A stretch of 56,386 nt of DNA from Candidatus Bathyarchaeota archaeon (GCA_963811105.1 CAWEPZ010000006.1:1-56386), one strand, 5' to 3'. Positions 1-56,386 are shown, numbered from the stretch's first letter. The notes: generated by a model not told the origin, from the sequence alone. Program-made: numbers and translations.

Positions 1-141
1 TTGGATTATGAGATTGTTCGAAAGATCAGACTTGATGCTGGGAAAGTTGCTCGTTCAAGGAAAGTGGCTTTACTCAATATTGAGCAGGCTCAAGCTGATT
101 TAGATTTTGCACTCCAGGTAGGCGTTAAGATTAAGATTTAG
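1..141 (+). CDS. 3' end of a hypothetical protein truncated by the window edge
   Basis: Open frame LDYEIVRKIRLDAGK...VGVKIKI ends in TAG at 139-141. Confidence 0.5.
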   Translation: MDYEIVRKIRLDAGKVARSRKVALLNIEQAQADLDFALQVGVKIKI

Positions 142-220
142 TTAGGGTTAAGACTTAACAAAAGAATATTTTTTAAGTAATATTTCTATGGTAAATTCTA
201 AAACAGAATAGAGTAGTATT

Positions 221-526
221 CTAAGAAGGGTTCTGTTTTGTTTCTTTGCTTCTTCCGATTACTATGAGGAAGTACATGTTTATTGCAAGTAGGAACCAAA
301 ATGTCCAAAAAGGATAATTGAATATCGGGTGAAAAATTGATGAAGGCAGAGTTAATCCGCTTAAGTTCTCTGTGGTTATAAAAAATGGAGACCATTTAGA
401 TGCAACATCTGAAAGAACCCAGAAGTTTACCCTGTTCCATAAAGTATAGTTTCCTATAATATAGAAAAAACTTCCAAATAAGTTGACTAAAATCATATAC
501 TTAACTTGCTTTAGCAATTGTTCCAC
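221..526 (-). CDS. small hypothetical membrane protein
   Basis: 101-aa ORF with two hydrophobic segments. Confidence 0.55.
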   Translation of the reverse strand: MEQLLKQVKYMILVNLFGSFFYIIGNYTLWNRVNFWVLSDVASKWSPFFITTENLSGLTLPSSIFHPIFNYPFWTFWFLLAINMYFLIVIGRSKETKQNPS

Positions 527-682
527 CGTTTTCCAATATGTTTTGAATATGCTTAAAAAATTTTAGAACCAACTTTTGATACTTCTTACAGAATTCCGAG
601 TCCAAATTCCTAAAGAGCATCCACTTCGCCACTAAAGGCGCTGCTTTTGCAAAATAAGCAAACAAACAAAAAAGAAATGCCA

Positions 683-1276
683 TTATAATCGACCAAACCC
701 TAAATTTCCAATATGGAAAGCGTAAGCCAAAAAAAGCGCGGTTTTACTAACGAGATTAAAAACTTCACCGAAAAAAGAGAATGAAGGACTACCTAGGTAA
801 TTAAATTTAAATCCTGTTCCAATCCAGAGGGGAAAGGAAATAGCAAAAATTCCGTAAAGAACGATGGAAATTCTTGGTAGGAGTTTATGAAAGACTGCGC
901 TAATTCCAAGAAGAATCCAACCAAATAATGCTGCAAACTGCAGGATTCTTAAATCATACCCATTGAAAGCAACTGCAGAATACCACCAAATTATTTCGAA
1001 TAAAGCCATTGGCACAATGACAGCTAACAGAGCATAGTACAATGATTTCAGAGTGTTCCTTCTCTGCATGAATAAAACGATGACAAAACAAACAAGTGCA
1101 GTAGCCACAGTAGATACCCTAATGCCTGAAAGAGGAAAAATAAGCCACAAGTTTTCAATTCTCACCAGTCCTGTTGCACCCATTACGGCTAAAGCAACAA
1201 GGACTGTACCCACAATCAAAACTGGCTTAACTATCTCCCTGCGTTTCTTTATTAACTCTTTAAAAATTGTGCTCAT
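683..1276 (-). CDS. hypothetical multi-pass membrane protein
   Basis: 197-aa ORF with about six hydrophobic helices. Confidence 0.7.
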   Translation of the reverse strand: MSTIFKELIKKRREIVKPVLIVGTVLVALAVMGATGLVRIENLWLIFPLSGIRVSTVATALVCFVIVLFMQRRNTLKSLYYALLAVIVPMALFEIIWWYSAVAFNGYDLRILQFAALFGWILLGISAVFHKLLPRISIVLYGIFAISFPLWIGTGFKFNYLGSPSFSFFGEVFNLVSKTALFLAYAFHIGNLGFGRL

Positions 1277-1399
1277 CCCACGTTTTTGTGTTTAAGCATA
1301 GTCGCAACTTTTCTTCCAACCTTAATTCTTTAATTTTTACTCAGAAAATTAAGAATCAAAATCAGCAGCGAGATCCTTTGATTGTTCTTACCCAATCCG

Positions 1400-2246
1400 C
1401 TACTCTCGCTGTCTAAGGATTAAAACTGCAAGAGCAACCATAAGGATCCCAAATACACTAGGGATCGCAGCTAGTAAGTACTCTGTCGTCCGAGGTACCG
1501 GCGGCTGATGAAGAGCGAAAGAGAACGAATTCACTGTCGCATTGCTGGTGCATCCTGCATAAAAATAATATTTTCCTTGAGAGACTGACATTGAAACGCT
1601 GCCATTTTGTGAATCGTATTGGCTTAAATAAGCTGAGGGCATCCCTGTGAAATTCATCGAATACGCCGGAGCGTTTGTACTATCTTGGAGCAGTAAACTA
1701 TCATATTGGGTAGTATTCAAGATATAAATGTAAACTGGATTTGAAGCGCTCCAATCGATCTTCAGCTGTGAATCTTTCTCTGAAACAATCAATGAATTGA
1801 GGTAAACCGTGGTATTTTGGGAGATTGCGCGGTGGTAGACAGTTGAGGTGGAATAACTGTCTGATGCTGAGGTGGGCACTGAGGAAACAAAAAGAATAGT
1901 GGAGAAGATTAGAAGAACGCCCATAAGTATCAAAAGTGTAGAGGCTACGATTTTTATTGCTGATCGTTTTTTCTTCTCCGGTGGGACTCTCTCGGGAAAA
2001 GTTTTGAGCATGTTAGCGGCAAGTTTTCCTCTTTCGGTGAGGCGGTACTTTCCTTGTTCATCCTTTGACACTAAAGCGCCTAAGGCCTTCAAATGATAGT
2101 TAAGTCTTCCAGTGTTCGTTATTTGAAGTAAAGCCATTATTTCCGTGTAGCTGAGCTCGTCCTTCTCCGACTAGCAATTCCAGTATACTTCTCCTCGTTG
2201 TATCACTGAGAATCTTGTGCAGAGATGCCCAATCAACTTCTTGCAT
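1400..2246 (-). pseudogene. membrane-anchored ArsR-like winged-helix regulator with extracellular domain; one frameshift near 2170
   Basis: ATG at 2246 gives MQEVDWASLHKILSDTTRRSILELL; after a 1-nt shift it reads SEKDELSYTEIMALLQITNTGRLNYHLKAL...YRLTERGK, followed by two TM helices. Confidence 0.7.
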
Positions 2247-2279
2247 GATTTCTCTTTGTCTCCTCAGTGCACTTTAATG

Positions 2280-2316
2280 TTTTTGATAAGGAGCCTTATC
2301 TCCAACTTATCAAAAA
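2280..2316. promoter_or_regulatory. perfect 11-bp inverted repeat upstream of the winged-helix gene (candidate operator)
   Basis: TTTTTGATAAG (2280-2290) and CTTATCAAAAA (2306-2316). Confidence 0.4.
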
Positions 2317-2404
2317 ATAATACATAAAGAGATTACGCTCAAAAACAAAAAGTAGGATAAAAAAGTATCCATGAGAAGGAACATATGGCAGAGAAGATGC
2401 ACAA

Positions 2405-2480
2405 GGATGTGAAGCTGTAGCTGAGAAGCGTAGTTAGCATTGGGCGTTGACGGGTTTTGCTTTCGAGAGTGGTGAAAAAG
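2405..2480 (+). pseudogene. C-terminal relic of the same winged-helix-like family as 4730-5252
   Basis: Translates as GCEAVAEKRS*HWALTGFAFE, versus GEHVAEKRGWHWALTSFTFE at 5158-5217. Confidence 0.6.
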
Positions 2481-2514
2481 CAAGAAAGAAGTGGATGATG
2501 CTTAGTCAAGAAAC

Positions 2515-4188
2515 GAGACCGTGTAAAAAATCAACATAATGACCGGGTGAAAGCTTGAGGAATTACCATTTTCTCTTCTTGATTTTATTCTTCTCTTACT
2601 CTTTATTTCTTAACAAGCGCACCAATTAGCGCTTCGACTCCAAGAATGTTCAGAGCTCGCCTCAAATTATAAGACATCAAAAGCAACCCAACCTCTCCGC
2701 TAACCTTCCTAAGACCTCTTAGCAACAAATAGGGAGCACCAAACGATCTCTTCAAAGTCCCAAACGTATGCTCAACTACCTTTTTACGCTCATCCATAAC
2801 CTCAGGATGAGACTTCATCCGCTCTCTCAAATCATCCACGACCTCCTCATGCACCCACCGCCAAATCAATCGCCCGCGCTTATTGCTTGTACATTTAGTC
2901 ATAAAAAACTGGCAAGAAGAACAAACACCCTTCTGGCACTTGTAAATTCGCCTATCCATCCCATCCTGAAACGTACAAAACTGAAAGAAAAGATGTTGAC
3001 CAGCTGGGCAAACATATACGTCCGCATCCTTGTCATAGCGAAATTTGTCAGCAGTAAACTCTGGCGATACAAGACCTCCTCCGCTTCCAGACCTTTTCAC
3101 TGCAACATAAGGCGTAACCCCATTATCGACACACTGCTTGATTTGCATAAAATCAAAATACCCCTTATCAGAAATACAATCAATCTGCTCAACACCCAGT
3201 GTTTCTTTAGCGCTTATCGCTACACCGCTGAGCTGATTTAGATCAGAAGCCTCGTTAGACACCAAATAATTAACGATAAGATGGTTTTTAGAATCCACAG
3301 CTGCCTGCATGTTATAGCAAGACTCTACTCTGCCATGATTCATCATCTGCCGACAATCCGAATCAGTAAGAGCAACCTCTGTTTGGCCGCTCTTTTCCAT
3401 CTTGTCAAGAATTTCTTTAGATTTCTGCTTTTTATCAAGCAAAGCAGCAAGCTTGTCTACCTTAAAAGCCTTAGCTCCATCACCCGATTCGCTATTGGCT
3501 TGTTGCTCGTCAGATGCTTCCTGCTTATCTGCAGCATCCAACTCTTCAAGGTAATGTGTTACCGATTTTTCCATGACCTTTATTCTCTTTGCCAGTGCTC
3601 TCTGAGTGAAGGCTTTATCGTTGGAGTTGACGGCTCGCAGTTTGGTGCCATCTACGGTTACTTGTTTTGCTCCATAGAGGCTGAGATCTTTTAAGAAAGC
3701 TACAAAATCCTTAAACAACGCACCTATGGCTGATGGGTTGTCCTTTCTAAAATCCGCTATCGTCTTAAAATCAGGAGCTAAGCCTTTGAGAAGCCACATG
3801 GCTTCCAGGTTTGTTTTGCACTCTCGCTCAAGCTTTCTGCTTGATCGGATGTGGTTTAGGCCTCCGTATAGATAGAGTTTGCACAGGTCCTTTGGATTGT
3901 ATGAGGGTCTTCCAAGCTCCTGGGGTGTTGAGTGTGTGAAGCCTAACTTTTCCATGTTGAGCGTGTTTACGTAGGCGTCTATGAATCTGACGGGGTTGTC
4001 TGCTTCTACGTATTCTTCTATGGTTTTAGGCAGCAGGAACGTCTGGCTTCTGGATAAGCCTTCTACATAGCTGTTGGTTTCGTTGTCCATTTGTCTCACC
4101 TTTGAGTCTCTGTCAGCCATTGCTATGTGTCTAGATTTAAGGTTAACGGCATTCTCGGCGAGTTAGGGAAGACTTTTCACACGGTCTC
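2515..4188 (-). mobile_element. IS1182-family insertion sequence
   Basis: Terminal inverted repeats GAGACCGTGTAAAAAATC (2515-2532) and GACTTTTCACACGGTCTC (4171-4188) match at 16/18; flanks AAAC/GAAC resemble an imperfect target duplication; encloses a transposase. Confidence 0.9.
2603..4120 (-). CDS. IS1182-family DDE transposase
   Basis: Motifs GRPSYNP, SSRKLEREC, PDFKTIADFR, VDGTK, DKGY and VEHTFGTLK, typical of IS1182. Confidence 0.92.
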   Translation of the reverse strand: MADRDSKVRQMDNETNSYVEGLSRSQTFLLPKTIEEYVEADNPVRFIDAYVNTLNMEKLGFTHSTPQELGRPSYNPKDLCKLYLYGGLNHIRSSRKLERECKTNLEAMWLLKGLAPDFKTIADFRKDNPSAIGALFKDFVAFLKDLSLYGAKQVTVDGTKLRAVNSNDKAFTQRALAKRIKVMEKSVTHYLEELDAADKQEASDEQQANSESGDGAKAFKVDKLAALLDKKQKSKEILDKMEKSGQTEVALTDSDCRQMMNHGRVESCYNMQAAVDSKNHLIVNYLVSNEASDLNQLSGVAISAKETLGVEQIDCISDKGYFDFMQIKQCVDNGVTPYVAVKRSGSGGGLVSPEFTADKFRYDKDADVYVCPAGQHLFFQFCTFQDGMDRRIYKCQKGVCSSCQFFMTKCTSNKRGRLIWRWVHEEVVDDLRERMKSHPEVMDERKKVVEHTFGTLKRSFGAPYLLLRGLRKVSGEVGLLLMSYNLRRALNILGVEALIGALVKK

Positions 4189-4287
4189 GAACCTTGACTA
4201 AACACTCAAGGGAAGTGAGCGGCTTTAGTTAAAGTTTCTTGACTAAGTCTAACCCCATTCAAAAGAGTACATATTCCCACGGGGGGG

Positions 4288-4311
4288 TGGCGGGCCCGAC
4301 GGTATTCAAAC
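4288..4311 (-). other. degenerate tRNA 3'-end fragment (att-like relic)
   Basis: Reverse complement GTTTGAATACCGTCGGGCCCGCCA resembles T-loop plus acceptor strand plus CCA; no 5' half is visible. Confidence 0.55.
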
Positions 4312-4538
4312 TTGTACAAGCGCATCTGTAGCCTCCGATTTAATCAGCCTCTTTAATTCTTGCCCTAAAACTTCCAGCTGGCGATCAAAGATGTCTTAAC
4401 TGGTTATAAAATTGCCCGCAAGCTAAAAACTGAGCCGCCAAACATTACTCGTTCTCGGACGGATGCTTAAGGGAAGATTGAGAGGAAAAGAGGAGATATA
4501 GCGTTGTTTGACGATCCAAAACCCTAGGCTCGCATATA

Positions 4539-4575
4539 GGTGTATTAGTGCTAGTATCGCTAATGCAATCTCAAG
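4539..4575 (+). repeat. 37-bp direct repeat, copy 1 (imperfect palindrome)
   Basis: GGTGTATTAGTGCTAGTATCGCTAATGCAATCTCAAG is identical to 24616-24652. Confidence 0.9.
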
Positions 4576-4729
4576 CCATTAATGCAAAGTTAAGAGATTC
4601 TATTTCTACGGTTCGTTATGGTTAGCGGGAATTTAACGGATAGATATGGTATACGTGGTTCTGGCGCTACCTGGCAGGCTCGCTTTGGGCAGCCGCTAAA
4701 CGAGCAAGATTTGCTTTTCAGTAATAAAC

Positions 4730-5252
4730 GCGAACCAGTTTCTAAGCGGTTTTTGACGTGCCCTATGACATGTTCAGCAAGGCCTTCACAGTTGAGCAAG
4801 TGTTGAGAAACCTGTTCAAAACCAGAAAAGGGCGCGTAGTCAAAGCGACAAGATTGGACGTTTGAAGTATAATCAGAAGCTCCTCAAGCAAACCTTGGTA
4901 GAGGTTGAAGAGGTTAAGCTTATGTTACGCACCATATTTGCAGTATTAAAAGGGTCTTTCAATTTTGAGCAATCCCTCATCGAGCGTGTGGCTTGTGAAG
5001 ATGAGGTTGACCGGGAAATAGTACAGTTGCTCTTTGAGGTGGGGTCGACTGGCTTGTTGCCGAAAACTTAACTCTTAAGTTAGAGCGGTTTAAAGTTACA
5101 AGACATTAAATTAGTCGAAGAATTCTGAGAATGAATAAGCTATTGGAAAAGGAATTCGGCGAACATGTTGCTGAAAAACGAGGTTGGCATTGGGCTCTAA
5201 CGAGTTTTACTTTGAAGCAATGGGTGAAACAGACAGCTCACATGTTGCCTGA
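4730..5252 (+). pseudogene. degenerate winged-helix-like protein of a mobile element
   Basis: Pieces RSQSDKIGRLKYNQKLL..VACEDEVDREIVQLLFEVG..LLPK / LTLKLERFKVTRH*ISRRILRMNK..EKRGWHWALTSF, with frameshifts and an in-frame stop; the start is approximate. Confidence 0.6.
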
Positions 5253-5326
5253 AAAAATAAGGCTGGCGCCTTAATTTATAACAAAATTTAAATATTAATA
5301 TATTTAATTAGCGGTTAAGCAGGTGC

Positions 5327-5977
5327 TTGTTTATGGGTCTGAATTGGAAGGAATGGAGTAGAAGCGACGTACTCTATGGAATCATTTTTCCCCTGATTGT
5401 TGTTTTAGTAATTGCAGGTCTTTCAGTTCTCACTTCTTATTTGATGAGCAGCGGGGGCATGAGTGGTTCATCCGGTCTGATTATCGGTGTTATAAGCGAA
5501 ATAGAAGAGATTGTTATTACTGTCGCAATTCCATTGCTGCTCGGGCTAGCTTGGAACAGATGGGCGGGTGGTTCCTCAGGCTTTCTTATGGGAACTCTTT
5601 GGTCTATGTGGTATGCTATTAAGTATGGATTGTATAGTGGATCTACTTTTAGAGCAACAGGCGGTATTCATTTAGGACCTACATTGCTAGGCTGGGTTCT
5701 CAGTGCTATGCTGATAGGTTACATGGCTGGAGCGTTGAACAAGGGTTCTGAAAACTTCCGCCGAATGCTCATCGCTGCAGTCATCTCGACAACTGTGGGC
5801 GGATTCTTCCTATTAGGAATGTTTCAACTATCTCCCTCAAATGTTGTCCCCTTCGAATTAACGAGTATTGCTATTACAGTATTAACGCGAGTAGCAGCCG
5901 GCGTTATTATTGCTATAATAGCCAAAGTTTTCTTCTGGTACGGAATGGGCGCCCAAAAACACCCAAATATTTCCTAA
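5327..5977 (+). CDS. hypothetical integral membrane protein
   Basis: 216 aa, about six Gly-rich TM helices, AGGTG RBS. Confidence 0.75.
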   Translation: MFMGLNWKEWSRSDVLYGIIFPLIVVLVIAGLSVLTSYLMSSGGMSGSSGLIIGVISEIEEIVITVAIPLLLGLAWNRWAGGSSGFLMGTLWSMWYAIKYGLYSGSTFRATGGIHLGPTLLGWVLSAMLIGYMAGALNKGSENFRRMLIAAVISTTVGGFFLLGMFQLSPSNVVPFELTSIAITVLTRVAAGVIIAIIAKVFFWYGMGAQKHPNIS

Positions 5978-6166
5978 CCTTTTTATGGGAACATCTTTGA
6001 GCCAAATTTCTTGTAACAAGAAAAATTGCACAAATTGGAAGAGAGGGGCACTGTTCTCTTACTAACCCAGAAAAGGATGGCAATGCTTGCCTTGATTTTG
6101 AAGATGCAATGGATATTCTTAGGCTAAGAGCTGACGCGATAAAAGGAACGCTTGGCTAGATATTGG

Positions 6167-6505
6167 TCAGGTTGTCCAAAAAGAAAACACTTCCAAGTTG
6201 TCCTTTTCAAATTGCTTTTTTAAGATAGCTTTGACTTCATCCTCGTCTAGGTTCCACAGATCGTCTTTGCCTTTGCGCAAAGGGATGCCCGTTTCTCTCA
6301 GGAATTTACCTTTAGGAAAGTCAAGGAAGATATAGTAACGCGCCTCGTGCATCAGTATTATTCTTAAAGTTGTAAGCTCTTTGTTCGGCGAAAGAGCATT
6401 TTGTTCAAGTATAAAAACAATCGACTTTGGCTTCTTTTCGCTAACTAAACGCTTGAATTCTCCCCAATCTCTAATTCTAACAGGACCCTCACTCATTTTC
6501 TTCAA
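6167..6505 (-). CDS. hypothetical protein, last gene of the ferredoxin-ATPase-arsC operon
   Basis: ORF overlaps the arsC stop codon. Confidence 0.65.
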   Translation of the reverse strand: MKKMSEGPVRIRDWGEFKRLVSEKKPKSIVFILEQNALSPNKELTTLRIILMHEARYYIFLDFPKGKFLRETGIPLRKGKDDLWNLDEDEVKAILKKQFEKDNLEVFSFWTT

Positions 6506-6893
6506 TTAACCTTTGGACTTTACGGTCTATTTCATCTCTGATTTCTCGCACTTTTTCTATTGGTTTTCCTTTCGGATCTTCCAGTTTCCACTCAATTGTT
6601 GGTTTAAAAAAGGGTCCAGGACATATTCCTTGATCGTTGCAGCCCATTGTGACTATTAGGTCTGAATCCTGAGCCATATTGAAACTAAGCAATTTCGGTT
6701 TATTTACAGAAATATCAATGCCTTTTTCCTTCATGACTTTAACAACAACAGGGTTGACTGTTTTCGCAGGTTTGTTACCAGCGCTAAGTATAACGAACTT
6801 ATCTTTTCCGTACTTGTTGGCGAAAGCCTCCGCCATTTGACTCCTTCCAGCATTCTCTATGCAAACAAAAAGAATCTTTTTCATTTGACTCAC
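6489..6893 (-). CDS. arsC: arsenate reductase (thioredoxin-coupled, LMW-PTP fold)
   Basis: CIENAGRSQMAE P-loop, VTMGC...CP and WKLEDPKG. Confidence 0.88.
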   Translation of the reverse strand: MSQMKKILFVCIENAGRSQMAEAFANKYGKDKFVILSAGNKPAKTVNPVVVKVMKEKGIDISVNKPKLLSFNMAQDSDLIVTMGCNDQGICPGPFFKPTIEWKLEDPKGKPIEKVREIRDEIDRKVQRLIEENE

Positions 6894-6916
6894 CTATTTG
6901 CATTTCTCCATTGAGT

Positions 6917-9325
6917 TTAAAATTTCTTCTCATGCGTCTTAAACCTGCGTATTAGGTATACCTTGATCGGGTCGTTGATTATGAAGGTAGTTAGTAGCGC
7001 ATAGGCGAGGATTGCAAGTACAGGTAAGTAGCCAAGCGGCGCAAGCTCTAAGACGCCTAAGACAGAAATAACAATCACAAATAAGACTTCAGCTAAAACT
7101 GTGATGCTCAGGAATCTGCTGGGACGTGTGTTCCAGAAGTGATTTCGCTCGCGAACAATCATAAGAGTAAATACGCCTGAAAGGTTCAAGTAGGCAAACC
7201 CAAAAGTGTAAATTTTCTCTACATTGCCAATTAGCCCAAAGTATGATAAGGCGGGCACAGCAAAGATTGCACTCTCAATCGTCATGAGTACGCCTAGTGA
7301 TCCGCTGGCTCCGAATAGTCGGCGCATATCAAATGTGTCAGGCTTTAGAGAAGAGCGTACGTTATCGGTTGATATAGACATCGAAACAAAGTCGCCTAAG
7401 AAAAGCAGCAACACCGTGCCCGTTATCGATAACATTAAAGAATGCGTAAGAAAAAGCATCACAACGATAAAACCGGCTATGTGTAGTTTTCGCGCGACCA
7501 TCATTAATGCCCAACTGTAGATTCTCTGATAAATCGTCCTCGAAGTCTTAATCATAGCAATTATGCCGCCAAGACCATCGACGGTGAGCACTGCACTTGC
7601 AGAATCTTTGGCGATGTCTGTTGCGTTCTTCACTGCGATGCCAACTTCCGCTTGCGCCAAAGCTGGCGCGTCATTTACGCCATCGCCAGTCATTCCCACC
7701 ACGTGCCCGATACGTTGAAGAGTCTTGACTATGCTGAATTTGTCTTCGGGGTAAATCTGGGCGATGCCATGGCTGTCTTCAATCGTTGAGTCAATGGGTG
7801 TTGCTTTGGTTTCGTCTTCCTGTATCTTCGACATTGTTGTGACGTTTTTTCCTAATCCTATCTGCTGAGCAATGTTTTTGGCAATCGGAAGCGAATCGCC
7901 CGTAAGCATCTTCACCTCTACGCCTAACCCCCGAATCTGGTCAAGTATCTTACGCGAGTCCTCTCTTATCCTGTCGGCGATGCCGGCAAGACCGACAAAC
8001 TGTAGCCTGCTTCTATGTGCACCCTTGGCAACAGCGATCACTCTTAGTCCTTTAGCAGAAAGCTCCTCAGCAAGTTTTTGCATGGTCTTTGCTTCTTCTT
8101 CTGGAACGTTGCAGGCAGAGCATATTGTGTCAAAGGAGCCTTTTCCAACGAAAAATATTTCACCAGCTTTGCTGATTGTTGCTTCAGTCATTCTAGTTTT
8201 AGGGTCGAAGGGAACGAATTCCGTCTGCGAGTAAGCATCTAATGGTAGGCTTGCTTGTGTTGCAGCTGTTAGAAATGCTACGTCGATTGGGTCTTGGTTA
8301 GCTTCTTTCGATGCAAGTGCTCCATATAGCAAAACGTCGCCTTCACCGAATCCGTTGAGCGGCACTTCCTCTTCCACGAAGAGCTTGTTCATGGTGATTG
8401 TGCCTGTCTTGTCTGCACATAGAACGTCCATAGTGGCTGCGTCTTCGGTTGCGCTGAGCCTTGTAACGAGGACACCTTGTTTTGCCAGCGCCGCTGAACC
8501 AAGCGCCATGTTTACGGTAAACATTGTGGGCATCGCAACCGGCACTGAGGCGATGAGCAATACGCCGGCAAGGGGTAGCAAGACGGCAAGGTCAAAACCT
8601 GTCAGTACCGCGTATACAAAAACGATTAGGAGAGAGGCTAAAACTAGTATGGCCAGTTGACGTGCAACTTTAACTGTGACTTCTTCCATGTGGAGTTTCG
8701 GTTTAGCCATGTCAAGCAGGGAAACGGTTTTTCCAAAATAGGTTTTTGCGCCTGTGGCATCAACCGTGCCTGTGGCTTCGCCACGTTTCACGGCTGATCC
8801 TGAAAAGGCTATTTCCGCGGGTAACTTATCCACGATGCCAGATTCGCCAGTGAGAACCGATTGATCCAAACCAAGAGAACCATCAACTATCTTTATGTCG
8901 GCTGGCAGTAGGTCGCCAATTCTTAGTCTCACTAAGTCTCCTGGGACAAGCTCTCTGGCTGGTACCGTTGACCATTTCCCGTCTCTTTTCACTCGGCTTT
9001 GAATTCTCAGCCGCTGCTTTAGTTTTGCCATTGCTGCTTTTGCTCTGCCTTCACGCCACAGCGACATTCCTGCGTTGAATAGAAGGAGGAAGACGATAAC
9101 GAGCGCCTGTGGATACTTGCCTAGCACCAATGTAACGATGGCGGTTGCTTCAAGCATCCAAGGAACAATACCCCAGAAGCGCTTTCCAAGTCTTGCCCAA
9201 AAACTTACTTTCTTCTCAGGGACTTCATTGTACCCATACTCCACGAGACGTTTTTTTACTTCTTGTGTTTCTAACCCAGTTTCAATGTTTGTTTCCTTCA
9301 AATCTTTTTTTACATTACTTGCCAT
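6917..9325 (-). CDS. P-type IIIA plasma-membrane H+-efflux ATPase
   Basis: YGYNE, WMLE, TGES, PVAMP, DKTGT, FVPFDP, MTGDGVNDAPAL and a TM6 Asp (LGDF). Confidence 0.88.
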   Translation of the reverse strand: MASNVKKDLKETNIETGLETQEVKKRLVEYGYNEVPEKKVSFWARLGKRFWGIVPWMLEATAIVTLVLGKYPQALVIVFLLLFNAGMSLWREGRAKAAMAKLKQRLRIQSRVKRDGKWSTVPARELVPGDLVRLRIGDLLPADIKIVDGSLGLDQSVLTGESGIVDKLPAEIAFSGSAVKRGEATGTVDATGAKTYFGKTVSLLDMAKPKLHMEEVTVKVARQLAILVLASLLIVFVYAVLTGFDLAVLLPLAGVLLIASVPVAMPTMFTVNMALGSAALAKQGVLVTRLSATEDAATMDVLCADKTGTITMNKLFVEEEVPLNGFGEGDVLLYGALASKEANQDPIDVAFLTAATQASLPLDAYSQTEFVPFDPKTRMTEATISKAGEIFFVGKGSFDTICSACNVPEEEAKTMQKLAEELSAKGLRVIAVAKGAHRSRLQFVGLAGIADRIREDSRKILDQIRGLGVEVKMLTGDSLPIAKNIAQQIGLGKNVTTMSKIQEDETKATPIDSTIEDSHGIAQIYPEDKFSIVKTLQRIGHVVGMTGDGVNDAPALAQAEVGIAVKNATDIAKDSASAVLTVDGLGGIIAMIKTSRTIYQRIYSWALMMVARKLHIAGFIVVMLFLTHSLMLSITGTVLLLFLGDFVSMSISTDNVRSSLKPDTFDMRRLFGASGSLGVLMTIESAIFAVPALSYFGLIGNVEKIYTFGFAYLNLSGVFTLMIVRERNHFWNTRPSRFLSITVLAEVLFVIVISVLGVLELAPLGYLPVLAILAYALLTTFIINDPIKVYLIRRFKTHEKKF

Positions 9326-9424
9326 TTGTATCCCACTTGTTAACGTTCTTTTTTCAAATAATTAGAGAATAAAAGAAACTAAATGAAGTTTTAAGGTCCT
9401 GCATCAACTATGTTTGCAGGGTTG

Positions 9425-9712
9425 TTATGATGTTGATTTTTGCGGTTTGTCGATAACTTTTTGGGTTTCCTCTTCTGAAGGATGTGTGATGGCGTCGACT
9501 GGGCAGATGTCTTCGCAACCTCTACAAAATACAATGCATGAGTTAGGATTTTTTACCACAGTTTTCTTTTTTCCTTCTTTTTCTTCAAAGTCAAATGCGC
9601 CCACGTGGCAATAGTCCACGCACTTTCCACAAGTAATGCATTTTTCATAGTCTATTTTTGGCGCCCATGGTATTTTGTCTCGAGGGATTCCTTCATAAGT
9701 TTCTTCAGCCAT
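9425..9712 (-). CDS. 2x[4Fe-4S] ferredoxin
   Basis: CITCGKCVDYC and CIVFCRGCEDICP; ATG at 9712 follows a GGAGG RBS. Confidence 0.88.
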   Translation of the reverse strand: MAEETYEGIPRDKIPWAPKIDYEKCITCGKCVDYCHVGAFDFEEKEGKKKTVVKNPNSCIVFCRGCEDICPVDAITHPSEEETQKVIDKPQKSTS

Positions 9713-9911
9713 TCTTGTGCCTCCGTGTATTTTATAATGGAAATTCATTATTAATAGCTTTATTTAAATATTGTTATAATTAAAATTAATTTAACAATGG
9801 TAGAAAAGAAGTTGTTTAGTTTTGAAAAACAAAATCTAACGCCAAGAATGGAGGCGTTCCTGAAGCATTCCTTTTCGTTTTTTAGATTTTTGACTTAGCA
9901 ACTTTTAAATA

Positions 9912-10265
9912 TTGTTATTTACACAGAACAAAGACATGTCTCCAAAGTTGGAAAACGATAATCGGTTCAAATCCACAGTTTTCCATGCGCTCTCAGACCC
10001 GATTAGACTGGAAATAGTATCTTATCTGAGGGACGGGGAAAAATGTGTCTGCGAAATAGTTCCTCACTTAGACCTTATACAACCGCTCATTTCACGTCAC
10101 CTAAAAATTCTTAAAAACGCTGGAATTATTAAGTGCCGCAAAGACAGCACTAAACGCATGTACTCAATTGTTGACTGCCAAATATACAATGTTATCGACG
10201 CCTTAACCCCACAATTAGTAACCACTCTGACAGAAGAGGCTATCGAAAACGTAGCTAGCCGATAG
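9912..10265 (+). CDS. ArsR/SmtB-family metalloregulator
   Basis: FHALSDPIRLEI, EKCVCEI and ISRHLKILKNAG. Confidence 0.9.
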   Translation: MLFTQNKDMSPKLENDNRFKSTVFHALSDPIRLEIVSYLRDGEKCVCEIVPHLDLIQPLISRHLKILKNAGIIKCRKDSTKRMYSIVDCQIYNVIDALTPQLVTTLTEEAIENVASR

Positions 10266-10436
10266 ATGGATAAGCGATTGAAACCAGCAAAAGATATGTG
10301 AAGAAAGGACTTTGGGAAAAATATTTGACTTCATGCATAGCTGCTGTAGTGTATTCTTCTTTTAATCTTTGAAGCTAACGGGTAAAAAACATATTTAAAT
10401 ATGTTATTCTTAGAGTTACTTTGAAAAGATTTAGTT

Positions 10437-10817
10437 ATGTCAAAAATCGATAAGAGATTGCAACGGTTGGCGGAATCCGGAACTTGCTCTTGCGAGTCTG
10501 CATCAGAATATACTGATGAACTAAGAGAGTTGGCCGACAAAAACTTAAGTTTGGAAAACAGTGAAGCTAAAAGCAAAGTCTTCAAGGCTCTTTCTGACCC
10601 AATTAGGTTGAGAATTTTAGGTTTGCTTTCATCCCGTGAGATGTGTGTTTGTGAGGTCATGGTTGCTCTTGATTTGACTCAGCCTACTGCTTCTCATCAT
10701 TTGAGGATTCTTGAAAACGTCGCTTTAGTGAAAGATAGAAAAGAAGGAAAGTGGGTTTTCTATAGTATAGCTAAGCCTGACTTTTTTGAAGGCATGCGTA
10801 AACTTGAAATCTACTGA
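10437..10817 (+). CDS. ArsR/SmtB-family metalloregulator with N-terminal CSC
   Basis: FKALSDPIRLRI, EMCVCEV, QPTASHHL and GKWVFY. Confidence 0.9.
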   Translation: MSKIDKRLQRLAESGTCSCESASEYTDELRELADKNLSLENSEAKSKVFKALSDPIRLRILGLLSSREMCVCEVMVALDLTQPTASHHLRILENVALVKDRKEGKWVFYSIAKPDFFEGMRKLEIY

Positions 10818-10893
10818 TTTTTTTTAGAAGAATAATTGCTGGAACTGACTGATTATAACAATAGATTTAAATTCTTAAATATGACATCTGCTT

Positions 10894-11163
10894 TTGGCGA
10901 ATCCAATGAGTAATGAGAAAGTTATCCTGAACGCCTTAAAAACAGACTGCACGGGATGCAGCACATGTGCTGATTTTAAAGCAGACAACCTCACACACGC
11001 AATAGCTAGGTTAAACGGAGTAACAAAAGTTAAAGTTGACGAGATAACCGGTAAGACTACAATAGAATACGATACACAAAAAATCATTCTCTCCAAAATC
11101 ACTGAACGTTTTGAAAAACTCGGCTACAAAGTAGAAATAGTATCAAGAGAGGAAATTCAATGA
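10894..11163 (+). CDS. heavy-metal-associated (HMA) chaperone-like protein
   Basis: CTGCSTC metal motif, LNGVTKVKVD and IEYD...LGY; overlaps the ATPase start. Confidence 0.8.
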   Translation: MANPMSNEKVILNALKTDCTGCSTCADFKADNLTHAIARLNGVTKVKVDEITGKTTIEYDTQKIILSKITERFEKLGYKVEIVSREEIQ

Positions 11164-13085
11164 GAGAACAATTCAAGGGCGTTGTTTTAGTAATTTTACT
11201 TGGGCTCTTCGCTTTAGCAGGTGCCCTAATACCAGGAACTAAAATCGCTTATGCTCATGAAATTGGCATTGCCCTAACTTTAATCGCTGTTGCCTTAGGC
11301 TACCGTATCTATAGGCATGGCATTCGATCCCTGCTTCACAAGAACATTACAGCCCAATTATTCGCAACCATTGCCATCTTTATTTCAGTAATAGCAGGTT
11401 TACTCATTCCTTCAGCATCAGCCACTGGCACAGCAGAAGCAGTTGGTTACCTCACGGCAGCAGCCATAGTAGCTTTCATTATACTTGCCGGAATGACACT
11501 TGAAGACTACATCATTCATAGAACAAGAGGTGCCCTCGAAGCCCTCATAAAGATGAGCCCCAAAACAGCTCGCGTACGTCGCAACGGAGAAGAGGTTCAA
11601 GTGCCCATAGACGAGGTTAAGAAAGGCGAAATCGTCTTGGTCAAACCAGGCGATAACATACCGGTTGACGGAACCGTACTTTCTGGTCACAGCACCGTTA
11701 ACCAAGCAACTATAACGGGAGAATCAATTCCAATAGAAAAGACTGTAGGAGACCGCACATTTGCTGGCACACTCAACGAAAACGGGGCTTTAGAAATTAA
11801 AGTAGAAAAAGTCGCCGAGGACACTACACTTGCGCACCTCATTCAACTAGTCGAAGAAGCTCAAGAGAAAAAAGCACCCATACAGAATATTGCAGACCGA
11901 TTTACCACATACTTCTTGCCAATCATGACGATCGTGTCCTCTTCTGTCTTTGTAGCTAGTTATTTCACGCTTGGTTTTGAAGTTGCACTCGCTAGAACCG
12001 TAACTGTTCTCTTAGTCGCGTGCCCTTGTGCACTTTCAATAGCTGTTCCAGTCGCTGTAGCCGCTACAATTGGTAATGCTAGCATGAACGCCATAATAAT
12101 CAAGGGCGGCACCCACATTGAAAAGCTAAAGGACGTTACTCTTGTCGCATTTGACAAAACTGGCACACTAACCATCGGCGAACCCAGGGTTGTCGAAATC
12201 AAAACCTTCGGTAATTATTCTGAAGCGGACACAATCAAGTATGCAGCGATTGCTGAGAAATTCTCCGAACACCCTCTATCTAAAGCCATCATCGCGAAGG
12301 CAATTGAGATGAACTTGAAGATTCCTGACCCTACAGACTTTAAAACTATTCCAGGGCAAGGCGTGGACGCCCACTTTGGAAATAAACATATCCTGATTGG
12401 AAGAAAGTTGGTAGAAACGATGTTTTCAGAAGAAGCCAATCAATTGATGAGTCGGGTTGAAAGCGAGGGAAAAACAGCTATTCCTGTGGCAGTAGACAAA
12501 AATGTTATCGGTATAGTCGTTGCGGCTGACACAGTCAGGACGAATTCTTTGGAAGCTATTCAGAGGCTTAAGCGTTTAGGAATCAAAACTGCTATGTTAA
12601 CTGGAGACAATATGCTGACTGCCAAATCTATCGCTGAACAGATCGGAGTTGATGAGTATCATGCAGAGCTTTTACCTGAACAGAAAGTTGCTTATGTTGG
12701 AGAACTGAAAAAGGGAAACGTTGTCGCGATGGTTGGCGACGGTGTGAATGATGCTCCTGCATTGGCTAATTCGGATGTTGGGTTTGCGATGGGTGCAGCT
12801 GGCAGTGACGTAGCTATTGAAACTGCTGACGTAGCTCTGCTTGGAGACGACTTGACAAAGGTTGAATACGCCATTAGCCTAAGTCGAAAGGCATTTAACA
12901 GAATGAAGGGAAACATCGTTTACGCGTTTATCTGGAACATTGTCGCTTTGAGCTTAGCCGCTTTCGGCATCTTAAATCCTGTCTTAGCTGTTGTTCTTGC
13001 TGAAGCAGGATGTATTTCAGTGGTAATCAATTCTGCATTACTGTTGCTGAGTAAGCCAAAGCCACTAGCAAAGATTAAGGGATAA
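11160..13085 (+). CDS. P1B-type heavy-metal translocating ATPase
   Basis: TGES, CPC, DKTGTLT, SEHPL and GDGVNDAPAL. Confidence 0.92.
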   Translation: MREQFKGVVLVILLGLFALAGALIPGTKIAYAHEIGIALTLIAVALGYRIYRHGIRSLLHKNITAQLFATIAIFISVIAGLLIPSASATGTAEAVGYLTAAAIVAFIILAGMTLEDYIIHRTRGALEALIKMSPKTARVRRNGEEVQVPIDEVKKGEIVLVKPGDNIPVDGTVLSGHSTVNQATITGESIPIEKTVGDRTFAGTLNENGALEIKVEKVAEDTTLAHLIQLVEEAQEKKAPIQNIADRFTTYFLPIMTIVSSSVFVASYFTLGFEVALARTVTVLLVACPCALSIAVPVAVAATIGNASMNAIIIKGGTHIEKLKDVTLVAFDKTGTLTIGEPRVVEIKTFGNYSEADTIKYAAIAEKFSEHPLSKAIIAKAIEMNLKIPDPTDFKTIPGQGVDAHFGNKHILIGRKLVETMFSEEANQLMSRVESEGKTAIPVAVDKNVIGIVVAADTVRTNSLEAIQRLKRLGIKTAMLTGDNMLTAKSIAEQIGVDEYHAELLPEQKVAYVGELKKGNVVAMVGDGVNDAPALANSDVGFAMGAAGSDVAIETADVALLGDDLTKVEYAISLSRKAFNRMKGNIVYAFIWNIVALSLAAFGILNPVLAVVLAEAGCISVVINSALLLLSKPKPLAKIKG

Positions 13086-13106
13086 GTAACTTGTGAAGGT
13101 ATTTGT

Positions 13107-13873
13107 ATGAAGAATAAAGATGTGAAAAAGTCTGTTAGAAAAGCATATTCAAAAGTAGCGACCAATAGCAATTCTAGCTGCTGCTCCTGCGGTTGCGGAA
13201 GCGCCGATCAACAAACAATCAAGAAAATATCTAAAAAAGTAGGCTATTCAGAAGAGGAAATAAACGCTGTTCCAGAAGCAAATCTCGGATTAGGTTGTGG
13301 AAACCCAACAGCCTTTGGTAACATCAAAGAAGGCGACGTTGTCCTTGACTTTGGAAGTGGTGCTGGATTTGACTGCTTCTTAGCTTCAAAAAAAGCAGGT
13401 AAAACCGGAAAAATCATTGGAATTGACATGACGGAAGAGATGATAGCTAAGGCCAGAATCATTGCTAAAGATAATGGTTACTCAAACGTTGAATTTAGAC
13501 TTGGCGATATTGAGAAAATTCCAGTAGATGACAACTCAGTCAACGTTGTAATTAGCAATTGCGTGATAAACCTTGCACCAGACAAGTGGATAAAGCAAAA
13601 GTCTTCAAAGAATCCTACCGTGTCCTCAAAAGTGGAGGCAAAATGTACGTTTCCGACATTGTTCTCCTCGGGAAACTAACTGAAGAGCAGCTGAAAAACG
13701 AAGATCTGCTTACAGGTTGCGTTGCAGGCGCCTTACACAAAGATGAGTACTTAGCCAAGCTCAAGCAAGCAGGCTTTAGCGTTGACGTTATTTCAGAAGA
13801 CAAGGAAATAAGCAAGACGCAATACAACGAATTGCCTATTGAGAGCATAAAGATTGAGGCAACGAAGCCTTAA
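13107..13873 (+). pseudogene. arsM: arsenite methyltransferase, frameshifted near 13585
   Basis: [25 protein letters not shown] and [12 protein letters not shown], then [20 protein letters not shown] in another frame. Confidence 0.88.
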
Positions 13874-14115
13874 CTTTCTATTATTTTAAATGAAGTGCTT
13901 ATTGGCACTGCTTTTTTCAGCATTGTTCTACAGACAGTAGTTATTCTCGGCATCAGCAATTGCATTTTTCACAACAGCTTCGCTTACATTTTTGTCCTTA
14001 ATTATGTACTGACGTGTATGCCTGTGAAAGTTCTGGGCGGTTCCTCTTTTCTTTGACCATCAATTTCTACTGAATAATCCGATATTTTTTGTCCCTGCTC
14101 TTTAAGTAAATAATC
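13870..14115 (-). pseudogene. OsmC/YhfA-family C-terminal relic
   Basis: Reverse strand reads EQGQKISDYSVEIDGQRKEEPPRTFTGIHV/YIIKDKNVSEAVVKNAIADAENNYC/SV.TMLKKAVPISTSFKII, with frameshifts; N-terminus absent. Confidence 0.65.
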
Positions 14116-14204
14116 GAAAAGCATACAAATCAGAAACGATTAAAGTTGAAACTGTTCAAGCACCATTAACCTTTTTTACTATAGAGCGGTTTTCTTTAAG
14201 CTTC

Positions 14205-16308
14205 ATGGATGTGGATGCGTTAACAAACTTTGACGTTAGACAATGCCATAAATGGGCGCAACTGCTACTTACCAGACACCAAAAGCTAAAGCAATCCCAA
14301 GACGCCATAGAAAAACAAGACTTTGATTCCGCAAAACGGCTGTTCAATCAAATCTTCACAGGAACAACGGTCGGCAAACAAGCTGACCCAGGCATGGCTG
14401 GCTCACTCTTGTACCACATGGCAATGGTAACAAAGATGGAGTCTGAAACCCGCGTAATTCTCGACGAACTAAACGCAGAGATGCCCGACATATCAGCACA
14501 TTTAAACGAGATTTATGGCGATTTCGAATCTGACGCTAAAGAATTAGCCAAAGAAATAGGTCCGCTGCAGCTGGCTTTCAAAGATATCCCTCAAAGTCCA
14601 CGGTTGGGAACAGAAGCAAAAATAGCCCTCTTTACCAAGTTAAAGCAGGAAAACAAGAAAGTCGAAACCCTACTAAACAACCTTAATCCCCAAGCAGACC
14701 AAGCATTCGCAGAATTGTTCGGTGAATGGGCAGAACAGGTTATACGGATACGGCTCAATACAAGAGTACGAAACAATCAAAGGCTTACTCGTAACAGCGG
14801 CACTCGCAAAGACTGTTGGTATACCAACGCTTGAGAATGCAATGGCTCGAGTGCAGGATAAGTTCGGTCAGAGATACAGTTAACATTGCACTAGAAGTGA
14901 CACTTGAAGGTAGGCATGCGAAGAGAAAAACTACAATCAATCATGCTAAGCGATCACTTCATCAACTACACCATGGACATAGAAAAGCTGGATGGGCATA
15001 TGGAGTTTTTGAACTGCCCGATCTTTGGAGGCCACAAGTACGCAGCTGAAAAATACGGTGTGGATGATAAGGTTTCAGCTCTGTTTTGTAGGCATTTCTG
15101 TTTTGCTCACGCCAAAGCCATGCTAGATACGGTTCTGCCCTTTCGTTTACGTTGTGGCATCCTAAACTAATGGCCTCTGATGGCAACTGCGAATTCTATC
15201 TCAAACTAGCATATTCACCAGAAGCCCAAACATCTGAACGGTTTGTTCCACTAGTAATGTATTGGAACGTTACTCGCGAATGCAACATGAAATGCAGCTA
15301 TTGCTACATTAACGCAACAGAAAAAAAGCTTGATAATGAATTGACCACTGAAGAAGCAAAAAAGCTCATGGATCAAATATGCCAGGTTAGCAAGCCATTG
15401 CTTATCCTTAGCGGTGGTGAACCTCTGCTGCGACCAGATATTTTTGAGCTGATTGAGTATGGCTCGTCTAAAGGTTTGAAGATGGGTCTAGGAAGTAACG
15501 GCAGCCTCATCGACGATGATGTCGCGGTAAAAACTTAAAGACGGCGGGTATATCAACGGTTTCAATCAGTTTAGACTCAAATATTGCAGCGCAGCACGAC
15601 GAGTTCAGGGGCGTAGTTGGTGCATGGGAAAAAGCAGTCAACGCATGCATAGCTCTGAGAAATAGCAATGTGCTCGTACAAGTAAACACTACCTTAACTC
15701 AGCAAAACTACAACCAAATAGACGATATCATGTCACTGGCTGAGGGCATAGGTGTAGAAAACTTTCATCTTTTCTTCCTTGTTCCAACAGGTAGCGGAAC
15801 TAAACTAACTGATATTTCACCACAAAAATACGAAGACATGATTACTAACACATTCGCAAAAGTTGCAAAACAAAGTTGAACGTAAGACTATCTTGCGCGC
15901 CACAGTTCATGCGAATCGCTAAAGGCATGGGCTTAGACATGAGACAGTGGATTCGTGGCTGCATGGCAGGATTATACTATTGCAGCATTTACCCAAACGG
16001 AGACGTAACACCATGCCCCTATCTGCCAATAAAACTTGGGAACATTAGAGAAAAAAGCTTTAAAGAAATCTGGTTAAACTCACCAATATTCAAAGCTCTA
16101 CGGGACCCGAACTCTTTGAAGGGCAAATGTGGCGCATGCGAATACCGCACTTTATGTGGGGGTTGCAGAGCACGCGCTTATGGACTTTCAAGCGACTTCA
16201 TCGACTTACTGCGGTGACCTTCATGAACCAATAGAGATAAGAAGAGATTATTTAACAGAAGACCCCTGGTGTGTCTATCAACCAAAAACACGATTAAGTA
16301 ATAGATGA
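14205..16308 (+). pseudogene. radical SAM/SPASM protein (AhbC/D, PqqE-like) fused to an N-terminal helical and Cys-bearing domain; many frameshifts
   Basis: WNVTRECNMKCSYCY, LSGGEPLLRPD, GCMAG..YCSIYPNGDVTPCP, GKCGACEY..CGGCRARAY and EDPWC; fragments abut through about eight 1-nt shifts. Confidence 0.8.
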
Positions 16309-16718
16309 CTTTCAAAAAATTCAACAGGAAATTAAAGCAGCTTTGGCAGAACGCAAACACAGCGTTTCAGTGACTGTGGACAGCCAAAACATATGCAAAC
16401 TGATAGAAAGCAGCAAAAATAATGTTCAGCAGAACAGTCATCCAACACTAGACAGTTTTGTCTATTTTATGGGGGGATACTATGGACTTAGACTTATTCT
16501 TTAGAAGAAAATGAATGTTAAAATTCACTATGTAAATTCATTAAACGCTAAAAGGAAATGAATCCTAATTGACTTCTATACGGACTTAAAGACATATACA
16601 GGATTCAGACCATACTATGTATGCATGGATTCAGATAAGACAGGTAATATAATCAATAATCAATATAGGGTATAGTCTAAAACGAGTATATGGTATAAAT
16701 TGAAAGATTTCAAATGCA

Positions 16719-16949
16719 TTGAAGGTGTCGAGAATGAGTTTGCTGAAGAATGCCCTACAACGGATACGGCGTGGGGTTCAAAAAATGGATTTTTATAAAA
16801 ATAAGCATGAAGATTGTGCTAACTTTGATAATGGAACTTGCAGGTTTTTTCATTTTACTAATGTGGACCCTAAAGGGTCAGCTTGTCCGCATTTCAGAGT
16901 TAAAAAGAAAACAGAAGTTGAAATCACTGATGCAGCTGGGACAACCTAA
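16719..16949 (+). CDS. small Cys-rich hypothetical protein (probable start MDFYKNK)
   Basis: HEDCANF..GTCRFF..ACPHF. Confidence 0.5.
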   Translation: MKVSRMSLLKNALQRIRRGVQKMDFYKNKHEDCANFDNGTCRFFHFTNVDPKGSACPHFRVKKKTEVEITDAAGTT

Positions 16950-16983
16950 CCTCTTTTCGGCTGGGTTTGGGATTAAAATTTAA

Positions 16984-17140
16984 TCTTCTTCTCTCTCTTA
17001 ACTCTCTTTACTCTTACTATACTGCTATACACTTCTATACTATATCCCCTTAACCACACCCTCAACACAACACGACACAACAATACAACAAATTGATATG
17101 TCAGTCAGTCAGTCACTGTCAGTCAATCTGTCTCTCCTAT
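16984..17140. repeat. strand-asymmetric low-complexity tract ending in GTCA repeats
   Basis: CT-rich, then TATAC-type, then CAA/CAC, then GTCAGTCAGTCAGTCACTGTCAGTCA. Confidence 0.7.
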
Positions 17141-17271
17141 AGGTTCAAATTATATCTTGTGTAACTAAAAAAAGACTCATTACTTCTGATGTGTTTTCTA
17201 AATGTGCCAACAAAGATTAAAATGCACCTCAAAGCTATTAGTTAACAGGTTTTTTTGGAGAAGAATTAGAA

Positions 17272-17373
17272 ATGAGAAATAAACATTTGTTTGTATTGCC
17301 ATTGGTTTTTGCGATTGTATGCGTGATGATAATTCCGTTCGCTTCAGCTAAAACTGTTGCAGTAACAGCTTAA
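17272..17373 (+). pseudogene. orphan signal-peptide stub
   Basis: GGAG RBS, then MRNKHLFVLPLVFAIVCVMIIPFASAKTVAVTA*. Confidence 0.45.
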
Positions 17374-17430
17374 ACTAACAGCTTTTACAATTAATTTTTT
17401 ACTTGTTGCTTATCACGAATATTTCATAAC

Positions 17431-18792
17431 CTATACTTTTTGCCTCCGTTGCCTGACAACGAATAATGCGATAGCTAACACGATAGGGATTAAAACCGCT
17501 AAGATCATAATTTCTATGGGCAGTCTTGTTACTGGGCTGGGAGAGTTAGCAGGATTTGCTATTAATGGAAAGCGGTCTTGATTTTGTATGTCTACAATGT
17601 ATGGTGTGTCACCAACCCCATCATTATTTGCGTCTGTGCCGTTGTAGTTACTCCAGTAGTTTCCTCTTTGGCCGTTGTCCCAGGCATGTGGCGGTTCGTT
17701 TAATGGATAATCCTTACATAGGCAGCCGTTTATTTGTTTATTATTATGATCAAAGCCGTTGCCGCTAATTATGATATCGGTTGGTATGTCTGAGGGGTTG
17801 TTGAAGCCGAAAAAGAGTCCTTGCTTGTTATTTGCAATATAATTGTCGGTGACGGTGGTGTTTGCACCAGAAAGCACGATGCCTACGATATTCTCTGAGA
17901 TAGCATTTTTAGTAATAGTGTTATTGTTGGTCCACATGTACATGCCGACGCTAAAGTTTTGGATGTTTAAGTTTTTGATGGTGACTCCTTCAACGTTTTC
18001 TTGAGCCAAATCTATTCCAATAGTGTATTGCGCTAAAGCACCTTGGGGTAGCTGGTCTGATCCTTCCCCGATCACCCATACATCGGCTTGTGTCCCATTA
18101 TAAGGTCCATGAAGAGTGAAACCGGCTCCGTCAAGGATAATGTTGCTTTTTTGGATTTTTATGGTTGCATAAGTGCTTTCAGAAAAAGTGTAGATTTCGC
18201 CGTTGCGAAGTATTGATGCTGTTGGAGGGGAGATAGTGCCGTCAGGATGGATAACTATTGTCTGAACAACTCCTGGATTTACGCTTTGAGAAGTAGAGGT
18301 TGGTTTTAGTGTTACATGAAAGTTTGCTTCTCCGCCGGGTGGAATAACAAAGAACACTGTATAGCTTTGCTGAGTAGATTTGCCAAAGGTTTCAATGTAA
18401 GGAATCTTGACACGTATTTGAAAATCTGCGCTTCGAATGTCACTTATGATTGGATACAGATCCTCTGCTTTGCAGATATGGTTGGTTCCACCATCCCAGT
18501 ATCCATCATAAATGTAAACGTCAGTATAGCCATTGGCTCCGCCAGGCATCTTAGTTGCGTTAATTAGTAGTTGCGAATATTCATTAGCCCCAATTGTAAA
18601 TGGTATATAAACTGTTGGCACGGAACTGTTGAGAAATCTAAGGCAGTCACTTGTTCCGCTTACTGTGAAATTTAGTTGTCCCGTGGGTTTCTGAGACGCC
18701 TGGGCTGGTGCAATTAAATAAGAAGCAGCGGTAGCAACAATAATTACTAAAACCGCAATAGTAATGAATGAACCTGCAACCTTTTTATTCAT
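17431..18792 (-). CDS. secreted, C-terminally anchored NosD/parallel beta-helix protein
   Basis: Signal peptide, NIILDGAG, Asn-rich helix repeats, GNYWSNYNGTDANNDGVGDTPY and a C-terminal TM. Confidence 0.85.
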   Translation of the reverse strand: MNKKVAGSFITIAVLVIIVATAASYLIAPAQASQKPTGQLNFTVSGTSDCLRFLNSSVPTVYIPFTIGANEYSQLLINATKMPGGANGYTDVYIYDGYWDGGTNHICKAEDLYPIISDIRSADFQIRVKIPYIETFGKSTQQSYTVFFVIPPGGEANFHVTLKPTSTSQSVNPGVVQTIVIHPDGTISPPTASILRNGEIYTFSESTYATIKIQKSNIILDGAGFTLHGPYNGTQADVWVIGEGSDQLPQGALAQYTIGIDLAQENVEGVTIKNLNIQNFSVGMYMWTNNNTITKNAISENIVGIVLSGANTTVTDNYIANNKQGLFFGFNNPSDIPTDIIISGNGFDHNNKQINGCLCKDYPLNEPPHAWDNGQRGNYWSNYNGTDANNDGVGDTPYIVDIQNQDRFPLIANPANSPSPVTRLPIEIMILAVLIPIVLAIALFVVRQRRQKV

Positions 18793-19071
18793 ATTAAATT
18801 CCCAATTAGCTCTCTTACGCTACTATTCTAGTATGTCTACCGTTTTACCTGTAGGCAATATTAGTGTTTTTTGGAAAATACGTGTTCTATTTAGTCTCTT
18901 CAGTTTATGTCAGCATCCGCTTGGCTAAGGTGTGTGAATTATCAATTCTGATTATTATCGATTAATAAAGCCTCAAAATGCAATTCAACGTATTCGCTTC
19001 TTGATCTTTTCTGCCATGTGGTTCTTGGTATTTTTTTGCAATATTCTATTTGAAATGGCGATACTTACGCC

Positions 19072-19317
19072 TTATTCTTCAATCATTATCAATGTCAGTG
19101 TTGATTGCACCTGCTTGGATGTTCGTATTTTGTGTGTTACAAGGTCCTTTAACTCGTCCATGGTGTCTGCTTTGACTCGCACCAAAAGATCATAAACACC
19201 GTAGGTAACATAGGATTCCTCCACACCGTTAATGCTCTTTAGCTGTTTTAGTGCTTGTTCTTCTCCACCTGGCTCCACATTAACTAGAATAAAAGCACGC
19301 GACATAATTATCTCCAC
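19072..19317 (-). CDS. Lrp/AsnC ligand-binding-domain protein
   Basis: AFILVNVEPG, YVTYGVYDLLVRV and STLTLI. Confidence 0.88.
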   Translation of the reverse strand: MEIIMSRAFILVNVEPGGEEQALKQLKSINGVEESYVTYGVYDLLVRVKADTMDELKDLVTHKIRTSKQVQSTLTLIMIEE

Positions 19318-19449
19318 ATAAAAGTAACTGCCACTTTATAATTAACCTGTATGCCAATAGCAGACACACCATTGTTCGAGACACTGCTTCGACTCGGCAA
19401 AACAGCAACGCTAATTACTTTGGTCGATTAATTCTGGACTGCGATCTTT

Positions 19450-19761
19450 ATGAAAGTAACAAAGGTTGAAAGCATTTCCGCATTTCAGAATGCTCACGGC
19501 GTTGAAGCCAAGAAACTCTACACTACAAAAAACGCTGAAGTAATTTTTATGAATCTCAAACCAGGTCAATCGTTAAAGAAGCATACCACTCCAGTCGACG
19601 TTTTTTTCTACATTCTTGAAGGTAAAGGCGAGGTTGAAATTGGGGAAGAAACAACAAAAGTAGAAAAAGACACGCTCATAGAAAGTGCCAAGGATATACC
19701 ACATTTACTGCATAACACTGGAACAAGCGTATTCAGATTTCTTGTGGTCAAGATCTCATAG
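19450..19761 (+). CDS. cupin-domain protein
   Basis: LKPGQSLKKHTTPVDVFFYILEGKG...IPH. Confidence 0.88.
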   Translation: MKVTKVESISAFQNAHGVEAKKLYTTKNAEVIFMNLKPGQSLKKHTTPVDVFFYILEGKGEVEIGEETTKVEKDTLIESAKDIPHLLHNTGTSVFRFLVVKIS

Positions 19762-19809
19762 CTTTGGAAGAGCAAATAAAATCCAACTTTGTGAGCTACC
19801 ATTAAAGCC

Positions 19810-20224
19810 ATTTTCGGATTGATGCCGAAGGATCAGCCATTGTGGACGCTGTTCCTGGAAGTTTTGAGCTCGTTACAGTTGAGGCGCCTGCAGATCCCTT
19901 AGGTGTCCCTTTAGAGGCATCGAAAGAATTGAAAAAGAGAGCGTCCAAAAAATCAGAGTCTTAGTAGGCATCCCAAGCCTTAATCATAAAGACCGCTACC
20001 ACGACTATTTGCTGTCGACTCTAGCGTATATGGAGGCTGCTTTCCAAGGTGTAAACTACGAGGTTTTTGTATCTCCGCCTTCAACAAAACTTTCTTGGGC
20101 AGGCCTTGTGGAGTGTCAAAATCTTATTGTAGAAAAGTTTCTCTCCGGAGACTAAAGCCATTTGTGGCTTGTAGAGGTAGATGTCCAGGTCCCGCCTGGT
20201 TCTTTCCAGAAGCTGTTTGGCTTA
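19810..20224 (+). pseudogene. N-terminal half of a GT-A-type glycosyltransferase-like relic
   Basis: RVLVGIPSL...QNLIVEKFLSGD*SHLWLVEVDVQVPPGSFQKLFGL; the frame breaks at 20224. Confidence 0.6.
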
Positions 20225-20283
20225 AAATAACGAGAGGAATTGTTTGAAAATCAATAAAGCAAAACGCTGCTAATTCTACGAAT

Positions 20284-21501
20284 TTATTGTTGTTCCAACC
20301 AGTTTCTGGAATTCATCACTGTTTTTCCTGCAAACTTTAATGTTAGTGCCCCTTCATAGGGACACTCTTCAACGCACCGTGCACAAAGGATACATCTAGA
20401 TTCAGTTACATCGCCGCCTTTCTTCTCATACACATCTGTAGCTTGAGTTGGACAAACACGTTTACAAATACCACACTTAGTGCATTTTAGCTCGTTTTTC
20501 TTTAATTTTGTCAATGCCATTTTTTTGAAGGGCATAAAGGTGCTAAATAAGGAAATTAATCCGCCAAGTGGGCAAATTCTGCACCATACACGTCTATATG
20601 CAAAAGCTAAAACCGTGACAACCGCTAAGATGGCTAAATTTATCGAAGTAATATAGAAGCCAACTATCCAAAAGGGCGATTCAGAGGCTATTTCAGAAAC
20701 ATATGAAAACCTCATCAGCCCTAAAGCGCTTTCACCTAATATGCAAAGAGGCCTCATTGGACAAACTAAACAGAAAGGCTCATTGAGTGCACCGCTGATG
20801 CCTGATTGCCCCGTGGGTCCAGCTGGTGTGGTGTCTTGAATAAGTTGTGTTCCAAAAATAGCGTATGAAGAAAAAATGGCACTAAGAAGTAAAGCAACCG
20901 CAAGGATAAGATACCGTGACTGAGAAATCGCAGTATTTGTTTTTTTGGAAAATTGTAAGTGCCGCAACCGTGAAACTTTGCGTAGCCGGGTTAACAAGTC
21001 CATGTAAAGACCAAGGGGGCATATCCAACCGCAAAACGCCTTTCCAAAAATCATGGAGGCAATCACTAGCAAAGCGATAACTATGCCTATTTTTTCCAAA
21101 CCAGAAGTTGAATATATGGCGGCGTACCCATTCGAATAATTCCAGTATGGAAAAATATAAGCTTGAAGTTGCCACAGACCGCAAGTAACTGTCCGTCCAT
21201 TAGAGTAATAGCATGCTAAAAAAGGAACAGAAAAACCGTCTGGAAACTGGTTTCCCAAAAAGTTCGCTCCAACTAGCAGGCTTCGAGGTGAAATTCCCAT
21301 GGGACGCCATAACGGTGTATCGAAAGGACCCAATACAAGCCCCATAAAAATTGCAAAGACAGCAGCTATTTGAACGAAAAGTCTCAATGAGCTAACTTTG
21401 CGGGTTTTGTCTTTGGTCACCTTAAGTATAAGGCAGATTCCAATCACTATAATGGCGACGAATATGGGCAATACGATGTTACTGGGGAGTTCCCACGTCA
21501 T
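20284..21501 (-). CDS. membrane 4Fe-4S binding protein (NapH/MauN-like polyferredoxin)
   Basis: FCGWICPLG, FCLVCP, WCRICPLG, CTKCGICKRVCP and CILCARCVEECP. Confidence 0.88.
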   Translation of the reverse strand: MTWELPSNIVLPIFVAIIVIGICLILKVTKDKTRKVSSLRLFVQIAAVFAIFMGLVLGPFDTPLWRPMGISPRSLLVGANFLGNQFPDGFSVPFLACYYSNGRTVTCGLWQLQAYIFPYWNYSNGYAAIYSTSGLEKIGIVIALLVIASMIFGKAFCGWICPLGLYMDLLTRLRKVSRLRHLQFSKKTNTAISQSRYLILAVALLLSAIFSSYAIFGTQLIQDTTPAGPTGQSGISGALNEPFCLVCPMRPLCILGESALGLMRFSYVSEIASESPFWIVGFYITSINLAILAVVTVLAFAYRRVWCRICPLGGLISLFSTFMPFKKMALTKLKKNELKCTKCGICKRVCPTQATDVYEKKGGDVTESRCILCARCVEECPYEGALTLKFAGKTVMNSRNWLEQQ

Positions 21502-22709
21502 CTTTTCGTTTCTTCCAATTCAATAGTTTTCGCTTCAATTACGACCGCAATAGTTATCACTATAGCCAACGCTGAACCTATTGCAATAACAACTATGTGC
21601 TCTTGAATGAAAGACAAATTTGAATTTGACTCATCATTCAAGAAAGTTTGGTCATCCCTATAAGTGGGGCTAAGGGTTTGGTTGGAAGTTGTTAAAGTTG
21701 GCGTTGACGTTGGGTTCTCATTGTCTTTGCCTAGATTTACTGCCGAAACTGTGTTGCCGTTAAAGTTTACAACGTAGGCATATGCATTATTTGGAGTTAA
21801 AGCTACTCCGTAAGGGCCATTTCCAACTGTTATTGTTCCTGTCACTTTATTCAAGATTGTATTTATCACTGCCACCGAATTGCTGCCGCCGTTTGTGACG
21901 TAAGCTTCTGCGCCGTTGGATGTTATGGCTATGTCAAAAGGCTGGATTAAACCAGTTATCTTCGAAATTACAGTGTTCGTAGCAGTTCTAATCACTGACA
22001 CTGAACCGCTGCCAGAATTTGAAACATACGCATATTCCCCGTTAGGCGTTACAGCAACATCAACGGGACCGCTTTCAACAGTTATTGTCGCATTCAGCGT
22101 ATTTGCGATAGTGTTTATCACTGAAACTGTTCCGATGCCAAAATTCGCAACATACGCGTATTCGCCGTTAGGCGTAAAGGCTATGCCTTGAGGGTTGCTT
22201 CCGACAGTTATCGTCTTTATGACTTTATCTGATTCTGTTTTTATCACCGAAACTGTGCTGCTGCCAAAATTTGTAACGTATGCATAGTCACCGCTGGGCG
22301 TTATGGCTATACCGTGAGGACCATTATCTACGGTAATTGTCTTGACCACTTTATTCGTGGTTACGTTTATTTTCCAGACCGAACCGCTTCCGCCATTTGT
22401 AATATAAATGTAATCACCGCTAGGCGTAAAAGCCATAGCAAATGGGTCGTTTCCACCTGTTATTTTCGTTGTAACTTGGTTGGTTGTTGTTTCTATTACC
22501 CAAATAGAACTGGTTCCCCCGTTTGAAACATATGCAAAAGCACCGTTGGGTGTTACAGCCACCTCAAAAGGCTCGCTTAAACCAGTTATCGTTGACGTCA
22601 ACGTCTGCGCTTGTACTAGCTGAGGCAATGATTCGAAGGCTAAGAACAAAAAGAAGAGGGCGAGAAAGACACTGCTCACACTTAAAGTCTTTTTTGTCCT
22701 TCGCTTCAT
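21498..22709 (-). CDS. secreted YVTN/YncE beta-propeller protein
   Basis: Seven repeats of P..A.TPNG.YAYV.N..S.TVSVI, with signal peptide and C-terminal TM. Confidence 0.9.
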   Translation of the reverse strand: MKRRTKKTLSVSSVFLALFFLFLAFESLPQLVQAQTLTSTITGLSEPFEVAVTPNGAFAYVSNGGTSSIWVIETTTNQVTTKITGGNDPFAMAFTPSGDYIYITNGGSGSVWKINVTTNKVVKTITVDNGPHGIAITPSGDYAYVTNFGSSTVSVIKTESDKVIKTITVGSNPQGIAFTPNGEYAYVANFGIGTVSVINTIANTLNATITVESGPVDVAVTPNGEYAYVSNSGSGSVSVIRTATNTVISKITGLIQPFDIAITSNGAEAYVTNGGSNSVAVINTILNKVTGTITVGNGPYGVALTPNNAYAYVVNFNGNTVSAVNLGKDNENPTSTPTLTTSNQTLSPTYRDDQTFLNDESNSNLSFIQEHIVVIAIGSALAIVITIAVVIEAKTIELEETKR

Positions 22710-22733
22710 TGTTTCACCTTACCAGTCAAACCC

Positions 22734-22844
22734 CTACGCACAACAGGTCAGCCAAAATATACCACAGTTAGCCTTTGCCAACGGAATTAAAAGTAAGCCA
22801 GAAAGAAAAATTATGCAAACCAATGCTTCAACTCTTTTTCTCAT
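22734..22844 (-). pseudogene. orphan signal-peptide stub upstream of the YVTN gene
   Basis: MRKRVEALVCIIFLSGLLLIPLAKANCGIFWLTCCA*. Confidence 0.4.
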
Positions 22845-23083
22845 GCTTTCTCCGATTTACGGTTAGGTTGTTAAAGGAATAAAAGCCTATTCGTCAAGAT
22901 TTCTTGATTTTACAACTGGTTCGGTTTGGTCAATGTTTCTCCTATATAAGGAAACGAGCCTAAAGACCTAACCAGACAGGCCTCTAACCATACTTCACCT
23001 CATCCACACTTAAATTTCCTCCACAAATGTGTTTCAGACAACATTCTCTTATCAGCGAACAAAGTCGCCTACACCATTGAGTT

Positions 23084-23404
23084 TCAATTAAGGAAGCGGG
23101 AATTCTGGCAGATGGCCCATAAGACATCGCCGTGGATCTTAGCGACGAAACCCATCCACTGCACCGCAAACATAAACAGGATATCCGGTGTAACACATGG
23201 ATTAAATTTAAGACGGTAACCGCTCTCAAAGACACATCTTTTGATTAATACGCAGCTTGTTCCCGCCATAACCCAGCCGCCCAGGATCTTGCCCTCAACA
23301 GCGTTTAGCGGTAAATACCAAACAGTCATGTTTTCATCTAAAAAACCAAGAATTAATCCTTAGCCGTTATGTCGACGCACAAACCCACAAGCGCCATCAA
23401 CATT
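23084..23404 (-). pseudogene. C-terminal half of the glycosyltransferase-like relic
   Basis: NVDGACGFVRRHNG*GLILGF...AGTSCVLIKRCVFE...TPDILF...GFVAKIHGDVL/GHLPEFPL, a GT2-like GxxCxLIKR..D..H pattern. Confidence 0.6.
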
Positions 23405-23651
23405 TGATTGTGACTATTTTAGCAGTTGCTTCTATAACATCATTAATTGTTGGCGGAAGCGTTGGTCTGAAAATTTGTAGAAGGAATCGAAGAGCTCTGA
23501 AGTAAGCCAGTAAATCTTTTTCCACGCGGCAAATGCGTGGTTACTGTTCCGCATTAGAACGCCGTCAAGCGATAGTGAGCAAACAACGGATAATAAACAT
23601 TAACCAAAAAATTATTTAAAGCGAGAAAACAAATCTATATTTGAATGTTGT

Positions 23652-24299
23652 ATGAACAAAAAAATATTGGCCATTCTTGTGTTGACATGCTTTCTTTTTC
23701 CTATGAGTGCTATCCAAGCACAAACTAAGCCTTCTGTAGGATTAAAAGCGGGTGATTGGATAGAGTTCAATTCTGCTACAACTGGGAATCTTCCGGTAGG
23801 GCATGATGTGATGTGGTTTAGAATGGAAATAATCAATACTACTGGCACCCAAATTTTGGTTAATATTGTTGCAGAATCCAATAACGGTACATATACAAGC
23901 TCAATTAGAACCATCGATTTCAATACTGGCGATACGCAGGCATGGATAATCATACCTGCTAACCTTAGTCCAGGTGACTCGTTTTACGACAATTTATCAA
24001 ATTCCACAATAACTATTCAGGGAGAAAAAACTGAAACGATAGATGGCACGTCTAGAACAGTTACTTATGTCCATACGCCTCAGAGGAATAAAGAATGGGA
24101 CAAAGCAACGGGCATATTTGTTCAAACCATAGATAACTATCCAGATTACACCGTCACGGCAAACACAATCGCAACAAACATGTGGGAGCCTCAGATAATT
24201 GGACTTAACCCAACGGTGTTCTATTCTGTAATGACAATCATCATTATTTTGGTGTCTGCCGCTATCTTGGTAATTATTTCGTTTCGTAAGAAGAAATAA
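23652..24299 (+). CDS. secreted, C-terminally anchored hypothetical protein
   Basis: Signal peptide, VGLKAGDWIEF, WDKATGI and a TM ending in RKKK. Confidence 0.8.
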   Translation: MNKKILAILVLTCFLFPMSAIQAQTKPSVGLKAGDWIEFNSATTGNLPVGHDVMWFRMEIINTTGTQILVNIVAESNNGTYTSSIRTIDFNTGDTQAWIIIPANLSPGDSFYDNLSNSTITIQGEKTETIDGTSRTVTYVHTPQRNKEWDKATGIFVQTIDNYPDYTVTANTIATNMWEPQIIGLNPTVFYSVMTIIIILVSAAILVIISFRKKK

Positions 24300-24615
24300 G
24301 TGGCTTTATCAAATCGTTTCTTGTCATTGACTATCGAATCTTTTCGTTAGTCAAGACAGGATGTAAAGTGATTTTCTGGATGGACCTCCGATAAGCCAGT
24401 ATGTCCCATTTGGAAATTCGTCAAGCAGTCTTGTTGCAAGTCTACCTTTTAACTAACATTTTCTCTAAACCTAAAATCAATGATACAATTATTTTTGCGA
24501 ACAACATAACGCTGGTTATTTCTTCTGTAATATTAGTAGTTATGCTTAGAAAGAAAAAAGAACAAGAATAGACCAACCAGGCGCTAAGACCTCTAAATCA
24601 TAATTCAGTTTTATT

Positions 24616-24652
24616 GGTGTATTAGTGCTAGTATCGCTAATGCAATCTCAAG
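24616..24652 (+). repeat. 37-bp direct repeat, copy 2
   Basis: Identical to 4539-4575. Confidence 0.9.
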
Positions 24653-24714
24653 AGTTAAAGGCAATTAGGACCACATATTGGTGGTGTACTCATTCTATTA
24701 CTAGGTTGACTGTC

Positions 24715-25173
24715 GTGAGTAAGCAAGACTTTAAGCTCTTGGAGGACGTTAAGCCAGGGGACCTTATTTCTGTTGATTGGTGTGATGCATCTACTGGAAA
24801 AAGCAGTATGAACGGCGGAGCTGTAGATGTTCCGGTGCAAAGCTGGGGCATCTTTCTTGGAGTAATAGCAGGCCGTGTTCAACACATCATTTTAGCGCAG
24901 AATAGTTTCTCATTTACGGAAACCGTGTTTGACCTAGATTATACTTCTATTCCGGTGGGGTGGACAGTCGGAGTTAAAGTTCTAGTTCGCGCAAGCGTAA
25001 ACAGGGAAATTGCTGACTGCATGATTCACAGCTTCGCCAAGAGCAGTTCAGGACAGTCTCGCTCAAGCATTGTCTCATCTAATCTTCTAAACCCACGGGC
25101 TCCCAGGATATTCATGTACCATCGCATGCAAAGAGTGAGGATGAGGATGAGGATGCCTTGGCAGAAAATCTAA
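24715..25173 (+). CDS. hypothetical protein, first gene of the terminase module
   Basis: Probable GTG start (VSKQDF); PGDLISVDWCDASTGKS...SWGIFLG. Confidence 0.65.
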   Translation: MSKQDFKLLEDVKPGDLISVDWCDASTGKSSMNGGAVDVPVQSWGIFLGVIAGRVQHIILAQNSFSFTETVFDLDYTSIPVGWTVGVKVLVRASVNREIADCMIHSFAKSSSGQSRSSIVSSNLLNPRAPRIFMYHRMQRVRMRMRMPWQKI

Positions 25174-25409
25174 TCAAACGTGCCCTCACTCGACATCGAC
25201 AAGTCCGCGGCCGCCCAACACCGGAAGTTGAATTACCAGACGAACGCCTAGTTCTAGGTGTAGAATTTGCGATTGCAATGGCCATTTGCCTATCAATCCT
25301 CGAGGTTGCCCACATGGCTATATTGGGCAGCTGGAACAGCGAAATCTTCGCAACCATCTCAGGCCTAGTCGGAATCATAATCGGCTTATTTGTGGGGAAA
25401 AAACATTGA
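25158..25409 (+). CDS. small two-TM membrane protein
   Basis: GAGG RBS, basic N-terminus and two TM helices. Confidence 0.7.
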   Translation: MAENLIKRALTRHRQVRGRPTPEVELPDERLVLGVEFAIAMAICLSILEVAHMAILGSWNSEIFATISGLVGIIIGLFVGKKH

Positions 25410-25512
25410 ATGCTAAAATAGTTTCTCAGAAAACCTGGAACACCTGGAACAGCTGGAACAGAATTATAAGCGGAGCAATAGATCGAGTCTGCAGCAGGAC
25501 AGGAAGACCTTA

Positions 25513-25968
25513 ATGGCGAAGGGCAAGCCTTGGACCGTTGAAGAGGAAAGGCAGCTTCGAGAGCTCGTAACAGAAAAAAAGTCCATGCGGTCCATTGCAA
25601 AGCTTATGAGTAAAACCCTTATGGCTGTACGGTTGAAAGCAGCTCGCTTAGGCTTAGAAGAAGATAATGAGAGGCAAAAAAAAACCACGCCATTATCTTC
25701 TACCCTTGAGAAGTTAGTTTTGCCCGATGAGTTGCCTTCAATTGAAGAAAAACTCAAGACCTTAGTTGGCGCCTTGGAGCAACTTGAAAAGGGCAAATTG
25801 GATAAACTTGGTGTTTTACGTTTACGCACAATCATTATGGGCGTAAAAGTGTACCAGGAGCTCATAGCAGAATACGTCGATTATCGAGGCCTTGAGACTG
25901 AAATGCTGGAATGGAGGGACAAGTATGCGGACCTTGCAAAAAACACCACGAACCCTCCGGCCAAATAA
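25513..25968 (+). CDS. HTH protein, putative terminase small subunit
   Basis: KPWTVEEERQLREL..SMRSIAKLM HTH plus helical C-terminus, overlapping the TerL start. Confidence 0.6.
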   Translation: MAKGKPWTVEEERQLRELVTEKKSMRSIAKLMSKTLMAVRLKAARLGLEEDNERQKKTTPLSSTLEKLVLPDELPSIEEKLKTLVGALEQLEKGKLDKLGVLRLRTIIMGVKVYQELIAEYVDYRGLETEMLEWRDKYADLAKNTTNPPAK

Positions 25969-27374
25969 ATTCAGTGATAACCGAGCTAAGACACGCGGGA
26001 ATATTGGTTCTTTACAGGCGAATAGACTCAGCAAGGTTGAGACGCTAAAGACGGATCCGCTTGAGTTTTTCCGTCAAATCCTAGGAGTGGAGCCGACAGA
26101 TTACGAGAAGGAGCTTATCGAGCTTTTCCAAAAGAACCAGTTTGTAGCCGCCCGGTGGAGCCGACAATCAGGCAAAAGCTTCACAACCTCTGGAATTCTA
26201 CTCAATTACGCCCTAGTGAATCCCAATTCCTACATTGGTGTAGTTGGTCCTAGTTGGCGCCAAACAAAACTTGTCATTCGACGCATTGGGGATTTTGCGA
26301 GGCGGCTGCCGCCTGGCTCCAAAATTACTGTGCAGAAAACAAAGATATCTTGCCCTAATGGCAGTATCATTGAGGCTTTCCCCAACAATCCCGATACCAT
26401 CCGAGGGCCTACCTTGCACGTGGTCTATGCTGACGAATTCAATTTCATACCTAACGCCGAAGACCTCTATGATGCTGCTCTCTTTCACTTTGGGAACTAC
26501 TAACGGGAAATTTATCTGCACAAGCACTCCATGGAACACGGATAGCCTTTTTTGGCGGATCTGCAATAAATCTGACTTTGATGATTTCGCCAGGCATCAT
26601 GTAACTTGGGAGCGAGCCCAAGAACCGAACGGACCGTTGAAGCTGGGGATTTTGGAGAAGATTCGCAAGCAGCTGCGCGATGATCCTGCCCGGTGGCGCC
26701 GCGAAATGGAGGCGGAGTGGGCAGAGGATGAAGACGTCTGGCTATCCCAAAACCTCATCGCCGCCTGTGTCGGCACAGTAAAAAACTGCAAGGAAGACCT
26801 GCAGGAGTTTGACATTAACGGTATAGCGGAGGGGGAATTCTACGCTGGCCTGGATCCTGCCCAAACAAGAGACTACCACGTCCTGAGTGTAATTGAACGA
26901 AGGGATGAGCAGCTGCTGCTTAGGCATCTGAAGATTTTTCCACATCCAACCTATGACGCCTATGTCCTTGGCTACCTCAAAACGCTGCAGGACCGCTGGG
27001 GTGGATTCCGACAAATCAGAGTTGATGTTACTCGAGAAGGACCCAGCTTCATAGCAGACATGGAGAACGCCGGCATAAACAATGCTGAAGGCGTAATCTT
27101 CAGCTCGCCCAGGAAAAGTGAGATGGCAGCCCTGCTCAAGAAGCGAATGCAGGACAAACGTTTCTTTTATCCGCTGCTAAGCTGGGATCGGCCGTACCAT
27201 GGGGACATCTGCAATGAATTTAATCTGGAACGCTTTGCCCTGAGAAAGGACGGCGGATTAGCCTTTAGCCATCCGCAGGGAACCCATGATGACGTCTTTT
27301 GGGCTACAGCCCTAGCCGTTTACGCTACAGTAAAAATGACGGTGTTTGACATGGAGGCATTGCACTTTGGTTAG
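25925..27374 (+). CDS. terL: terminase large subunit (one 1-nt frameshift near 26485)
   Basis: Walker A RWSRQSGKS, DTIRG, Walker B VYADEF, coupling motif TSTP, nuclease GLDPA and HDDVFWATAL. Confidence 0.85.
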
Positions 27375-27398
27375 CCCTATGGTTAGCCCTATGGTTAG
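27368..27398 (+). repeat. 12-bp tandem repeat at the terL / MuF-like junction
   Basis: TGGTTAGCCCTA twice, plus TGGTTAG. Confidence 0.8.
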
Positions 27399-27696
27399 TT
27401 TCTTCACAAGCTACGATTATTGGGAAGTGCACCTGGTCAATAACGAGAGAGGTCCTTGTGGAAAGTGCCAATACTACGCTCAAGTGGGCGTTTTAAATGG
27501 TGAGTGGTTGCAGGGCATGTTCCCTTGGCTAAAGATCATTAATGATAACGAGATCAAATGCAACATTCACCCAAACTGTCAGTGTTATCTGAAGCGAGTT
27601 CTCTTGCCATATGATAAGCCAACTGTTGCCGATCCCGAGGCTGTTGTAACTGAAAGTAAGCAGCTGCTTGCAGATTACAATTTAGGAGGGTACTAG
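27379..27696 (+). CDS. small protein with a MuF/SPP1-gp7-like Cys-His motif
   Basis: CGKC ... IHPNCQC, resembling the HPNCRC signature of MuF. Confidence 0.55.
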   Translation: MVSPMVSFFTSYDYWEVHLVNNERGPCGKCQYYAQVGVLNGEWLQGMFPWLKIINDNEIKCNIHPNCQCYLKRVLLPYDKPTVADPEAVVTESKQLLADYNLGGY

Positions 27697-27698
27697 GC

Positions 27699-29146
27699 AT
27701 GAACAACCGGGAAGATGTGCTGAAGATCCGTAAGCTCAGACGGATCTACGATCGCAGTAAGGACAGATTTACTTTTCACGTCGAGTACGAAACTATCACG
27801 GAGATTACGCCAAGGACCCTGGTTGTTGCTGAAGCCTTTGGTCTAGGGATTGATGAGGCTCAAAAGTTTCTTGTCCTAAACACTATTTTGCAGATTAGCC
27901 CTAGAGATATTGTGTTAGTTACGGGTGATAGTGGCAGCGGCAAGAGTGTTTTGCTGCGAGCACTCCGAGAGGATCTTGGCTCTGAAGCTGTAGACATGGC
28001 CGACGTCCAAGTGGACGAAAACAAGCCGTTAATTGATACTATCGGCGCCACAGTTGAAGAGGCCTTGGAGCTCCTGAGCAAAGTCGGATTGAATGATGCT
28101 TTCCTATTCCTGCGGCCGTATAAGCAGCTGAGCGACGGCCAAAAATACCGATATCGAGTTGCCAAACTCATTGAAACCGGAGCTCAATGGTGGCTCATGG
28201 ACGAGTTCTGCGCTCTTCTGGATCGGGACACGGCGAAGATTATTGCGTTTAACGTCCAGAAATTGGCGCGGCAGCAGGGAAAAGCTGTCATCGTTGCAAC
28301 TACCCACGCAGACCTCTTTGAGGATCTGGCGCCATCCGTAAGCATTCACAAGCGGTTTGGGGAAGAAATTCAAATCGACTATTACCCAAATATCGCCAAA
28401 GCAGTATGCACCCTGATTAGAGAGATGAAAGTTGAGGAGGGCACTAGGGAGGATTGGATAAAACTTTGCCGTTTCCATTACCGAGGCCACGGATTTCTCA
28501 GTTGCAAGAAAATTCTTCCGCGTAACCCGAAACGGTGAGCTCTGCGGCGTCATTATTTACTCTTACCCGCCACCGGCATGCTACGGAAGAAGGATGGTTC
28601 TGCCCAAAAATGTCAATGCAGGAAATAAACCAGCAACTAAGCACAATCAACCGCGTGGTCATTCACCCAAAATATCGAACCATAGGCTTAGGAGCCAAGT
28701 TAATTCGGGAGAGTCTGCCGCTTGCCGGCACGCCGTATGTGGAGCTAATCGCAGTGATGGCAAAATATAATCCGTTCGCAGAAAAGGCAGGCATGCAAAA
28801 AATCACTCAACAAACCTACGTTGAGAGCGTTTCCAGAGTTTCTAAGGCCCTGCAGAATTTAGGCTTCACCTTGCAGCTCCTAGGCAGCAGCCACTACGTC
28901 GAATCAAAGCTTAAAACGCTAAATAGCCAAGAAATAAGTTGCCTCAAAGAAGCATTTGGCAAGAATAGCCATCCGAGATTCAAAAAAGTCTTCTCCGGGA
29001 AAGGTCAGCCGTATGGGAAAGGATCTGCCTATCTTCAGCATCTGCAGGATGCGGACCTCACAAAAATGGCGAAGCTGATAAAGATCGCTAGTATGCTCCT
29101 GCAGACGAAGGTCTACTTATTTTGGAAGAAAAATTGCCTAACCTGA
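27699..29146 (+). CDS. ABC-type ATPase fused to a GNAT acetyltransferase (two 1-nt frameshifts near 28495 and 28610)
   Basis: GDSGSGKS, LSDGQ, MDEF and ATTH; then RFHYRGH..GELCGVIIYSYPP and RVVIHPKYRTIGLGAKL (GNAT motif A), and YNPFAEKAGM. Confidence 0.8.
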
Positions 29147-29997
29147 AATATCGCTTGAGTAAAGCAACGTGAATTAAAAGTGTTAGTATGCGTATGTTAT
29201 GGAGAAAAGGCCTGCTGATACTATTACTGAAGCCCGAAACCTGGACCGGGTGAGAATGGAGCATGTGGTACTTGGATAGCCATAGGCTTTGGTAAAAAAG
29301 ACATCAACGGCTTCTATGAAAACCCTATCACCCTTTCCAACCTCAGGGCTTCAAGAGCTGCGAGCTTGAAGAAAGAAACCATCTGAATGGAATCGAAATG
29401 CTTTATAAAAGATGACCTGAATATTCAGGGCAAGACTGAGATAATCGGTGGGTTTGTTGAAGTTTTTGCTGTTTTTTCTATGTAGTTTTTGATTTCTTGC
29501 AGTATGTTGGGGGCGTAGGTTGGGAGGCTGGATTTTGACTTTTTGGTTTTGGAACTGCGAGGTTAGGAGTGCGTTTTTTATTTGGGCGTTTTCGAAGTTT
29601 TTTAGGGAGTAGTCTAGGCGTTTTTCTTTAAGTTTGCCGGGGGATGTTCGACTATTATTAGGCGGTGGCTGGTTAATCATCCGGAGCCATTGGCAAGCTG
29701 GAAGGTAAGAAATATTGGTTCTCAAGGGTAGAAGAAAACTTCCAGAGTTCCTTTGTGGCTGGTGCTATTTTGATTTTTCCTCTTTCAGATTCTTAGCAAC
29801 CTGCACAATTAACTCGTCAAGTATAGTCGCGCGCTAACTTTTAACATATAATAGGGTTATTGAAGAAATAAAGCAATCTTGTGCCTGTTCTATCACAATC
29901 ACATCACTTTTTATTCGAAGCTATTCACAGTTAGCTTGCTTAGCATATGCTAATAATGTAGAGCAACTTGAAAATTTTTATGAGGAGGTGAAAAATA

Positions 29998-31164
29998 ATG
30001 GAAGATATTGATGATATTGCTGTTGCAGCTGGAGGCTTCAAAACATTTATGGCGGCGGTAAAAGCTGCAGGATTAGTTGAAACACTAAAAGGTCCAGGTC
30101 CATTCACAATTTTTGCGCCAGATGATCGTGCTTTTTCATTGCTTCCTGCAGGTTCAGTGGATGAACTATTGAAGGATGTTCCAAAGCTTAAGGCGATTCT
30201 GATGTACCATGTTGTTCCTGGAAAGTTTACTGTTGACGAAATAGGCCAAATGAAGACAGCTAAAACTGTCCAAGGGCAGGAAATTCAGATTGATGGAAGC
30301 AAATGGCATTTTCATATAAACCCGGTAATTAATAATGACGCACACATAGTAAATACAGACGTTGTAATAGACAATGGTATAGTCCATGTTGTGGACAGAG
30401 TGCTTATGCCAAATATGGATCTTACATGTCCGATGGATGGCATGGGCTTCATGACCAAACAAGCTATGGATGATCACACTAAGAACGCCCACGTAGTTGA
30501 GAAAACCCCCGAAGCACCGATGCCTGCTGAAGTTGTGCCGGTGGTTGAGAGGGCTCCAGAACCAACGCCAATCGTAGAAGAACCAGTAGTAGAGAAGACA
30601 TCGGAACCAATGCCAGTCACTGATGCACTGCCAGTAGTTGAAAAAGCACCAGAGCCAATGCCAAGCACTGAGGTCATGCCGGTAGTTGAGGCGGCGCCTG
30701 AACCGTTGCCACCTACTGAAGTTATAACGGAACAGATGCCAGTAGCAGCGAAAGTGACAGGAGTTTTTGAGGTTTTCTGTGACGCTGTTTATAGGTTCCG
30801 TTTCCATCTGAAAGCTACAAATGGACAGATAATTGCTGTAAGCCAATCGTACGGGACAAAAGAGGCCGCTCTAAAAGGCATTGCTTCAATACAAAAGAAT
30901 GCTCCAATAGCTACGATCGCTGATTCCACAACTAAAGAGACTATACCGGATTCTGCGCACCGAGGAATTGTACAAGATCCAGATTTCGAAATTCAATGTG
31001 ATTCTGCTGGTAAGTTCCGTTTCCATCTGAAAGCTGCTAATGGGGAGATAATTGCTGCAAGCCAGTCCTATCTGTCAAGAGAGTCAGCCGAAAAAGGTAT
31101 AGCGTCGATAAAGAAGAATGCTCCAATGGCAAAGATCATTGATCAAACCACTGCGTTAACATAA
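29998..31164 (+). CDS. fasciclin domain + Pro/Glu/Val-rich repeats + two DUF1508 (YegP-like) domains
   Basis: GPFTIFAPDDRAF, ILMYHVVPG and NGIVHVVDRVL; VVEK.PEPMP repeats; two FRFHLKA.NG.IIA.SQSY..K..A.KGIASI.KNAP units. Confidence 0.85.
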   Translation: MEDIDDIAVAAGGFKTFMAAVKAAGLVETLKGPGPFTIFAPDDRAFSLLPAGSVDELLKDVPKLKAILMYHVVPGKFTVDEIGQMKTAKTVQGQEIQIDGSKWHFHINPVINNDAHIVNTDVVIDNGIVHVVDRVLMPNMDLTCPMDGMGFMTKQAMDDHTKNAHVVEKTPEAPMPAEVVPVVERAPEPTPIVEEPVVEKTSEPMPVTDALPVVEKAPEPMPSTEVMPVVEAAPEPLPPTEVITEQMPVAAKVTGVFEVFCDAVYRFRFHLKATNGQIIAVSQSYGTKEAALKGIASIQKNAPIATIADSTTKETIPDSAHRGIVQDPDFEIQCDSAGKFRFHLKAANGEIIAASQSYLSRESAEKGIASIKKNAPMAKIIDQTTALT

Positions 31165-31472
31165 ACCTAACGTTTCTTTTCCTTTTTTTAGTAAAAACTA
31201 AAATGGGCACTGTCCAGGTTAAAGGGGAACTTCAACTCTTTTCAGAAGTTGTGAAAAGCTTCAAATTAGTAAAGAAATGCACCTATCCGCAAAGATCTTG
31301 CTCTTTTTGTATTTTTTTAAATAGTTTCAATTCTTAAAATCATTTTTACTTACCTCTCCACTTTTTGGCGGGGCAGTTGTTCGTTTGATTTATATGAAAT
31401 TTGGGCTGATACTTGTGTCCCAAGAGACCAACTACTAAAGGTAATTCGGTTTGCTTGGAGGCTTAGCGGGTT

Positions 31473-31601
31473 ATGAGTAAAACTGTTGAATCTTTCAGGA
31501 TTGCTTTGGAGGGAGAGATTAATCGGTGGAGCAGCTTCGCTAAGGCCTTGCGCAAGTCTGAATCTTGCTTCACTTTCACAGCAGTCTCCACTGTTCGATA
31601 A
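31473..31601 (+). pseudogene. truncated small protein of the type encoded beside archaeal PolB2
   Basis: MSKTVESFRIALEGEINRWSSFAKALRKSE, then unrelated sequence. Confidence 0.55.
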
Positions 31602-31703
31602 AGCCGTTTAGGGTTACCATTTAAAAACTCAAAAATGCCTTTTGCTATTCCTCAACTTTGGGAGAAAGTTGTCAGGTAAAGATTGAACCTCGGAAGGATT
31701 TGA

Positions 31704-32915
31704 ATGATGTCAGTTAGCAGTCCATGCAAAATTAGAGGCTGGATACTTGATGCCTACCCTTCAAACGAAGGCGAAATCACAATCTGGATCATCAGCGAAT
31801 CCGGACAAAGAATACGCATAACCGACAACTTCCACCCCAAAATCTACGTTTCATCAAAACAAGACAACATCGAACCCCTAATTGGCAAACTCTATAACAA
31901 CCCAGATGTCATAAAATGGGATTTCGCCTACAAGTTTGCGCGACCCACAGATTCACAGAAATCCAAAGTCTTAGAGCTTGCGCTCAGAGACTGCAGAAGA
32001 ACCCAGACCCTAACAAACAATATACTAAGGCTGGGCGATTACATTCGCTATCAAGTTTCCAACTGCGATTTGAAAGGAGATCGTGCCTATTTTTTCAGTC
32101 ACGACATCTTTCCCCTCGCCCTATTAGAAGTAAAAGTTGCAAAGACAGGCCTCCAATATACTCTGCGTGACTCAGTTTCGAGCACTGATTATTCGATTCC
32201 TCCATTGCGAGTTATGAAGTTGGATGTTAAAATTGCTAAGAAAAGTAAAATTGCAGACTTTAGCGATCCCATTGGCATAATTGAGTTAAGTCAAGATGAA
32301 GAAGAAATACAAATAGGCTCAGCAGACGAGGCTGAAAATCTACTTCAACTCGTAAAAACAGTCAAAGAACTTGATCCAGACTTCCTGGTGACATCGGGAG
32401 GAGACTCGCACCTTTTTCCCTACCTGACAGAGCGAGCAACTATAAACAACGTAATTGACAAATTCACTTTAAGCAGAGATGGTGTTGTGAAGAAGTATCG
32501 TCAGAAATTATTGGATGGCGAAGTTCCAATCGGAGACTTGATCATATCTAAGCGTATGTCAAGAAAGCCAGAGCGGTACCGTCAACACGTCAGCCAGGTT
32601 ATTGCAGCAGAACAGTTGATTAAGGAGGGTGCAGAAGTCCACGCCGGAACCAGCATAAAGTTCCTATTCACACATTCCAAAGACAAACGGCATGAACGGC
32701 GAGTTAAAGCAGCTCAACTCATCGACGAAGAAATAAACCCCGACTGCAAGAAATACCTTTTTTTGCTCTATTCTTCAGCCGCTAACTTGCTCAGCTTTGC
32801 AGGCTACACAATTAAATCAATCTGCGAAACAGTCACGGGACATGACCAAAAAAACCTCGCGGATTACTGGAAAAAAGGAGACGAAATGCAGCCCTCCAAT
32901 TCATCAAAAAAATAA
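31704..32915 (+). pseudogene. family B DNA polymerase (PolB2-like) with an in-frame deletion of palm and fingers
   Basis: N-terminal GWILDAYP and DPDFLVTSGGDSHLFPYL are joined at LSRD/GVVKK to the thumb region LIISKRMSR..Y; polymerase motifs A and C are absent. Confidence 0.75.
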
Positions 32916-32945
32916 AAAAATAGGGTTGATTGTGGTTTTGCCGTT

Positions 32946-35485
32946 TTATTTTTTCCTAAACAGAAGCAAACCGACTATGGCTATGGCAATGATTATGACG
33001 ATTGTTGCAACGGCTAAGTAGGTCATTAGGTCTGATGTGGTTGTAAGGCTTGAGGGTGCAGAGGTCGGTGTTACTGTTGGTGCAACGTAGCAGTAAAGGC
33101 TGCCTCAGCATAAGATCCATAGTATGATTGTGAACCTGCAAACGAAGCAATGACAGTGTATTTGCCTGGGTTGTCGGGAGTCCATTGGAAGCTAAACATG
33201 CCGCGCATCATTGAAGTATTGCCGATTTGCCTGTAGTTGCCGTTAGAGTCAAGGACGGTTATGGTAACTGGAACCCCGGTTGCGTTGTTTGGAATTGGCT
33301 GCTGCTGGTAAACGTGCTGCATCCACTGGCTCATGCTATCGTCAGAAACGCATGGTAAGCCGTTGGGGAAATTTGCTGCTACTGCTTGTTGCTGTGAACC
33401 TGCAGAGATGTCCGTGACTGTTCCGCTTATCGTTATTGGTGTAGAGGTTGTGACGCCAACACTTGGTGCATTAACGGTAGTTTTGCTCGGTCCCATGCCA
33501 AAAGCGTATATTTGCCCATCCACCAGGTTTGGTGCTACGAGAATGCCTCCTGCAATACTCACTTGCTTGTATTGTCCTTTTACCTGCCAAATTAGCTGAC
33601 CGTTGCTTGCGTTGATAGCATACATAGCTTCTCCTCGGAATAAGGGTGATTGCTCACTGTGCTCATGATTCTCAACCAAGAGCATTCCGTCAGCAACAAC
33701 CATGGCGCCGTATAATGGGTATTGACCAGCAGGCACTTCTAAGCCACTAGGGTTCACCGAAGCATCGTAGAAACTCCACACCGTTTTTCCAGTTTGTTGG
33801 TCGTAAGCATATACCATTCCATCGTCGGCTTCTTGGTAAACGTTGCCGTAGGCAACCACAATACCAAAGCCGAAAGCGCCCAACGGATTCGGTCGCGGTT
33901 CACTCACCCACATTTGGTTCCCTGTTGTGACGTCAAAAGCGTATAGTTGCCTTGTTTCTTTTCTGTAAATCGTGTAGAGGTTATTGCCCACTGACCTACT
34001 GTTGTAAAGAAAACCTTCCCAAGTGCTTCCATCAGTATTTCTAACCTTATCCCAAAGTACATGTCCGTCAACCATACTGTAGGCTATGTCTTCGAACGTG
34101 CCAGAAACAAGCGGATTCCCGTTAGTCTGGTTGCTGATGATAATCGCGGTTAGACTTTTGGGATCCCAAGTGCAATCCCCATTAGTACTGCCCTCGTTAG
34201 GGCATGCGAGTACTGTCACGTTCCATTGTATTCCGTTTTTCCAAGGAATGTTTAACTGTTGCGTTTGAGTGTATGTTGCGGTTAAGCCGCACTTGGTAGA
34301 GTTCCATAAGGCTAAATACCCTGCAGTGGAATTTCGCGCCGTGAAGTAGTAGGCTAAAATTTCTCCTGATGGACCATAAGTTACTCCATTGTTAGCATTG
34401 CCTGTTGAGATGGCAGTTGCGTTTACAATTGTATTTAGCAGGTTTCCTGAGTATGCATCAAACCTTGCCCAAGTAGTACCGCTAGCGGCCCACAAGTAGG
34501 CTTGGGCTCCGTTTTGGTTCTCATCGTTCTGTATGAGTATTTGACCTAAGGTTAACTGTGCTGCGGTGCCCTGTACGATCGTGCCGGTTCCGCTATTGAA
34601 AGTCTGATTCCGGAACCATATTTCCTGCCCATTGTATAAGTCTACGCAGTAAAAGCCGTATGCCGGCGGGTCAACTTGGTTGTAGTAGAGTCTTCCGTTA
34701 ATGATTATAGGCGGAGTTACTTCTTCTCTGTAACTGGATCCTGTATAGTAGGTTTCGATACCGCTTGACGATTTTGTAAGTCCCGTATCAGTAAATGTAT
34801 TGTATGAAGCGACTCCACCGAACGTCCAAGGTTCTGTCCACAGTATGTGAGCACTTGTTGGAACTGTGGTATATGGGTCAAAAACGCCGCTAACTGCGGA
34901 TGAGTACTTTCGTTGTGTGTCGTAGCCGGCCATTAACCAGTTGCTTGAAATATTGTACCATTGTGCATTATCACCGTATACTGGATACTGCCAGTACGTG
35001 GTTGGAAGCGCGTTTGTCGGAGGGAAGGATAAGTATGTTGTTGTGTCAACAGTAAGGTTAGCGTACGTCGAGTAGGCTGGTGGAACATTGTAAGTCGTCA
35101 CCCCATAAGGCGGCTTGGCAGGATAAGTTACGTTCCCTCCAGGGTAGTATACTTGGAAAAGCCATGTTCCTACAGCGTCAGGGGTAAAGCTTATCCCTGT
35201 ACCTCCAGTTGAGTCAGACGAGAACGGTCCCAAGGTTTTGTTTACACCGCTGGGGCTTGTAATTGTCAACATCCAGCCCATATAGTAATTTGGATCACTC
35301 GTAGGCATTGTAAATCCCCATCCAACGTTCACCCTCTGACCGATGCCTATAGGGTTTGGGTCAACGTAGATGTAGGTATAATATGTATTAGCAGCTTTTG
35401 TTGTATTAATGAAAGGAAAGAAAGGTAATCCAATAGTTAGTATCAGAAGCAATAGAATCGCTGATGTCTTTATTGTTTTTTTCAT
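32946..35485 (-). CDS. PQQ-like beta-propeller surface protein (frameshift near 33085, before the TM anchor)
   Basis: Signal peptide MKKTIK, PNPIGIGQ, HILWT, repeated D..TG..W, EHS..PLFRG and C-terminal IIIAIAIVGLLLFRKK. Confidence 0.85.
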
Positions 35486-35946
35486 TTTTCTTCTCTCTAA
35501 TTTTATTTTTGTTTGAACTAAAGTGTAAAACTTATCGCTCAACAATGGCTCATATGTCATGGTTTTAGTTATAAAACTATGTTGTGAAACTCGTGGAAGC
35601 CGTAGCTGGTGAAGGATAAATCAATGCATCACCAAAGAACAGTGCAATAGTTAAGTCACAAAGCAAGATTGGGCTAAGTGGTTCTTTTGCTTCAAACCTT
35701 TGGGGGATTGCATACATTACAACCTAGGAGTTTGAGTGTTTGCCATCTAAGAACCCACTTACAAGGCTGGCAGAAATTTCCTCTAGAAAACCTACTAACA
35801 AAAATGACAAAAAGGGTATAACATCGGAGATTAATACTTTAAAATTTCTTAGAGATAACAAAGATCAAAACTTATCTTTCTATGATGAGTGCTTTTATTA
35901 ATTAAAAAAACATGAATCCTCGAAAGCTCAGTGGTTAGCCAAGATT

Positions 35947-36354
35947 TTAGATCTCTGGGAGGTTCCAGCCTTCTTTTCTTTTTCTTGTTATTATTTCTTG
36001 TATGGCGGGTACTGTTAATGCGAAGTTTATGTGTTCACAAGTGTTGCTTTTGTCGATATCACAGAATATTCCTTGGGGTTTGATGTAAATTTCTGCTATC
36101 ATGCCGATTTTTCGATCGGTTATTCTTACACCAGTATCGTTAATGTTGAAGTGCTCATACTGCGGGAGTATTTTTATCTTGTTTATTTCTTCCATTCTGA
36201 TTCTGGCTGCTTCGTGAATGAAGTCTGAAATGCTCTTGTATTGCGGGTTGTTGTCGATAAATACTTCTATTTGTTTGATTAATTCTTTTTTTAAGCTGAC
36301 TCCTTTGTAGTCTGAGTCTTTTTTTGGTAAGTTAATCCCCTTTGTTTGCTTCAA
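35947..36354 (-). CDS. ribbon-helix-helix regulator with C-terminal C..C.H domain
   Basis: YKGVSLKKELIKQIE...YKSISDFIHEAAR; FCDID...CEHINF. Confidence 0.8.
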   Translation of the reverse strand: MKQTKGINLPKKDSDYKGVSLKKELIKQIEVFIDNNPQYKSISDFIHEAARIRMEEINKIKILPQYEHFNINDTGVRITDRKIGMIAEIYIKPQGIFCDIDKSNTCEHINFALTVPAIQEIITRKRKEGWNLPEI

Positions 36355-36362
36355 TGTTTTGA

Positions 36363-36513
36363 TGTGGCATAGATGCCATATAATATATATGGCTTTGTGT
36401 TAATAAAGAAGCTTTATTTTTTTTACTCAATGGGGTTTTTATCCCTTAAAGGTGCCACAAATATTATTAATTAAGTCTCAGCATAGTTGGGTTTATGTAG
36501 CATAGGTACCATC
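36363..36513. promoter_or_regulatory. candidate operators between the divergent RHH genes
   Basis: TGTGGCATAGATGCCATA (36363-36380), half-site AGGTGCCACA (36450-36459) and TGTAGCATAGGTACCATC (36496-36513). Confidence 0.55.
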
Positions 36514-36530
36514 GAAAGAAGGAAGATTAA

Positions 36531-36713
36531 TTGCCAGGTAAGAATCAAAACTTCAAAGGCGTAAGTCTAAACAAAAATCTATACATCAAAGTTACACATT
36601 TCGTGCAAGACAATCAAGAATACAGAAGCGTCGCCGATTTCCTAAGTGAAGCCGCCAGAATGCGAATGGAGCAACTAGAAGCCCAAAAAGCTGCAAAATG
36701 CCGGGTGAAATAA
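36531..36713 (+). CDS. small ribbon-helix-helix protein
   Basis: FKGVSLNKNLY...YRSVADFLSEAARMR, paralogous to 35947-36354. Confidence 0.78.
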   Translation: MPGKNQNFKGVSLNKNLYIKVTHFVQDNQEYRSVADFLSEAARMRMEQLEAQKAAKCRVK

Positions 36714-36767
36714 TCCTTGCCAAACGCTGCTTGGTACCGAGGCTACCGAACCGGAGGTTAAGACGCC

Positions 36768-36974
36768 ATGAGTACACCAAAAATATCTTTGATTTATCCT
36801 GCCGAAGTTGACTTAATCGGCCTAGATGGCAAGCGTAAGAAAATGATGATCTACTTTGACAGCCCAGCTGACCGAGCCGAATATATTACCCTTATAAATA
36901 ATGCAATTGAAGCTTTTGAGAAGCTAAACAATAAGCTCACCTTTCTGGGGCCTAAGGTTGATGGTTTTTCTTGA
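36768..36974 (+). CDS. hypothetical protein
   Basis: GGAGG RBS, 68-aa ORF. Confidence 0.65.
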   Translation: MSTPKISLIYPAEVDLIGLDGKRKKMMIYFDSPADRAEYITLINNAIEAFEKLNNKLTFLGPKVDGFS

Positions 36975-37204
36975 CTATCTGAAGGCTCAAGGGTACCTTC
37001 AGCTGCAAGATCCAGTCTGGGGTCGATGCCTAGTTCATTCCCAGAGAAGAATTTACAGACAAAATGGCGATGTGCCTAAGAATCGAAGGCATAAGATACC
37101 ATTTCACCTTGCTAGATAATTATGGCGCCGTCTTCGTTGAACTAAGAATCGCCTTCCGTACCTGAACATACAATACAATTAGCGGTCTTGGAGGTTAATT
37201 ATTA

Positions 37205-38644
37205 GTGGTTGAAGGGGAGCGAACAGGCGACCTTGCCAACATTACGTCTCTTAGCATGTTTGGCAATAAGCCGGGAAACAATATCACTGGCAAGTCGGTT
37301 GCAGTTCTACCCGCCGGCACCGCCTCGCAAATCCCCAACTGCCGCCAAAGACCTATCTGCCCCAAATGCGGCGAGAAAAAAGTTTGGCGTGATAGCCATC
37401 GAACAAACTTATTTGGTCCAACTATTCAACGATGGCTTTGCAGTTCCTGCTTTTTTAGATTCAGCGATCCAGTGGACCTGGCGGAGAGCAAAAAAGCCCA
37501 AAAAGAAGCTGAAAAAATGGAATCGATGGGCTTAAAAAGCGCAGAGCCTATACAATTTAATTGCCAAATATGCGTCCAGGAGACGAAAAATTTGACTTCG
37601 GACTCTAAAACAGTAGATCCGAAATTTGTCGACTTTACGATTGGAACTAAGCTACAAAAACCCGCAGATATCAACGCCGTAGATATCAAAACCCTCAGAG
37701 GTGCAGTCGTTAACTTCCTATTTTACCTGCAGCAACAAGAAAGAGCAGAAACAACACGAGAACAGTACGGTTGGAACCTAGACTTCTTAGTTACCCACGG
37801 AGCAAATCTCTTTGATCCCCTAAGCGTTAAAGATGTCTTAGTTAACAAGCTCAAAGACGAGATAACTCAGAAAGACAAAACAAACGTAAGAAAATACACT
37901 CTTCTTAAAGCCTACAGAGCATTTGCAACTGCCTACGAAATCGACATTACACCAGCTAAAATTCCCAAATATAAACCAAATAGAAAAATTCCCTATCTTC
38001 CGCCTGAACCACACATGGATCAACTAATAGCTGCCTGCAGTTACGAGATGGCCGCTTTTCTCCAAACACTCAAAGAAACAGCAGCACGCCCAGTTGAAGC
38101 AATGAGAATACTCTGGAAAGAAATCGACTTTATACAAGCACACATCCCCATCAACCATCCTGCAAAAGGCTGTAACGCTCGAGTACTAAGGATGTCTGAA
38201 AAACTCATTAACATGCTAAAAAATCTGCCACACATCACAGAAAAAGTCTTCATCTACAAAAACGAGAGAGCTGCCGGGAAAGCCTTTCGAGTCATGCGAC
38301 AACACGCGATCATAAAAACGGGCATAAAAGAACTTCGAAAAATCAGCTTCTACACATTCAGATATTGGCGAGCGACCGTTGAATTCCAAGAAACCCAAAA
38401 AGAAGTACCAACAATGATCCTTCTAGGCCACAAAAGCACCCATTACCTCTGGCTCTACGTTCAACTTTCACACATTTACTTCAGCGGAACCCCAAAATAC
38501 AGTAGCATCTGGGTTACTGATCGCGAACAAGAAACCAAACTCAGCGACGAAGGCTACACATTCATAAGAACAGATCCAAAAGACGGAGCAAGCCTCTACC
38601 GAAAAACGCTTCATTGCGGAGCTCAACTGATTGGACACGATTAA
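37205..38644 (+). CDS. tyrosine recombinase/integrase with N-terminal Zn ribbon
   Basis: CPKC..CSSC; ETAARPVE (R), PAKG (K), YTFRYWRAT (YxxR), LLGHKS and LYVQL (Y); adjacent to a tRNA. Confidence 0.85.
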   Translation: MVEGERTGDLANITSLSMFGNKPGNNITGKSVAVLPAGTASQIPNCRQRPICPKCGEKKVWRDSHRTNLFGPTIQRWLCSSCFFRFSDPVDLAESKKAQKEAEKMESMGLKSAEPIQFNCQICVQETKNLTSDSKTVDPKFVDFTIGTKLQKPADINAVDIKTLRGAVVNFLFYLQQQERAETTREQYGWNLDFLVTHGANLFDPLSVKDVLVNKLKDEITQKDKTNVRKYTLLKAYRAFATAYEIDITPAKIPKYKPNRKIPYLPPEPHMDQLIAACSYEMAAFLQTLKETAARPVEAMRILWKEIDFIQAHIPINHPAKGCNARVLRMSEKLINMLKNLPHITEKVFIYKNERAAGKAFRVMRQHAIIKTGIKELRKISFYTFRYWRATVEFQETQKEVPTMILLGHKSTHYLWLYVQLSHIYFSGTPKYSSIWVTDREQETKLSDEGYTFIRTDPKDGASLYRKTLHCGAQLIGHD

Positions 38645-38665
38645 CATGACCGAAAAGCAGAAAAG

Positions 38666-38734
38666 TATCGCCACAAACTATCGCCACAGCAAAGTTGGCT
38701 TAAGCAATCTGAAGGCGAATTCAACATCGCCACA
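38666..38734 (+). repeat. three ATCGCCACA direct repeats (candidate integrase arm sites)
   Basis: Copies at 38667-38675, 38680-38688 and 38726-38734. Confidence 0.6.
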
Positions 38735-38763
38735 GGTGCTAGTCCAACCAAAATCATGGAAAA

Positions 38764-38837
38764 GCGGCCATAGTCTAGCTTGGTTAGGACATCAGGTTCC
38801 CAACCTGACAACCCGGGTTCAAATCCCGGTGACCGCA
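38764..38837 (+). tRNA. tRNA-Gly(CCC)
   Basis: Cloverleaf with acceptor GCGGCCA/TGACCGC (one C:A mismatch), anticodon arm TCAGG-TTCCCAA-CCTGA and T arm CCGGG-TTCAAAT-CCCGG; CCA not encoded. Confidence 0.93.
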
Positions 38838-39060
38838 CTGAATAATCAATGAAACTTAGCTCAATGGGTTTCAAGCTTGCCAGTTTTCGTCTTAGGCGGA
38901 ACTCGTCTCCTATGCCAACTATGATTTGCGCAGTATTGAGCTTAAGACATCCCATTTTCAAATAATTAGTAAATGAGTTGCAAGCAATAAACAGAGAGAG
39001 AATATGATAAGAGTTTTATAGTCGAGCTTATCCTATTTTCAAGGACGGCTTTAACTCAAG

Positions 39061-39249
39061 TTGAAATGCCCCTATTTGAACAAAAGATATGTTTGCACTG
39101 CTTCGTCAAGGGAAGAAACTCAGGAAAGACCTGATGAAGATTTCTTGGAAGGTTTCTGTCTTAATGAAGAAGAAATTCGAACTTGCCCAAGATTACAAAT
39201 CTATTTTAAATCGCCAAACTCCGGAAACTCACATGCCAATATTCAGTAA
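39061..39249 (+). CDS. small Cys-containing hypothetical protein
   Basis: MKCPYL..C...FC..CPRL. Confidence 0.55.
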   Translation: MKCPYLNKRYVCTASSREETQERPDEDFLEGFCLNEEEIRTCPRLQIYFKSPNSGNSHANIQ

Positions 39250-39482
39250 GTTTTCAATACAAATACGAATAGTGACACAAATACTAATACAAACACGAAT
39301 AATTCAATTTTTATTCAAAGGGTTGAAAAAGACTTCGCAAAAGTCTGCAAAATGGTAGAATTGGAAGAAGAAGGACTGCCAATGGAAGAAAAGGGATATT
39401 CTTTTAGGAAGCAGAATCAAATAACAAAATTAAGTGACTTGAAATCAAAAAATAAAAAAAAAGAGACTGTTGTTTTGGTCGG

Positions 39483-42206
39483 CTAATGTTTTCTTAGAAT
39501 TAGTGCTCCAACGATTGCAATTGCGATGATTATTGCAATTACTCCGCCAATTATGTACATTGCCAATTCTGTTGAGGTTGCTGCGTTTGAAGCTACGGCG
39601 GTTGCTGTCGGAGTTGGTGATGCGGAAGGTGCAGTGTATACTGCACTAGCTCCTGCAAATGAGCTGCTGTAGGAATCAGTTCCTGGAAAAACGGCTTGTA
39701 TAGACCATAAACCATCTCTTGGAGGCGTCCATGCGTATCTGAAACCTCCTAAGTCACTTGTAGTTGTGCCTACGGTTACTGTGGTTCCGCTTTGATCTGT
39801 AGCGTAGAGTTGCACTGGGACTCCTGTTACGGTATATCCGTTTGGAATTGGTATTTGCATGTATAAGTAATCCATATATGTCTGCATAGATTGGTCAGAA
39901 ACACAAGGTATTACTGCTGGAAAGTCAGTTCTTGCCGTTGGGTTTGTGTACGTGCCCATGTCGCCTGGTGACTTATCGACTACGTTACCTTGAATCACTA
40001 CACTGTTACCCATTGTTGTGGCAGTGACTGTTGTTTCGCTTCTGCCTTTACCGAATATATACAAGTAGCCATCATAGAAGCTGTCAGCAAACAAGTATCC
40101 ATCTTGCACAGCGCCAGGTTGTCCCGGTGTTGTGGCGTTCCATAGTTCTTGGCCTGTTGTTGCGTTTATCGCGAAGAATCTCCATCCTCTAGCGACTGGG
40201 TTAATGGCTGAGTGTTCATTGTTGTAGGTATACAGTATTCCTCCGGCAACAGTTGCGCCTTCATCAAAGGGATTCTGTGCTGTGCCATTGTCATAGTAGT
40301 TGCTGTCGTACGGGTAAGCTCCTGGAGATAGGAAGTGCCAAGCTATTGAGCCGTTATTCCAGTAGTAAGCGTAGACACCGTCGTATGATTCCCAGTAGAA
40401 TAAGCCGTAAGCAGATTGTACAGCGTACGCTCCGAAAGCAGATGCTCCCCATGGATAGTCCATTATTTGCCCTTTCCACGCTTGTTGACCGTTATTGAGG
40501 TTCCAAGCTAGCCAGTATCCGTTTGACGATAATACTGCTATGATTCCTTGATCAGCGACCGCGCATGACCCACTGTAGAGATATTCATTCATAGCGGTTG
40601 TGTTCCAAAGTATGCTTCCTGTTGTTAGGCTGATGCCCATTACATTTATTCCAAGGTAGGTTCCGCCGCCCTGAACATTCACGACGTTAGCGACTACACC
40701 TGTGCTTAAATCCCAAGTAGTTGGCAAAGTGCTGATGGGCCAGGAAATGTTGCTTGCTACTCTAGTTGTTATATCCGTAGAGCTGCCTGCTATAGTCCAG
40801 TTAATTAATTTGTATTGGGTGCTTGGTCCACTACCAAGTGTTTGTACAGATAAACACCATTGGTTCATGTAGAATGTGCCTGTAGTTAGTGGGGCAATCG
40901 AAACGTTTGCTGTTACTCCGCCAGTGAAAGGATTGTATTTTATCAGTCGTCCGCTTGCGACAGATACAAGACTGACTGTTGTTGTTGCTTGAGCTCCGCC
41001 GCCGATAATTGCTGCTCCGCCATAGGCGTATTCAATGGCTGTTGGAGGCTGTGTTATTCCTGTTTGGTCCCAGTATATTTGTCCCGTACGAATATCGTAG
41101 CATTCCCAAACGCTTGTAGTTTCAATTACTTCTGAACCGTTAATTAACATGGGCATAGGTTTGCTGATGGTTTGGTACGCTCTGCCGTTGTAAACTATGG
41201 TTGGCAACCCTGCTGATGGAAGGGTTTGGATGCCGCCCGCGGTGCCTCCGAGGGATTGGGTTCCAGCTATTCCTCCGATTATTCCTGAGAAGACTCCTTG
41301 TCGACGCCAAACTATGTGTGCGCTTGTGGGTCCTTGAGTGTATGGTATGTAGGATTGGCGTGGACTGTAGTAGACGTTTGTGTTGGCTGGCCAGCTTGTG
41401 CCGCCTCCGGGACCGTACCATGGGTAGTCACCTAAAATTGTTGACCATTCTCTAAAGTTTGCTATGACTGGTCTTGTCCAGTAATCTGTCGGTAACGGTG
41501 CTAGTGGCCAAGAAGCAACCATATCTTGCTGTACTGTAAGTGTTTGCACTGGAGTTTGACTTGGCTGATAATAGACGGAACTAGTGTAGTTGATGGGGCC
41601 AGTGTATCCTAATGATTGTGTGCCAACTATGGGGATTGTAGTTGGTGCTGGTCCAAAAGCGGTTGCTGGATACAAAATTGCTAACAACGCTGGAGTGTAT
41701 AAGGATGCATTGTTTAATGTTTGTCCGACAAGGTATATTCCTGCTGGGAAATAGTTTCCTGCGAAAGTGAATTGCAGTTTCCATGCGCCAACGCTGTCGG
41801 GTGTAAAGCTAAACCAGTTTGTTCCGTCTGCGATGAAAGATGGTAGTGGACCGACCTTGAATACGGTTCCGTTTGGTGATGTAATGGTAATTGTGTAACC
41901 TGATTGTGCTCTCTGTGCACCGGGCGCTGGTGATGTCCATAAGTTAATTGTGATAGGTTGACCTACTCCGACTGGGCTGGGACCAATGCTCATGCGTGCA
42001 GTTGTTGGGACTGAATAAGCTGGGGTGGCTCCTGAAGGCAGAGGTCCGCCTGTTGGGGCTATTGGGTTTCCACCGTGTGGTATGCTGGCGGTTATGTCTA
42101 CTTCATCTTGAGCTTGAACTGGCGTTGCAATCAATACAATTGGCAGAATCATTAGAATGATAAAAATTGCAGATGCTATTCTTGACTTGGTTGCAATTGA
42201 ATTCAT
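39483..42206 (-). CDS. PQQ-like beta-propeller surface protein
   Basis: Signal peptide, PSPVGVGQ, LPTDYWTRPV, EHS..P..RGW, PCVSDQSM and a C-terminal TM; paralog of 32946-35485. Confidence 0.88.
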   Translation of the reverse strand: MNSIATKSRIASAIFIILMILPIVLIATPVQAQDEVDITASIPHGGNPIAPTGGPLPSGATPAYSVPTTARMSIGPSPVGVGQPITINLWTSPAPGAQRAQSGYTITITSPNGTVFKVGPLPSFIADGTNWFSFTPDSVGAWKLQFTFAGNYFPAGIYLVGQTLNNASLYTPALLAILYPATAFGPAPTTIPIVGTQSLGYTGPINYTSSVYYQPSQTPVQTLTVQQDMVASWPLAPLPTDYWTRPVIANFREWSTILGDYPWYGPGGGTSWPANTNVYYSPRQSYIPYTQGPTSAHIVWRRQGVFSGIIGGIAGTQSLGGTAGGIQTLPSAGLPTIVYNGRAYQTISKPMPMLINGSEVIETTSVWECYDIRTGQIYWDQTGITQPPTAIEYAYGGAAIIGGGAQATTTVSLVSVASGRLIKYNPFTGGVTANVSIAPLTTGTFYMNQWCLSVQTLGSGPSTQYKLINWTIAGSSTDITTRVASNISWPISTLPTTWDLSTGVVANVVNVQGGGTYLGINVMGISLTTGSILWNTTAMNEYLYSGSCAVADQGIIAVLSSNGYWLAWNLNNGQQAWKGQIMDYPWGASAFGAYAVQSAYGLFYWESYDGVYAYYWNNGSIAWHFLSPGAYPYDSNYYDNGTAQNPFDEGATVAGGILYTYNNEHSAINPVARGWRFFAINATTGQELWNATTPGQPGAVQDGYLFADSFYDGYLYIFGKGRSETTVTATTMGNSVVIQGNVVDKSPGDMGTYTNPTARTDFPAVIPCVSDQSMQTYMDYLYMQIPIPNGYTVTGVPVQLYATDQSGTTVTVGTTTSDLGGFRYAWTPPRDGLWSIQAVFPGTDSYSSSFAGASAVYTAPSASPTPTATAVASNAATSTELAMYIIGGVIAIIIAIAIVGALILRKH

Positions 42207-42460
42207 GCTTTTTTTCTCTCCTTATTTTTTCTAAAAGAAGCCTGTAAGAGTTAACTAGCTTTCGTGGCTATTTAAGTTAGTTATTTCGTTAATGTCCTTG
42301 TCAAAGGCAGTATTGTGGATTTAGGGTTACAATCATCGTACTATTGCAACTTGAAAACGATAGTTTTCTTTATCCCTTCAGCGCGAGCTAAAACAAAAAG
42401 AGAAAATAGGTACTTCAACAATTAATTGATTGGTGATTTATCATCTTATCAGCTTTCATC

Positions 42461-42688
42461 ATGGTTCCCCTTCCAGCTTCTTCTCAATACTTGACCTGCC
42501 CAAATTGCAGATCCCAATTAGCTTTATTCCCTAACTATTGCAACATCTGCGGCACACCAGTACGCCAACCTATTTTACTGAAAATCTGCCCACAGTGCAA
42601 GAGCAGAATTTCTGCTAGAGCCAAATTTTGCCCTGAATGTGGAAAAAAGCAAGAATTTGGGAATAATCAACAACATCCTCGTGGCTAA
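42461..42688 (+). CDS. double zinc-ribbon protein
   Basis: CPNC, CNICG, CPQC and FCPECG. Confidence 0.8.
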   Translation: MVPLPASSQYLTCPNCRSQLALFPNYCNICGTPVRQPILLKICPQCKSRISARAKFCPECGKKQEFGNNQQHPRG

Positions 42689-42769
42689 AAACACGACTTT
42701 TCCCTTTATTGATCGAAACCGACCAAAACCATTATTAATTCTGGCCAGAATGTTTTTTGTGGTGATTTT

Positions 42770-43003
42770 TTGGGTAATCCAGTTCCAGATAATGAGGAAA
42801 ACACGAAATTATGTATATGCCCTACTTGTCCAACATACAAGAAATCTAGCTTGACAAATAATGTTTTTTGCGCAAGAGGAAAAGCTAAAGAAACAGCTAA
42901 GGCTGCCAACTGTCTATGCCCTATATGCGAAGTATACAAAAAATACACTTTAGACCAGATGTATTACTGTATTAAAGGAAAATCCGTCGATTTCAAAGCG
43001 TAG
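42770..43003 (+). CDS. DUF2769-like Cys-rich protein
   Basis: CICPTCPTY, FCARGK, CLCPICEVY and YYC. Confidence 0.75.
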   Translation: MGNPVPDNEENTKLCICPTCPTYKKSSLTNNVFCARGKAKETAKAANCLCPICEVYKKYTLDQMYYCIKGKSVDFKA

Positions 43004-43068
43004 TTTATTACGACCGCTCGGTAGCTATTAATAAGAAACAGACTTACTTTTAACTAGGTAGTTGTGGT

Positions 43069-43971
43069 ATGGAGATAAGCACTGAAGATTTCAAAGTGCT
43101 GCCTGGCAAAAACATTAGCTTGAAGGATTATGACTCAGGCTGGGTTCCAAAATGGGCTAAGAAACAGGAAGAAAAAGAGGGCAAAAAGGCAGTAAAAGAT
43201 GATGCATTGGCTATTCTTGAAGAAAGCAGACAGAAACTTGTTGATATGCAAGAACTGTTTTGGGCTAACGCAACCTATTCAATGTTGATTGTTCTTCAAG
43301 GCATGGATGCAGCAGGCAAAGACGGCACAATAGAGCATGTAATGTCAGGAGTCAATCCACAAGGGTGTCAAGTCACAGGATTCAAAACTCCTTCTGAAGA
43401 GGAACTAAACCATGATTTCCTTTGGCGCCACACGAAAGCCCTTCCCGAAAAGGGGCGGATTGGGATTTTTAATCGGTCATACTATGAAGATGTGCTAATA
43501 GTTAAGGTTCGACCCGAAATTTTAGAAAAGCAGAAATTGCCCCCGGAAGTAGAAAGCAAAACGTTTTGGAACCAGCGGTATGAAGACATAAACATGTTTG
43601 AACGACACCTGGTCCGCAATGGTACGATAGTGCTGAAATTCTTCCTTAACATCTCAGAGAAAGAACAGACGCAGCGTCTACTTAAGCGACTTGAAGACCC
43701 GAATAAGCAATGGAAATTTTCAATCACAGACCTTTCTGAACGCTCAAAATGGAAGGACTACATGGAAGCTTATGAGGAAATGCTTAACGAAACAAGCACT
43801 GAATGGGCACCCTGGTATGTAATTCCTGCAGATAAAAAATGGGTTACTCATGCATCAATCTCTGAGATTATAGTGTCGCAAATCAAGCAACTGAACTTGA
43901 AATATCCTGTTTTGAACAAAGAGCAGTGTGATGCCTTGGAGAAGGCAAAGTTTGAACTCCAAAAAGAATAA
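43069..43971 (+). CDS. ppk2: polyphosphate kinase 2 family (class III-like)
   Basis: QGMDAAGKDG, GVNPQG, HDFLWR, FNRSYYEDVL and WAPWYVIPADKKW. Confidence 0.92.
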   Translation: MEISTEDFKVLPGKNISLKDYDSGWVPKWAKKQEEKEGKKAVKDDALAILEESRQKLVDMQELFWANATYSMLIVLQGMDAAGKDGTIEHVMSGVNPQGCQVTGFKTPSEEELNHDFLWRHTKALPEKGRIGIFNRSYYEDVLIVKVRPEILEKQKLPPEVESKTFWNQRYEDINMFERHLVRNGTIVLKFFLNISEKEQTQRLLKRLEDPNKQWKFSITDLSERSKWKDYMEAYEEMLNETSTEWAPWYVIPADKKWVTHASISEIIVSQIKQLNLKYPVLNKEQCDALEKAKFELQKE

Positions 43972-43993
43972 ACAACTTGTTAAGGGTCAATAA

Positions 43994-45574
43994 TTATATG
44001 CCAGGCGTGACTATGCAACGAACGTCCAGTTGCTTCCCGAAAGCTTCGTAGAAGGCTTGGCGATTTTGAACAATACTCCATTCTTCAAAACTACAATCAG
44101 AATCTGAATAAAATGATAGTAGCACATGATCCTTGTTAACGTTTACAAATGCTGCTTTTTTCACAAGTCCACAATGGCTTCGGTCAAGCTTTTCTGCAAA
44201 TCTTAGAAAAGTTGAAAGCATAATAATTGATTCTTTTGTTTTTTCATCTAATCCTGTATCTTTCATAGCCTTTTTTGTAGGTAGTTTCTTTCGGTGAAAA
44301 CGTGCAATGCTAGACATTATTTGAACTTCTCTTTGGTCAAAACCCATGAGTTCGGCATTATTGATTATGTAGTGAGAGTGTAAATGATGGTCATTGAATG
44401 AGAGAAAATCGCCAACGTCATGTAAAGCCGCTGCGTGCTTCAAGAGATCTTTCTCTTGTGAAGCTAAGTTGTGGAGACCTATTTGTTTTGCGCTGTCAAA
44501 AAGTTGTAACGCTAGCGAAGTCACAGCTTCAGAGTGTTTCTCGTCAAAGTTACAAGACCTGCCTAAATGCAAAACACTTCTGTTCCTTATTGGTGCCTTC
44601 TGCAGTTCCCGGAAACCCTCAAAATTCGATAAGTATTCAATTAGCAATCCATTTCGAAGTTCTCTATGGCTAATTATGATTTTCTCTAAGCCGAACTCTT
44701 CCATTATTGCTTCTATTATAGCTGCTCCCGCAACAATAATGTCGGCTCGGTCTGGGTTGATAGCGGGCAGTTTTTTTCTTTCTTCAAGAGACAAGGCGCA
44801 AAGGATTGAAGCTAACTTTTTCAAGTTCTTTCTTGATAAAGTTAGAACGTCTCCGTTACTGTTTTTCTTAAATAATTTGCATGAAATTTCTGCCAAGTTT
44901 ATGACAGTTCCTGATGATCCCCATGCCAGTCTAACGCCGTGCTCTAAAACTCTCGTCTTAACTACGTGCACTTTTTTGCAAGCGTAATTTTTTATCTTCT
45001 TATAAAGGCCGTATCCTATGTGACCTGTCCAGCCTTCGCCGATGAATTTACTTGTTAGCCTGATAGCTCCTAACCTTAGACTATTCACGTAAAAGCATTC
45101 ATGCTGATTTCCAATTGCGATTTCAGTGCTGCCACCTCCCAAATCAATGAATATGGCTTTTTCTTCGCCGATGTCTATTCCGCTGGAGACGCCAAGCCAG
45201 ATTAGACGGGCTTCTTCTTGTCCAGTAATCACATGAACATTAAGCCCCGTCTCCCTGAGAAGTTTTTGGAGAAAATCAGTTTGGTTTCGTGCTTCCCGAA
45301 TGGCTGAGGTTCCAACAGATATTATTTCTTTGGCACCGTAGGTTTTCGCAAGTTCAGCGAATTTTCTGCACACAAAAATGGTGCGTTCCATTGCTTCTTC
45401 TTTAAGTGTGTTGTCTTTGAATTCTCCTTCGCCCAGCCTTACTACTTCTTTTTCTTGGCTGATTATGGTGAAAGAGAAATTGGGGTTCATTCTTACAACT
45501 AAAAGGCGCACTGCGTTTGTTCCTATGTCTACAAATCCAACTACACGTTCAGCTGTTTTAATTGTGGTTTCCAT
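43994..45574 (-). CDS. ppx: Ppx/GppA exopolyphosphatase
   Basis: DIGTNAVRL, TSAIREARN, GQEEARL, DLGGGSTE, RADII and a C-terminal HD domain (LHDVG). Confidence 0.92.
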   Translation of the reverse strand: METTIKTAERVVGFVDIGTNAVRLLVVRMNPNFSFTIISQEKEVVRLGEGEFKDNTLKEEAMERTIFVCRKFAELAKTYGAKEIISVGTSAIREARNQTDFLQKLLRETGLNVHVITGQEEARLIWLGVSSGIDIGEEKAIFIDLGGGSTEIAIGNQHECFYVNSLRLGAIRLTSKFIGEGWTGHIGYGLYKKIKNYACKKVHVVKTRVLEHGVRLAWGSSGTVINLAEISCKLFKKNSNGDVLTLSRKNLKKLASILCALSLEERKKLPAINPDRADIIVAGAAIIEAIMEEFGLEKIIISHRELRNGLLIEYLSNFEGFRELQKAPIRNRSVLHLGRSCNFDEKHSEAVTSLALQLFDSAKQIGLHNLASQEKDLLKHAAALHDVGDFLSFNDHHLHSHYIINNAELMGFDQREVQIMSSIARFHRKKLPTKKAMKDTGLDEKTKESIIMLSTFLRFAEKLDRSHCGLVKKAAFVNVNKDHVLLSFYSDSDCSFEEWSIVQNRQAFYEAFGKQLDVRCIVTPGI

Positions 45575-47889
45575 ACCAGCACCAATTGTTTTGCAAAAGT
45601 TTTTTCAAATAAATCCTTCTTCTTATAAAAAGCCTGTTCTTCGAGAATTGCTTTGCTCTCAGATTCGTATTCTACAATAATGTGATTAATGTCCACTTTG
45701 ATGTTTAACATTTTTACGGTTGATTGGTGTGTGTAGTCTAAGCCATCTGCCACCCGAAGAAGGCTAGCCAAAACCTCTACTTTTCGGACAGTTGCTCGGT
45801 CTAATGCTGCAAGGGTATATTGTTTTTGCTTGGGCAGCCCTTTTCGGTGGTATCTAGCGATACTTGCAACAATTTGTCTTTCCTGTGATGTAAATGGTAA
45901 TTGCGTATCGTTGAGGATTAGTTTGGTTGTTTCTCTGTTATGTCCTCCTCTGCCTTTTGATAAACCTATATCATGAAGGACCGATGCGCATTCCAGCCAG
46001 CATCTTTCATGATCACTTAATTTGTGAATGCTAGTTAAATCATCAAAGAACCGCAAAGAAAGTTGAGTAACCTGTGAGCTGTGTTCAATATCTTTCCAAT
46101 ATTTGAGCGCAAATTTCCTGCAATTTTCAACTTTTCCCTTACAGTTATGCGCGGCGATATTTTTTTGCGCATCTTCTTCGTTTACAGCATCCAATGAGAC
46201 TCCTCTTAGCAGCATTTGTGCGAAACTTTGGGGCAATCGCTTTTTTCTTAGTGCATCTGCAGCAGCCGCTACATCGTAGTCCAACCTAAGCAACTCAACT
46301 TTAAGGGGATTAAAGCTTAAGATTGCGTAAGCTGTTTGAGGGTTTCCATCTCCAGGTCTTCCTACGCTTCCAGGATTAATGAACGAAATTCCGTCTACCT
46401 GTCTCCAAAATTGATCATGAGAATGCCCCACTATTATTATGTCTGCATTAGCATTATCTGCAAGGATTCTTAATCTCTCAACCGGAGTATCATGGTAAAC
46501 GTGCTCTTCATTTGATTCAGGGCTTCCATGTGTTACTAATATTTTTTTGCCGGCAGCTTCGAGTCTACGTTCTTGTGGTAGAAAGTGAAGATAGCCTTGA
46601 GATGATTTTGATAATTCTTTTCGGGCAAATTTCAAAGCAAGATTCTTTTCACCTTTAGCCTTAGCTTTGCCTTCGATAACTTCGATGTCATAATTGCCCA
46701 TAATGCTGAGTACATTTTTCTCACGCATCAATTCAATAACTTCGTTAGGACGGGGACCGAAACCAATTGAGTCGCCAGCATTTAGTATAAGATCAACTTT
46801 GCGTTCTTCAGCGTCTTGAATAACTCTTTCTAATGCATTAATATTAGCATGAATGTCGGATAAAATGGCAATCTTTACATCGGAATCTGCAATTATTTTC
46901 ATTGTTTTCTCCTCAGATAGAACTAATTCTCCTTTTGTTGTTTTCTTTAATTGAACGAAAAAGCCGTCTTTTGTATTCTCGTCCCACTGTTGCACGAACT
47001 GAGCATAGTGCAGTGATCTTCGTTCTTTAATGTAAGTCTGAAAGTTTAAAAGTGCCTGTTCTAAGTCTGTAATGCTTAATGTGTTGTTTATCCCAAGTTT
47101 AGTTTTGGTTTCCTCAATAAATTTTGGTATGTAGTCTATCCAGACATCACAATCATGCATTTCACCCAGCACATCTTGATATTTTTTTATTGATTCTATT
47201 TCTGCTGCAAGTTCATTTTTGTATAATGTTGCAAAGATTTCCATTGTATAGCGGAGTTTCTTTGCGAGAATTCTAATTTGATGATGTTTTAGTTTTTCAT
47301 TTTCTTTATGAACATATTCCTGCATACCCACTAAGTTATCTAGTCTAAATGAAATGTTCCAATGGGCTTTTTCCAGCACTTCTGTCGGGTTAAAAGTTGA
47401 CGTTGATTGTGAAGTAATGATTTGTTGGCAGGATTTGGATAGGTTTTCCAAAACGCGAGAGGCCTTCAGTTTTTGTATTCCATTTACAACGTTTGGTTGG
47501 ATACTGTTTCTGTGATCTTTATGACTCTGTAAAAGAAAATCGAGGCTTGCTTTTTCAGTTATCGACTGAATTTTTTCCATGTATTGTTGTATGAAGATTA
47601 TTTGTACATCAAGGTCTCTTGCCTCGGCTAGTAAACGAGTAACTTTTTTTATTTCACGTGATTGTTTCTTGAATTCTTTTCTCGAAAAACACAACGTGAA
47701 GATTGGCAATGCAGCTCTAAGTCTGCGAGAGGTGACACGTGTCTTGTGGACACGTTCAATGTCGTCGTTTTCTATAACTCCATCCACCTGATTTTGGAAT
47801 CCGACGAGAAGTTTCAGGATTATTTCCGATCCGAATTTGCAGTAGCTTGGGTCGATTTCGAACGTCTGAAGATTAAATGGGGCGTTCAT
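45541..47889 (-). CDS. CHAD + metallophosphoesterase + Ppx-type HD domain fusion
   Basis: VHKTRVTSRRLR, RDLDV and LGEMHDCDV (CHAD); SDIHAN, GD, GNYD, HGSP, GHSH and NPGSVG (phosphoesterase); LHDIG and ARYHRK (HD). Confidence 0.88.
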   Translation of the reverse strand: MNAPFNLQTFEIDPSYCKFGSEIILKLLVGFQNQVDGVIENDDIERVHKTRVTSRRLRAALPIFTLCFSRKEFKKQSREIKKVTRLLAEARDLDVQIIFIQQYMEKIQSITEKASLDFLLQSHKDHRNSIQPNVVNGIQKLKASRVLENLSKSCQQIITSQSTSTFNPTEVLEKAHWNISFRLDNLVGMQEYVHKENEKLKHHQIRILAKKLRYTMEIFATLYKNELAAEIESIKKYQDVLGEMHDCDVWIDYIPKFIEETKTKLGINNTLSITDLEQALLNFQTYIKERRSLHYAQFVQQWDENTKDGFFVQLKKTTKGELVLSEEKTMKIIADSDVKIAILSDIHANINALERVIQDAEERKVDLILNAGDSIGFGPRPNEVIELMREKNVLSIMGNYDIEVIEGKAKAKGEKNLALKFARKELSKSSQGYLHFLPQERRLEAAGKKILVTHGSPESNEEHVYHDTPVERLRILADNANADIIIVGHSHDQFWRQVDGISFINPGSVGRPGDGNPQTAYAILSFNPLKVELLRLDYDVAAAADALRKKRLPQSFAQMLLRGVSLDAVNEEDAQKNIAAHNCKGKVENCRKFALKYWKDIEHSSQVTQLSLRFFDDLTSIHKLSDHERCWLECASVLHDIGLSKGRGGHNRETTKLILNDTQLPFTSQERQIVASIARYHRKGLPKQKQYTLAALDRATVRKVEVLASLLRVADGLDYTHQSTVKMLNIKVDINHIIVEYESESKAILEEQAFYKKKDLFEKTFAKQLVLVWKPQLKQLNV

Positions 47890-50008
47890 TCCATATACCT
47901 CTGTTCTGGATGAGCCAAGCTTGGGAATTGATGACTTTTTCCCCTTCTTTAGGGATAACTCTCTGGTATGTTCCATCCGTCAGCAGCCTCCGTGCTTTGA
48001 CGTTATCCCGAAGGTGAATTTTGAGCATATTCTCCAAGATCGTTTTTTTGAGGTATGGATCAGGTACTGACATAAGGACTTCAATTCTTTCATTGAGGTT
48101 TCTGAACATCATGTCTGAGCTTCCAATAAGTACTTCTTCTTCTTTGTCATCGTGGAAGTAGTAGATTCGGGCATGTTCAAGGAATCGTCCAACTATGGAT
48201 ATCACTGAAATATTTTCACTTATTCCTTTTATTCCTGGTCTTAAACAGCATAGACCTCGGACATTAAGGTCAATTTTTATTCCAGCCATGGATGCTCTAT
48301 ATAGGGCTTGAATGATTTGAGTTTCTTCTAGATTGTTTAGTTTAAAAGCTAAGTAGCCTTTGCCTGTATTTTTTTGGTAGTCTATTTCTTCATCGATTCG
48401 CTTCAGAATTTGAGCTTTCAGTGACTTTGGAGCAACAAGAAGGTGCTTGAACTCGACTTCTTGAAGTCCATTAATAATTATTGAAAATAGTTGTTCAAGT
48501 TCTGCTCCAACTTCAGGGTTTGCTGTTAAGTAACCTATGTCCCCATATATTTTTGCTGTGACTGCATTGTAGTTTCCTGATCCAATGTGTGAATATCTTA
48601 TGATTTGATCTTTTTCTTTCTTAACAATTAAACATAATTTTGCATGGATCTTAAATTTGGGAAAGTTATAAACTGAATTAACGCCACCTTGTCTTAATTT
48701 TGAAACGAGCATAACATTGTTTTCTTCATCGAATTTAGCTTTTAATTCAACTATTGCCGTTACTTTTTTGCCTTTTTCAGCTGCTTCTATTAGTGCATCG
48801 ACAACAGGTGAATTGTGATCCATTCGGTACATTGTTATGCAGATTTCCAAAACGTTATTATCATTTGCTGCTTCTTTGAGCAGATCGATGATTACTTCAA
48901 AGCTGTCATAGGGATGATATAAGACAAAGTCCTGTTTTGCAATAGTTTTGAACATGTCCTTCTCGGGAGATAGAAGCGGATTTATGCAAGGAAGGAAGCT
49001 CTTGTCTTTGAGTTCTGGACGGTTTATTTTGAGAAGCTGCCAAAGGTCTACTAATCCAAGCGGTCCGTCAAACTCGTAAGTTAAATAGTCAGGTAATCCT
49101 AACGCTGAGGCGATTTCTTCCCTTATTACTTCAGGTAATTTTCGTTCAAACTCTAACCTGCTTGGAAACCCAGCCTTTCTAGCTGAGATGCTTTTCTTAA
49201 CTGAACTAAGAAAATCGGCAGACTCATCCATCAAAATATTAATTTCCCCATTGCGAGTGAGTCTAAATTTGCTGCATGAGAGATTTTTTTCAGTGGGGAA
49301 AATTAGTTGGAGATTACTCTCCATTAAATCTTCTAGGAAAACAAAGTTGTATTGTATGCTTTCTTTTCCTTCTAAAGTTAGCTGGCTGCTGCTTTTTGGG
49401 ATTCTAATCAGTCTTCCAAATGTTTCAGTTGGAACATCGACTAAATAGAAGGAACCTTGTTTTTCAAAGCCTGAAATATACAGTGTAATATGTAGATTTT
49501 CTAATACTGTCCCGTCAAAACCCTGTCGAGGCGTTTTGATTAAGGGGAGAATATTTTGTTTGAAGAATTGACGCAAGTTTTCCTTGTCTTTTTCTCCTAA
49601 TTCGCTGAATTTCCAAATATAAATTCTCTCTTTGGCAAGAGCTGGGAGAAGTTCTTCTCGCCAACAATCTGCGTGCTTTTTAATAAGTGGAATGATTTCT
49701 TGCCTTGTTGCTTCAATCTGTTCTATAGCGGTCATTCCATCCACGGATTTTTCAACAGAGCCTGTTTTGATTTTTTTAATAAGGCGAGGAACTCGCGTCA
49801 TAAAAAACTCGTCTAGGTTGCTGCCGCAGATGGCTATGAATTTGACCCTTTCTAGCAAGGGATGCCACCGATCGCGTGCTTCCTCGAGGACACGTGCATT
49901 AAATCTAATCCAACTAAGTTCTCTATTTAAAAAGAAATTTGGATTATCTAGAATTTTTTTCTGGTTTGAAGCTACGTTTCCATCAGCACCAATTTTTTCT
50001 GCTAACAT
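47873..50008 (-). CDS. ppk1: polyphosphate kinase 1
   Basis: NRELSW, NLDEFFM, HPYDSF, ELKAKFDEENN, KIHAKL, GNYN and GRFLEHARI. Confidence 0.93.
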   Translation of the reverse strand: MLAEKIGADGNVASNQKKILDNPNFFLNRELSWIRFNARVLEEARDRWHPLLERVKFIAICGSNLDEFFMTRVPRLIKKIKTGSVEKSVDGMTAIEQIEATRQEIIPLIKKHADCWREELLPALAKERIYIWKFSELGEKDKENLRQFFKQNILPLIKTPRQGFDGTVLENLHITLYISGFEKQGSFYLVDVPTETFGRLIRIPKSSSQLTLEGKESIQYNFVFLEDLMESNLQLIFPTEKNLSCSKFRLTRNGEINILMDESADFLSSVKKSISARKAGFPSRLEFERKLPEVIREEIASALGLPDYLTYEFDGPLGLVDLWQLLKINRPELKDKSFLPCINPLLSPEKDMFKTIAKQDFVLYHPYDSFEVIIDLLKEAANDNNVLEICITMYRMDHNSPVVDALIEAAEKGKKVTAIVELKAKFDEENNVMLVSKLRQGGVNSVYNFPKFKIHAKLCLIVKKEKDQIIRYSHIGSGNYNAVTAKIYGDIGYLTANPEVGAELEQLFSIIINGLQEVEFKHLLVAPKSLKAQILKRIDEEIDYQKNTGKGYLAFKLNNLEETQIIQALYRASMAGIKIDLNVRGLCCLRPGIKGISENISVISIVGRFLEHARIYYFHDDKEEEVLIGSSDMMFRNLNERIEVLMSVPDPYLKKTILENMLKIHLRDNVKARRLLTDGTYQRVIPKEGEKVINSQAWLIQNRGIWNERPI

Positions 50009-50108
50009 AAGTCCTTCGCCCGATTTTTTTTCTCAAGTTTATGTTTGAATAATCATTCAATAGAAATATTTGAGTTTAGTACCTTATCAATTAATCTACG
50101 GAGGTCAT

Positions 50109-50234
50109 TATCCTAAAGAAATAGATTTTGCGCTCAGCGGCTGTAATAGAAGTTGTTGATCAGGGTGAAAAAAACAACCGATCATCTTCTACCTTTACTA
50201 AGTATCCTAAAGAAATAGATTTTGCGCTCAGCGG
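50109..50234. repeat. 32-bp exact direct repeat upstream of ppk1
   Basis: TATCCTAAAGAAATAGATTTTGCGCTCAGCGG at 50109-50140 and 50203-50234. Confidence 0.9.
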
Positions 50235-50515
50235 TGGCACTTTACAAATAATTCGTGCGTTTCAACCGATTTTGGTTTGCTAACAGCGTAATTTTCGAAT
50301 TCAAACAGCGGAATTTTTTTGCTAGCCATTCTCCCGTGTTCTCCAAATGCATTAGAGAAAACGGAGCATGATTAAGTTCTCTCAAATAGATTATATAGGC
50401 ATATATATTTCTATATATAAAATTCAACAAAAGTGCTTGCAGCAAGGGTTATATTTTACACAATGGAACTAGGATACACATGAATTCTTCAAATTTAAAA
50501 GGAAAGTGATTTAAA

Positions 50516-51139
50516 ATGAATTCTTCAACTCTAAAAGATCGAGGTTTTTCACAACCATTCGCATTAAAATTAGTTTCGTTCTCAAGTCTACCCTTTGATC
50601 GCAGCAGTGTTTTCGCCATAATAGATACATCTCTTACAGGGAAAGCTGCTTCAGACATTTTGTATATAGGTCGATCAAAAAGGCCAACTCGAAGGATCCT
50701 GGGCGGATATTTAGCTGGCTACGGAGGAAAAAACACTAAAAAAATTAGTTCGAACTTGTTCAATAGCGGCTACATCGAAAAAACAGCTATCAGCTGGGTG
50801 TCATGTGACAAGCCAAGAGCAATCCAGAGTGAACTACTGGATAAGTTCGTAAATGAACATGGCAATGTTCCTTTGTGGAATACATCAAAGAAAAAACCAA
50901 TGAAAATTCAAAAAGTCGCCAAAGTTAAAACTAAAACCAAGTCTGCTGCAACTACTGTGGCCAAGATTGCAAGATCTAAAGCGGTTGAAAAACCTGTACC
51001 TGTGAAAGTCGCATCCCAAGTGAAACCCACTGTTGCAAAGTCAACTATTCCTCCAAAATCCCCAGAATCTACCTCTCAGAATCAACCTAGCACAAGTTCT
51101 ACTCGAACTGCCTCAGATTCAACTCAAAAAACTGTATAA
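50516..51139 (+). CDS. GIY-YIG-like protein with basic, low-complexity tail
   Basis: SVFAI...ILYIGRS..RR...ELL..F...G.VP.WN; K/A/S/P-rich C-terminus. Confidence 0.55.
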   Translation: MNSSTLKDRGFSQPFALKLVSFSSLPFDRSSVFAIIDTSLTGKAASDILYIGRSKRPTRRILGGYLAGYGGKNTKKISSNLFNSGYIEKTAISWVSCDKPRAIQSELLDKFVNEHGNVPLWNTSKKKPMKIQKVAKVKTKTKSAATTVAKIARSKAVEKPVPVKVASQVKPTVAKSTIPPKSPESTSQNQPSTSSTRTASDSTQKTV

Positions 51140-51173
51140 AAAAATTTTTTACACAAATGATTTCTTAACATTT

Positions 51174-51704
51174 TTACTTTTTCTTTGAAGAATAATATTT
51201 AACAAGATCATAAGTGGACCACGGCAAGCTGTCTTTCGGTTTAAAGCCTAAAAGTTCAGAATATTTGTTGATTAAATCGGGGTTTTCTGCTTCTATTTCC
51301 ATAAACTCCGGGATGAAGTTATAAGAGCCTAAATAGCGGTCGATGTCAAAGCGTACATTGTCTAGTTTGTAGCTAATTCGGTGTTTTAACATGTTTTCAG
51401 TTTCGCAGAGTCCAAGGCTTTCAAGAATCTTCTGCGTTTCTTTAATGCTTGACACTTCGACTGAATATTCTTCTGCTTTTTTAGCTTTTTGAGTTGACCG
51501 GACTTTCTTGTAAGTCAATTCGATTTTGTTTTCATCTTTTCTCAAGCGTAACACGTCTTTTGCCTTAGTAATCCTACCGTCTTTGAAGTCAAAGAAGATA
51601 GTTTGGAGGTCGCTATCGAGAATTTTTTTGGCGCCCAAATCTGTTAACGTTTCTTCAACTTTCTTTCTGTTAATCTCTAGAATTTTTACTTCAATTTCTC
51701 TCAT
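51174..51704 (-). CDS. CYTH-domain protein (class IV adenylate cyclase / triphosphate tunnel family)
   Basis: EIEVK, LRLR, LTYK and FMEIE. Confidence 0.88.
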   Translation of the reverse strand: MREIEVKILEINRKKVEETLTDLGAKKILDSDLQTIFFDFKDGRITKAKDVLRLRKDENKIELTYKKVRSTQKAKKAEEYSVEVSSIKETQKILESLGLCETENMLKHRISYKLDNVRFDIDRYLGSYNFIPEFMEIEAENPDLINKYSELLGFKPKDSLPWSTYDLVKYYSSKKK

Positions 51705-52354
51705 AAATGTAAAAGTATGTCAAATTTGATATTAATATTTGCTGTAAGTTATTTTTGGCAGGATTTTGGTTCTTTTTTATGCGCATTGAAAATATTTTAA
51801 CTATGACAAGGCTTGTCCTCTCAATAACTTGGTGATCTAATCCACGGAACGGACAGAATACTTTTTCGTAGTTGGCAAAGATTTCTGGGGAAACTTCAAA
51901 TTTTCTTTCGTAGCCTACACATTTAACTTTCAAACCATTTTTTACTCAATTTTGCCTAAAGATAGAGGAGTGTTTTCAGTTTGGTTAGATGTCTTCAAGA
52001 TGAATTCATACGACTCTAAAATTAGTTTTTTGGGCTTTTCGGATGGTGATGAAGTAGACTCCGCAGATTGGAAAAGTACTAATTGGTATTCTCCAATGAA
52101 GTCAAATTCGAAGTTATCTTTGAAACTGGGCGTAAGAAAATAATTGAGTTTAAGATTTTTTCCATTTGTTTCTCGTTCTCCCTGTCAATCTTAATTGTTG
52201 GGCCGATTAAGAAATGTCTCAGTAGACTCTTGGTGCTATATAGAAAATGCGTTTTCTAAAGCTGTTTAACATCCTTTGACATTAAGTTCTCAATTTATGG
52301 CAACAGAAAGGTTATTACTTTTAGAACGATTCAATCGTAAGCGGAGAGAAAAAG

Positions 52355-53116
52355 GTGCCCTTGGTATTTATTATTGGAACGGCTGGTTCTGGCAAGTCCC
52401 TTTTCACTGCAGCTTTTAGCGAATGGCTGAAAATGTCAAAGCAAGATGTTGCTGTAGTCAATTTGGATCCAGGTGCGTTGAAATTGCCTTATCAGCCAGA
52501 CGTGGATGTCCGCAACTATGTGGATGTTGGCAATTTAATGGAGAAATATGGTTTAGGACCAAACGGCGCCTTGATTATGGCTGCTGACTTGATTGCTGAT
52601 GAAATCGAAAATTTAACTCGCGACATTGAAGAAGCGCACGCTGACATAGTTTTGGTGGATACTCCTGGACAGATGGAGCTTTTTGCTTTCAGAGCAAGCG
52701 GACCGTACATAGTTGATGAGTTAACAAAGGAGCCAAAAGCGTTAATTTACCTCTTTGACGCCGTCTTCTCAGCTAATCCGATGAACTACGTTTCAAACAT
52801 GTTTCTTTCAGCGGCAGTTTACAACCGCTTTTTCGTGCCTCAATTGCACGTGCTCTCGAAGACTGATTTGTTACCTAAAAAAGATGTGCAGTCAATTGCA
52901 ACTTGGTCGGCTAATACTAGCGCCTTGGAAGATGCAATAGAAGAAAAACTTGAAGGCACCAAACGTCAATTTAGCCGCAGCATGATGCAAGCTATCAACA
53001 AACTTGGTTTAAAATTCTTGCTAATGCCAGTTTCTTCAAAAACAAATGAGGGCATGGTTAACATTAACACGATGCTTGAACGGATACTTAATGAAGGAGA
53101 AAAATACACAACCTAA
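52355..53116 (+). CDS. GPN-loop GTPase
   Basis: GTAGSGKS, NLDPG, GLGPNGA and DTPGQMELF. Confidence 0.92.
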   Translation: MPLVFIIGTAGSGKSLFTAAFSEWLKMSKQDVAVVNLDPGALKLPYQPDVDVRNYVDVGNLMEKYGLGPNGALIMAADLIADEIENLTRDIEEAHADIVLVDTPGQMELFAFRASGPYIVDELTKEPKALIYLFDAVFSANPMNYVSNMFLSAAVYNRFFVPQLHVLSKTDLLPKKDVQSIATWSANTSALEDAIEEKLEGTKRQFSRSMMQAINKLGLKFLLMPVSSKTNEGMVNINTMLERILNEGEKYTT

Positions 53117-53173
53117 AAGGCCCTGAGATTCGCTCAGGCGGGTAGTTTTTTGGAGAAACCGCTGGGAAAACTT

Positions 53174-53366
53174 TTAGTCTTTGTAAGCCACAACTGAAAC
53201 CTCAACAAGCGCTTCAGCTTTCAATTCTGCACCGACAGTGGCTCTAGCAGGAAACTCTCCCCAATCGGCAGTTGTACGGAGACAAAAGAAACTTGCCGGC
53301 TCTGACAGCTTGATTGTACGAGCCAATTGGTTTAGAGGCTTTTTCACCAAATACTGTGCTTTTCAT
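53174..53366 (-). pseudogene. RidA/YjgF-family gene with an internal deletion
   Basis: MKSTVFGEKASKPIGSYNQAVRAGKFL/VSVQLP is joined to EFPARATVGAEL...ALVEVSVVAY*. Confidence 0.65.
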
Positions 53367-53509
53367 TTTTTCCTCCTCTTGTCTTTGGAATAAACATTAA
53401 AATGGTTTTTGCAAGCAGGCATCATTGATGATTACTTGATTGTATCGTAGAAAGACTTTTAAGAAAAACGTCAAGTAATTTATGCTCCTATCATAACCTT
53501 AATGGAGAA

Positions 53510-54697
53510 ATGATTTGCATGCGAATAAATGGAAAATACTTGTTTACTTCTGAGTCAGTTGGAGAAGGCCACCCAGACAAAGTGGCAGACCAAATATCTG
53601 ACAGTGTTTTAGACGCAATATTCACCAATGACCCCAAAGCAAGAGTCGACTGCGAAACACTCGTAATGCAGGGAACTGTAATGATTACAGGCCAAATAAC
53701 CACCGGCACCTACATTGATATCCCAAAAGTTGTCCGCCAAACCCTAAAGGAAATAGGATTCGACAATGCCAAGGATGGCCTAGACTGGGAAACATGCGGT
53801 ATCCTAGTTTCACTCACCGCGCAGTCTCCAGACATCGCCATGGGTGTAAACGAATCTGAATGCCACGAGCAAGGCGCCGGCGACCAAGGAATGGTATTCG
53901 GCTATGCAACCAACGAAACAAAAGAGCTCATGCCCTTGCCTATCATGCTGGCACATAAACTTGTAAAACGCTTGGCTGAATGCAGAAAAACAAAAATTAT
54001 GCCGTATTTACGTCCTGACTGTAAATCTCAGGTTACCATTCAATATGAAGCTGGCAAACCAAAATGCGTTACAGCAGTGGTTATTGCTGCACAAAACAAC
54101 GGAACATGCAACGCCGCAACCTTAAATCAAGACGTAATCGAAAAAGTCATCAAAAACGTTATTCCGGCAAACATGCTTAGCCCAGACGTGAAATACGTAA
54201 TCAACGGAACAGGCAGATTCGTAATCGGCGGAACACTCGCAGACTCAGGATTAACTGGCAGAAAAATTATCGTTGACACTTACGGCGGAGTTGGAAGCCA
54301 CGGAGGCGGATGCTTCAGCGGCAAAGACCCATCAAAAGTTGACCGCTCAGGATGCTACATGGCACGATACATCGCCAAAAATGTCGTCGCCGCGGGCTTA
54401 GCAGACCAATGCGAAATCCAAATCTCTTACGCTATCGGTGTAGCAGAACCCATCTCAGTTCTAGTCAATACTTACGAGACTGGAAAACTTCCAGACACCA
54501 AAATCCTAGAAATAATAAAGAAGCACTTCGACATGAGGCCTAAAGCAATCATTGACCAACTAAACCTGCTAAGACCAATATACAAGAAATCCGCTGTATT
54601 CGGCCACTTTGGGAGAGAAGAGCCAGAATTCACCTGGGAGAAAACTGACAAAGCAGACGAACTGCGCAAGGATTTCGAAAAAGCCAAAAAGGCGTAA
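53510..54697 (+). CDS. metK: methionine adenosyltransferase (bacterial/eukaryotic type)
   Basis: [33 protein letters not shown] and [12 protein letters not shown]. Confidence 0.95.
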
Positions 54698-55023
54698 CTT
54701 TTCCTTCCTTTTAGTCTTTGAATCTTTATTTTCAAATTTCTTTGGCTGAAACTCTCTTTAATCAAATTTGTCTGTTTCATTTCCTTTTTACGAAGTTTCT
54801 TCTTAACCGTGTTTACCCCAATTTTCCAACTTCAGTTGACTTCCATTGACTTTCATTAACCCAACCTGCTATCAATTCAAGCTCTAAATTGAGAAAGCAA
54901 TCCAAATCAAACTGCAGAAAGTTCCGCGGAAGTCAGTCAGCAATGATAAAACCACCTATTGGGTGCGAAGCTTATTTTTAGAAAGATGACCGAAGTTATA
55001 CAAACAGCAAATGGAACAGCACC

Positions 55024-55839
55024 TTACTTTTCAAGAACGACTTTTCCTCCATTTGCCTTTATCAAACTTGAAAGTTGCCCAATAGCTTTCATGATCTTTT
55101 CCACTGGTTTTTCTTTATTTCTTGCTCTAACGGTTAAGTGGATTTCGATATGAGGACTATTTTCTTCACCTAATGGATGGGACTTAATGTATACACCCAA
55201 GTTTTTACACATTACTTTGTCGATTAATGGAGCCAACTGCGATTCCATCATGTTATCAACGAACAGACTGTTTTCACAAAAAACCCTGTCACCTACAGCA
55301 TGCTTGAGCAAAGGCGCTATAGATTCAGTGAAAATCGCTTCCATTTCTGAAGGCACACCTGGCAAAGCAAACAAAACCGATTCATTCAAATCCACCCGCA
55401 CACCAGGGGCAGTTCCAATTGGATTACGAATTGGCGCTGTCTTTTCAGGTAAGATTGCCATTTTAACTCTTGCAGGACTCATATCACCAACGGGCAGATT
55501 TCTTGCTCTTGCGTACTGAGCGTATTTTTCTTTCACCATTTCTAACGCTTTCTGATTGACTTCCAATCTACGGTTAAGCGCTTTTGCCACGCCCTCTAAG
55601 GTTTTATCGTCAAAAGTTGGCCCTAACCCACCAGTAATAATAATGTACTTTGGTTTTCGCAGTAAGGATTCACAAATAATGTTAGCTATTTCCTCAATTG
55701 TGTCTTGGACTACTGTTATTCGCTTAATGTTCACTGCTACCTGCGTTGCCTGTTTAGCTAGCCAATGCGCGTTTGAATTAAGGGTCTTGCCTATTAGTAA
55801 CTCGTTGCCGACGCAGATTATTTCCAAGTCCACTATCAA
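55024..55839 (-). CDS. CinA N-terminal / molybdopterin-binding domain protein
   Basis: VGNELLIG..LNSN, TGGLGPTFDDKT, NPIGTAPG and LPGVPSEM. Confidence 0.85.
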   Translation of the reverse strand: MIVDLEIICVGNELLIGKTLNSNAHWLAKQATQVAVNIKRITVVQDTIEEIANIICESLLRKPKYIIITGGLGPTFDDKTLEGVAKALNRRLEVNQKALEMVKEKYAQYARARNLPVGDMSPARVKMAILPEKTAPIRNPIGTAPGVRVDLNESVLFALPGVPSEMEAIFTESIAPLLKHAVGDRVFCENSLFVDNMMESQLAPLIDKVMCKNLGVYIKSHPLGEENSPHIEIHLTVRARNKEKPVEKIMKAIGQLSSLIKANGGKVVLEK

Positions 55840-56014
55840 AGCGCTTCACATCTTCAGTTGGCTGAGTTAGGAATCGGCGTTTTCTTTTAAACCGTTTGCT
55901 TAATTCTTACTCAAAATCACGATAAGCATTTACCATTCTGATATTGGAGGCGATCCTTGTTTGCCGAAATATTTTTATGTGCATGACGCTAACTTCCAAA
56001 CCAGAGGAAAAAAA

Positions 56015-56386
56015 TTGATACCCCAACACACAACAAAACGCTTTCATGCCATACTTATCCTGTACACATTAATAATCTTCACAATCATAATTGCATTAAG
56101 TGACACACCTCAAGTTAACGCACAATCAACACCTACACTCTTAGTAACAGGTGCTGACGGAACATCAATAAACTATACACTCACACAACTAAAGGCGATG
56201 CCTGCAACGAGCGGATGGGGCGGTTTTTATCAAACCATCCAGAGCCAAAGTAACAATGGCTTTTGGACGGGCGTAGCTTTGCTATACCTTTGCAACCAAG
56301 TAGGAGGCATCACTCAATACTCGAACATAACAGTTACAGGTCAAGGCGTCAACAATTTTACTTATAACATGGTTAACAGTGGCACA
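56015..56386 (+). CDS. secreted protein, 5' part (molybdopterin-oxidoreductase-like N-terminal fold), runs off the window
   Basis: Signal peptide, then LLVTGADG..YTLTQLKAMP...WTGVALLYL..VGG. Confidence 0.55.
   Translation, partial: MIPQHTTKRFHAILILYTLIIFTIIIALSDTPQVNAQSTPTLLVTGADGTSINYTLTQLKAMPATSGWGGFYQTIQSQSNNGFWTGVALLYLCNQVGGITQYSNITVTGQGVNNFTYNMVNSGT

Follow-up and report, generated by a model that had tools for sequence, protein, structure and literature searches.

A terminase cassette cut off from capsid genes in a Bathyarchaeota genome, probably a relic of BATPV1-like tailed proviruses

What kind of element leaves a terminase pair and an ATPase/acetyltransferase gene in an archaeal genome with no capsid or portal gene beside them? 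The question is raised by a 56,386-nt stretch of a Candidatus Bathyarchaeota archaeon genome (the whole of contig C6, referred to here as the window), in which HMMs of ten structural-gene families gave zero matches, in agreement with a preliminary description that had seen neither capsid nor portal there. That description had proposed a distinct family of integrative elements. Most likely, however, the locus is no novel type of element but a relic left by tailed archaeal proviruses of an already known family; more specifically, we hold with moderate confidence that 24609-29185 is the isolated terminal packaging cassette of BATPV1-like tailed Bathyarchaeia proviruses, now decayed and capsid-less, because it is cut off from capsid and tail genes and two of its genes are broken.

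Extent and gene content of the cassette

The cassette (24609..29185, + strand) is the stretch common to the window and a second near-full copy on contig C7 of the same genome, to which it is 93% identical over 4585 nt, and it coincides with a sharply bounded, GC-richer island (GC fraction 0.48 in 25-29 kb versus ~0.41 in the flanks). Its right end is the c2 stop codon, and its left end carries a 37-bp motif at 24616..24652 (+), where the preliminary description had placed a site ahead of the genes. Neither a terminal inverted repeat nor a target duplication was seen at the ends, and Pfam and PHROG searches found no integrase or replication gene within 24609-29185. The start point at 24609 is common to eight copies or relics of the source genome, and both ends are common to cassettes at four sites in three other genomes (L002, L003, L008, and L009) with unrelated flanks; random deletions would not be expected to yield such identical ends. 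The 37-bp motif occurs 16 times in the genome, eight times ahead of c3 cassettes and otherwise mostly ahead of remnants of neck-gene modules, and most of its sites precede truncated pieces. Outside the source genome it has one weak match in a set of 80 related loci, the best among 223 that were confirmed in species-representative genomes. It may be either a promoter/operator or a recombination site.

Six co-oriented genes had been described, and the corresponding plus-strand ORFs are all present (24625-25173, 25158-25409, 25513-25968, 25892-27374, 27346-27696, and 27699-29146), but those for TerL and ABC/GNAT are broken. The first, c3, is a conserved protein (24715..25173, +; family HMM E 1.1e-55) whose listed ORF begins at 24625 and whose family homology begins at 24715; it has no Pfam or PHROG match and comes after the tail gene c4 in complete relatives. 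An 83-aa protein of family c15/c28 follows (25158..25409, +; family HMM E 8.3e-33), a putative 2-TM protein in line with its earlier label. The third gene, c1 (25513..25968, +), is intact, overlaps the TerL ORF, and stands directly upstream of TerL in 79 of the 80 related loci (best 80 of 223). It is likely the small terminase: an N-terminal Myb/GcrA-type HTH (GcrA DNA-binding domain match, E 1.4e-4) is followed by a long C-terminal helical hairpin, and the AF2 model (pLDDT 82.3) consists of a three-helix N-terminal domain plus a long helical hairpin, a putative oligomerization region. The earlier TerS-like assignment thus holds for the HTH and the position beside terL, but no described small-terminase family was matched in Pfam or PHROGs, and Foldseek returned nothing at E<=0.001 in PDB or BFVD.

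Between terL and c2 lies a 116-aa Cys-rich ORF with the motif HPNCQC (27346..27696, +), which the C7 copy also has, whereas among the 80 related loci (best 80 of 223) it occurs as a singleton; this slot is variable and holds a winged-helix gene in other relatives. The HPNCxC motif presumably resembles MuF; as a MuF candidate the ORF was rejected, with no Pfam model matched even at E<=10 and PF04233 (MuF / SPP1 gp7) blank throughout the source genome, a model that does match in 5 control genomes. The last gene, c2 (27699..29146, +), is spread over three frames (27699-28538, about 28534-28600, and 28601-29146); relatives have a single ORF of 477-488 aa. Its ABC domain is matched by ABC_tran (PF00005, E 4.4e-10) and phrog_293 (E 1.2e-33), with the ABC-F protein 6ha8_V as best structure-database match (E 1.8e-8), all ABC matches being generic only. 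GNAT scores are weak (PF13673, 16.5 bits against a cut-off of 23.6; phrog_11841, E 2.5e-4; PDB N-acetyltransferase 3fb3, a weak match at E 0.021 with a 19-sequence profile), and JGI names the fusion family 'ABC-type ATPase with predicted acetyltransferase domain'. The ABC-GNAT fusion seen earlier therefore stands in its ABC part, but the GNAT match is weak and two 1-nt skips are needed to read the gene.

Frameshifts in the large terminase and ABC/GNAT genes

The Mu-gp28-type TerL is divided between ORF 25892-26503 and ORF 26244-27374, which lie in different frames and join only with one base skipped near 26483-26485. The N-terminal (ATPase) part (25925..26485, +) runs to a stop at 26503, past a 1-nt insertion in the T run 26483-26485, and the C-terminal part, comprising the ATPase end and an RNase H-like nuclease (26481..27374, +), continues in the next frame; alignment to 482-aa relatives needs a frame change between DAALF and TLGTTNGK. 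The ATPase and nuclease motifs claimed for TerL are both there, although in separate frames: the ATPase matches PF03237 (E 2.9e-10, 40.6 bits versus a 22-bit cut-off), the nuclease matches phrog_5909 (E 7.7e-18) and reaches 20.3 bits with PF17289, under its 22.6 cut-off, the family HMM matches the C-terminal part at E 5.2e-173, and the Walker A/B (RQSGKS, DE), TSTP, GLD, and HDD columns are retained. In 78/80 related loci (best 80 of 223), TerL matched in a single stretch, without interruption, over 440 or more profile positions, the two exceptions being L009, truncated at a contig end, and L076, a fusion. Similarly, c2 is broken by two 1-nt insertions near 28493-28497 and 28606-28610, giving two frame changes relative to 480-aa relatives. 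With these three insertions, neither TerL nor ABC/GNAT could be made from the window copy as assembled.

All three extra bases are absent from relatives' contigs in four metagenome runs. The rest of the window contains 12 ORFs of 403-907 aa, and in ORF coverage (0.76/0.61/0.49) it matches the 1.5-Mb contig C11 (0.77/0.63/0.50), which makes one indel per kb unlikely as a general error rate. An orthologue with 98% identity in a different assembly (P0017) shows no break at 26483 and is shifted elsewhere; the C7 copy, too, is frameshifted, the affected genes being c1, TerL, and c2. TerL is nevertheless under strong purifying selection throughout, and the window and C7 copies give dN/dS of 0.03 and 0.09 at dS of 0.33 and 0.24; therefore, either inactivation happened very recently or the frameshifts were introduced as errors when a repeated sequence was assembled or polished.

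Complete relatives and remnants in the source genome

A head-tail operon ends in the cassette, at its 3′ side, in complete relatives. One colinear series comprises a scaffold-like gene, cement protein, HK97 capsid, portal-like protein, c14, c0a, c12, tail tube, c9, neck, c10, and tail protein, and the cassette then follows; this structural and packaging block of ~14 kb contains no integrase or replication gene. The assignments rest on matches for the major capsid protein (MCP; PF05065, E 1e-6; phrog_267, E 2.6e-14), the tube (PF18906, E 5.6e-14), the neck (PF04883 and phrog_5, E 4.2e-17), the tail gene (YQBQ), and the cement protein (PF09956), and on the resemblance of the portal-like c13 to Portal_Mu clusters in the ESM Atlas (score 0.97). 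Family structural genes lie upstream of the cassette in 24 of the 80 species-representative loci (best 80 of 223), 11 of which carry six or more of the ten structural families, and in 69 of 80 IMG/VR loci (best 80 of 174), a sample biased toward loci already called viral. Among 40 other species sampled from the genus, 30 have the TerL family and only 14 the family capsid gene, a disparity that weighs against the relic reading; split or truncated TerL copies, which favor it, are common in the same sample.

In a quick IQ-TREE run of TerL, the window and C7 copies paired (quick-run support 99) within a clade of ten rows (quick-run support 100) that also includes L001, L005, L006, and L007, all with family structural genes upstream. 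L001 carries 5/10 and L006 8/10 of the structural families; L005 and L007 have the tail gene c4 only, on short upstream flanks of 1.8 and 4.8 kb. The window TerL is thus inside a mixed clade containing complete elements, which speaks against a distinct element family. Since the cassette directly follows capsid, portal-like, and tail genes in complete relatives, the neighborhoods of TerL homologues in the window's clade largely show the arrangement that the preliminary description had named as the mark of a deleted provirus, with portal and capsid beside TerL.

The source genome itself has two near-full cassette copies (in the window and on C7), each with frameshifts, alongside at least 20 truncated relics, with TerL pieces on C2, C3, C10, and C11 and ~30 pieces of c1. 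Family HMMs found no match anywhere in this genome for seven of the ten structural families (c0a, c12, c8, c9, c10, c4, and c14). Genome-wide profile searches matched PF05065 (capsid) on C15 only and PF04860 on C12 only, below cut-off; PF06074 matched nowhere, and likewise in 0/14 control genomes. An MCP gene, a split portal-like gene, and a neck gene occur on C15, and a portal-like ORF with a neck gene on C12; the one family capsid gene of the genome adjoins the split portal-like gene. In complete relatives, the terminase pair would, judging from its families, cut element DNA and pump it into the element's own capsids. In the source genome, deletion or recombination in the region of the c3 promoter/motif may have removed the upstream head-tail block, and TerL and ABC/GNAT function would have been lost after the three 1-nt insertions.

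Alternative readings and comparison with named systems

An unlikely alternative, narrower than the idea of the preliminary description but in the same vein, is that selection maintains a separable 4.6-4.8-kb unit (c3-TerS-TerL-x-ABC/GNAT) that functions without a capsid in a satellite-like or lateral-transduction-like manner: TerS would find its recognition site within the cassette or close by, TerL would fill the capsids of a related complete virus with this DNA, and the window frameshifts would stem from misassembly or from function lost very recently. The recurring left end in eight copies or relics, its upstream motif, and the four cassettes sharing both ends at unrelated sites in three genomes favor such a unit, as do seven cassette-only loci with at least 8 kb of upstream flank free of structural genes and the complete elements in related genomes, which are possible helpers. 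Purifying selection is strong in cassette-only copies as well as between window and C7; L002, L003, and L008 form a clade (quick-run support 99) with dN/dS of 0.035-0.063 at dS above 1, which fits long-term function without capsid genes. However, the window has three frameshifts and the C7 copy more, integrase, replication gene, terminal inverted repeats, and target duplication are all lacking, and a right end at the c2 stop codon is expected of an operon rather than of a cis-acting end. Additionally, cassette-only loci are dispersed over the TerL tree between complete elements (for 13 rows, the label requires 10 changes), and the source genome has only one family capsid gene, beside a split portal-like gene. 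Of the earlier pairing of a DNA-cutting motor with a modifying enzyme, what survives is a discrete, recurring terminase cassette without capsid genes, but both genes are frameshifted as assembled.

It is improbable that head, neck, and terminase operons at separate loci share the 37-bp motif and are used together by the host as a dispersed, co-regulated packaging system, either GTA-like or domesticated. The 16 motif sites, ahead of terminase cassettes and neck-type modules, and the structural genes on C15 and C12 are consistent with it, and a 33-member clade of stand-alone TerS/TerL pairs, located among cellular genes, shows purifying selection and conserved synteny in four species, in keeping also with the satellite-like reading. 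Yet TerL is split in each of its near-full copies, as is the portal-like gene on C15, no family tube, c0a, c12, c9, c10, c4, or c14 gene was found in the source genome, most motif sites precede truncated pieces, and the motif is barely kept elsewhere (one weak match in 80 loci, best 80 of 223).

Downstream of the cassette, a PolB-like ORF of 403 aa (PF00136, 3.4e-7; PF03104, 1.6e-6), an integrase (PF00589, 5.1e-8) 8 kb from the cassette, and an adjoining tRNA-Gly(CCC) at 38764-38838 are present as described earlier, but linking them or the supposed RHH gene to the terminase module is not supported; the RHH switch was not borne out, its 135-aa ORF (35947-36354) having no Pfam match at E<=0.001. 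A larger integrative element from the 37-bp site to the integrase and tRNA-Gly (24.6-38.8 kb), with the PolB relic for replication and the small regulator as switch, is very improbable: although the integrase adjoins the tRNA, L007 and L056 have homologues of the 135-aa gene 3-7 kb beyond c2, and L026 has the same integrase family by a tRNA-Leu ~3.5 kb past a truncated c2, no direct repeat tying the tRNA to the left end at 24.6 kb was found, the GC island and C7 homology both stop at 29185, the intervening genes (fasciclin/DUF1508 and an 829-aa PQQ-type propeller) belong to families seen as ordinary neighbors elsewhere, 79 of the 80 related loci (best 80 of 223) are without the integrase family, and 41/43 related loci scanned have no tRNA within the fetched flanks.

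Among the closest named systems is Bathyarchaeia tailed provirus 1 (BATPV1; JAAKEZ010000002_pro, 33,358 bp), for which a pPIWI gene has been reported (PMC11705971); another close system is the tailed provirus in a complete Bathy-6 MAG (PMC11697101). The locus L032, on contig JAAKEZ010000002.1, probably overlaps BATPV1, judging from the contig name and the reported pPIWI gene: immediately behind c2 lies an Argonaute ORF (E 4e-22). L032 has the same TerL family and cassette as the window, with capsid, portal-like, tube, neck, and tail genes followed by c3, c15, c1, TerL, c2, and the Argonaute, whereas the window keeps just the final 4.6 kb of this order, set in different chromosomal surroundings and with three frameshifts. 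The window thus shares TerL clade membership with complete BATPV1-like proviruses but differs in having no HK97 capsid or portal at the terL locus.

The Mu head module (gp28 large terminase, gp29 portal, and gp30 MuF) is evoked by the JGI name of the TerL relatives, 'phage FluMu gp28-like protein', and by the Portal_Mu likeness of c13. In complete relatives, however, the order is permuted, the terminase coming after the tail genes and being followed by ABC/GNAT instead of portal, and PF04233 is blank in the source genome.

Phage satellites with packaging genes include PICI-type islands with their own terS and capsid-forming PICIs. The cassette is similar in being a chromosomal, partial set of virion and packaging genes; however, it has no integrase, replication, or helper-interference genes, holds terL plus a terS candidate, and is phylogenetically interleaved with complete elements, and in contrast to PICI/P4-like elements the nearest integrase is 8 kb off, with no linking repeat or bounding att sites found. 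GTAs such as RcGTA are resembled by the ~14-kb block of complete relatives, free of internal integrase and replication genes, and by the purifying selection on TerL, but these elements are multi-copy, at variable sites, and often decaying, and the source genome is without most structural genes and has split TerL and portal-like genes.

In Mom of phage Mu and TmcA-type ATPase+GNAT acetyltransferases, a GNAT-like acyltransferase that acts on nucleic acid is coupled with an NTPase or an accessory function. With these, c2 shares a functional analogy only; a Mu-like morphogenesis block has it at its distal end, and its sequence matches are to generic ABC proteins and, weakly, to GNAT.

Content and reading frames of the terminase cassette

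The plus strand of the window is densely filled with open reading frames (ORFs) between 24.6 and 29.2 kb, where a GC-richer island (0.48, versus ~0.41 around it) corresponds to a cassette of co-oriented genes. The cassette opens with an ORF of family c3 (24625-25173; c-numbers denote protein families clustered from related loci), in which homology to relatives begins only at 24715, and continues on the same strand with an 83-aa protein containing two hydrophobic stretches (25158-25409), the helix-turn-helix (HTH) protein c1 (25513-25968), the large terminase TerL in two ORFs (25892-26503 and 26244-27374), a 116-aa ORF with an HPNCQC motif (27346-27696), and, at the downstream end, c2, in which an ABC ATPase precedes a GNAT-like region. 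The TerL and ABC domains named in the preliminary description were confirmed by Pfam and PHROGs: TerL matched PF03237 (E 2.9e-10), phrog_2 (E 3.1e-18), and phrog_5909 (E 7.7e-18), with PF17289 slightly below its cut-off (20.3 bits), and the ABC domain of c2 matched PF00005 (E 4.4e-10) and phrog_293 (E 1.2e-33). Evidence for the GNAT domain, however, was weak (PF13673 at 16.5 bits, below cut-off; phrog_11841, E 2.5e-4), and both genes are frameshifted as assembled. The closest relatives of c2 were generic ABC proteins, headed by an ABC-F protein (E 1.8e-8), with a weak N-acetyltransferase match; our guess, by analogy with Mom and TmcA, is that c2 might carry out ATP-driven acyl transfer onto nucleic acid or onto a virion or host protein.

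The N-terminus of c1 is a GcrA/Myb-type HTH (PDB GcrA, E 1.4e-4), and in a confidently predicted structure (pLDDT 82.3) a linker joins this HTH to a long helical hairpin. The gene lies immediately 5′ of TerL in 79 of 80 related loci, and this position and the modeled architecture fit a small terminase subunit (TerS); c1 matched no described TerS family or structure in Pfam, PHROGs, or Foldseek (E ≤ 0.001). The 116-aa ORF had no Pfam match, even at E ≤ 10, and PF04233 (MuF) was absent from the window’s genome in a profile search. Family c21, which occupies the terL-c2 gap in four related loci (L002, L003, L008, and L057), was rejected as a counterpart of this ORF; it is a winged-helix protein. 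An Rfam scan of the window returned nothing besides the tRNA, and promoter and terminator scans, whose models are bacterial-type and do not cover archaeal promoters, showed no enrichment. Just beyond the cassette, an ordinary-looking secreted protein (29998-31164) combines a fasciclin domain with two DUF1508 repeats, and its gene carries an internal duplication of 172 nt (30762-30933 and 30981-31152).

When aligned with twelve relatives of 465-493 aa, the first TerL ORF extends to DLYDAALF and the second takes over from FTLGTTNGK, the break amounting to one surplus T in the run at 26483-26485. The c2 gene is one ORF of ~480 aa in relatives and in the window requires two 1-nt skips, one near 28493-28497 and the other within the A run at 28606-28610. 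All three surplus bases are absent from relatives’ contigs in four metagenome runs (90-95% alike); these DNA runs share at most 0.23 of sampled words with the window and thus portray relatives, remaining silent on the reality of the window’s own indels. No RNA run was listed among the sequencing runs matching the window. Conserved programmed frameshifting in TerL was ruled out, because 78 of the 80 related loci read through in a single frame, the exceptions being L009, which is truncated by a contig end, and the fusion L076. A general rate of ~1 indel/kb is unlikely because the rest of the window keeps long ORFs (twelve of 403-907 aa), with long-ORF coverage equal to that of the largest contig; consensus errors limited to repeated sequence may be the source of the extra bases. 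In another assembly, a 98%-identical TerL orthologue (P0017) has no break at the window’s site but is shifted near residue 426. Elsewhere in the window, 811- and 711-aa ORFs on the minus strand (45541-47976 and 47873-50008) overlap by ~100 nt and could be a single frameshifted gene or two paralogues.

Gene order in related loci and published proviruses

Of 3998 candidates, 1311 proteins were homologous to the C-terminal TerL ORF (E ≤ 1e-3), with a typical length of 482 aa and 60-85% identity, and the ABC part of c2 had 2239 homologues among 5196 candidates, typically ~480 aa; several TerL/ABC homologue pairs are on contigs of equal length, and one pair bears adjacent locus tags. Gene neighborhoods were compared in the best 80 of 223 stretches encoding a TerL relative, drawn from one-genome-per-species contigs, by calling and clustering ORFs, building family HMMs, and annotating in six frames. 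Almost all of these loci are from Bathyarchaeia, often several in one genome, and one is from a Methanocella MAG.

The preliminary description had proposed a terminase module without capsid as a new satellite-like element. Structural genes of the family were found 5′ of TerL, in a single colinear plus-strand block, in 24 of the 80 loci (class I), and at least six of ten structural families were present in eleven of these; the cassette stood alone in 14 (class II; upstream flank of at least 8 kb in seven) and c1 and TerL alone in 42 (class III; 22 of them flanked on both sides by 8 kb or more). Family c2 lies 3′ of TerL in 21/24 class I, 12/14 class II, and 0/42 class III loci. In IMG/VR, which is skewed to loci already classed as viral, the best 80 of 174 stretches with a TerL relative comprised 69 class I, 9 class II, and 2 class III loci.

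The class I order is c23, c13, c14, c0a, c12, c8, c9, c5, c10, c4, and then c3, c15, c1, TerL, and c2, with a cement protein (PF09956) and a 263-aa gene 5′ of the capsid. Among these, c23 is an HK97 capsid (PF05065, E 1e-6; phrog_267, E 2.6e-14), c8 a tail tube (PF18906, E 5.6e-14), c5 a neck protein (PF04883 and phrog_5, E 4.2e-17), and c4 a YQBQ-like tail protein, whereas c14, c0a, c12, c9, and c10 received no assignment. Profiles of c13, c0a, and c12 found nothing significant in the PDB, where c0a had weak (alpha/alpha)-barrel enzyme matches (E 0.014-0.06). Because c13 had no match in Pfam or the PDB and its AF2 model, from a 6-sequence alignment, was too poor (pLDDT 38.9), its portal-like assignment derives solely from likeness to ESM Atlas Portal_Mu clusters (score 0.97). 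In four complete elements from three genomes, nucleotide homology spans ~14.2 kb, starting with the 263-aa gene and closing at the c2 stop codon. A separate block, encoding a winged-helix protein and small genes, stands 3-8 kb to the left of this stretch, and the interval between them holds cellular-type genes; to the right lies a type I R-M system in some elements and cellular genes in others. The four elements showed neither an integrase nor a replication gene. The gene order of capsid, portal-like protein, tail, terminase, and ABC/GNAT is unusual and conserved, and, now fixed, it aids annotation of hundreds of loci (species representatives, 223; IMG/VR, 174). In the Methanocella locus (L076, 8876-11353) and in IMG/VR locus L150, c0a and TerL form a single 825-aa in-frame fusion ORF, with the intervening genes c12 to c1 deleted.

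One class I locus, L032, sits on contig JAAKEZ010000002.1, the source of Bathyarchaeia tailed provirus 1 (BATPV1; JAAKEZ010000002_pro), which PMC11705971 gives as 33,358 bp, predicted temperate, and carrying a pPIWI gene. Directly 3′ of c2, L032 encodes a 741-aa Argonaute (13053-15278) with a PIWI region (E 4e-22 versus VbAgo); because the contig is the same and the Argonaute matches the reported pPIWI, L032 very probably belongs to BATPV1. PMC11697101 also reports, from the complete Bathy-6 MAG, a 46.8-kb provirus that has a terminase, an integrase, and structural genes and that it calls common in Bathyarchaeia. Supplementary gene tables, which may annotate c2 or the cassette, aside, the word acetyltransferase is absent from the main texts of 10.1101/2023.08.24.554615, PMC11705971, and PMC13573593, and ABC from those of the first two. 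The Bathyarchaeia provirus and terminase literature searched, again outside supplements, mentions neither an ABC/GNAT gene at the operon end nor a stand-alone TerS/TerL clade among cellular genes. The locus in the window is a degenerate member of an already published kind.

Copies and relics in the window’s genome

The window’s genome (3.49 Mb in 15 contigs, with the window making up all of contig C6) yielded 11 TerL matches, comprising the window’s two pieces, a near-full copy on contig C7, and fragments on C2, C3, C10, and C11, some of which have stops; the C7 copy is also shifted, near residue 440. By tblastn, blastn, and HMM scans, ~30 pieces of c1 and several c3-c15-c1 triads were found, and a third copy is probably divided between the starts of C3 and C14. 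Contig C15 has one capsid gene, one split c13, and one neck gene, and families c0a, c12, c8, c9, c10, c4, and c14 had no match in the genome. Beside the C7 copy, a large repeat-rich gene (3583-6488, minus strand) lies in at least four successive ORF pieces, and long ORFs cover less of C7 than of any other contig (0.60/0.36/0.32), pointing to either locally poor assembly or heavy decay.

Position 24609 is the exact start of homology for seven other copies or relics, a few bases 5′ of the 37-bp motif that the preliminary description placed upstream of the six genes, and homology to C7 ends on the right at 29185. The genome contains 16 occurrences of the motif, eight of them ahead of c3, and the motif is not conserved at the loci of other genomes. 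A second copy in the window (4535-4575; 41/41 aligned bases, 97.6% identity) has a 20-codon ORF 3′ of it, as do copies preceding neck-gene remnants elsewhere in the genome. A mini-derivative in which window position 25732 is joined to 29097 is present in four or five copies and fuses the first ~72 codons of c1 to the final 50 nt of c2 plus downstream DNA (C11 at ~617480-618035, 334702-335065, 642605-642810, and 573578-573901; C9 at 105979-106325, where the junction is at 29508 instead of 29097). Because these copies are 81-87% alike, the deletion form has multiplied. Another repeat family, represented in the window at 23000-23405, has at least nine copies (74-92% identity; C1, C2, C3, C4, C9, and C10), often close to cassette relics. 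Such genomes are littered with element relics, which break long-read assemblies.

We regard the window as probably holding a stranded copy, inactivated as assembled, of the packaging cassette that closes the operon in BATPV1-like proviruses. For the window this largely deflates the initial idea: its headless terminase comes from the final part of a tailed Bathyarchaeia provirus, of a family already published, and is cut off and apparently broken.

Isolated cassettes, bare TerS/TerL pairs, and selection on TerL

The main rival, which we consider rather unlikely, is that capsid-less terminase modules live on in Bathyarchaeia as functional units, both as fixed-end cassettes of 4.6-4.8 kb and as derived, monophyletic bare TerS/TerL pairs, kept by selection as satellites or host-domesticated genes, the window copy being recently disabled or mis-assembled. 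It is favored by identical cassette ends at unrelated sites: four cassette-only copies in three genomes (L002, 8363-13196; L008, 8359-13206; L003, 8362-13157; L009, 8349-11182) share 79-84% nucleotide identity over ~4.8 kb, a T-rich left end ~280 bp 5′ of c3, and a right end at the c2 stop, with flanks unrelated to each other. It is also favored by an excess of TerL over the family’s capsid gene in the genus, 30 versus 14 of 40 other species sampled. Against it, the copies in both the window and C7 are frameshifted, and the cassette has neither a mobility gene nor a cis-acting end; no terminal inverted or direct repeats were seen at the ends of the four copies, nor inverted repeats or target-site duplications at cassette ends. 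No empty site was found when both flanks were searched in 30 relatives, because the flanking genes were nowhere adjacent or colinear.

Phylogenetic analysis of TerL (quick IQ-TREE, 79 rows) revealed two clades. The first (34 rows) contains 33 class III rows that are monophyletic (support 98), all bare TerS-like/TerL pairs among cellular genes, including PriS, GINS51, glycosyltransferase, exosortase, inositol-1-phosphate synthase, oxidoreductases, and others. In four species these pairs share the same setting, 3′ of a glycosyltransferase, PriS, GINS51, and exosortase gene (L047, L059, L062, and L063; c1 at ~9607-10080, TerL at ~10010-11449). The second clade (45 rows) is mixed, with 21 class I, 13 class II, and 9 class III rows, and the class II label changes 10 times for its 13 rows, so that cassette-only loci are scattered among complete elements, which again argues against functional units. 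The window’s C-terminal TerL part and the C7 copy are sisters (support 99) within a 10-row clade (support 100) that includes L001, L005, L006, and L007 (class I), L002, L003, and L008 (class II), and L004 (class III). Five structural families are present in L001 and eight in L006, whereas L005 and L007, with short upstream flanks, are counted as class I from the tail gene c4 alone.

Nei-Gojobori dN/dS for TerL was 0.018-0.162 in 22 pairs, with dS saturated in four further pairs. Values were 0.03 and 0.09 between the window and C7 (dS 0.33 and 0.24) and 0.045-0.074 among the four syntenic class III orthologues, and those among class II loci L002, L003, and L008 (0.035-0.063) favor functional units through long-term purifying selection within a cassette-only clade. 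A satellite form would use the capsids of other viruses, moving itself and neighboring host DNA; a host-domesticated DNA-packaging or anti-viral function would be the alternative role. A testable question beyond the window is why isolated cassettes and bare pairs stay intact, under strong purifying selection, where the family’s capsid gene was not found. If functional, they would represent a minimal packaging-hijacker or a domesticated terminase, and the literature searched describes neither.

A dispersed GTA-like system found little support and is improbable. Least probable is a larger integrase-bounded island, taking in genes that the preliminary description listed after the cassette: a 403-aa PolB-like ORF, the integrase, and tRNA-Gly do exist, but nothing ties them to the cassette, as composition shift and homology both stop at 29185, no direct repeats join tRNA-Gly to the cassette, no tRNA lay within the fetched flanks in 41 of 43 related loci scanned, and the integrase family occurs in 1 of 80 related loci. 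The integrase-tRNA-Gly pair probably represents an integrative element of its own, or what remains of one. This integrase is a 479-aa tyrosine integrase adjoining tRNA-Gly(CCC) (37205-38838), and its sole homologue in the 80 loci (L026, 15015-16491; 33% identity) also lies beside a tRNA (Leu).
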